A stretch of DNA of 37,226 bases from an uncultured Bacteroidaceae bacterium (GTDB lineage: Bacteria; Bacteroidota; Bacteroidia; Bacteroidales; GCA-2748055): assembly GCA_964583445.1 (NCBI GenBank), contig CAZOXI010000002.1:1-37226 (forward strand), read 5' to 3'. Each line of letters opens with the position of its first letter. Positions within the stretch are counted from its first letter, which is position 1. The notes beneath the pieces are model-generated. The model was given only the letters and a program-made list of their open reading frames with translations, was not told the origin of the DNA and ran no database searches. Of this stretch, positions 1-37,226 are shown one piece after another. A program made the position numbers and the translations under genes.

Positions 1-519
1 CCAGCGGAAGTTGCTCGTCCGGCGCATGCGCGGACATGGACGCAGGTTTCTTCGGTGGACCCTGTTTCTTTCCGCGGATACAGTATTAACTAACTTGGTC
101 CTGTAACGGGTAAGGTCCCGGAGCTCTCTTATATCCCTGACAGGTATAAAGCTCCCTTTTAGCAATCCGCTTAATAAAAGCTTAGCCAGCCAACGGCTGT
201 CACGTTTATCTGTTTTATGTCCAGGCACATTTTTAACATGCCTGGCGTTAACCAGTAATATCTCAAACTCATCATTAAGGATGTTGAACAAAGGCTTCCA
301 GTAAACACCAGTACTCTCCATTGCTATATGCGTGACTTCGTGTTTGCGCAGCCATACCTTAAGCTTCTTTAGCGAGTTGGTGTATGTACTATAACTCTTT
401 GTCATGGTTGTTATTCCCTTACCTCTAATGGTAACTACTACCTCTTTTTGGTGAACATCTATGCCGCAACCGCGTTCTATTATCTGTTCAAATTCAATAA
501 AATCATTTTTTTTAGCCAT
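1..519 (-). CDS. IS110-family (DEDD) transposase/recombinase, N-terminal ~173 codons; the ORF runs off the left window edge
   Basis: It is absent from the ORF track because there is no stop in the window. My minus-strand translation from the ATG at 519..517 reads MAKKNDFIEFEQIIERGCGIDVHQKEVVVTIRGKGITTMTKSYSTYTNSLKKLKVWLRKHEVTHIAMESTGVYWKPLFNILNDEFEILLVNARHVKNVPGHKTDKRDSRWLAKLLLSGLLKGSFIPVRDIRELRDLTRYRTKLVNTVSAERNRV... The GIDVHK-like, ESTGxYW and K(T)DKxDxxWLA motifs are the hallmark of the IS110 N-terminal domain. Confidence 0.8.
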   Translation of the reverse strand, partial: MAKKNDFIEFEQIIERGCGIDVHQKEVVVTIRGKGITTMTKSYSTYTNSLKKLKVWLRKHEVTHIAMESTGVYWKPLFNILNDEFEILLVNARHVKNVPGHKTDKRDSRWLAKLLLSGLLKGSFIPVRDIRELRDLTRYRTKLVNTVSAERNRVHRRNLRPCPRMRRTSNFRW

Positions 520-720
520 TTGGTTTATTTTTGGGTTAAATAAATTAAATGGCTTTTTTAATGCTTTTGTTCGAAGCGCCGACTCAAATTACATGTCCTT
601 TTCATGTGTATAAATTTTAATTAAGTATATGATATATAAATAGTTGTGAAATTCAGTTTAACTTCATGTGACCAGTTGCCTCGCATCATAAAATAGTACA
701 ATAGGTGCTCGGCGAACCTT
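1..720 (-). mobile_element. IS110-family insertion sequence, 5' (left-end) portion; the outer boundary cannot be determined from this window
   Basis: This span is the transposase 5' part (1..519) plus its upstream AT-rich non-coding leader. IS110 elements lack conspicuous terminal inverted repeats, so the end at 720 is a guess. The true end lies somewhere between about 560 and 895. Confidence 0.4.
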
Positions 721-896
721 CATCAATAGTCCTTACGCTTCGTGCAATACTATATACATCTCCTTTTGTGCTTGCTTCCTCTGAAAATAAAATGCTCAAT
801 GATGAAGGTTTCATTAAAGAAGAATATTGTTCGCCCAAACAAAAGATTTTCCTTTTTTCGGGGGGGGTTCCCTGTTCTGCATGGCGAGGAACAGGT

Positions 897-933
897 GAAA
901 AACAAAAACCGCCCCGGGTATTATCCGGGACGG
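897..933 (-). terminator. Rho-independent terminator of the 993..4988 gene
   Basis: The minus strand reads CCGTCCCGG-ATAATAC-CCGGGGCGG followed by TTTTTGTTTTT. That is a 9-bp GC-rich stem with one G.U pair, a 7-nt loop and a U-tract, about 60 nt after the stop codon. On the plus strand the same hairpin (with a C.A mismatch) is followed by TTCTTATTTTTATT, so it may act weakly in both directions. Confidence 0.7.
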
Positions 934-992
934 TTCTTATTTTTATTAAACCATTAAAAATGGCTTAATTTTCATCTTATCAATTTAGAGGA

Positions 993-3900
993 TTACTTCG
1001 TTATATGCAGTTTTCCGGTAATGATATTCTCTCCTGATTCCAGCCTGACGAAATAGACACCTGCTTTTATTTCAGAAATATCCAGGGTTACCTCCGTATT
1101 AAAGTGCTGCTGCTGGTATACGACCTGACCCAAAATATCAATAATCGAAATCTCCACTCTGTTTCCGAGGTTGGATAAGCGCATATGTACCTCACCGTTA
1201 GCAGGGTTAGGATACATCAGCATAGACGGACCAGTTGCCTCTTCAATACCCACAGGCCATTGTACAATCACATTAATCAACTCCATTGTAGTCTTGTCAC
1301 CGTCGTCGGCAATGGCCTTCAAAATAAAGGTACCCCGCTCAGCAAAGGTAACCTCGGTTGCCATCTGACTGGCATCTCCTATGGTTACCGAACCTGCATC
1401 GCCCTCGGAGGCTTCAACCTCCCAGTGGAATGAAAGCTCAGGCGGAACAGGGTTCCCGTCGTCCTCGACAAGTACAGATACTGCTAATACCGTGCCGGTA
1501 TTGATGGTTGTATCGGTAAATGCCAGGGTAACCGAGGGAGCCTGGTTGGTCTCAAATGATGTCTCATTCAGGAAATTCAGAAAATAGGTCTTCGAATTGG
1601 TCCCATCCTCCGAAACCACAAAAAGCCGGTCATCAATAAACATAACACCCATCGTACGTTCATTACCAAGTTTATCCAGCACCTTGACTTCCGCCCCCTT
1701 CACAGGAATAATTTCCTTTATGAAAGACGCGGGCGTAACGCCTTCCGGGATATTGCTAATCCAGGAATTGTCCTGATCCACCTCGAAAAGGTTGGAGACC
1801 ACGTAAGCATCACTGCTCAATGAGGGAGGAGCCATCTGATAGAGAATAGTGGTTTTGTCTTCTGCAACCACCTTAAAATATACCTGATCGCTTACCAGTG
1901 TCTTCACATAAACCGTATCATAATTCAGCACTTGCAATGGCAGTATATGGCCATCCGCATCAACTACATTTAACGTTGCCAGATCGGGAACGATCAGACT
2001 ATCCAGCACACTGGAAATGGTCTGCCCGTATTTCAACCCGCCAATGGTCCCTGTACTACCGTCAATTTCAACGGTAATGGTTGTGCCGTCAACAGGTTCC
2101 AGCACTGCATCACCATCCAGTGGATTATTAACGAGCAGGTAAGCAGTTTGGTTCTCTCCATTGGCAGATGTTACATGAAGAGTATCACCACCAGCCACAT
2201 TGTCTTCTGCTGCCCTGACCGCTCCATCTGTAGCACTGTGAACCTCCAGTACCTGGTCTTCATGGCTCTTATCCACTTTACCCATGAATTCTGTCAGGGT
2301 GGTCGTTGTCATGTCACCCTGGATCGACTGGAGTCCCTGGTAGCCGGTACTCACCTTGTATACCAGGGAGGTGACCTTGGAAAGATGCGCTGTCACAGGA
2401 TCCGCACTGTGGTTCCCGAAATCATCCAGTGCCCTGGGAAATTGAGCCATCCCATAACCCTCTATCGCGGTACTGGTGGCCATCCAGCCACATGAATCGG
2501 CATTCAGGCTCAAATCAGCCTCCAGTTCAGTAACACCCTGGTAAACGCTCGGTTTTCTCCAGAGCCATTTAGTCATACCACTCACGTCTACAGTATCCTG
2601 ACCTACCCCAATATTCCATGGAGCTCCGCTCAGCCATCCGTAACAATCCACCAGTTCATAATCCTCAGGATCAATACCCACCTCTTTAGTTCCATTCAAC
2701 ACGGAGTCATTTAATATTTTAAATATCCATTTCTTGAAATCTCTATTCATTGGGTGAGCCAATGGTGCATTCCAATCTCCATCGTCCCATGTATTATTTG
2801 TCCAATCAAGATTCCTGGAAAAATCCGCTTCTGTTCGTGCTGCAACATCGGGCTGGAAACGATCCGGTTTGTGAACTGGATTTCCCTGCATTGACATATC
2901 GAAGGTCTCATGGGGTTTTACAATAGGATTAACCTTCGGATCGAATTTAAGGACCCAGCCTTTTGCAAGGAACTCAGAGAAATCTGGATATACGTAGCCT
3001 GGAACATATTTTTTGTACCTGTCGCGCCAGTTACTTACAGAATCACGTCCCATCTCCTCGGCCAACGCTGCGGCAGGAGTTGTGGCACCTGAGCCCAGAA
3101 TAAGATAACGACTCAAATCCAGATCAACATCAGAGGGATTGTATATCTCCATCATATCGTTCGCCCAGTGCCAACGGACCTGTATTTCCGATATGAAGGG
3201 TTCTCCAATGAATGCCTGCCGCTCTTCCGGTGGTATATCCACATTGAACAATACCTTGTATGCATTGGTTACAGAATCATCTTCAGAAGTTACATGAATC
3301 GTTGTCGTCCGCTCCGCAGCAGATCCGAAAAGATTTGTTGCCGGTTGAATATTTACCATTGCGCCCAGAGACTGTGGTTTGGCAACAAGTGCAGGAACAG
3401 TTCGAGTGCCAAAGGGCAAGGTAATGGTGTAACTTATCCGACCAGAAGAAAAGTCAGGAAGGGTATCCCCCCTGATCCAGTCCAGAAGCTCATCCTCCGG
3501 ATAATCCGGCCAGGTAATACTAAGCAGATCGGCATTGTCACTCGGTTCATAATCCATCACTGATAACACATAATCCCGTGTTACCGTCTCATCTTCAGAA
3601 GTTACTCTGAGTATATCACCATGTTTCACATCGGCCCGTTCAACGCCATCTACCCAGACCATCTCCCAGTTCGCTTCCGGCGCTTTTTCAAGGTACTTTC
3701 GCAAAGTATCAACCCTTGTACCAAAGGGAACAAACCAGATTGAATCTTTCCCCGGAATACCCTCTGATACCATATAATCCGTAGTCCACCCTGTCTGCAG
3801 GCCATCGGCATCGTAGGTTCTTCTTCGCTTTGGGTATACCCTTGCAATATTGGCAGCAGGTTCATCGACTGAGATTGTAAGGCTGACCTCTTCAAGGTCG

Positions 3901-4988
3901 TTTCCATAGGCATACAGAACCAACACATCTCCATCACGTGCAAGTATATGCGCAGAGTCCTCTGAAGCATTATCAGCAAGATCACTATCCAGAATGTAGT
4001 CCCAGCTCATTCCATCACCGAGTGTCAGGTCGTGAATGATCGAGTCTCCCCCCTGGGTGCCCCAGGGAACTGCCATGGTTCCGGCGGCAAGATCGATATC
4101 ATAGAGCCCGGATGCAGCACTAATGCTATAATCACCATGGTTGCCTATCGTATAAGGATGTTTTGCCCATGCGTCTGCCACATTGTGTGGCATTAAAATC
4201 CATTCAGAATCTTCCGCACTGGTTCCCCTGGAAACATCAAAATCAATATTGCCTTTTGTTACATTGTTTTTTCTGACCAAAGAAAAGTTATTAGCCGCAT
4301 TGTCCACACCGGCAATCGCTATATTATTGAAAGATGCTCTGCTTTCATCATCAAGTACCGTTGAATTGAATACGTCAATAACAAAGGAGTCATTGGGAGG
4401 AAAATACCACAGACAATGACCGCCAATAGTATTCATCCAAAACAGATCGTAATAGGGCACGATTGAATCAATTCCAAAGGCCAGCACTTCCGGCTTATTT
4501 ACAAATTCGCCTGATGGGTTAAAGATTCCTTCACTAGCTAAAACCGGAAAATCTGTAAATTTGATCTTAGCTTCATTATTACCAAGGGTCATGTGTGTAT
4601 ATGGATATGGCAACCCGTTATATATGGCACGGTGGGAATCGGTAAAAGGAGCAATCACGAATGATTCTCCGGCTTCAAGTATACCGCTTAACTTTGTTCT
4701 CATTTCCGGATGTGTTGTCCAGGAACCCCTGCTGGCACTGATTACCAACTTTGTTTTATTGCCATTCTCATCAAAGCTGTAATTAAAATGGCTTCTCCCG
4801 TTGCCATTCACGGCAGTAATCCCGAATTGGGAAAGATTCAATGCTGTATCTCCAACATTCGTAATTTCAAGCCAGCCTGCAATATTGTTCATACTGACTT
4901 CGCTAATGATCAGCCTGGGTATAGTGTCTTGCGACCAGACCGCCAGAGTCATCATTAGTAGTGTTAACAGTGTAGTAATTCTTCTCAT
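993..4988 (-). CDS. Large secreted T9SS cargo protein (1331 aa) with two lamin-tail-domain (LTD) modules, cadherin-like/Ig-like beta-sandwich repeats and a type-A Por C-terminal sorting domain
   Basis: The signal peptide is MRRITTLLTLLMMTLAVWSQ. LTD signature 1 is LIISEVSMNNIAGWLEITNVGDTALNLSQF and signature 2 is FISEIQVRWHWANDMMEIYNPSDVDLDLSRYLILG. A cadherin-like beta-sandwich stretch reads DLLSITW...ISYTITLPFGTRTVPALVA...TTIHVTSEDDSVTNAYKVLF. The last ~75 aa (MYPNPANGEVHMRL...AGVYFVRLESGENIITGKLHITK) are a classic T9SS CTD. I recognise no catalytic motif. Confidence 0.9.
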   Translation of the reverse strand: MRRITTLLTLLMMTLAVWSQDTIPRLIISEVSMNNIAGWLEITNVGDTALNLSQFGITAVNGNGRSHFNYSFDENGNKTKLVISASRGSWTTHPEMRTKLSGILEAGESFVIAPFTDSHRAIYNGLPYPYTHMTLGNNEAKIKFTDFPVLASEGIFNPSGEFVNKPEVLAFGIDSIVPYYDLFWMNTIGGHCLWYFPPNDSFVIDVFNSTVLDDESRASFNNIAIAGVDNAANNFSLVRKNNVTKGNIDFDVSRGTSAEDSEWILMPHNVADAWAKHPYTIGNHGDYSISAASGLYDIDLAAGTMAVPWGTQGGDSIIHDLTLGDGMSWDYILDSDLADNASEDSAHILARDGDVLVLYAYGNDLEEVSLTISVDEPAANIARVYPKRRRTYDADGLQTGWTTDYMVSEGIPGKDSIWFVPFGTRVDTLRKYLEKAPEANWEMVWVDGVERADVKHGDILRVTSEDETVTRDYVLSVMDYEPSDNADLLSITWPDYPEDELLDWIRGDTLPDFSSGRISYTITLPFGTRTVPALVAKPQSLGAMVNIQPATNLFGSAAERTTTIHVTSEDDSVTNAYKVLFNVDIPPEERQAFIGEPFISEIQVRWHWANDMMEIYNPSDVDLDLSRYLILGSGATTPAAALAEEMGRDSVSNWRDRYKKYVPGYVYPDFSEFLAKGWVLKFDPKVNPIVKPHETFDMSMQGNPVHKPDRFQPDVAARTEADFSRNLDWTNNTWDDGDWNAPLAHPMNRDFKKWIFKILNDSVLNGTKEVGIDPEDYELVDCYGWLSGAPWNIGVGQDTVDVSGMTKWLWRKPSVYQGVTELEADLSLNADSCGWMATSTAIEGYGMAQFPRALDDFGNHSADPVTAHLSKVTSLVYKVSTGYQGLQSIQGDMTTTTLTEFMGKVDKSHEDQVLEVHSATDGAVRAAEDNVAGGDTLHVTSANGENQTAYLLVNNPLDGDAVLEPVDGTTITVEIDGSTGTIGGLKYGQTISSVLDSLIVPDLATLNVVDADGHILPLQVLNYDTVYVKTLVSDQVYFKVVAEDKTTILYQMAPPSLSSDAYVVSNLFEVDQDNSWISNIPEGVTPASFIKEIIPVKGAEVKVLDKLGNERTMGVMFIDDRLFVVSEDGTNSKTYFLNFLNETSFETNQAPSVTLAFTDTTINTGTVLAVSVLVEDDGNPVPPELSFHWEVEASEGDAGSVTIGDASQMATEVTFAERGTFILKAIADDGDKTTMELINVIVQWPVGIEEATGPSMLMYPNPANGEVHMRLSNLGNRVEISIIDILGQVVYQQQHFNTEVTLDISEIKAGVYFVRLESGENIITGKLHITK

Positions 4989-5497
4989 AATAAAAAACAG
5001 TTTTAGTTAAAAAATTCAATTACTGGATTAAAACGAAGTAATGTTTGTAAAAATGACCAAAATAAACAAAACTTACAGGGTGCAAAAAAGATCAAAGAAT
5101 GGGGGTAATTCGACCCATCCGGAACCTTGTCCTTTTTCTTGTTAAACGCACCTTAGAAAAATCATCAACTAACCAATGAAACGGGCAGCCCTTCCACACA
5201 ATTTATTCCCAAAGTGAGTTTTACAGTCAGCAAACTTAAGAATGCGGAGTGCTTATTAACGCAAAGTAATTGGTTACAGCAATGAATCATGCAACAAGAC
5301 CTGAGGTATGAAATATTCACGGTGATAACAAGGATAACCTCAAATATGCTAATTTACACCCTATGAATAAACAAATCACACACCTTTTTCAAAATTTTAA
5401 TTCAACTATCTTTATACTTTCATCCTACGTTTTTAAAAAACACCAAATTGTTTTTATGAGTTTGATCAGATCATCGACACAATTAACTAACAAGGAT

Positions 5498-7792
5498 ATG
5501 CTGACAAAACTGATGAATAGATTGTTGCTCTTAACATTACTTCTATTATTCAACGGTTGTAAAGACATTTACGATCAGGCGAAATATAATCCTCCCGACT
5601 GGTTGGCAGGAAAGGTTTTTGTACAAGTATCGGAACAGGATAATCTGACCCTGTTCACGGAGTGTTTGCGCAGGGTGGGAATGGATACAATCCTGGATGT
5701 ATCTGGCAGCTTTACTGTATTTGCCCCCTCTGATGAAGCCATGAATCAGTACCTGTCCGAGAATGGATATCAGGATGTAAGTGACATACCAAAAGAGGTA
5801 GTTGACCCAATCGTAAAATACCATATTATCCAGAATGCCTGGAGCAGGAACCAACTGCAGAAACTGGATTTGGATGGCTGGATTGATCCACGGGATCCGA
5901 AAAGCAAACCAAGGGCTTATAAAAGGCAAACCCTTTTGAAAAACTCAAATGAGAAATACTGGGTCACAACCCAAAACCAGGAGGAAGTGATCCTGGCTGA
6001 TTCTGCAAATGCGAAGCAATACAAGAAGGTATATACCCGATCCCGTAAATATGTTCCCATCTTTTTTGACGAATTCTTCGAGGTTTTTGATCTTTCACCG
6101 CAAGATTACAGCTTCTATTTTAACAGGGACTATCAACCGGGTAATATTTATTATGCAGGTGCCAGGATAACCCAGGATGAAATATTTGCTGAAAATGGTT
6201 TTGTATATGTAATCGACAAAGTGGTAAAACCCATGCTGAACGCCAAAGAAATGTTGGAAAGAAAAAATCCAGGAGAGTCATACCAAACCTTCCTGAATCT
6301 GATTTACCAGTTCCCCGATTTCAGATCAAACCTGCAAGCGACTTTTAACCAGCAAGATGCCAGGGAAGGAAAGCTATTTGATACGCTTTTTAATCTCAGC
6401 TTTCCTATGCTTCCTTTTGATATTCATGAAGAATTGACCGGACCGAACCTGAATAATTCCAATTACACCTACTTATATCATAATGGTGTATATGTTCCAA
6501 CGGATGAAGCTTTTCAATCCTTTCTTAACGACGTAGTGTTGTCTACCTCTGGTTTGCCTCACTGGAACAGCTTTGAAGATTTACCTGGTCGCGTAAAGCA
6601 AATCATTGTCCAGTCACACTTTGCCACTACCCCCGTTTATCCTTCAGATATGAGTGGGGGATTTGAGGATGCTAACGGAAGTATTATCTACATTGATGAG
6701 TCGGACATTATCAGAAAAGAGTTTGGCAGCAACTGTACCTTTTTGGGCCTCAATAAGACCATCGCACCCCGGGCACTTACCAGCATTGCAGCACCGGTAT
6801 ATCTCAGGCCCGGTTATTCGATTTTCATCTATGCAATTGAGTATTCGAAAGTATTGAATGCCCTTACCAAGCGCAATAAGGAGTATTGCTTTTTCCCGAT
6901 CCCTGACCAAGTATTGGAATTGGACTCATCACTGCTCATTAACTGGGTCGACCGCGAACGTGAGATATATCGTTTCAGAGCTTTAAACAGGGCCGACATG
7001 TTAATGACAGGAATGTCCGCCTCCGAACTTGGTAAGCGGATTCTGAACCAGGTAGGAACTTCTTTGCCCACGGGAAGTGCCGACAAGGAGTTTATCGAAA
7101 CCCTCGGCGGGAAACTGATTATCTGGAACAACCTGGATAATACTGTGCAGGGAAGTGCTGCCAACGTTTTCGGTTACAAGGGCGATTCCATCATTAAGGT
7201 AAACCCCGTTCTCTTGGAAGAACCTACTGATAACGGGATAACTTACAGCGTAAATTCATGGTTTAGTCACACATCGGGTGATATGTATGCCAGAATCTCC
7301 AGATATTCAAAGTTTCGCAGCCTGATGCAAAAAGCAGGTATGTTTGACCCAAAAACTTTCAGGTTTCCTTTCCTCACCGAGGGAGAGTTCTATACAATAT
7401 TCATTCCCTCAACTGAAGCCATGGAGAATTACGGAGTGGATTCGCTTTCCATTGAGGATCTCACTGCGTTCATACGGTTTCATTTTGTTAAGGGCGAAAA
7501 GATATTTACCGACAACAAGAAAGCCTGGAAGGATTACGAAACTTTAAGGGTAGATGAATCCTCCACTACATTCAATACATACTACTCTACCCTCAACATA
7601 CGGCCGGGCAGGGATGTAATCGATATACTTGATGAAGACGGGAACCCGTACGTAACAATTCACGAAACTTCAGGAAAAAACAACATCCCTATCTTTTATG
7701 ATACTGATAAATCGCCGGACAGTAATTCCGAAACGGATATGATCATAACTGCCGTTGCACATGAAATTGATACTGTTCTAATCAAACAATAA
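5498..7792 (+). CDS. Fasciclin (FAS1) multi-domain lipoprotein, 3-4 FAS1 repeats (FAS1a)
   Basis: The track ORF starts at 5363, but a lipoprotein signal MLTKLMNRLLLLTLLLLFNGC begins at the ATG at 5498 (alternative ATG at 5513). FAS1 H1-type motifs are FTVFAPSDEAMNQY, VYVPTDEAFQSF, YTIFIPSTEAMENY and a degenerate YCFFPIPDQV. YH-type motifs are IVKYHIIQN and FIRFHFVKG. The C-terminus AHEIDTVLI is a typical FAS1 end. Confidence 0.85.
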   Translation: MLTKLMNRLLLLTLLLLFNGCKDIYDQAKYNPPDWLAGKVFVQVSEQDNLTLFTECLRRVGMDTILDVSGSFTVFAPSDEAMNQYLSENGYQDVSDIPKEVVDPIVKYHIIQNAWSRNQLQKLDLDGWIDPRDPKSKPRAYKRQTLLKNSNEKYWVTTQNQEEVILADSANAKQYKKVYTRSRKYVPIFFDEFFEVFDLSPQDYSFYFNRDYQPGNIYYAGARITQDEIFAENGFVYVIDKVVKPMLNAKEMLERKNPGESYQTFLNLIYQFPDFRSNLQATFNQQDAREGKLFDTLFNLSFPMLPFDIHEELTGPNLNNSNYTYLYHNGVYVPTDEAFQSFLNDVVLSTSGLPHWNSFEDLPGRVKQIIVQSHFATTPVYPSDMSGGFEDANGSIIYIDESDIIRKEFGSNCTFLGLNKTIAPRALTSIAAPVYLRPGYSIFIYAIEYSKVLNALTKRNKEYCFFPIPDQVLELDSSLLINWVDREREIYRFRALNRADMLMTGMSASELGKRILNQVGTSLPTGSADKEFIETLGGKLIIWNNLDNTVQGSAANVFGYKGDSIIKVNPVLLEEPTDNGITYSVNSWFSHTSGDMYARISRYSKFRSLMQKAGMFDPKTFRFPFLTEGEFYTIFIPSTEAMENYGVDSLSIEDLTAFIRFHFVKGEKIFTDNKKAWKDYETLRVDESSTTFNTYYSTLNIRPGRDVIDILDEDGNPYVTIHETSGKNNIPIFYDTDKSPDSNSETDMIITAVAHEIDTVLIKQ

Positions 7793-7807
7793 CCCTACAT
7801 TAGTTAT

Positions 7808-10800
7808 ATGAAAACAGGGAAAATTATAGCCGCATTTATCTTTCTGATCCTCGTTTGTATCGAAAGTCAGGCTCAGAACAAAGTCGTTTTGAGAGGAAAT
7901 GTTAAAGACGCAAAGACCGGTGAACTTCTGATCGGTGTGAATGTAATCGAATATGATAAAGACAGGAGAATCGTTGGTGGAACCATTACAGATGTGAATG
8001 GAAACTATGTATTGAATGTGACCAACTCTGATGCAATTATCAGTTTCAGTGTAATAGGTTACACGGCAAAGGAATTTCCGCTGCAAGACAGAACCACATT
8101 AAATGTTGAGCTGGAATCTGAAAGCTATGATCTTGAAGAGATTGTCATTACTGCAAAATCCACTGCTGACCCATTGACTGGAATTGCTGATAGGAATATG
8201 GCCAGTTCAAGGGTAAAGGTCGATATGTCAGAAATGAGTCATCTCGGGGCGGTCTCGGCCGAAGAGGCGCTGGTCGGCAAGGTTACCGGTTTGGATATCA
8301 TGTCACTTTCCGGCGATCCGGGGAGCGGCTCGTCCCTCGTGATCAGGGGATTGGGTTCATTGGGTAATGCCAGGCCGCTGATTGTAATTGACGGTGTGCC
8401 GCAAACAATATCTATCAGTTCTGATTTTACATTTACCTCTGCAGATATGGAAGATATCGGCGATCTGGTCAATATAGCTCCACAGGATATCAAATCCATT
8501 GAGGTATTGAAAGATGCCGGATCAACGGCTCAGTGGGGTTCCAAAGGAGCTGATGGTGTCCTTCAGATCGAAACTTTCAGGGGCAGGAAAGGAAAGACCA
8601 GATTCGACTACCAGGGCAAATATACACTGAATTACCAGCCCCCACCCATTCCGATGCTTAACGGAAACGAGTATATTATGCTTCAACTGGAGGAGTGGCA
8701 TAATGCCCAGGGGATATTTGAATTGCCTCCGGAGATAGCTTTTGACCCTACATTCATCGATTTTTACAACTATAACAAAAATACCGACTGGGTAGATGCC
8801 GTCACCCAGAATGGTTTTATTAATGAACAGTCTTTCAGACTATCGGGTGGTGGTGAAAAAACCAGATACTATGCATCCCTGAACCTACACGACAATGTAG
8901 GAACAACCATCAATACCGGACTACAAAGGATTACCACAAGGATAAACCTGGATTACAATGTCTCCACTAAACTTCGTTTTTCTATTGAGTTTAGTTATAC
9001 CGACACTCACAGGGATAATAACTACGAGTTTCGTGTGGCTGACGAAGTGTCTGGCAGGATCAAGAATACCAATATCAGGGAAATGGCCTACAGAAAGGCC
9101 CCTAATATGAGCATTTATGAATATGATAACCAGGGAAGGCTCACCGGTGAGTTTTTCACCCCTATCTATAGCTACCAGGGAACAGGTACGGACTATTTTA
9201 ATCCGGTTGCCGTAGGCGAATTAAGTAGCAATGATATGCAGGAATACCGGGTTATGAACAACTATTCCCTGCACTATAACATATTTCCATGGGTCAGGTT
9301 CCAGCAACTGATATCATTCCAGTACTTAAATAAGAATGTTGCCAGCTTCCTCCCTTACAACGCAATTGGAGCCGATTGGTTAAATTCAAAAAATAACGAG
9401 ACTTTTGAACGAGACCAAACAATTACTCAGATCATTACACGAACTCAACTCTTCTTTAATCCCAGAATCAACTCAAATCATGTGATCAACGGAAGTCTGA
9501 TGTTCGAAACTGACCAGCAACTTAATGAATTTGTCGCCGTTGGCGGACGAAATGGTCCGAGTGTTGCTATTCAGGATCCGGCTGCCGGTTTGCCAGTCAA
9601 CTTAATCAATTCCAAATTAGAGGAAACACATGTCCTGGGTTCTTTTGCCAGCATCAGTTATGTCTTGATGGACCGTTATATTCTCCAGGGAAATCTTCGT
9701 GCAGATGCCAGTTCCAGGTTTGGAAGCAATAGCCGCTGGGGTTTATTTCCAAGTTTCGGGGCAGCATGGAGATTCTCCAGCGAGCCATTCATGGATGGTT
9801 TTAAACTACTTTCTGATGGAAAAATCAATTATAGTTATGGACTGGCAGGGAAACAACCTGGGGGTGCATATGACCGGCATGGTATTTATAATACACCGCG
9901 AATACCCCAATATATCCAGAATCCCATCGTGGTGCAGGAACAGATACAACTGGCCAATCTCAAATGGCAAACCGTATACTCGCACAATTTAAAGCTAGAC
10001 CTGGGATTTATGGAGGACCGGTTCACAATTGTCGGCGAACTCTATAAAAAAATCACTAAAGACTTACTCTGGAAGAATTACAAGATACCCAAATCGTCGG
10101 GATACCCAACTCTGAATTGGTTTAACGGGGGAAGTGTTGAGAACAAGGGTTGGGAACTGGCCCTCTATGCCAATCCTGTCAGGACAAACAATACAAGCGT
10201 CAATCTTAATTTTAATATCTCCAGAAACATCAATTCATTCCTTGAATTTCCGGATAACTTTAACACTGAGCGGGACCAGAATATAGGGAATTATCAATAC
10301 CCAAGAAGGGCCAAATTGGGTGAGCCGGTTGGCTCTTTTTATGGATTTAATTATCTGGGCGTATGGCCATCTGATGACGCGGTTATTGCAACAAACGAGG
10401 ATGATAATCCTCTGCTCGATGTAAACGGCGATCACATTCCACTAACGTATAAAGGCACCTATATTTTTCAGGGTGGTGACGCCAACTATGAAGACCGAAA
10501 TCACGATGGAGTTATAGATATTTACGATGTGATCAACCTGGGAGATTCCAACCCTGATTTCATTGGTGGATTTGGAAGCAATATCGGCTGGAAGAATTAC
10601 AGGGTATCCATGCAGTGGTATTACCGGACCGGATTCATGATCGTCAATGAGATTGCCATGAGAACTGAAGGGATGCTTGGAAGAGATAACCAGAGTAAAG
10701 CCGTTCTGCATCGCTGGCGGTCGCAGGGACAGGATGCGGAGGATATCATTCCTCGTGCCTACCTGAATCACCCGGCCAATAACCTGGGATCAAACCGCTA

Positions 10801-11056
10801 CGTCGAGCCCGGTGATTTTTTAAGACTTGTCAATCTTACTCTTTCTTATAAATTACCTAAGGAGGTATGCAACAGGATTCGTGTGCGTACCATAGATATG
10901 GCATTTACCATGAGAAGGATTCTTACTTTGACGAATTATAGTGGTCAGGATCCGGAAGTCCCCCAAATCGTCCGCGATCCCTTCTGGTTCGGGACGGACA
11001 ACGCCCGAACCCCGCCACCCAAAGAATTTACCTTAAGCATTGCTGTCGGATTCTAA
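7808..11056 (+). CDS. SusC/RagA-family TonB-dependent outer-membrane transporter (SusC1)
   Basis: It has a signal peptide, then a carboxypeptidase-regulatory-like N-terminal domain (VLRGNVKDAKTGELLIGVNV...TDVNGNYVL). The TonB-box region is LEEIVITA. Plug motifs are SLVIRGLGSLGNARPLIVIDGVP and IKSIEVLKDAGSTAQWGSKGADGVLQIET. It also has the NKNTDW motif and ends in a terminal F. There is no STN/anti-sigma signalling domain. Confidence 0.95.
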   Translation: MKTGKIIAAFIFLILVCIESQAQNKVVLRGNVKDAKTGELLIGVNVIEYDKDRRIVGGTITDVNGNYVLNVTNSDAIISFSVIGYTAKEFPLQDRTTLNVELESESYDLEEIVITAKSTADPLTGIADRNMASSRVKVDMSEMSHLGAVSAEEALVGKVTGLDIMSLSGDPGSGSSLVIRGLGSLGNARPLIVIDGVPQTISISSDFTFTSADMEDIGDLVNIAPQDIKSIEVLKDAGSTAQWGSKGADGVLQIETFRGRKGKTRFDYQGKYTLNYQPPPIPMLNGNEYIMLQLEEWHNAQGIFELPPEIAFDPTFIDFYNYNKNTDWVDAVTQNGFINEQSFRLSGGGEKTRYYASLNLHDNVGTTINTGLQRITTRINLDYNVSTKLRFSIEFSYTDTHRDNNYEFRVADEVSGRIKNTNIREMAYRKAPNMSIYEYDNQGRLTGEFFTPIYSYQGTGTDYFNPVAVGELSSNDMQEYRVMNNYSLHYNIFPWVRFQQLISFQYLNKNVASFLPYNAIGADWLNSKNNETFERDQTITQIITRTQLFFNPRINSNHVINGSLMFETDQQLNEFVAVGGRNGPSVAIQDPAAGLPVNLINSKLEETHVLGSFASISYVLMDRYILQGNLRADASSRFGSNSRWGLFPSFGAAWRFSSEPFMDGFKLLSDGKINYSYGLAGKQPGGAYDRHGIYNTPRIPQYIQNPIVVQEQIQLANLKWQTVYSHNLKLDLGFMEDRFTIVGELYKKITKDLLWKNYKIPKSSGYPTLNWFNGGSVENKGWELALYANPVRTNNTSVNLNFNISRNINSFLEFPDNFNTERDQNIGNYQYPRRAKLGEPVGSFYGFNYLGVWPSDDAVIATNEDDNPLLDVNGDHIPLTYKGTYIFQGGDANYEDRNHDGVIDIYDVINLGDSNPDFIGGFGSNIGWKNYRVSMQWYYRTGFMIVNEIAMRTEGMLGRDNQSKAVLHRWRSQGQDAEDIIPRAYLNHPANNLGSNRYVEPGDFLRLVNLTLSYKLPKEVCNRIRVRTIDMAFTMRRILTLTNYSGQDPEVPQIVRDPFWFGTDNARTPPPKEFTLSIAVGF

Positions 11057-11067
11057 AAAATTAATCA

Positions 11068-12540
11068 ATGAAATTAAGAAAAATAGTCAGTTTATTATTT
11101 ATAGTTCTTCCTTTGCTAATCTCATCAGGATGCAATGACTGGCTGGAATTGGCTCCTCCGGATGGACTGGTAAAGGATGAATACTGGAAATCAAAAGAAG
11201 ATATTGAGGCGGTACTAATGGGAGCATACCAACAATTCGCCCAATTGGATGAACGTCTTTTTCTCTATGGTGAATTGCGGGGCGATTTATTGACCGATGA
11301 TAGCAATACACCAGGATATCAACGTTTGATAATGGAGGCGAATATCTACCCGGACAACGCCCTGTGCGACTGGAACGATTTTTACCTGGTGATTAACTAT
11401 TGTAATTTAGTGCTGAAATATATCCCCATCATCCAGGAGACCGACCAGACTTTTTCAAATATTCAGAGCCTGGGATTTGAAGCGGAGGCTTTGTATCTGC
11501 GCGGACTGGCCTATTTTTACCTGGTCAGAATTTGGAAAGAGGTCCCCCTTATCCTTGACGCATCTGAAGAGGATGATGTCGATTTCTATTTGCCAAAAAG
11601 CACTGAAGAGGAGGTACTCACCGCTATAGAAGAAGATTTAAAAAGAACCCTCGGATTTGTTACTGATGAATACGGAACCCTGGAACAAAACAAGGGAAGG
11701 GCCAACAGAGGGGCCATCCTGGCTCTCCTGGCCGACATCAATCTCTGGCAGTATGAGTACGATGAAGTGATCGATTATGTTGAACGAATCGAAGATTTGG
11801 AATATTTCCTGCTCCCCGCTGCGCAATGGTTTGATAATTTTTTTCCGGGTAATTCACTCTCAAGCATATTTGAATTCCAATTTAACAGTAGCCTGGAGCA
11901 GCCTTCTGACCTCTTTTTTTACACATATTTCAATATCGGTTATTATAAAGCCAGTGAAACGGCTTTGGAATTATTGGCCCCTGAACGTTCCGGTGAAATA
12001 TACAGGGGTCGCGGTTCTCTGCGCGGAACCGACGGCGCAATCTGGAAATACTGCGGTAGTGCTCCTGATGAACAAACCCTGCGACCCAGTTCCGAAACCA
12101 GAGATGCCAACTGGATCGTTTATCGTTACGCAGATGTTCTGCTAATGAAGGCAGAAGCCTTATCCCAAACAGGAAGATATCAGGATGCTCTCACCATCAT
12201 TAACGAAATCAGGACCCAGGCATTGGTCAGCCCTTTAAGTTTGGATGAGACAGCCGAGGCCTTTGAAAATGCAATCATGGATGAACGCGTCAGGGAACTG
12301 GCTTTCGAGGGAAAAAGATGGTTCGATCTGGTCAGGCTGGGCCGCAGGAACAATTATGCCAGGAAAAATTACCTGATTGAGATCATTATTGACAAAGTAC
12401 CATCCACCCAAAAATTAGTGCTTGCTACAAAACTAACGGATCCTTTCAGCTGGTTCCTTCCTATTCAGGAAGATGAACTTGAAAGAAACAACCAACTTGT
12501 GCAGAATCCGTATTATGCTGTTTTTTCAGATGAAAATTAA
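11068..12540 (+). CDS. SusD/RagB-family outer-membrane lipoprotein (SusD1)
   Basis: The lipobox is LLISSGC. The SusD N-terminal pattern is WLELAPPDGLVKDEYWKSKEDIEAVLMGAYQQF. TPR-like core motifs are RGLAYFYLVRIW and LLMKAEAL. The C-terminal ERVRELAFEGKRWFDLVR is diagnostic. It starts 11 nt after SusC1. Confidence 0.93.
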   Translation: MKLRKIVSLLFIVLPLLISSGCNDWLELAPPDGLVKDEYWKSKEDIEAVLMGAYQQFAQLDERLFLYGELRGDLLTDDSNTPGYQRLIMEANIYPDNALCDWNDFYLVINYCNLVLKYIPIIQETDQTFSNIQSLGFEAEALYLRGLAYFYLVRIWKEVPLILDASEEDDVDFYLPKSTEEEVLTAIEEDLKRTLGFVTDEYGTLEQNKGRANRGAILALLADINLWQYEYDEVIDYVERIEDLEYFLLPAAQWFDNFFPGNSLSSIFEFQFNSSLEQPSDLFFYTYFNIGYYKASETALELLAPERSGEIYRGRGSLRGTDGAIWKYCGSAPDEQTLRPSSETRDANWIVYRYADVLLMKAEALSQTGRYQDALTIINEIRTQALVSPLSLDETAEAFENAIMDERVRELAFEGKRWFDLVRLGRRNNYARKNYLIEIIIDKVPSTQKLVLATKLTDPFSWFLPIQEDELERNNQLVQNPYYAVFSDEN

Positions 12541-14146
12541 AAAACATAACATGATCAAAATAACACCTTTAATTTTTGTTGGAATCGCATTTCTTTGGAG
12601 TTGCATCGATCCTGTCGAAGCACCAGAAGCTTTCGTTGATGAGGATATCTTCCTCATCGCAGACTACATTGAGGACCATCAGGATACATATTCAAAATTT
12701 TACAGAGTGATGATCGAGGGAGATTTAATAGATCCCCTGAGTGCCTACAACCCTTTCGGAAATGGGTTTACACTTTTTCTTCCGACCGATGAAGCCTTTG
12801 ACAGGTATATCCAGAACAACGATTCCTATTCCAGTTTTGAAGCGCTTATTGAGGACAAGGAATTCGTGAGAGTCCTGGGAAGATACCACCTGGTGAATAT
12901 AGGATTGAAATCGAATGAATTTCCTTATGGTGCACTCCCCGACACAACTGCAACAGGCGATGTCCTGACCATCGGATTTAGCACCAGCTTCGATTCCACT
13001 ATCTACAAGGTAAACAATGTAGCCTCAGTAACACAGCCCAACCTTGAGATGGTCAACGGTTACATCCACGAAATATCGGAAGTACTAAAGCCCATCAATT
13101 TTCCTGGAGTTGAGTGGCTTCAGAACGAAGATGGATACTCCATTCTGAGCGGAGCGCTTACTTTGGCAGGAATTACCGATACATTAGGGATTTATCGCAC
13201 CACAGGACCGGGTCAGGTGATCCGAAACAAATATACAATTCTTGCGGAACACGACAGTATATTCCAGAGGAATGGAATCCAGTCTGTGGATGACCTGTTG
13301 GAAAGATATAATACGCCAGGGCTCACTCCCGATGATCCGGATAACCAGTTTTTCCAGTTTGCCGCCTATCATGTGCTTGAAGGTGATTACTTCCTGGTTG
13401 ACTTTGAGGTCACCCGAAACTATAACACATATGCCAGTGCACCTGTAAGGATTCAAACAGGACTGGAATTAAGACTGAATCCCGGGGTGGACACATTCAG
13501 ATTAGAGATTTCCGAAATGGGTGACACCACAGCGATCAGACATATTGGTCTTTTCTACCAGGAAAGCGATATCAACTCCAAGACAGGCCCTATCCATCTT
13601 ATTGATCAGGTATTGGAGTATTATATCCCCCCGACCTCAGAACAAATCTTCCAGTTTTATGAGGCTCCCCCGATCAACAATCTAAGAAATACACAGGGAA
13701 CCCATGATTTACTTAAGGTTGATCAGGATGATTTAGAGGTGATTACCTTTACCGGACCGGACGAGATCATCTATTATAAAACTACGTCCAATTCTGAAAA
13801 TGCTTTTAGTAAAGATTATATTCAGATTAATGGTAATTTCACTATCAGTTATACCATTCCGAAAATTCTTCCCGGCAAATACAAGGTTTATCTCAGGGCA
13901 CACGGTTTTAATCGAAACGATGAAAATGCCACGATCCTTGTATTCATGGACGGGAAACAGTTGGGAGGCTCAATTAACCTGAACAGTGGAGGTTTAGCCA
14001 ATAATCCTTATAACGTAAATAACCAACTCGGTTATTTGGTAGGAGGAGTTGAATTTTCAAATTATAAGGAACATACAGTGACCGTCGAATCCTTTATTCC
14101 CGGGAGGTTCATCTGGGATTACATCAGATTCGTACCTGATAAATAG
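12530..14146 (+). CDS. FAS1-domain lipoprotein with a C-terminal CBM-like beta-sandwich (FAS1b)
   Basis: The lipoprotein signal is MKIKKHNMIKITPLIFVGIAFLWSC, from the ATG at 12530, which overlaps the SusD1 stop; an alternative ATG is at 12551. FAS1 motif pairs are FTLFLPTDEAFDRY with VLGRYHLVN, and YTILAEHDSIF with FAAYHVLEG. The ~115-aa C-terminal module ends in WDYIRFVP. Confidence 0.85.
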   Translation: MKIKKHNMIKITPLIFVGIAFLWSCIDPVEAPEAFVDEDIFLIADYIEDHQDTYSKFYRVMIEGDLIDPLSAYNPFGNGFTLFLPTDEAFDRYIQNNDSYSSFEALIEDKEFVRVLGRYHLVNIGLKSNEFPYGALPDTTATGDVLTIGFSTSFDSTIYKVNNVASVTQPNLEMVNGYIHEISEVLKPINFPGVEWLQNEDGYSILSGALTLAGITDTLGIYRTTGPGQVIRNKYTILAEHDSIFQRNGIQSVDDLLERYNTPGLTPDDPDNQFFQFAAYHVLEGDYFLVDFEVTRNYNTYASAPVRIQTGLELRLNPGVDTFRLEISEMGDTTAIRHIGLFYQESDINSKTGPIHLIDQVLEYYIPPTSEQIFQFYEAPPINNLRNTQGTHDLLKVDQDDLEVITFTGPDEIIYYKTTSNSENAFSKDYIQINGNFTISYTIPKILPGKYKVYLRAHGFNRNDENATILVFMDGKQLGGSINLNSGGLANNPYNVNNQLGYLVGGVEFSNYKEHTVTVESFIPGRFIWDYIRFVPDK

Positions 14147-14174
14147 ATAACATGTTTTAAATGGTATATTGCAA

Positions 14175-15734
14175 ATGAAAAGAACAATGAAGCATAAGAG
14201 TTTGCTAGTGGCATTGAGTTTGCTTGTTGCTTGCAGCTGCAATCCGCCGGATTGGGACGAGCATTATAATAACCCTCCTGCGAGTGTCAATATGAAACTC
14301 TGGGATGCAGTGAAAGCTGAATCGAACTATTCCGAATTCACATCCCTGATCAGTTCCTATAATTTGGACACTCTGTTTAATAAAAATCAGTCGTACACCC
14401 TGTTTATTCCCAACAATGATGCAATTTCACAGCTAACTCCTGAGGATACCAGTGGAATCATGCGTCAGATCTTGCTCTACCATATTTCCAATACCGTTTT
14501 CCTGCCAAGGAACGTCAAAGGTTTCAGAAAACTACAGAATCTGACAAATAAGTATGTAGGGGTGGAAAAACTTCCCGGGTATTTCAGCTATGACCTGATC
14601 CCCATTGAATACAGCAGTCCGCTCTATCTTGACGGGGTATATCACGAGCTTAGCCAACCTGCCCAGCCCAGACCAAACCTCTATGAGTTCACTGAGAGGT
14701 TTAGCTCCGTTATCAGGGATTATATCGATCTGACCGACTCGGTATATCTGGATAAATCGAACAGCAAGCCGCTCGGATTCGATGATTCAGGCAATACTAT
14801 ATATGATTCCGTATTTAATAGAATTAACCGTTTTGAGCGTGACTACTTCCCTGTGAGTCAGGAAAGCAGGAACAAAACTGCAACATTTGTACTCTTTACA
14901 CAGGAGCAGTATATCGAAGCCCTGAATGAAATGGGGCAAATTCTGGGTGGTTCTTTCAACAATTTCGAAGATATCCCCGAAATCTGGCAATTCCAGACCC
15001 TTTTACCTGCCTTGATGGAGAACAGCCTGTATGAAAACAATCTTGAATACACTGATTTCCGGGATACCATGATTAGTGTAACAGGAGACACAGTCTATAT
15101 TGAACCGGGAAATATTGATCCTGAATCTAAATTCCTTTGCAGTAACGGGGTAACCTATACCTATCTCGATTTTAAAGTCCCGGAATATCTTTACAAAGGC
15201 GAACAACGCATAGAGGGTGAAGATCTCCTCGACTCGATTGGTCCAAGCATCTGGGCCTGGAAACCTGATATTAAGATTGATGGTATCACAGTGCGGCCAA
15301 GTCGTGAATCTCTTACTGAAGCCTCTGAAGGTTTTCTTGCCAGTGTCTCTTTTCCCACTCGTAATTTCCTGGAGGAGTGGAGCATCACATTCAAGTTCAA
15401 AAACATCTTTCCCATGCGCTACAGACTGGAATGGGGAGCGAGTTTCAGACCATCAGGCAATTACTCGATCTACGTAAATGGTGAAATTCTGGAATATAGC
15501 GACAGGTATGGTCGACCTCAGACGATATTCGACACCGATGAACTGAGTTTGGTAACCAGGTCCGTCACAGGAGATAAGTTTGTGCCCGTAGGAAACGTAA
15601 ACAAAAGAGATTACTGGGTGGAGAATATTACCGAATTTGGCGATGTTGAAATAAAGATTTTGTACACCGGACCTGGATCAAAAGATTTAAACGGTTTCAG
15701 CCTCGACTACGTAAGCCTTTTCCCGGCTGAATAA
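14175..15734 (+). CDS. FAS1-domain lipoprotein with a C-terminal CBM-like beta-sandwich (FAS1c)
   Basis: The track ORF begins at a TTG (14169). The ATG at 14175 gives MKRTMKHKSLLVALSLLVACSC, a lipobox signal. FAS1 motifs are YTLFIPNNDAISQL and ILLYHISN. The C-terminal module (WSITFKFKNIFPMRYRLEW...LDYVSLFP) is homologous to the FAS1b tail. Confidence 0.85.
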   Translation: MKRTMKHKSLLVALSLLVACSCNPPDWDEHYNNPPASVNMKLWDAVKAESNYSEFTSLISSYNLDTLFNKNQSYTLFIPNNDAISQLTPEDTSGIMRQILLYHISNTVFLPRNVKGFRKLQNLTNKYVGVEKLPGYFSYDLIPIEYSSPLYLDGVYHELSQPAQPRPNLYEFTERFSSVIRDYIDLTDSVYLDKSNSKPLGFDDSGNTIYDSVFNRINRFERDYFPVSQESRNKTATFVLFTQEQYIEALNEMGQILGGSFNNFEDIPEIWQFQTLLPALMENSLYENNLEYTDFRDTMISVTGDTVYIEPGNIDPESKFLCSNGVTYTYLDFKVPEYLYKGEQRIEGEDLLDSIGPSIWAWKPDIKIDGITVRPSRESLTEASEGFLASVSFPTRNFLEEWSITFKFKNIFPMRYRLEWGASFRPSGNYSIYVNGEILEYSDRYGRPQTIFDTDELSLVTRSVTGDKFVPVGNVNKRDYWVENITEFGDVEIKILYTGPGSKDLNGFSLDYVSLFPAE

Positions 15735-15755
15735 TTGTATACAACACCTTATCTT

Positions 15756-18700
15756 ATGAATAGTAATAAAATAAATCAGGTAAAATACTTTTTAATTTGG
15801 CTTCTGTGTTTTGTAAGCTTAACTTTTTTAAGTAACCGAACATATGGACAGGATTCACTGCGCGTAACTGGAACCGTAAAGGGTGATTCAGGAGAACCGG
15901 TGGAAGGCGTTTCTGTGAGTGTGGAGGGAGTATTGGGGACTCCTGCAGTTACGGATGAAAATGGTCAATTCCAAGTCACAACTCCTGGAGGTGATGCATG
16001 GATTATGATCAACCCCGTGGATACATACAAGAGTAAGCGCATTTATCTGAATAACAGAAAAAGTCTGATTCTACAGCTTACACCGATCGACATGGAATCA
16101 GGATACGATCTGATCAATGACCAGTTCGGTCCCAAACTTAGAAGGGACTTTGTTGGTGCTTTCAGTGCTCAGGACCCTAAAGGGTCAAGGCACTACCCCA
16201 ATCAGACTGTTGACCAGTTCTTTCAAAACAAGATCCCAGGTCTGTGGGCTACTGTACAGTCCGGAATGCCCCTCTCCGGGACCACAACATTCCTTAGAGG
16301 CATCCGCTCTATGCATACCACAAGTCAGCCATTGTATATCGTAGACGGTCTTCCGCTGGAGGCTCCTGGAATGTTTCAATCAAATCTTTCGGGTTATGAT
16401 TATAACCCGCTCTCCACCCTTGAACCCAATGATATTACTAATATTACCATCCTCAAAGATTACCTTGGCAGCTCACATTACGGTGTAAGGGGATCCAATG
16501 GAGTGGTGCTGATTGAAACATTGAAACCCACCGAACTCCAAACAACCATTAATTTTTCATATCGCACTGGCTTTAGTCTTCAACCCGACAGGATACCCCA
16601 GCTTAACAGCGATCAATATAAAACATTCGCCAATGAAGTATTGATGTCTTCAGGACTATATGAAGAAAACTACACCAGGGAGTTTTTCCAACTCTTTGCC
16701 ACGGAGAATGATCCGGAGTATTTTAAGTATAATAAGAATACCAACTGGCAGGATTATATTTTCCGGGATGCACTTATGAATGATTTTTTTCTGAACGTGA
16801 TGGGTGGTGATGAAATCGCGCGGTATGGATTATCATTTAGCTATCTTAAATACGAGGGAATTATCAAAGATACCGATGCAAGTCGTGTAAACGCCAGGTT
16901 TGTGGGATCTTTTAATATTTTCGATTGGTTAAGGATGTACATCAGTACAAACCTGAGTACCAACAATGCTTCACTCAATGAATCGGTGCTCTCTGAGAAA
17001 ACCAGTCCCATACTCACCTCCCTGTTCAAGGCACCGATCCTCTATCCTTTTCAATTTGATGAAGACGGACAGGAGCTTAGTGTTGTTGAGCATGTGAACT
17101 CCCTTGGAATAAGTAATCCGGTTTCCATAATCGATAAGTTTGAAGGATCGAACAAGAACTACCGTTTTACAACATCCTTCAAAGTGGAAGGGGATCTATG
17201 GCAGGACCACCTGAAATGGACCTCTATGTTGGGAATAAACCTCAACTCTCTGACTGAAAGTATTTTTATGCCAAACACCGGAATGGAACTCTATTATAAT
17301 GATGAGGCATGGAATGTCATTAAAAAAATGAATAATAATTTTTATTCAATTTATTCAGACAACTTTATCACTTTTAATCATAGCATTAATGAAAAGCATT
17401 TGATTAATGCTGCAGCTGGAGTTCGTATTCATCAGAATTCTTTAGATATCGACTGGGGAATTGCAAAAAATGCGCATGAAAAAGATGAATACAGACAATT
17501 GCAGGATGGCACCTCTTTTCTTAGAGAGATGGGAGGTGATGATGCTAATTGGAACCGCCTGGGATCCTATGCCAATGCTTCTTACAGCTATCTGAACAGA
17601 TACATAATGGAAGCAGGGCTTGTGGGCGAATTCTCCTCAAGAGTCGGAAAAAATGCCCAGGATATGTTCCTGATAGGAGAGATACCCTTCGGCATTTTTT
17701 ATTCTGCAGGTGTCGCCTGGAGAATCAGCTCAGAGCAATTCATGAAAAATATATACTGGCTTGAAGAACTTAAGTTAAGATTTACTTACGGGGAGGCGGG
17801 CAACGATGATATTGGAAACCTCGCGGGCCTTGATTATTATACTGCGGATCACTACAGGGAAACCTCTGCTATGATTCCGGGGATTTTAATAGACCAGTCA
17901 ATAAAGTTCGAGCGTAATAAGCAGGTCAATGCAGGCATTGATCTTAGTCTTTTTAGTGATAGAATTTCCCTGACCGCCGACTGGTTCAATATCAAGACAG
18001 AGGATATGTTTGTTTATGAACCGCAACCAACCTTTATGGGATTTGATTTGATTCCCACAAATAATGGTGAACTTTCGAACCGGGGATGGGAGTTGAGTTT
18101 TTATTCTCGCATCTTTAATTTAAAAAAACTTAAGGTAGATATCTCTTTGCAATTGGCCGGATTTCAAAACAGGGTTGAATCCATTAAAAATGATGCAGTA
18201 GTTACTCCATTCCCAGGAGGATACTTCATTTCCCGCATAGGTGAGCCAGTACTCAGTTTTTACGGATACAACTACTTGGGTATCTATTCAACCGAAGCGG
18301 AAGCGGAAAATGAAGGACTGGTGAATGGAAAAGGGATTGCTTTCGGATCTGGAGATGCACGTTTCGAGGATATTTCAGGCCCAGAGGGAATACCCGATGG
18401 GGTTATCAATGAATTGGACAGGATCAACCTGGGATCACCTATTCCTAAGTTGTATGGAGGAGCAACTACCACGTTCAGTTACGGCAGATGGTCCGTTAGT
18501 GCAAATCTTCAGATTGTAACAGGCCAAAAAGTATTCAATTATGTCCGGTATGAGAATGAGAAAATGACTGATCTTTCCAACCAGAGTACCCATACGCTTT
18601 CACGCTGGACTTATGAAGGCCAAAAGACCAATGTTCCGAGGGCTTTATATAACGATCCGATCGGTAATAGCGAATTCTCTTCCCGCTGGATTGAAGATGG

Positions 18701-18932
18701 ATCCTACATGAGAATCAAGTATTTAACATTGTCATACAGCATACCCCAGAAGTTATGGCTATTAAGAAATCTGGAGGTTTTTGCTACAGCAACAAATCTT
18801 TATACGTTTACTAAATATCTTGGGTATGACCCCGAATTCAGCTTTTCCTACTCCATTCTTGAACAAGGTATAGATTATGGGTTTATGCCGCATACACAAA
18901 GCTATATCCTGGGAGTCAGGATTGGCCTATAA
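15756..18932 (+). CDS. SusC/RagA-family TonB-dependent outer-membrane transporter (SusC2)
   Basis: The track ORF starts at TTG 15735, but the ATG at 15756 gives MNSNKINQVKYFLIWLLCFVSLTFLSNRTYGQ. The carboxypeptidase-regulatory-like domain reads LRVTGTVKGDSGEPVEGVSVSV...DENGQFQV. Plug motifs are TFLRGIRSMHTTSQPLYIVDGLPL and ITILKDYLGSSHYGVRGSNGVVLIETLK. It also carries the NKNTNW motif. Confidence 0.93.
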   Translation: MNSNKINQVKYFLIWLLCFVSLTFLSNRTYGQDSLRVTGTVKGDSGEPVEGVSVSVEGVLGTPAVTDENGQFQVTTPGGDAWIMINPVDTYKSKRIYLNNRKSLILQLTPIDMESGYDLINDQFGPKLRRDFVGAFSAQDPKGSRHYPNQTVDQFFQNKIPGLWATVQSGMPLSGTTTFLRGIRSMHTTSQPLYIVDGLPLEAPGMFQSNLSGYDYNPLSTLEPNDITNITILKDYLGSSHYGVRGSNGVVLIETLKPTELQTTINFSYRTGFSLQPDRIPQLNSDQYKTFANEVLMSSGLYEENYTREFFQLFATENDPEYFKYNKNTNWQDYIFRDALMNDFFLNVMGGDEIARYGLSFSYLKYEGIIKDTDASRVNARFVGSFNIFDWLRMYISTNLSTNNASLNESVLSEKTSPILTSLFKAPILYPFQFDEDGQELSVVEHVNSLGISNPVSIIDKFEGSNKNYRFTTSFKVEGDLWQDHLKWTSMLGINLNSLTESIFMPNTGMELYYNDEAWNVIKKMNNNFYSIYSDNFITFNHSINEKHLINAAAGVRIHQNSLDIDWGIAKNAHEKDEYRQLQDGTSFLREMGGDDANWNRLGSYANASYSYLNRYIMEAGLVGEFSSRVGKNAQDMFLIGEIPFGIFYSAGVAWRISSEQFMKNIYWLEELKLRFTYGEAGNDDIGNLAGLDYYTADHYRETSAMIPGILIDQSIKFERNKQVNAGIDLSLFSDRISLTADWFNIKTEDMFVYEPQPTFMGFDLIPTNNGELSNRGWELSFYSRIFNLKKLKVDISLQLAGFQNRVESIKNDAVVTPFPGGYFISRIGEPVLSFYGYNYLGIYSTEAEAENEGLVNGKGIAFGSGDARFEDISGPEGIPDGVINELDRINLGSPIPKLYGGATTTFSYGRWSVSANLQIVTGQKVFNYVRYENEKMTDLSNQSTHTLSRWTYEGQKTNVPRALYNDPIGNSEFSSRWIEDGSYMRIKYLTLSYSIPQKLWLLRNLEVFATATNLYTFTKYLGYDPEFSFSYSILEQGIDYGFMPHTQSYILGVRIGL

Positions 18933-18945
18933 ATCAGGAAAACTT

Positions 18946-20850
18946 ATGAAAACTAAAGAGCAAATAAACAATACAATCAAAATTTACATTCCAATCTTAT
19001 TCATGGCTGTAATGCTATTTTCAACATCATGTGAGAACTTTTTCGATCCCGAACAGGAACTTGTGCTTGAAACAGAGAACTTTTATAAAGACTGGAGCGA
19101 ATACCGTTCCGCTGAAATGGGCCTCTATGCATTGCAGCAGAATCTAGTTGACCAGATTGTAATATTGGGAGAACTCAGGGCAGATCTTTTAGAGATTACC
19201 CCTAATGCAGACAAAGATTTAATTGAAGTGTACAATTTTCAAATAACCAGAGAGAATAAGTTTGCATCTCCGGTTAACTTCTACAAGCTTATCGGAGCAT
19301 GTAACAAATTGATCAACAAGCTTGAATCCTCACACCCTGAGGTGCTTTCCGAAGAGGATCCAACTGATTATGACAGGCTTTATGGGGAAGCAAAATGCAT
19401 GCGGGCATGGGCCTATTTCAATGCAGTACGGATATATGGTAAAATTCCCTATATCTGGCCGTCTCTTACGTCAGCCTCTGAGATCAATGATTATGTAAAC
19501 TCTACAATTGTTTATATCGACTCTGTTGATATCAAGTTTCACCCCGGGGGGTATTTTAATGATACCATTTTTAATACGCCTGATACGCTTAACAGGATTT
19601 TCTTAGACCTTGACCAGGTGGTCGACACTTTCACCGTCGAACTGGAAAGGGATATAAAGGCAGTAGGAGTTATCCACAATAAGGATAATTTTGATGCAAC
19701 CTGGGATGTAACTATCTGGACATATTACGCTTATAAATGTCTCCTGGGCCAAATGTATTTGTATCAGGGAGACTATGTAAATGCGGAAAAGCATTTCAGA
19801 CCGATCCTGTACAATACTGATTCTGAAACCAATGCTATAAAATACGGCCTTGATAACAGATTCGCCTATAATAGTTGGAAAAATATTTTTGCCGGATTGG
19901 ATAGTTATGAGCATATCTTAACCCTTTGGTTTGGTAAGTCATACCAACAGCAACACAATCTGCAGCGATACTTTGACAAAGAATTGCCCAATCAGTATAT
20001 GATCAAACCAACTACTATTGCAGTGCACAACTGGGAAACACAGTGGGAAGGAATGCGTTATCCTCGAAACATTATAGATCCGAATAATGTGGAAATGAGA
20101 AGTATAGGAACACCTGGAGATCTTTATCGTGGCCATGGTATATCTTACGCTTATTTTAAAGGGTCTTCGGTTCTGACTCAAGGCACTGTAAGGGATATGT
20201 TAGATTTTAAGAGACAGCAGCTTCCAAAAGATGTCGAAAGGATAATGAGTGGAGTAGACACGATGGTCTATAAATACACTTATGGCAAGCAACCCTATGA
20301 TCAGGATGCCAATTTTATAATTTACAGAGCCGCCGGTATTCATCTATATATGGCAGAGATATCTGCAAGGTGGGAATGGGATCATTCGGATGATGGTTCC
20401 GGCAGCAATATCATTCCTGAACTGAATTTGGGATTAAAGATTATTAATAATGGGAATTATTCCACAAATCCCAATAGACAATTAGGGGTCAGGGGCCGGG
20501 TTGGATTTGGAGGAGAAGATTTACATCAGGACAGGGAAAATGATGATATTATTGTTGCTGGCAGAATTTACATTCATGATCTGTTTACAAATGAGGTTAT
20601 CGGATACGAGGATTATCCAACTTTAGCAGAAAAACAAGACTATTTTGAGAATGAAATAATGGAGGAGCGGGCCAGGGAACTTGCATTTGAAGGTGATCGG
20701 TTCTTCGATCTTATCAGGATCGCTAAGCGAAGAAATGACCCATCCTACCTGGCAGATAAGGTAGCCCAAAAATTCCGCGGGGCAAGACGGGAACAAATCC
20801 GTACACTCCTGATGGATGAAAATAACTGGTATGTTCCGTTTTATGAATAA
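18946..20850 (+). CDS. SusD/RagB-family outer-membrane lipoprotein (SusD2)
   Basis: The ATG at 18946 gives MKTKEQINNTIKIYIPILFMAVMLFSTSC, a lipobox signal. SusD motifs are RAWAYFNAVRIYGKIPY and, near the C-terminus, EERARELAFEGDRFFDLIR. It starts 13 nt after SusC2. Confidence 0.9.
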   Translation: MKTKEQINNTIKIYIPILFMAVMLFSTSCENFFDPEQELVLETENFYKDWSEYRSAEMGLYALQQNLVDQIVILGELRADLLEITPNADKDLIEVYNFQITRENKFASPVNFYKLIGACNKLINKLESSHPEVLSEEDPTDYDRLYGEAKCMRAWAYFNAVRIYGKIPYIWPSLTSASEINDYVNSTIVYIDSVDIKFHPGGYFNDTIFNTPDTLNRIFLDLDQVVDTFTVELERDIKAVGVIHNKDNFDATWDVTIWTYYAYKCLLGQMYLYQGDYVNAEKHFRPILYNTDSETNAIKYGLDNRFAYNSWKNIFAGLDSYEHILTLWFGKSYQQQHNLQRYFDKELPNQYMIKPTTIAVHNWETQWEGMRYPRNIIDPNNVEMRSIGTPGDLYRGHGISYAYFKGSSVLTQGTVRDMLDFKRQQLPKDVERIMSGVDTMVYKYTYGKQPYDQDANFIIYRAAGIHLYMAEISARWEWDHSDDGSGSNIIPELNLGLKIINNGNYSTNPNRQLGVRGRVGFGGEDLHQDRENDDIIVAGRIYIHDLFTNEVIGYEDYPTLAEKQDYFENEIMEERARELAFEGDRFFDLIRIAKRRNDPSYLADKVAQKFRGARREQIRTLLMDENNWYVPFYE

Positions 20851-21188
20851 GGATGTAAGTAACGAATAACTATAAGGAGCTATGCTTTATCTATGGGTGA
20901 GCTATACTTGGAAAAGCTGAATTTCTGGAAAATTCCTTACACTCGGCATGCCAGGGCAACTTATGGATTGATGCCAGTTTACCCGAATTGAATACATAAT
21001 ACGATGAAACCCCAGACCTGAGTCCTGCCTTCCTGGACACTTCAGCCAGTTCTATTCGTACTTCGGTTTTTCTGAAACGGTGGACACCTGTTGCGGTTTC
21101 ATGATGTCATTCCAATGAGAATGATCAATGCCGGCTGCAAACATTTATAAGTTTTCATATCAATTCAATTATTATCCATTTGTAACAA

Positions 21189-23462
21189 TCAGTTCTTATG
21201 AAGGTAGATCAACCCGCAATCATCTACAAACACCTTTCCCTTCCCATCTGAGACCCGTCTGAGATAAACGGTGGCTTTTGTCTGATCCGGGGCTGTACGA
21301 AACCTGACAAGCACCCGGTACCAGTAGGGTGCTTTGTTTTCCATGAACGGAGACTGTTGCTCTCCGTCATGGCTGTCCCTTACACCTATGCAGGCCAGTT
21401 CTCCCTTGTCGACCCGGAGAAAGGCTGCCAACTCGTACCAGGAGCCAGGCTCCAAACCGGTCACAGTTTGGAATACTTCACTCCTCGCACCTAACATCAA
21501 ACTGGCAGCCCCCATCCTGATGGTGGCCGTATCCGGCGTGCCTTGTCCTTTGTGATCTCTCTCGACTTCCACTTGACCTGACGTCACCCAGGGCCGAATA
21601 TGATCCTCATGTTCGAAAGCCGCATTCTCCAGACGGTTTCGGTGCAGTGGTTTCGACCTGGTTGTATCCAGCAAAGGAGGGTTCCCGAAATTGTGTCCGG
21701 CCCGCCAGTTTACTCCACCAAACTCATATGCTCCAAGATCCGGAGCCTTACCAATATAGGCATCATTGATGCCTTTCACTACAATCCCTGCATCAATACA
21801 TTTTGAAGTCGGCTCCAGGAATTTATTATCTATCAATCCCTCGTAATTCTGCATGTTGTTTCCCCATGCATAATTTCCTGCAGATGTTAAACTGTATCTG
21901 GTAAAAATGTTATTGAAGAAACGACTGCCGTGCAGGTCGGGCAGATACTGATTTCCCCAATCAGAACGAAATCCATAATCATCGGAGGTAAAAGTATTAT
22001 TGTAAGCAAGATGATACTGGGCATAATGATTGATGTGGAATCCGGAAAAACTTACTCCCCAAATTACGTTGTGATGCGACACTATATTCTGTGTCCCGTG
22101 ATCATAGTATAGTCCCATATTAAGATGGGGAGCCAGGTTATCATGCATCCAATTGTAACGCACTTCTGTTCCATCTCCCTCAATTACATTCCCGTACGTA
22201 AGCCCATTATCGCTTGTCAGCATTCCTGCATGATACATATCGCAGAACTGGATAAGTGCTTTTTGCATGCCCCCGTAATCGATCATTGAACGTCCACTCC
22301 TGCAAAGTGTACAATGGCTTACAATGTTACCTTTCCCGCGAAGGGTAACACAGCTCGCATAGGTACCCAGATAATCTGTATCGTGGATGTAACAATTGTA
22401 GACAAGGTTGTACTTACCATCCAGTACGATCCCTGATGCTGCACTGTAAGCGATCTCGCAATTACGCACTTCACAATGCTTTCCCAGTATCATCACTCCT
22501 GTCCCGACTGGACTGCGATAAAGTCGGTTGGCCTCGGACGAGTGATACGGGTAAAGGATTTCCAAACCATCAAGGATCACTTTTTCTGACTTACTGTCAG
22601 TTGCGATCGTTGCAGCAAAAATATCTATATCCATAATTTGAATGTTCGAAAGACCCGAAAGATCAAAGGCCAGATGACGGCGTTTAATATAAAATGGTTC
22701 TGACGGAAATGTGCCTTCGGGTCGATAAATATAGAGATACCCCTCCGTGTTGTCATAATACCATTCATTGGTTGTATCCAGTGCTGCCAGACAGCCGTAA
22801 AGGAAGTAGTCTGCCCCCGGTGTGGTAACGTGCCGCTTGGGTGCGGGGAAAGGTGCCAGATCCTCAATCACGAGGCTTCCCTTTGCAAAGGAGATGACCC
22901 TGGTGGTCCAGTCCGACCAGTATTTGGGTGCATGTACCCATACCCCAGCACCGGACCAATCAAGATCGGGCAGGTCTGGATCAACGATCATATCAGGAGT
23001 GCTGCCTTTCTCCATGACTGCCAATGTAGGTATCAGAGGATCGCTTCCCGAGTTGGGCCAACGTGCCTCAATCAGCATATGATCTCCCAGGAACACCTGG
23101 TTCTCATGTTCCATTTCCATTTCAATCTCTGCCCGGAAGAACCCGCCCTTCCGTTTCTCCCAGCGTTCAGGTGCTACCGGATCGGCTCCGGTAATAATTA
23201 CGCTCCCCTTTTTTCCTGAAGGCTTGAAAATAATCGGACGATCCTCTGTTCCGGAGAAAGAGGGACGTACTGATTCAGAATAGATTCCCGGGGCAATCAG
23301 GCATAAATCTCCCGGCTGCATTACGTCAGCGGCTTCCTGTATTGTTTGAAAAGGTTTATATTTCGAACCATCCCCTCCGCTATTTACAGTGGCATCCACA
23401 TAGTATTGTTGCGTAAATCCGGGTAGGGAGATGAAAAGTGCCAGATAAATAAGGTGTTTCAT
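21189..23462 (-). CDS. Secreted right-handed parallel beta-helix (pectin-lyase-fold) protein with a C-terminal CBM4/9-like domain; candidate glycan-active enzyme of unassigned family
   Basis: The track start at 23468 is a TTG; the ATG at 23462 gives MKHLIYLALFISLPGFTQQ. The N-terminal cap is YYVDATVNSGGDGSKYKPFQTIQEAADVMQPGDLCLIAPGIYSE...RPIIFKP. Beta-helix coil repeats include NCEIAYSAASGIVLDGKYNLVYNCYIHDT and GNIVSHCTLCRSGRSMIDYGG. The C-terminal region starts NAAFEHEDHIRPW and ends VFVDDCGL, which is CBM-like. Confidence 0.8.
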   Translation of the reverse strand: MKHLIYLALFISLPGFTQQYYVDATVNSGGDGSKYKPFQTIQEAADVMQPGDLCLIAPGIYSESVRPSFSGTEDRPIIFKPSGKKGSVIITGADPVAPERWEKRKGGFFRAEIEMEMEHENQVFLGDHMLIEARWPNSGSDPLIPTLAVMEKGSTPDMIVDPDLPDLDWSGAGVWVHAPKYWSDWTTRVISFAKGSLVIEDLAPFPAPKRHVTTPGADYFLYGCLAALDTTNEWYYDNTEGYLYIYRPEGTFPSEPFYIKRRHLAFDLSGLSNIQIMDIDIFAATIATDSKSEKVILDGLEILYPYHSSEANRLYRSPVGTGVMILGKHCEVRNCEIAYSAASGIVLDGKYNLVYNCYIHDTDYLGTYASCVTLRGKGNIVSHCTLCRSGRSMIDYGGMQKALIQFCDMYHAGMLTSDNGLTYGNVIEGDGTEVRYNWMHDNLAPHLNMGLYYDHGTQNIVSHHNVIWGVSFSGFHINHYAQYHLAYNNTFTSDDYGFRSDWGNQYLPDLHGSRFFNNIFTRYSLTSAGNYAWGNNMQNYEGLIDNKFLEPTSKCIDAGIVVKGINDAYIGKAPDLGAYEFGGVNWRAGHNFGNPPLLDTTRSKPLHRNRLENAAFEHEDHIRPWVTSGQVEVERDHKGQGTPDTATIRMGAASLMLGARSEVFQTVTGLEPGSWYELAAFLRVDKGELACIGVRDSHDGEQQSPFMENKAPYWYRVLVRFRTAPDQTKATVYLRRVSDGKGKVFVDDCGLIYLHKN

Positions 23463-23464
23463 AT

Positions 23465-24892
23465 TCAATTCACAGGTTTAGTTAGTTCGGTTTTTTTCCT
23501 GTTGAGCGTGGACGGGGGCCTGCGTTTTCTCCAGTGCTCCTCAATCTGTTCCAGGGTAACTCCTTTCGTTTCAGGAATAAAGTGATATCCCCATATAATC
23601 GAGAGAATACCCAGAAGCGCGTAAAGCCAAAAAGCACCTGAGGGGGTAAGTGCATTGACCAGCTTTAAGAAGGTGAATGCAATGATCCCGTTGAACACCC
23701 AATTTGACAAGGACCCCATACTCATTCCGATCCCCCGTACCTTTAACGGGAAAATTTCTGAGAGGATCAGCCAGCCGAGAGGACCGAGACTGATGGAGAA
23801 AAACCCGACATAAAACAACATGCAAATCATAGCGATATACTTCAAAGAATCCCCAAGTTGATTTTCGAAATGAAAGGCAAACCCGATCCCAATCAGACCC
23901 AATACCATTCCGGAAAGACCGGTAAAAAAGAGAGGACGCCTGCCCACACGATCGATAATTAAAACCGATACAATGGTACAGATTACTATGAAGATTCCCA
24001 GAATAACAGATGGCAGAATGGTCATGGCATTGCTTTCAATCCCTGCGATCCTGAATATTTTAGGAGAATAATAAATAATCGTATTGATCCCTGTCATCTG
24101 CTGAAAGAACATAATACCCATGCCTATAATAAGAGGATTCCGAAGCCAGGGCCTAAAAAGACCATCCCAACCTTCTTTTTCAGATTCCCGTAAAATATCC
24201 TTTTGCATATCCTGAACAGCCTTATCAACCAGTTCAGGGCGCTCCACTTTACTTAGAATTTTTCGACTCTCTTCGGCCCTACCTTTCTTCATCAGCCAGC
24301 GCGGTGTTTCGGGCAGGAAGATCATTCCTATAAACAATAACAGGGCCGGAAATACACCAACATAAAACATCCAGCGCCATGAATATGGATCAGCATCATT
24401 GGCGATCAAATAATCACTGATATAGGAAACAAGTATCCCAATCGCTATCATCAGCTGATTCAAAGAAACCAGGCTCCCTCTGTTTCCTGCCGGGGAGACT
24501 TCCGAAATGTAAAGTGGAACGGTGAAAGATGCCACTCCGATCGCCACTCCAATAACCATTCTTCCAATAACGAGAGAGGAAACACTTCCTGCTGCTCCTG
24601 TCCATAATGCCCCAATGGCGAAGATCACAGCTGTGAACAGGATGACCTTTTTTCTCCCCAACAAATCAGCTATTCTTCCGCTAAGTGCAGCTCCTATCAC
24701 AGCTCCAATAAGTACTGCAGTTGTGATCCACTCAAGTTGTGAATCGTTCACTCCCCAGCCTGCCGGGTCCTGAAGAAAATTCTGGGCACCGGAAATAACG
24801 CCTGTATCGAAACCGAAGAGCAGTCCGCCCGTGGCAGCCACAGATGCTATCATGATCACAGGGGCCTTTCTAAAATGACTTACTTTGTCCAT
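23465..24892 (-). CDS. MFS sugar-porter family transporter (monosaccharide:H+ symporter type, XylE/GalP/AraE-like)
   Basis: Sugar-porter signatures are GGLLFGFDTGVISGA, GRIADLLGRKKVIL, PLYISEVSPAGNRGSLVSLNQLMIAIGIL and PETPRWL. About 12 hydrophobic segments are visible. Its TGA stop lies 2 nt before the ATG of the beta-helix gene. Confidence 0.93.
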   Translation of the reverse strand: MDKVSHFRKAPVIMIASVAATGGLLFGFDTGVISGAQNFLQDPAGWGVNDSQLEWITTAVLIGAVIGAALSGRIADLLGRKKVILFTAVIFAIGALWTGAAGSVSSLVIGRMVIGVAIGVASFTVPLYISEVSPAGNRGSLVSLNQLMIAIGILVSYISDYLIANDADPYSWRWMFYVGVFPALLLFIGMIFLPETPRWLMKKGRAEESRKILSKVERPELVDKAVQDMQKDILRESEKEGWDGLFRPWLRNPLIIGMGIMFFQQMTGINTIIYYSPKIFRIAGIESNAMTILPSVILGIFIVICTIVSVLIIDRVGRRPLFFTGLSGMVLGLIGIGFAFHFENQLGDSLKYIAMICMLFYVGFFSISLGPLGWLILSEIFPLKVRGIGMSMGSLSNWVFNGIIAFTFLKLVNALTPSGAFWLYALLGILSIIWGYHFIPETKGVTLEQIEEHWRKRRPPSTLNRKKTELTKPVN

Positions 24893-25010
24893 AAGTTGTA
24901 TATGTTTTTATCCTAAATGTAATGCAAATGATAAAATTTATAGGGTGCCGGGAATGACCAAATACAGGTGTGAAATGCGCTGTTTTTACACTTATTCAAA
25001 TAAATATTTG

Positions 25011-25018
25011 TAAATTTG
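25011..25018 (+). promoter_or_regulatory. Candidate Bacteroidota -7 promoter box (TAnnTTTG) for the HTCS gene
   Basis: TAAATTTG matches the TAnnTTTG consensus exactly and sits about 39 nt upstream of the ATG at 25057. I see no clear -33 TTTG partner, and this is motif matching only. Confidence 0.25.
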
Positions 25019-25056
25019 GAGTAACTCCTCGACAAATAATAAACTACAATACTACG

Positions 25057-28000
25057 ATGGATAATGTATTAAAAGGAATGCATTGGCAAATAATAATACT
25101 AGTGACATTATTTGCTGTGCTGGGGATTAAGGGAAGAGCGCAGGAGAAGTATTTGTTTGAACACATCACTACTCTCAATGGACTACCAGAGAATTATATC
25201 AATTGTATACATCAGGACGCTGACGGTTTTCTTTGGCTGGGAACTCACGATGGACTCTGCCGCTATGATGGAAGCCAATTTGAGGTTTTCTCGCTTGATA
25301 GAAAAAAAACTAACTGGATCCGAAGCATCCTAATCAGGCATATTTCAGAAGACAACGACAGAAATCTCTGGATCCTGACCACCGATCTTGGTATTTATCG
25401 CTACGATCTCGACAGAAATTATTTCCAATACCTTGGAATGCCTGGTATTCTTTCTGATTTGCAACCAAGTGAACTCCTGTTAACCAGAAGGATCGGGAAT
25501 GATTTGCTAGTAGGAACCCAGTCCGGTTTGGTCGTTATAGAACTGAACAAACATGAAAATGACAAAAAAATCTATAATTCTTTTAAAATGCAGGGTGTTC
25601 CGGCAATCTGGCACATGTCAGGTGATGAAAGAAATAATGACAGCACTGTCTGGATCGCTACTGATAATGGGTTATTCCTATACCGGAATGAAGGAAAAAG
25701 AAACCGAATTCTTAAACATTTTCCAAAGCAAGGATCGCCCCGGATCCATTATCTTGTGCAGAACAGTGAAGAAATCTTACTGGCATCCGAGGACGGAATA
25801 TATAATTTCACAATTCAAAAGGGCTATTATAAATTATACTCCTACAATGCATTGACTCTTCTGCTGGATGTAAAAGGAAAGCTTTGGGCGTATGGAAATA
25901 ACAATCTGACAGTTTTTGACTACTGTGACCAAACTGGTGAAGAAAAAGAAAAAAGAAAAGTACTGCAAGAAGGGTGGGAATCAACCAAAATTACCAGCAA
26001 TCTGGTTACCGAGCTGTACTCAGACCGCACAGGAATTGTTTGGATCGGCACTCAAAATGGATTGAATAAATATAATCCAAACAGAAAACAATTCGCACAC
26101 TACCGAAATACCGGTAAAGATGGGAGTCTGTCCAGTAACAGTATCCGTACGATCTTCGAAGATTCCTACAACAACCTGTGGATCGGCACAAATGGCGGTG
26201 GACTGAACTTTCTCCCTTCTCAGAGTTACAACCAAATGGATTTCAATAATTTTCTACACTACAGGGTGAATCCTACAGGACCAGATCATGATGCCTATTG
26301 CATTGAGCAGGTAATATTCGGGAAAGACACAATCTTTCTTATCGGCACTAGCCTGCCTGAAGCCATCGCATTTTACCGGCTCAAGAATGGAATTCCCGTT
26401 AAAACGAAACCACCATTCAGTACTTCTGCCTTTAAGTCAAGTATATTCGATATTGAAGATGACGATAAGTACATTTGGTTTGCAAGTATTTTTAATGGGT
26501 TATACCGTTATGAGAAGCATAGCTCCCGTATCGACCACTATCATCAGAATGACGGACATTCAGTGTCTTCGAACATTATAAGGGATGTCATGCTCGACAG
26601 CAAAGCCAATTTATGGATAGCCACTGGGGAAGGACTGAGTTTTCTTCCGCAAGAAGAAAAGAATGCTGCCAGCCCCGTATTTGGAGCTTTCCATTTTATT
26701 CCCGGGGATACCTGCAGTATTGCGCATCATTATGTATTAACTCTTTTTGAAGACTCCAAGGGCAATATCTGGGTGGGAACCATGGGTGGAGGCCTGAATA
26801 AATATTTAGGTGATGGGAAATTTCTTACCATCGATGATAATGATGGCCTCCCCAATAAGGTTATCAAAGGAATCCTCGAGGACGAGGATGGGAATCTCTG
26901 GATTTCCTCTAATAAAGGATTAAGCAGATTAAACCCTCATACAATGGAAATCATTAATTTTGACCTGAATGACGGCCTTCAGGATTATGAGTTCGGAGAT
27001 CTCGCCTGTGCAAAGATATCCAATGGAAATATGATATTTGGCGGCGCCAGGGGGCTAACAGTTTTCAAGCCGGAAGAAATCAAGAGGGAGACAACCCTTC
27101 CGGAAGTTGTATTCACAGAACTGCAAATTCTTAACCAAAAAGTGGAGGTTGGCCAGAAGGTCAACGGACGTGTTTTACTGGACCTGGTCGTTGATAAATC
27201 AGATGAAATCAGACTAAAATACTCCGAAAACAGCTTTTCCTTCACTTTTGCGGGCCTCCACTTTTCTTCACCTGCAAAAGTAGAGTACAAATATATGCTG
27301 GAAGGTTTCAACGAGGATTGGATAAAAACAAAAGCGCCGGACAATACTGCCAAATATACAAGCCTTCCTCCGGGAAAGTATACACTTAAGATCATGGCTT
27401 CCAACAATGACGGAATTTGGAACCCGCTTCCAAAAACGCTAAATATTAAAGTCTTGCCCCCATTCTGGTATTCCCTGCCTGCCCTGATAGTATATGCATT
27501 GGTTCTGTTCACAGTCATTCTTTTCTTCAAACGTTATACTTTTATAAGAATCAGAGAAAAGCATAAACTGCAAATGGAACAGTTCGAACAGGACAAGATC
27601 AATGAACTGGCCCAAATGAAACTCAGGTTTTATACAAATATCTCACATGAATTTCGAACTCCGCTAACGCTTATTATCGGGCCTGTGAAACTCCTTATGC
27701 AGAAATATAACTCACTGACACCTTCCAGATCAAAGCAGTTGCTGCAAACTGTATATAGGAACTCAGCCATGCTGTTGAGGCTCATTAACCAATTGATGGA
27801 TATCAGAAAAATGGAGCAGAATAAGATGCAGCTGAGTGCCTCCAAAGGAAACTTTTACCTTACAGCGAAGGAAATTTATGAATCATTTAAAGAAATGGCA
27901 TTTCAGAAGAGGATCAATTATACATTCAACAGCTTCAGTAATGACATCGAACTTTGGTACGAAACTGAAAAGATAGAAAAGATACTATACAATCTCCTTT

Positions 28001-29214
28001 CCAATGCTTTTAAATATACACCTAAAGAGGGTTCTGTTTCTTTTTTGATAATTGAGACAAATGAGGAATATGTGGAAATAAGAATCACAGATACAGGAAT
28101 TGGGATCTCAGAAGCTGTCAAGGATAGAGTATTTGAACGTTTCTACAGGGCAAAGACCATTTCCGATAGTGAGGTGGGAAGCACCGGAATAGGACTCGCC
28201 CTTACAAAAGGGCTTGTGGAAATCCATAAAGGTGAAATAGGATTCAACAGTGCTCCAGGGCAGGGAACTACATTTTATTTCAGACTTCGAAAAGGGAACT
28301 CCCATCTATCAAATTCCGAGATCAGCCGTGAAGCTCCGCAGGTCTATTCACACATTAATGACATCGATCTGATTGATCAGGAAGAGATAAATGAAGAGTC
28401 GCCCTGCGAATCATCCATCGAAGGTAATTGTGGAAATCTGCTCATCGTGGAAGACAACATTGAACTGAGAAGATATATAAAAGATTTCTTCGTTAAGGAG
28501 TTTAATGTGTATACTGCAGAGGATGGTGTAAACGGCTGGAGCATGGTGCTTTCCTGTGAGCCGGATATCATCATCAGTGACCTGATGATGCCCCGAATGG
28601 ATGGACTGGAGTTGTGCCAAAGGGTTAAAGGGGATGAATTGACCAGCCACATTCCTTTCATACTTCTTACTGCAAAAATCAACGAAGAGACACAAATCAA
28701 TAGTTATAACCTGGGGGCAGATGCATATGTCCCCAAGCCCTTTGATATAGAGGTATTGCAAGCCCAAATCAGATCGATCTTGAAAAGAAGAAAAGAGATC
28801 CATAAAAATTTTAAAGAAAGCTTCAATATTAAACTTGAAGAGGTGGCTATGACTGCCATGGATGACAAATACCTGCAAAAAACATGTAAACTTATTGAAG
28901 ATAATATAGTGGATCCAAATTATTCTGTGGCACAACTGTCTTCGGATTATGGGATGTCCCAAAAACTAATGAATAAAAAACTAAAGGCCCTGACCGGCCT
29001 GACAGCTAAATCATTTATACGCTCCATAAAAATGAAGCGGGCTGCCCAATTACTCAAGACCGGAAGGTACACTGTATCAGAAATAACATATGATGTCGGA
29101 TTCTCTGACCTTAAATATTTCAGGTCCCGCTTCAAAGATGAATTTGGAATTACACCGTCTGAATACAAAAAAATCCACTCAGATCCTGATGAAGGAGCCA
29201 ACGATGCTAAATAA
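25057..29214 (+). CDS. Hybrid two-component system (HTCS) sensor kinase/response regulator with AraC-type DNA-binding output
   Basis: The track ORF starts at GTG 24970, but the ATG at 25057 gives MDNVLKGMHWQIIILVTLFAVLGIKGRAQE. The periplasmic part has beta-propeller repeats (LWLGTHDGLCRYD, VWIGTQNGLNKYN, IWVGTMGGGLNKY, LWISSNKGLSRLN). It has a Y_Y_Y domain (VEYKYMLEGFNEDW...YTLKIMASNNDGIWN) and one TM segment. The HisKA motif is ISHEFRTPLTLI and the HATPase motif is GIGLALTKGLVEIHKGEIGFNSAPGQGTTF. The receiver reads LLIVEDN...IIISDLMMPRMDG...TAK. The HTH_AraC region reads VAQLSSDYGMSQKLMNKKLK...ITYDVGFSDLKYFRSRFKDEFGITPSEY. Confidence 0.95.
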   Translation: MDNVLKGMHWQIIILVTLFAVLGIKGRAQEKYLFEHITTLNGLPENYINCIHQDADGFLWLGTHDGLCRYDGSQFEVFSLDRKKTNWIRSILIRHISEDNDRNLWILTTDLGIYRYDLDRNYFQYLGMPGILSDLQPSELLLTRRIGNDLLVGTQSGLVVIELNKHENDKKIYNSFKMQGVPAIWHMSGDERNNDSTVWIATDNGLFLYRNEGKRNRILKHFPKQGSPRIHYLVQNSEEILLASEDGIYNFTIQKGYYKLYSYNALTLLLDVKGKLWAYGNNNLTVFDYCDQTGEEKEKRKVLQEGWESTKITSNLVTELYSDRTGIVWIGTQNGLNKYNPNRKQFAHYRNTGKDGSLSSNSIRTIFEDSYNNLWIGTNGGGLNFLPSQSYNQMDFNNFLHYRVNPTGPDHDAYCIEQVIFGKDTIFLIGTSLPEAIAFYRLKNGIPVKTKPPFSTSAFKSSIFDIEDDDKYIWFASIFNGLYRYEKHSSRIDHYHQNDGHSVSSNIIRDVMLDSKANLWIATGEGLSFLPQEEKNAASPVFGAFHFIPGDTCSIAHHYVLTLFEDSKGNIWVGTMGGGLNKYLGDGKFLTIDDNDGLPNKVIKGILEDEDGNLWISSNKGLSRLNPHTMEIINFDLNDGLQDYEFGDLACAKISNGNMIFGGARGLTVFKPEEIKRETTLPEVVFTELQILNQKVEVGQKVNGRVLLDLVVDKSDEIRLKYSENSFSFTFAGLHFSSPAKVEYKYMLEGFNEDWIKTKAPDNTAKYTSLPPGKYTLKIMASNNDGIWNPLPKTLNIKVLPPFWYSLPALIVYALVLFTVILFFKRYTFIRIREKHKLQMEQFEQDKINELAQMKLRFYTNISHEFRTPLTLIIGPVKLLMQKYNSLTPSRSKQLLQTVYRNSAMLLRLINQLMDIRKMEQNKMQLSASKGNFYLTAKEIYESFKEMAFQKRINYTFNSFSNDIELWYETEKIEKILYNLLSNAFKYTPKEGSVSFLIIETNEEYVEIRITDTGIGISEAVKDRVFERFYRAKTISDSEVGSTGIGLALTKGLVEIHKGEIGFNSAPGQGTTFYFRLRKGNSHLSNSEISREAPQVYSHINDIDLIDQEEINEESPCESSIEGNCGNLLIVEDNIELRRYIKDFFVKEFNVYTAEDGVNGWSMVLSCEPDIIISDLMMPRMDGLELCQRVKGDELTSHIPFILLTAKINEETQINSYNLGADAYVPKPFDIEVLQAQIRSILKRRKEIHKNFKESFNIKLEEVAMTAMDDKYLQKTCKLIEDNIVDPNYSVAQLSSDYGMSQKLMNKKLKALTGLTAKSFIRSIKMKRAAQLLKTGRYTVSEITYDVGFSDLKYFRSRFKDEFGITPSEYKKIHSDPDEGANDAK

Positions 29215-29540
29215 AAACTGTGTAATTGGGATTATACGCGGGCTGCTTTTTACACCTTACCCTGCTATACAAAAAAAGGAAGCCCTCCCATCCGGAAAGA
29301 CCTCCATAACTAACTACTACATATACGAAATAAAGGATACTACATAACAAAACTCGTTTATGAGAAGTTTCAGGAGAAACAGCTTATTTCGAAAACAGAA
29401 ACTTCCAGCGACCTATCGCCCAGATTGATAAAATTCTTATCAATACCCGTCACATTTTATAATAAGGCAAATTACGTCAAAAATCATTGTATAACAGGGG
29501 AGAAAATGGTACTTAGTACATGGAGAAATTTGCCTTTCGG

Positions 29541-31628
29541 CTACTCACCCTTATATTCAAACGAATCAGTAAGACGGATATTTTCTGCGGAAGCACCAAC
29601 CAGCACCTCGAAGGTACCCTTCTCGGCCTTCCACCGGTCATCATTTTCATCCCAGAAAGCCAGGGAGCGGAAACTTACAGGTATCGCAACCCGTTTGCTT
29701 TCACCCGGTGCCAAAAAGGCTTTATCGAATCCTTTCAGTTCCTTTTCAGGCCGTTCCACACTGGATTCCAGGTCCTTTATATAGAGTTGTGACACTTCTG
29801 CTCCAGCCCGTTCTCCGGTATTTGTCACCGTGTACGATACGATCAGAGTATCTCTTCCCGATAAGCTGCTTCTTGAAAGGGAAATATCCGAATAGCTGAA
29901 TTCCGTATAGCTCAGCCCATATCCGAATGGGAAAAGAATATTTGTACCCCTTGAATCGAAATAACGATAGCCAACAAATATACCTTCTGAATAATTCACT
30001 TTTTTATCTATACCCGGAAACTCCTCCTCCTTTGCAGCAGGAAAATCGCTCCTTTCCAGCCCAAATGTTACAGGGAGCTTGCCGGAAGGATTGGCGTCCC
30101 CAAAGATCAGTGCAGCCTCGGCGTTACCCTCTTCCTGACCGGGAAACCAAACCTGAAGCACCGCATCCACCTGGTCGATCCATGGAATCACGTAGGAGCC
30201 CCCTGTACGCAGGACCAGTATTAATTTTTTATATTTCGCCGACAATGCCTCGATCATTTCCCGTTCCCCTTCAAGTGAAACCGTTGGCCGGTCATGCCCC
30301 TCTGTAGAATATTCATAAAAAAATACAATCGCTGCATCGGCCGGGCCGGCATTTCTGTAATCCTCATAACAGACTATTCTCTCTTCCCCAAGTCTCCTGG
30401 AAAATCCTTCCCGCGGGGAAACCTTGTAAAACGGAACCACCTTAGAACTGCCTCCACCCGAGGCCATCACAGTGTCCACGTCTCCAAACAGGGCCAGCTT
30501 ATTGATTTCCTGATCATTTAATGGCAGAACTCCATTTTCATTTTTCAGTAACACGCAACCCTCAATAGCCATCTCCAAGGCGAGCTTCTGGTGTTCCGGG
30601 GCATCAAGTCGGCCTTCCGGAAATTCCACCTTCTTGTCAAGGTAGCCAAACCGCTTCATCTGATTAAGGATACGATAAATCATCTCGTCCAGCGTTGATT
30701 CAGCTACCTCACCATTCTTTACTGCATCAAGCAAATGAAATTTGAACTGGGGTTCACCGAATTTGCCCCAACCCGACATCTCCAGGTCCAGCCCTGAATT
30801 GGCTGCAGCTACTGTCGTATGCTTGGTTCCCCAATCTGTGAGTATGAAACCCTTAAAGCCCCACTCGTTTTTAATGATTTGCCTGAGTAGCATTGGATTC
30901 TCAGAACACTGTACACCATTGATCCGGGGGTAAGCAGTCATGATACTGGAAACATCCGCTTCTTTCACCGCGGCCTCGAAGGAGGGAAGGTAAATCTCCC
31001 TCAAAGACCGCTCATCCATCGTATTATCTACATCAAACCTCCATGTTTCCTGGTTATTGGCAGTCACGGCTTTCACATTTGCAATAATCCCCATCTCCTG
31101 AATCCCCTTAATAACCGGAACGGCACAACGTGCCGACAGGTATGGATCCTCACTGAATAATTCAAAATTCCTTCCTCCTTCCGGAATCCGGATGATATTG
31201 ACCATCGGAGCCGCACACACTGTTCTTCCCTGGGCCATCACTTCCGATCCCAGGGCCTTCCCAAACCGATACATTAGATCCATGTTCCAGGTACTTGCCT
31301 GAGAAATGGGCACTGGGAAGGCAGTAGCAGGTTTCAAAGCGCGGTTGATGGTAAAGGAAGCTCCTGCTCCTGATGGCCCGTTCTGAACCGTTAATTGTGG
31401 AATCCCCAGTCTTGCAATCCCAGGCAAGTAGCCCACATAGGGTATACCTTGAGGATCGTCACACTTCTCTCCATGAACCATAGATACTTTCTCCTCCAAA
31501 GTCATCTGACCAATCAGATTGAGAATGTACTCATCATCCATCTTAAACGTTGTCCGGTTTGTGTTGCATGAAAAATTCGCAAGAACGAAAAAGAAAAGCA
31601 TTACTAATAGAAAGAATCTGTGTTTCAT
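29541..31628 (-). CDS. Glycoside hydrolase family 3 (beta-glucosidase/xylosidase-type, Bgl3B-like architecture with a C-terminal Fn3-like domain)
   Basis: The signal is MKHRFFLLVMLFFFVLANFSC. GH3 motifs are IIRIPEGGRNFELFSEDPYL, NNQETWR, ERSLREIYLPSFEAAV and the nucleophile context EWGFKGFILTDWG (D265). The Fn3-like tail reads GAEVSQLYIKDLESSVERPEKELKGFDKAFLAPGESKRVAIPV. Two residues usually conserved in the -1 subsite differ (see findings). Confidence 0.93.
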   Translation of the reverse strand: MKHRFFLLVMLFFFVLANFSCNTNRTTFKMDDEYILNLIGQMTLEEKVSMVHGEKCDDPQGIPYVGYLPGIARLGIPQLTVQNGPSGAGASFTINRALKPATAFPVPISQASTWNMDLMYRFGKALGSEVMAQGRTVCAAPMVNIIRIPEGGRNFELFSEDPYLSARCAVPVIKGIQEMGIIANVKAVTANNQETWRFDVDNTMDERSLREIYLPSFEAAVKEADVSSIMTAYPRINGVQCSENPMLLRQIIKNEWGFKGFILTDWGTKHTTVAAANSGLDLEMSGWGKFGEPQFKFHLLDAVKNGEVAESTLDEMIYRILNQMKRFGYLDKKVEFPEGRLDAPEHQKLALEMAIEGCVLLKNENGVLPLNDQEINKLALFGDVDTVMASGGGSSKVVPFYKVSPREGFSRRLGEERIVCYEDYRNAGPADAAIVFFYEYSTEGHDRPTVSLEGEREMIEALSAKYKKLILVLRTGGSYVIPWIDQVDAVLQVWFPGQEEGNAEAALIFGDANPSGKLPVTFGLERSDFPAAKEEEFPGIDKKVNYSEGIFVGYRYFDSRGTNILFPFGYGLSYTEFSYSDISLSRSSLSGRDTLIVSYTVTNTGERAGAEVSQLYIKDLESSVERPEKELKGFDKAFLAPGESKRVAIPVSFRSLAFWDENDDRWKAEKGTFEVLVGASAENIRLTDSFEYKGE

Positions 31629-31913
31629 TAGTTATAAAATTATTAGTGTACAAATAAATGAGCAATTTGCCTGTTAGCTCATTGTAAAAATATGGATATT
31701 AGCAAAACAGACAGGGTATATTTTAGTCTCAATCTGAAGGGATAAATAGGCCTTCAGCGATAATTAATTGTTCAAATTACGAATGGAGCCATATTATTTT
31801 TCCAGAAAAACAGGGGAAATCATTCGACCATGGAAAAGAGCAAACAAACAAATGACTCTCTCGTTATAGATGAGAAGTAATTTAGCACCACAACGAAAAA
31901 AGAAAAAAAAAAT

Positions 31914-32267
31914 ATGAAACGAAGTAAACCATTCCTTATACTGACAGCAGGCCTGTTGATAATGGTCTCCTGCTCCCGGAAGAAAAATGCTGCCGATCAT
32001 GAATCCATCGATAAGCCCAACATACTGTTCATCATGTCAGACGATCATGCATACCAGGCAATAAGTGCCTATTCTGATAAACTGATTCGAACTCCAAATA
32101 TTGACTGAATCGCCAGAGAGAGCATGCTGTTCACCAACGCATGTGTTACCAACTCCATCTGCGAGCCTTCAATCACCTTGCAGGACAAACCCCATAATGA
32201 GAACATCCCAATGTTTCATCAGAAAAGACTGCTGTTCCGTTTTTTCTATGACAGTTTCGTTAAATGA
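31914..32267 (+). pseudogene. Sulfatase (S1 family) pseudogene: N-terminal remnant with an in-frame TGA, a degenerate formylglycine motif and 3' truncation
   Basis: The 64-aa ORF MKRSKPFLILTAGLLIMVSCS...KPNILFIMSDDHAYQAISAYSDKLIRTPNID stops at the TGA at 32106..32108. Reading on in the same frame gives IARESMLFTNACVTNSICEPSITLQDKPHNEN..., which is the expected sulfatase continuation. The motif is CEPSI instead of CxPSR. Similarity ends near 32200 and the frame closes at 32265..32267. Confidence 0.75.
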
Positions 32268-33690
32268 GATTAAAGGAATCCAAATCAAGCGTGTCGTCCA
32301 TCTCTTGCATACTCTCCCTAAGTCGGCTATACATAATACGAAGAAGTTCTTCTTTCTCAGGATCATTCGCCAGGTCATTGATCTCCTCAGGGTCCTCCGC
32401 TAAATTGAACAACCTTAAAACACCGGCATAAGGATAGGCGATCAGCTTATAATCATTCATGCGGATCATTCTCTGCAGATCCATGTATGCTCCATATATC
32501 TCAGGATGATATGATTCCGTTCGGATCCCTTCGATCAATTTTTTCAAACTACTGAACTCAACATACTCAGGAACCTCTCCTCCGGCATATTCAATGACCG
32601 TTGGCATGATATCCTGAAGGTAAACTTCCATATCAAGCCGACTGCCTTTTGGTATATCAGGACCAACCACAATCAAGGGCGGACGCATGCTGTGATCATA
32701 CATACTCTGCTTGCCAATCAGACCGTGATGCCCCACTGAAAGGCCATGGTCAGCCGAAAAAAAGATGTAAGTATTATCAGACTCCCCTGTTTTATCTAAT
32801 TTATCAAGGATCCTGCCAATCTGCCGGTCCATGTGTGTTATGATCGCGTAGTACTCCTGGCGGTGTACCTTCACCGCGTATTCAGTCCTTGGAAAAGGAG
32901 CCAGCTTCTCATCTCTTAAGCCGGGACCACAGCCAATATCATCTTTATAAGGATATTCAGGAATGAAACCAGGAGGCATTGCGATATCTTCAAGGGGGTA
33001 CATATCAACATATTCTTTAGGTGACTGCCTCGGATCGTGTGGTGCATTGAAAGCAACATACATAAAAAAAGGCTTTTTCGAGCGTGCGGCAGAATCGAGG
33101 AATTCCATGGTCTCGTTGGCAACAACTTCACTCCAATGGGTTCCTCCTTCCCAGAATCCTCCAAAAGTAGTATCCCAGGGCGTCCACTCCCAATCATCCT
33201 GACTTAAGGGCCTATTATAGGCTTCAGGAGTATCTTGCGGCATTCCGGGCCTGATAGATGCAACGTGATGAAATATCTCGGACGGATTGATCTTCACATG
33301 CCATTTTCCCGTAAAAAAGGTTTCATATCCCAGTCGTTCCATCTCTTTACTCCAAAGGTTGCCTTCATCGGCCAATCCCCTCAAATCCTGTTCTGCATCA
33401 AAGGCTCTCCAGAGAAAACGGCCCGTATTGAACATGGTTCTGGATGCTATGCACACGGCACCGTTCCAACCTCCCATATTATAGGTAGTTGTAAAGACCG
33501 TTCCTGTCCTGGCCAGTTCGTCAAGCGTGGGGGTAAGGATCTCTGCATTATTCAATTCATGGATTGTCTTGTAACATTGGTCATCCGCAAGGATGAACAG
33601 GATGTTGGGTTTTTCGGTTTCTTTATTCTCCCCGCAAGAAGTCAGGGTTATGGTGAGTATACACCACACAACCAGTTTTAAACTTTTCAT
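32260..33690 (-). CDS. Sulfatase (S1 family, Cys-type), lipoprotein
   Basis: The ATG at 33690 gives MKSLKLVVWCILTITLTSC (an alternative ATG is at 33702). The metal-binding motif is PNILFILADDQ. The formylglycine motif is C-I-A-S-R-TMFNTGR (codons 33453..33439), the permitted CxAxR variant. Downstream motifs are GKWH and FFSADHG. Confidence 0.9.
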   Translation of the reverse strand: MKSLKLVVWCILTITLTSCGENKETEKPNILFILADDQCYKTIHELNNAEILTPTLDELARTGTVFTTTYNMGGWNGAVCIASRTMFNTGRFLWRAFDAEQDLRGLADEGNLWSKEMERLGYETFFTGKWHVKINPSEIFHHVASIRPGMPQDTPEAYNRPLSQDDWEWTPWDTTFGGFWEGGTHWSEVVANETMEFLDSAARSKKPFFMYVAFNAPHDPRQSPKEYVDMYPLEDIAMPPGFIPEYPYKDDIGCGPGLRDEKLAPFPRTEYAVKVHRQEYYAIITHMDRQIGRILDKLDKTGESDNTYIFFSADHGLSVGHHGLIGKQSMYDHSMRPPLIVVGPDIPKGSRLDMEVYLQDIMPTVIEYAGGEVPEYVEFSSLKKLIEGIRTESYHPEIYGAYMDLQRMIRMNDYKLIAYPYAGVLRLFNLAEDPEEINDLANDPEKEELLRIMYSRLRESMQEMDDTLDLDSFNLI

Positions 33691-33732
33691 ATTACTTTGC
33701 ATTTATTTTTAGTATTTCTATTTTACATACTT

Positions 33733-33879
33733 TTAAGTTAGGTAGAGAACAATCTTCATCAACTTTCCGGGATCATCCGACCAGTCTTTTACAGCTTTAG
33801 CAGCATCTTTAGCCCTTACAAGCCGGGTAACCAAAGCCGGGTAAGCCATGGCAAACCAGCCAACGTAAAATGTATTCAT
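33733..33879 (-). CDS. Hypothetical small protein (48 aa) or gene remnant
   Basis: There is only an open frame from the ATG at 33879: MNTFYVGWFAMAYPALVTRLVRAKDAAKAVKDWSDDPGKLMKIVLYLT. The track version starts at a TTG (33969). I recognise no family and see no clear promoter. Confidence 0.2.
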   Translation of the reverse strand: MNTFYVGWFAMAYPALVTRLVRAKDAAKAVKDWSDDPGKLMKIVLYLT

Positions 33880-34266
33880 CTTTATAATTCTATTATGCAA
33901 TAAGTTTGTAAAAATCTGTTGCATTCCTGTACAGTATCTGTGACCTTTCCTCCTCTCCCTTAGATTCAAGGTAGATTAGCATGACCTAACGAATACCATA
34001 GAAGTATCTATGCCCAATGATGATGTTTTTATTCATTAATAATAGCATTCGTATTTATTGGGTCATTGTTTGCTGAAGCAAAAATAGCGCATTTACTTCA
34101 TTATTTTAGGGGACATTCTTCCAAATAACAGGGTGTTAAATTAAGCCTGATTAATTCATAAACTTCAAAATCTATAAATTTTTATTCCGTTTTCCCCATC
34201 AGGATGTGTTATTTCGATCTCAAGGGAACCTTATAAAGACTATACTGATAAAATTAAATCAATACT

Positions 34267-35026
34267 ATGAGCGAAGAAAAGAAGCAAATAGGGGTTTTTG
34301 AAAGATACCTGACCCTTTGGGTGGCAATATGTATCGCAGCATGTATAGCTATAGGTCATTTTACAGGTGATAGTATCAGCTTTTTAAATCAACTGGAAAT
34401 TTCCAATGTGAATATCCCAGTGGCCATTCTGATCTTGTTGACGATCTACCCGATGATGCAACAGATCGATTTTCCCAGCCTAAAAAATGTCGGAAGAAGA
34501 TCAAAGGGGGTATCTTCACGCTGATGGTCAACTGGCTGATCAAACCCTTTACCATGGCTTTTTTCGCGTGGTTTTTCTTTTCAAAACTTTACAGTGCATG
34601 GATCAGCCCGGAAGAGGCCGGTGAATATATATCCGAAGCTATCCTGTTGGACGCCGCTCCCTGTAACGCGATGATATTTGTCTGGAGCTACCTCACCAAT
34701 GGAGATACCAACAATACACTCGTACAGGTGTCCATCAACGAACTGATCATCCTGGTGACCTTTGTTCCCATTGTTGGACTCCTGCTTGGAATCACCGATG
34801 TTCAGATTCCTTATGACACCCTGGTTGCCAGCTTAGTTGTATTTGTGGTTGTGCCCCTACCGTGGCAATCGCCCTTTTCGGCCTTCAATCACCCACCGTC
34901 ATGGTAACCCTAGTAATTGTTCTGGTCGAAGTACCTGTAATACTCTTCATTGGTGGCATTAGCCAACCGGTGAAAGTAATAATACCCTGGAGCGGGTACT
35001 TGCTGCATTCAGCAATTATAAGCTAG
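34267..35026 (+). pseudogene. acr3: ACR3-family arsenite efflux carrier pseudogene (frameshift plus ~130-codon internal deletion)
   Basis: Three frames together spell ACR3 segments. Frame 1 gives MSEEKKQIGVFERYLTLWVAICIA...NIPVAILILLTIYPMMQQIDFPSLKNVGRRSKG. After the G5 run at 34506..34510, a -1 shift gives (G)IFTLMVNWLIKPFTMAFFAWFFF...AAPCNAMIFVWSYLTNGD...VPL. Near 34858..34864 another -1 shift gives VAIALFGLQSPTVMVTLVIVLVEVPVILF...; the stop is at 35024..35026. The summed length is about 250 aa against about 350 aa for intact ACR3. Confidence 0.8.
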
Positions 35027-35081
35027 ACCCTCATCAATCAAAATGCACAATCAAGCTCAGCGATATATTGCCAGGCAAATT

Positions 35082-36641
35082 CTAACGATGATACTTTGAA
35101 GTAGCTTTTAACTCTAACGTATCTCCCAGCACAATACGCTCATGTTCCAATCTATCGGTCATCATTATTATAATATCGTTGTAATCCGGATCAGAATACC
35201 TGTTCTGCATTTCATCCGGATCCTTTTCTAAATCGAATAACTCCCACTCATTGGTTGTGTAAAAATGAATAAGTTTATAGCGGTCGCTCCTAATTCCGTA
35301 ATGTGGTTTCACCATATGCCAGTCGGGATACGCATAATAGTGGTAATAGGCAACATCACGCCAGTCATCTGGTTCTTCTTCCTGAAGAAGAGGCACAATA
35401 CTTTTCCCCTGAATATCATTGGGAATCTTTATTCCGGCAATATCCAGAAAAGTAGCAGCATAATCGATATTCTGCACTATGTATTCATTTCTGGAAGCGT
35501 TGGGGGTAACATCAGGCCACCTTACAATTAGCGGCATACGAAGCGATTCCTCATACATCCAACGTTTATCGTACCATCCATGGTCGCCGAGGAAAAAGCC
35601 CTGGTCAGAACTATAAATGACAACAGTGTTTTCAGCCAGTCCCGATTCTTCCAAATACTGAAGCATACGGCCGATTTCCTTATCCATTGAAGTTACAGAG
35701 CGAAGAAAATCTTTTACATAACGCTGATATTTCCATTCTGCCAATTCATTGCCTCTTAGATTGGCTTCAATAAATGCCTTATTTTCTGATCCATAGGATT
35801 CCATGAAACGACTTAGCTGCTGTTCATTTAAGTAGGGTGGTGGTACCAGTTTCAGATCCCGTTCATTCATATGATTGGCAATCTCCATTTCCTGCTCATG
35901 CAAAGCAGAGCTCCGTGTTGAATAATCGTCGTAAAAATTGGTCGGCAGAGGGATGTCAATGTCTCTGTATAGATCGTACTCATCAGAGCCCGGAACCCAT
36001 TCTCGATGGGGTGTCTTATGGGAATAGAACAAAAAGAATGGTTTATTGGGATCTCGTTTTGCTTTCAACCAGTCGATGGCATGGTCTGTGATTATGGTGG
36101 CAGTGTGACCTGTTATTTTTTCCTGTCCGGCAGGAGAACCTATGACAGGATTGTAATAGGTTCCTTGCTGACCTGGGTTATCCAGAATTTCCCAATGGTT
36201 AAAACCAGTGGGCTCAGAAAACAGATGCCACTTGCCTATATATGCTGTTTCATATCCCCCGGTTTGTAAAAGTTTTGGAAATGTTTGCTGTGTTCCATCA
36301 AAACTAGCATCATTATTTAGCATCCCATTCTGATGGCTATGTTTACCTGTTAAAATGGTTGCGCGACTTGGTCCACAAATGGAATTTCCACAAAATACGT
36401 TTGTAAACAGCATTCCCTGTTCGGCCAACTGGTCAAGATTAGGAGTTTTAACGTATTGCTGTAATTCCGGATTGTTGTGTTTGGGGCCGTATGCACCGAT
36501 GGCATGTGTAGCGTGGTCATCGCTGAAAATGAACAGAATATTTGGACTCACTTCTTCCTGTTCTTTTGGGAAACAACCCAATAACAATATGATTGAAAAT
36601 ACAGCAATAAAAACCTGTATAAATCTATTCCTTAGTTTCAT
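35082..36641 (-). CDS. Sulfatase (S1 family, Cys-type), lipoprotein
   Basis: The track ORF extends to 36860, but the ATG at 36641 gives [23 protein letters not shown], a lipobox signal. Motifs are [20 protein letters not shown], the formylglycine motif [21 protein letters not shown], then GKWH and [22 protein letters not shown]. Confidence 0.92.
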
Positions 36642-36874
36642 AATACTTGTCAATTGTTGGTTATTCTTTACATTTGTTGCATATTTCTGGATCATTAGAT
36701 CTGTGGTAAAGATAAAAAAAAATGCTATAACTATACCTTGCTCCTTGTAAAGATGAAACATCACATAATTAGTCTTTGATAAAAAAGCGTCAAATACAAG
36801 GCTTTCGAAGTATTTGAAGCTAAGGAGTTTACTGTTCGTAACCGACCGTAGGGAGACCACTAATACCGATTAAA

Positions 36875-37042
36875 TCAATTATGGTATGTGTAAATGACTG
36901 CTTCAAAAACGAAAATATCGCTATTCTCAGATTGCTCGTCTCTTACATAGGAACCAAATAATCCTATACTCCTGATCCCAAATTGGGAGATCTCTGGTTT
37001 TTTGGATTTTATGGTACTCAGTATATGTTCCTTACTTGTCAT
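36875..37042 (-). CDS. Truncated MNT-type nucleotidyltransferase (antitoxin-like) fragment
   Basis: The ATG at 37042 gives MTSKEHILSTIKSKKPEISQFGIRSIGLFGSYVRDEQSENSDIFVFEAVIYTYHN. The GLFGSYxRxE...SD(I) motif is the minimal nucleotidyltransferase G-S...D.D signature. The protein stops about 45 aa short of typical family length, right after the catalytic region. Confidence 0.5.
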   Translation of the reverse strand: MTSKEHILSTIKSKKPEISQFGIRSIGLFGSYVRDEQSENSDIFVFEAVIYTYHN

Positions 37043-37226
37043 AAATATAGTTTCATGTACATCTTTGAACATTTTAAAAAACACACCTCTTTTACCGGTA
37101 TTATTAGAGTATCATAACAAATATTGTAATCTTTTAGTCAATTAACGACAACGGTTCTTTCTAAACCCTACTTAGAGTCTGTCAATAGAGTATAAAATGT
37201 TGATAATTAAAGGTATATTGTCTTTT

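Follow-up and report, generated by a model that had tools for sequence, protein, structure and literature searches.

A conserved seven-gene cassette of FAS1 lipoproteins and two SusC/SusD pairs as the probable glycan-import core of a PUL in Bacteroidota

The window analyzed here is the whole stretch of 37,226 nucleotides taken from a contig (CAZOXI010000002.1) of an uncultured Bacteroidaceae bacterium. Positions 5498-20850 hold a cassette of seven co-directional genes on the + strand, in the order FAS1a-SusC1-SusD1-FAS1b-FAS1c-SusC2-SusD2, separated successively by 15, 11, 10, 28, 21 and 13 nt. The initial annotation had described such a run, no gap in it exceeding 28 nt, and gene calls and family scans bear it out; the possible gene overlap that it mentioned arises only with further-upstream ATGs (12473, 18877) and is absent with the starts used here, which were picked to agree with signal peptides and homologues. 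The SusC2 ORF begins at TTG 15735, a start that would close the 21-nt gap after FAS1c to 0 nt, and ATG 15756 is the likelier start. All seven proteins score above Pfam or NCBIfam thresholds. The cassette and its flanking genes are as follows.

993..4988, - strand: LTD/T9SS protein, a secreted T9SS protein of 1331 aa with an N-terminal lamin-tail domain (PF00932) and a C-terminal PF18962 domain
5498..7792, + strand: FAS1a, lipoprotein of 764 aa with four tandem FAS1 domains (PF02469, E 8e-24)
7808..11056, + strand: SusC1, SusC/RagA TonB-dependent transporter of 1082 aa (TIGR04056, 644 bits)
11068..12540, + strand: SusD1, SusD-family lipoprotein of 490 aa (PF07980, E 2e-33; PF14322, E 3e-20)
12551..14146, + strand: FAS1b, lipoprotein of 531 aa in SusE position, a FAS1 pair followed by a C-terminal beta-sandwich
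14175..15734, + strand: FAS1c, lipoprotein of 519 aa in SusF position, a FAS1 pair followed by a CBM6/35-like beta-sandwich (PF02469, E 9e-10)
15756..18932, + strand: SusC2, second SusC/RagA transporter (TIGR04056, 593 bits)
18946..20850, + strand: SusD2, SusD-family lipoprotein of 634 aa (PF07980, 44 bits; PF14322, 36 bits)
21189..23468, - strand: secreted right-handed beta-helix protein (Beta_helix, DUF1565; weak Chondroitinase_B and GH141_M matches)
23465..24892, - strand: MFS sugar transporter for inner-membrane import (PF00083, E 2e-127)
24970..29214, + strand: hybrid two-component system, HTCS (Reg_prop, Y_Y_Y, HisKA, HATPase_c, Response_reg, HTH_AraC)
29541..31628, - strand: GH3 exo-glycosidase of beta-glucosidase type (GH3 N-terminal, C-terminal and Fn3-like domains)
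32260..33702, - strand: S1 sulfatase, a lipoprotein (PF00884, SGSH_C)
35082..36860, - strand: S1 sulfatase closely related to GlcNAc-6-O-sulfatases (PDB relatives 7p24 and 5g2v)

Family scans confirmed the fasciclin, SusD and SusC domains that had been read from the translations. Against PF02469 (Fasciclin; gathering cut-off 22 bits) the three FAS1 proteins score 84.7, 74.7 and 39.3 bits, PF07980 and PF14322 are above cut-off in both SusD1 and SusD2, and SusC1 and SusC2, each with Plug and N-terminal CarboxypepD_reg-like domains, exceed the 368-bit cut-off of TIGR04056 and belong to the SusC/RagA family. SusD2, the last gene of the cassette, is unusually long for the SusD family. Counting by Pfam and by fold gives eight FAS1 domains in the cassette, four in FAS1a and two each in FAS1b and FAS1c, in agreement with the at least 6-8 repeats first estimated, and the family scans found no CAZyme domain in any of the seven proteins.

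The AF2 model of FAS1a (pLDDT 89.8, pTM 0.81) is spanned by its four FAS1 domains (approximately residues 40-245, 250-420, 430-590 and 595-760) and has no CBM-like module; its best Foldseek matches, TGFBIp (5nv6) and periostin (5yjh), run end to end over about 760 columns (E 2e-22). In FAS1b both FAS1 domains are Pfam matches (residues 47-181 and about 195-355), and in FAS1c the two were assigned by fold, from the AF2 model (pLDDT 90.1) and Foldseek. The FAS1 fold was seen in the models of FAS1a and FAS1c, and FAS1b is tied to FAS1c by profile comparison, the two being full-length paralogues (hhalign 98.9%, E 3e-17, 460 columns). Besides its FAS1 pair, FAS1c has a C-terminal beta-sandwich (about residues 340-519), CBM6/35-like by fold, that matches MiXBM (7ehg), CBM35 (2w1w) and CBM6 (2cdp/8j3x) structures at E 2e-6 to 1e-4, the TM-scores of 0.55-0.69, taken relative to the target, being moderate. 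The C-terminal fragments of FAS1b and FAS1c gave no match to Pfam CBM_6 (PF03422) or CBM_35 (PF16990) even at E <= 10. The resemblance is one of predicted fold, and we therefore call these modules CBM6/35-like and not members of the CBM6 or CBM35 families. The C-terminal part of FAS1b matches DUF5108 (PF17133) at 17-19 bits, below the gathering cut-off of 27.4 bits and thus outside the family; 4 of 40 homologues match it weakly, and for the slot-4 protein of L092, a locus from Odoribacter, several homologues have PF17133 among their precomputed matches, faintly so in the one whose locus was examined (P0421). FAS1b and DUF5108 are probably only distantly related.

The lipobox of FAS1a, LLFNGC, is followed by KDIYD, and that of SusD1, SSGC, by NDWLE. 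The acidic residues noticed at the outset close after the lipidated Cys hold up across homologues, more than 95% of which keep a lipobox Cys with a D or E at positions +2 to +6 after it (67 of 67 for FAS1a, 51 of 52 for FAS1b and 48 of 50 for FAS1c). These residues fit the Bacteroidota lipoprotein surface-export signal, from which we infer a location at the cell surface. The NPPDW motif reported for both FAS1a and FAS1c fared less evenly: every FAS1a homologue has P33 and W35, whereas FAS1c homologues keep only W-[DE]-x-H-Y, and not NPP.

That motif had formed part of the proposal that a FAS1-SusC-SusD unit was duplicated. A recent duplication with fast divergence would leave two redundant modules, and it would account for two SusCD pairs with a FAS1 gene before each and for the N-terminal segment common to FAS1a and FAS1c (29% identity over 86 aa; hhalign aligns FAS1a residues 1-413 with FAS1c residues 1-325). 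However, the full-length paralogues are FAS1b and FAS1c, with which FAS1a has only the N-terminal FAS1 pair in common, SusC1 and SusC2 share 25% identity, and the orthologue of each, in Cytophagales as in Odoribacter, occupies the corresponding slot; either transporter is far closer to these positional counterparts than to the other (620-750 bits for the same slot against 300-330, and 430-576 against 262-345). Since the two transporters are so divergent and each has its orthologue in the same slot elsewhere, any duplication within the cassette would be ancient. As a recent event it is contradicted by these alignments, and we regard the recent-duplication model as very improbable.

Among 80 genome loci compared, the six visible slots are all present and in order in 47, and 13 more show prefixes ended only by contig ends, so that the cassette is kept slot for slot in 47 of the 47 sufficiently long Prolixibacteraceae/Bacteroidales loci. 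Each slot in the related loci best matches the same slot of the window, and a SusD2 homologue ends the cassette in two of them (L085 and L086). Fulvitalea axinellae DSM 100852 (Cytophagales) has four copies of the seven-gene set, which is found again in Odoribacter splanchnicus and related gut contigs, the slot-for-slot order being maintained at 23-29% identity across orders. The adjacency of FAS1 and SusC, whose conservation had been left to a synteny search, is therefore strongly conserved, across three orders or families, and the order is conserved beyond chance, since no related locus of sufficient length departs from it.

Adhesion is the classical role of the FAS1 fold, and the FAS1 lipoproteins could instead be adhesins tethering the cell to particles, host matrix or other cells, co-transcribed with the SusCD genes and feeding them no ligand. 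In favour of this, TGFBIp, periostin and fasciclin I, the best structural matches, are matrix adhesion proteins, and a CBM-like module is missing from FAS1a. About 12 of the FAS1a homologues are moreover encoded apart from any SusCD, in loci with a FAS1a-like/FAS1b-like pair; the FAS1a fold is therefore not obligatorily linked to transport. But a slot order preserved at such low identity across orders speaks for a close functional link to the two SusCD pairs, and the SusE/SusF position is taken by FAS1b and FAS1c with their CBM6/35-like folds, so that a purely adhesive role is unlikely.

The cassette had been described as having no enzyme, which is true inside the seven-gene run and untrue of the window, where the GH3 enzyme, two S1 sulfatases and a glycosidase/lyase-like beta-helix protein are present. 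These, together with the HTCS and the MFS transporter, all lie within 16 kb downstream of the cassette. The best solved relatives of the GH3 protein are beta-glucosidases (E 1e-140), and an 85% identical copy adjoins the cassette in another locus (L005). The N-terminus of the beta-helix protein resembles the GH120 xylosidase 3vst, making it a candidate glycosidase or lyase. PDB relatives of the first sulfatase, at E 5e-40, are spread over several S1 subfamilies; the second reaches E 1e-143 with the mucin-desulfating 7p24 and E 1e-140 with the N-acetylglucosamine-6-sulfatase 5g2v, which hints that the substrate is a glycan or glycoconjugate bearing sulfate. Upstream, the LTD/T9SS protein carries a Por_Secre_tail (PF18962, residues 1258-1329, E 3e-15) that marks it as T9SS cargo; no catalytic domain was found in it, and its homologues are the commonest neighbour of the cassette, adjoining it in 17-18 related loci. 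HTCS proteins, typical regulators of PULs, adjoin it in about 14. The enzymes beside the cassette vary from locus to locus (GH26-CBM35, GH5-CBM6, GH3, sulfatases, PL8, GH88, GH89 and M60-like peptidases), and no recognizable CAZyme was found within 5-10 kb of it in L085 and L086. The best explanation of this pattern would be that the cassette is a 'chassis', a fixed module of ancient origin that different loci and lineages have combined with differing enzyme sets.

The locus has the composition of a PUL, with two pairs of adjacent susC-like and susD-like genes and a linked sensor/regulator and carbohydrate-active enzymes, all of the latter outside the seven-gene run. FAS1b and FAS1c, each with a lipobox Cys, follow SusD1 in the position of surface glycan-binding proteins (SGBPs), lipoproteins directly downstream of susD; FAS1a, upstream of SusC1, lies outside that position. 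With good though not full confidence, we propose that the cassette is the outer-membrane glycan capture-and-import core of an HTCS-regulated PUL, with FAS1-based SGBPs, in a host that resembles Prolixibacteraceae within the Bacteroidales. Its order is fixed across distant Bacteroidota, and it therefore most likely works as one sugar-capture machine. That the FAS1 lipoproteins are a new class of subunit for capturing ligands at the surface, as first suggested, is retained as the best reading.

The same suggestion had added that the cargo need not be a glycan. Glycopeptides, proteoglycan fragments or a hydrophobic ligand might be imported, the FAS1 domains themselves binding the ligand; some FAS1 proteins, such as AstaP, bind carotenoids, and AstaP is among the Foldseek matches. 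M60-like peptidases with F5/8 type C domains directly follow the cassette in Odoribacter and related gut loci, where glycopeptide cargo is possible, and the window encodes the mucin-type GlcNAc-6-sulfatase homologue. The window, however, has no peptidase, and the HTCS, GH3, GH5, GH26, PL8 and GH88 neighbours, along with the CBM-like modules of FAS1b and FAS1c, indicate carbohydrate recognition. This glycan-directed context weakens the claim, and cargo other than free glycan seems quite unlikely.

In the glycan-import reading, two non-redundant SusC/SusD pairs would import oligosaccharides, and FAS1b and FAS1c would serve as SGBPs, each presenting a CBM6/35-like module at the far end of a stalk made of the lipid anchor and two FAS1 domains. 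We know of no established carbohydrate-binding role for FAS1 itself; glycan binding by FAS1b and FAS1c is suggested by the CBM-like fold. FAS1a would join them at the surface as a third partner, probably serving the complex as a scaffold or as an extended platform for binding, and the FAS1 proteins would associate physically with SusCD. Depolymerization and downstream steps would fall to proteins encoded on either side of the cassette, namely the beta-helix protein, the GH3 enzyme, both sulfatases, the MFS transporter and the LTD protein secreted by the T9SS. More speculatively, and with considerable doubt, the seven proteins might form one fixed outer-membrane 'double utilisome', in which the two SusCDs are joined and decorated by the three FAS1 lipoproteins, FAS1a bridging or scaffolding the pairs and FAS1b and FAS1c presenting CBM-like heads; such an assembly may be specialized for complex sulfated glycoconjugates, for example mucin- or proteoglycan-like polymers. 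If true, it would give bacterial multi-FAS1 lipoproteins their first defined molecular function and constitute a new structural class of SGBP. We found no description of this cassette in the open literature; it is apparently undescribed, and the class of FAS1-based SGBPs uncharacterized.

Eukaryotic multi-FAS1 matrix proteins offer one comparison. Like FAS1a, TGFBIp and periostin are built of four FAS1 domains in tandem, and both, with fasciclin I, match the FAS1 pair of FAS1c in Foldseek searches. Sequence identity to the cassette proteins is nevertheless 12-14%, and the latter carry a lipid anchor, have FAS1 domains enlarged to 170-200 aa, are encoded in a nutrient-uptake operon and, in FAS1b and FAS1c, add a CBM-like module.

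Another comparison is with the starch utilization system (Sus) of Bacteroides thetaiotaomicron (SusC, SusD, SusE, SusF), where a SusC/SusD pair is likewise followed by two paralogous surface lipoproteins built as stalks with CBM-like modules, and where the locus also has its own regulator and enzymes close by. Its stalks are Ig-like, whereas those of the cassette consist of FAS1 domains; the cassette moreover has a second SusCD pair and a four-FAS1 lipoprotein before the first SusC, and lacks a surface enzyme lipoprotein equivalent to SusG. Tandem SusCD pairs are found in the RG-I PUL and in the xylan Xus clusters, although we know of no upstream four-FAS1 gene in either. The RG-I PUL of B. 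thetaiotaomicron, BT4164-BT4169, comprises the pairs BT4164/65 and BT4168/69 and the SGBP BT4167 (PMC8002723), and a DUF5108 protein is placed within BT4164-69 by RefSeq (PMC10434189). DUF5108 is the family faintly matched by slot-4 (FAS1b-type) homologues, FAS1b of the window falling below its cut-off.

A last parallel lies in the levan and dextran SusCD 'utilisomes' and the four-component BT2261-2264 complex, in which additional surface lipoproteins (SGBPs and enzymes) are stably bound to SusC2D2 cores. None of these additional lipoproteins is known to be a FAS1 protein, and no complex is known to contain more than one SusCD type, but they are the same kind of assembly as that proposed for the cassette.

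The accessory lipoproteins of polysaccharide utilisation loci (PULs) decide which polymers Bacteroidota capture, and most of them carry no annotation; we know of no role of the fasciclin (FAS1) fold in nutrient uptake. By listing and translating open reading frames, with gene starts picked to agree with signal peptides and homologues, we delimited a cassette of seven forward-strand genes at 5498-20850, separated by gaps of 10-28 nt and numbered here as slots 1-7:

5498-7792 (+), FAS1a, FAS1 lipoprotein, start fits signal peptide and homologues
7808-11056 (+), SusC1, transporter of the first outer-membrane pair, start fits homologues and signal peptide, TIGR04056 at 644 bits
11068-12540 (+), SusD1, partner of SusC1, SusD_RagB and SusD-like_3
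12551-14146 (+), FAS1b, FAS1 lipoprotein, PF02469 above gathering score
14175-15734 (+), FAS1c, FAS1 lipoprotein, PF02469 above gathering score
15756-18932 (+), SusC2, transporter of the second pair, TIGR04056 at 593 bits
18946-20850 (+), SusD2, partner of SusC2, SusD_RagB and SusD-like_3

The co-directional FAS1/SusC/SusD run of the initial annotation is confirmed by these ORFs and by profile scans, which gave matches above cut-offs in all seven proteins: Pfam PF02469 (Fasciclin) in all three FAS1 proteins, both Pfam SusD families in each SusD protein, and NCBIfam TIGR04056 (cut-off 368 bits) in the two SusC proteins. Family scans found no CAZyme domain in any of the seven. Scans for sigma-70 promoters, terminators and the Bacteroidetes -7 motif gave only chance-level matches, which carry no information on the operon's structure, and Rfam found no RNA family in the window.

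The same annotation had described an import operon without enzymes, which holds inside the seven genes but not for the window, where the following genes lie outside the run:

993-4988 (-), 1331-aa LTD/T9SS protein with lamin-tail and T9SS sorting domains, divergent and upstream of the cassette
24970-29214 (+), hybrid two-component system (HTCS), GTG-start ORF
GH3 enzyme, closest solved relatives beta-glucosidases (E 1e-140)
Two S1 sulfatases, one at E 1e-143 to a mucin-desulfating GlcNAc-6-sulfatase
Secreted beta-helix protein
Sugar MFS transporter

Such an arrangement, with the transport core as one transcription unit and enzymes to its sides, is standard for PULs. The LTD/T9SS protein and its relatives are about 1300 aa long and combine a lamin-tail domain at the N-terminus with Ig/PKD-like repeats and a T9SS sorting domain. 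Pfam scans run segment by segment and a search of the PDB revealed no catalytic domain in the window's protein; it may act at the surface as an enzyme of a new family, serve as a binding protein, or do neither. The called start of the HTCS ORF probably lies upstream of the true start codon, and the sulfatase ORF at 35082-36860 (-), also with a GTG start, has about 70 residues before its signal peptide (MKLRNRF...), the true start being probably later. Between the two sulfatase genes, at 34267-35026 (+), three short ORFs of 85, 127 and 54 aa occupy different frames. PF01758, the SBF transporter family, matches the second of them (E 5e-14), and the region resembles a transporter pseudogene broken by frameshifts, or else reflects a fault in the assembly.

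A confident AlphaFold2 model of FAS1a, built from 33 homologues (pLDDT 89.8, pTM 0.81), could be superposed on TGFBIp and periostin, both of which have four FAS1 domains, across about 760 columns (E 2e-22); FAS1a therefore consists of four enlarged FAS1 domains and no other module. In the FAS1c model (pLDDT 90.1), two FAS1 domains lead into a beta-sandwich at the C-terminus. After the FAS1 ones, the best PDB matches of this model are to carbohydrate-binding modules, namely MiXBM 7ehg, CBM35 2w1w, CBM6 2cdp and 8j3x, and ancillary modules of GH115, GH43 and GH30 enzymes, with E values of 2e-6 to 2e-4 and TM-scores relative to the target of 0.55-0.69. Pfam CBM_6 and CBM_35 do not match the C-terminal module even at E <= 10, and its predicted fold places it as CBM6/35-like, outside the family itself. 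Aligning profiles against each other showed homology of FAS1b to FAS1c over the full length (98.9%, E 3e-17, 460 columns), and of the FAS1 pair of FAS1c to the first two FAS1 domains of FAS1a (98.6%). There are eight FAS1 domains across the operon, where at least 6-8 repeats had been estimated. Searches of the PDB by sequence and by profile turned up no structure of a bacterial FAS1 lipoprotein.

The Bacteroidota signal for lipoprotein surface export consists of acidic residues after the lipobox cysteine. Such residues, already pointed out in the first reading, follow the cysteine in all three FAS1 proteins and in nearly all homologues (67/67 for FAS1a, 51/52 for FAS1b and 48/50 for FAS1c), a sequence pattern that fits surface export. 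The NPPDW motif thought to be shared by FAS1a and FAS1c stands only in part: FAS1a proteins keep P-[DE]-W, and FAS1c proteins keep W-[DE]-x-H-Y.

We consider it likely that the cassette is a PUL uptake core comprising two SusCD transporters and three surface lipoproteins. Domain content, paralogy, lipoprotein signals, synteny and context are directly established; surface exposure, SusCD docking and glycan binding of the FAS1 proteins are what we infer. The two transporters would work together with the three FAS1 lipoproteins, FAS1b and FAS1c acting as glycan binders in the SusE/SusF position, with FAS1 stalks and CBM-like heads, and FAS1a serving as a scaffold or extended platform; a rival explanation takes the FAS1 lipoproteins to be pure adhesins. 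The substrate of such an uptake core is possibly a sulfated, GlcNAc-6-sulfate-bearing, beta-linked glycan, and the competing proposal is that the cargo is a glycopeptide or a non-glycan.

Homologues of FAS1a are detectable in 833 cases, all of about 760 aa. A scan of one genome per species gave 221 FAS1a relatives, and the ORFs of the best 80 of these 221 loci were compared with the window proteins by BLAST. These 80 loci are nearly all from MAGs, labelled Prolixibacteraceae, Bacteroidales, Mariniphaga, Draconibacterium or Maribellus, and several genomes hold 2-3 copies of the cassette. The order FAS1a-SusC1-SusD1-FAS1b-FAS1c-SusC2 is intact in 47 of the 80; 13 show a prefix of it, interrupted only by the contig or locus end, two show minor variants, and 18 show FAS1a alone, about 12 of them long enough to exclude SusCD and forming a subfamily of their own. 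Each slot has the same window slot as its best match, down to 39% FAS1a identity, and in L085 and L086 SusD2 is the last gene of the cassette, with unrelated genes beyond.

Some loci depart from the common form. L010 has two FAS1c-like genes in succession after FAS1b, and SusC1 is in two ORFs in L050, probably through a frameshift. The subfamily without SusCD (L004, L022, L023, L027, L031, L033, L045, L058, L066, L070, L080) pairs a FAS1a-like gene of about 730-740 aa, 45-50% identical, with a convergent, shorter FAS1b-like gene; no SusC or SusD lies nearby, and multi-FAS1 lipoproteins therefore exist outside transport operons too. An 8118-bp Logan contig from SRR7048225 (L001) spans SusC1 to FAS1c, its four proteins 100% identical in amino acids to those of the window. 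The cassette proteins of the closest species-representative genome, MAG SRP141376_co3_418, are only 63-76% identical, so the source organism is absent from the representative set at species level.

The adjacency of FAS1, SusC and SusD is also kept in Fulvitalea axinellae and Odoribacter splanchnicus. A tblastn search of plasmids located four complete, paralogous seven-gene copies on four megaplasmids of F. axinellae DSM 100852 (Cytophagales), a cultured strain (L087-L090 on pFA1, pFA2, pFA4 and pFA5). Searching 1.84 billion representative proteins with a profile yielded 190 matches at E <= 1e-30 and led to an O. splanchnicus protein. In its locus all seven slots are filled, every one by an orthologue of the corresponding window protein; two more contigs, reached from homologues of the slot-4 protein of Odoribacter, have this layout as well, judged by gene length and Pfam content. 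At least three lineages carry the cassette: marine and sediment Prolixibacteraceae, Cytophagales associated with sponges, and Odoribacter, a commensal of the human gut.

The initial annotation attributed the two SusCD units to duplication of a FAS1-SusC-SusD module followed by divergence. As a recent event this is contradicted, since the full-length paralogues are FAS1b and FAS1c, and since the Fulvitalea SusC proteins match their own counterparts: those in slot 2 score 620-750 bits with SusC1 but 300-330 with SusC2, and those in slot 6 score 520-576 with SusC2 but 285-345 with SusC1. Slot-by-slot orthology across lineages shows that the cassette is an ancient, fixed unit; its two SusCD pairs are non-equivalent and predate the split of these lineages or transfer between them.

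What surrounds the cassette varies from copy to copy. Clustering of 150 upstream ORFs from 45 loci gave the LTD/PKD T9SS protein as commonest neighbour (17-18 loci), together with HTCS (14 ORFs, 13 loci), other T9SS proteins including GH26-CBM35 fusions, and, frequently, GH5 (one with CBM6), GH3, sulfatases and beta-helix proteins. In Fulvitalea the flanking genes encode LamG, FN3/beta-helix and discoidin-domain proteins and one fucosidase: a LamG-like protein precedes two of the four copies, and downstream of three lie genes for an FN3/beta-helix protein (about 505 aa) and for a protein of about 650 aa that ends in a discoidin domain and whose N-terminal region has no family assignment. By Pfam, these discoidin proteins are not M60 peptidases of the Odoribacter kind. 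Odoribacter-clade copies (L092, L093, L094) have directly downstream one M60-like metallopeptidase or two, which carry F5/8 type C domains, and adjoin PL8, GH89 (NAGLU) or GH88 genes. This suggests that a commensal of the human gut has a version directed at mucins or proteoglycans, a link that bears on host-glycan foraging. Because the neighbouring enzymes differ per copy, the cassette behaves as a reusable uptake chassis joined to differing degradative sets, several of which are aimed at sulfated or host-type glycoconjugates.

Together, these results define a seven-gene uptake module with an order conserved across lineages, several copies per genome, differing enzyme sets and the FAS1 fold, and they provide a hypothesis testable in cultured strains, that of surface glycan-binding proteins (SGBPs) on FAS1 stalks in a two-transporter complex. 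Full-text literature searches found no functional study of FAS1 lipoproteins in SusCD systems, the sole relevant mention being in a genome paper, where a figure of a Gramella PUL includes a FAS1 gene. The new elements are a FAS1-based SGBP class and a strictly conserved seven-gene double-SusCD cassette, of which we found no published description; the transport logic is ordinary, and the cassette resembles Sus-type systems with SGBPs and PULs with tandem SusCD pairs. Among published loci found, the nearest in layout is the RG-I PUL of B. thetaiotaomicron, with pairs BT4164/65 and BT4168/69 and the SGBP BT4167 (PMC8002723); RefSeq places a DUF5108 protein within the BT4164-69 interval (PMC10434189). 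FAS1b-type proteins match DUF5108 weakly, several Odoribacter-clade slot-4 homologues have a precomputed DUF5108 match, faint in the one whose locus was examined, and a possible tie to BT4166 and BT4167 is a lead.
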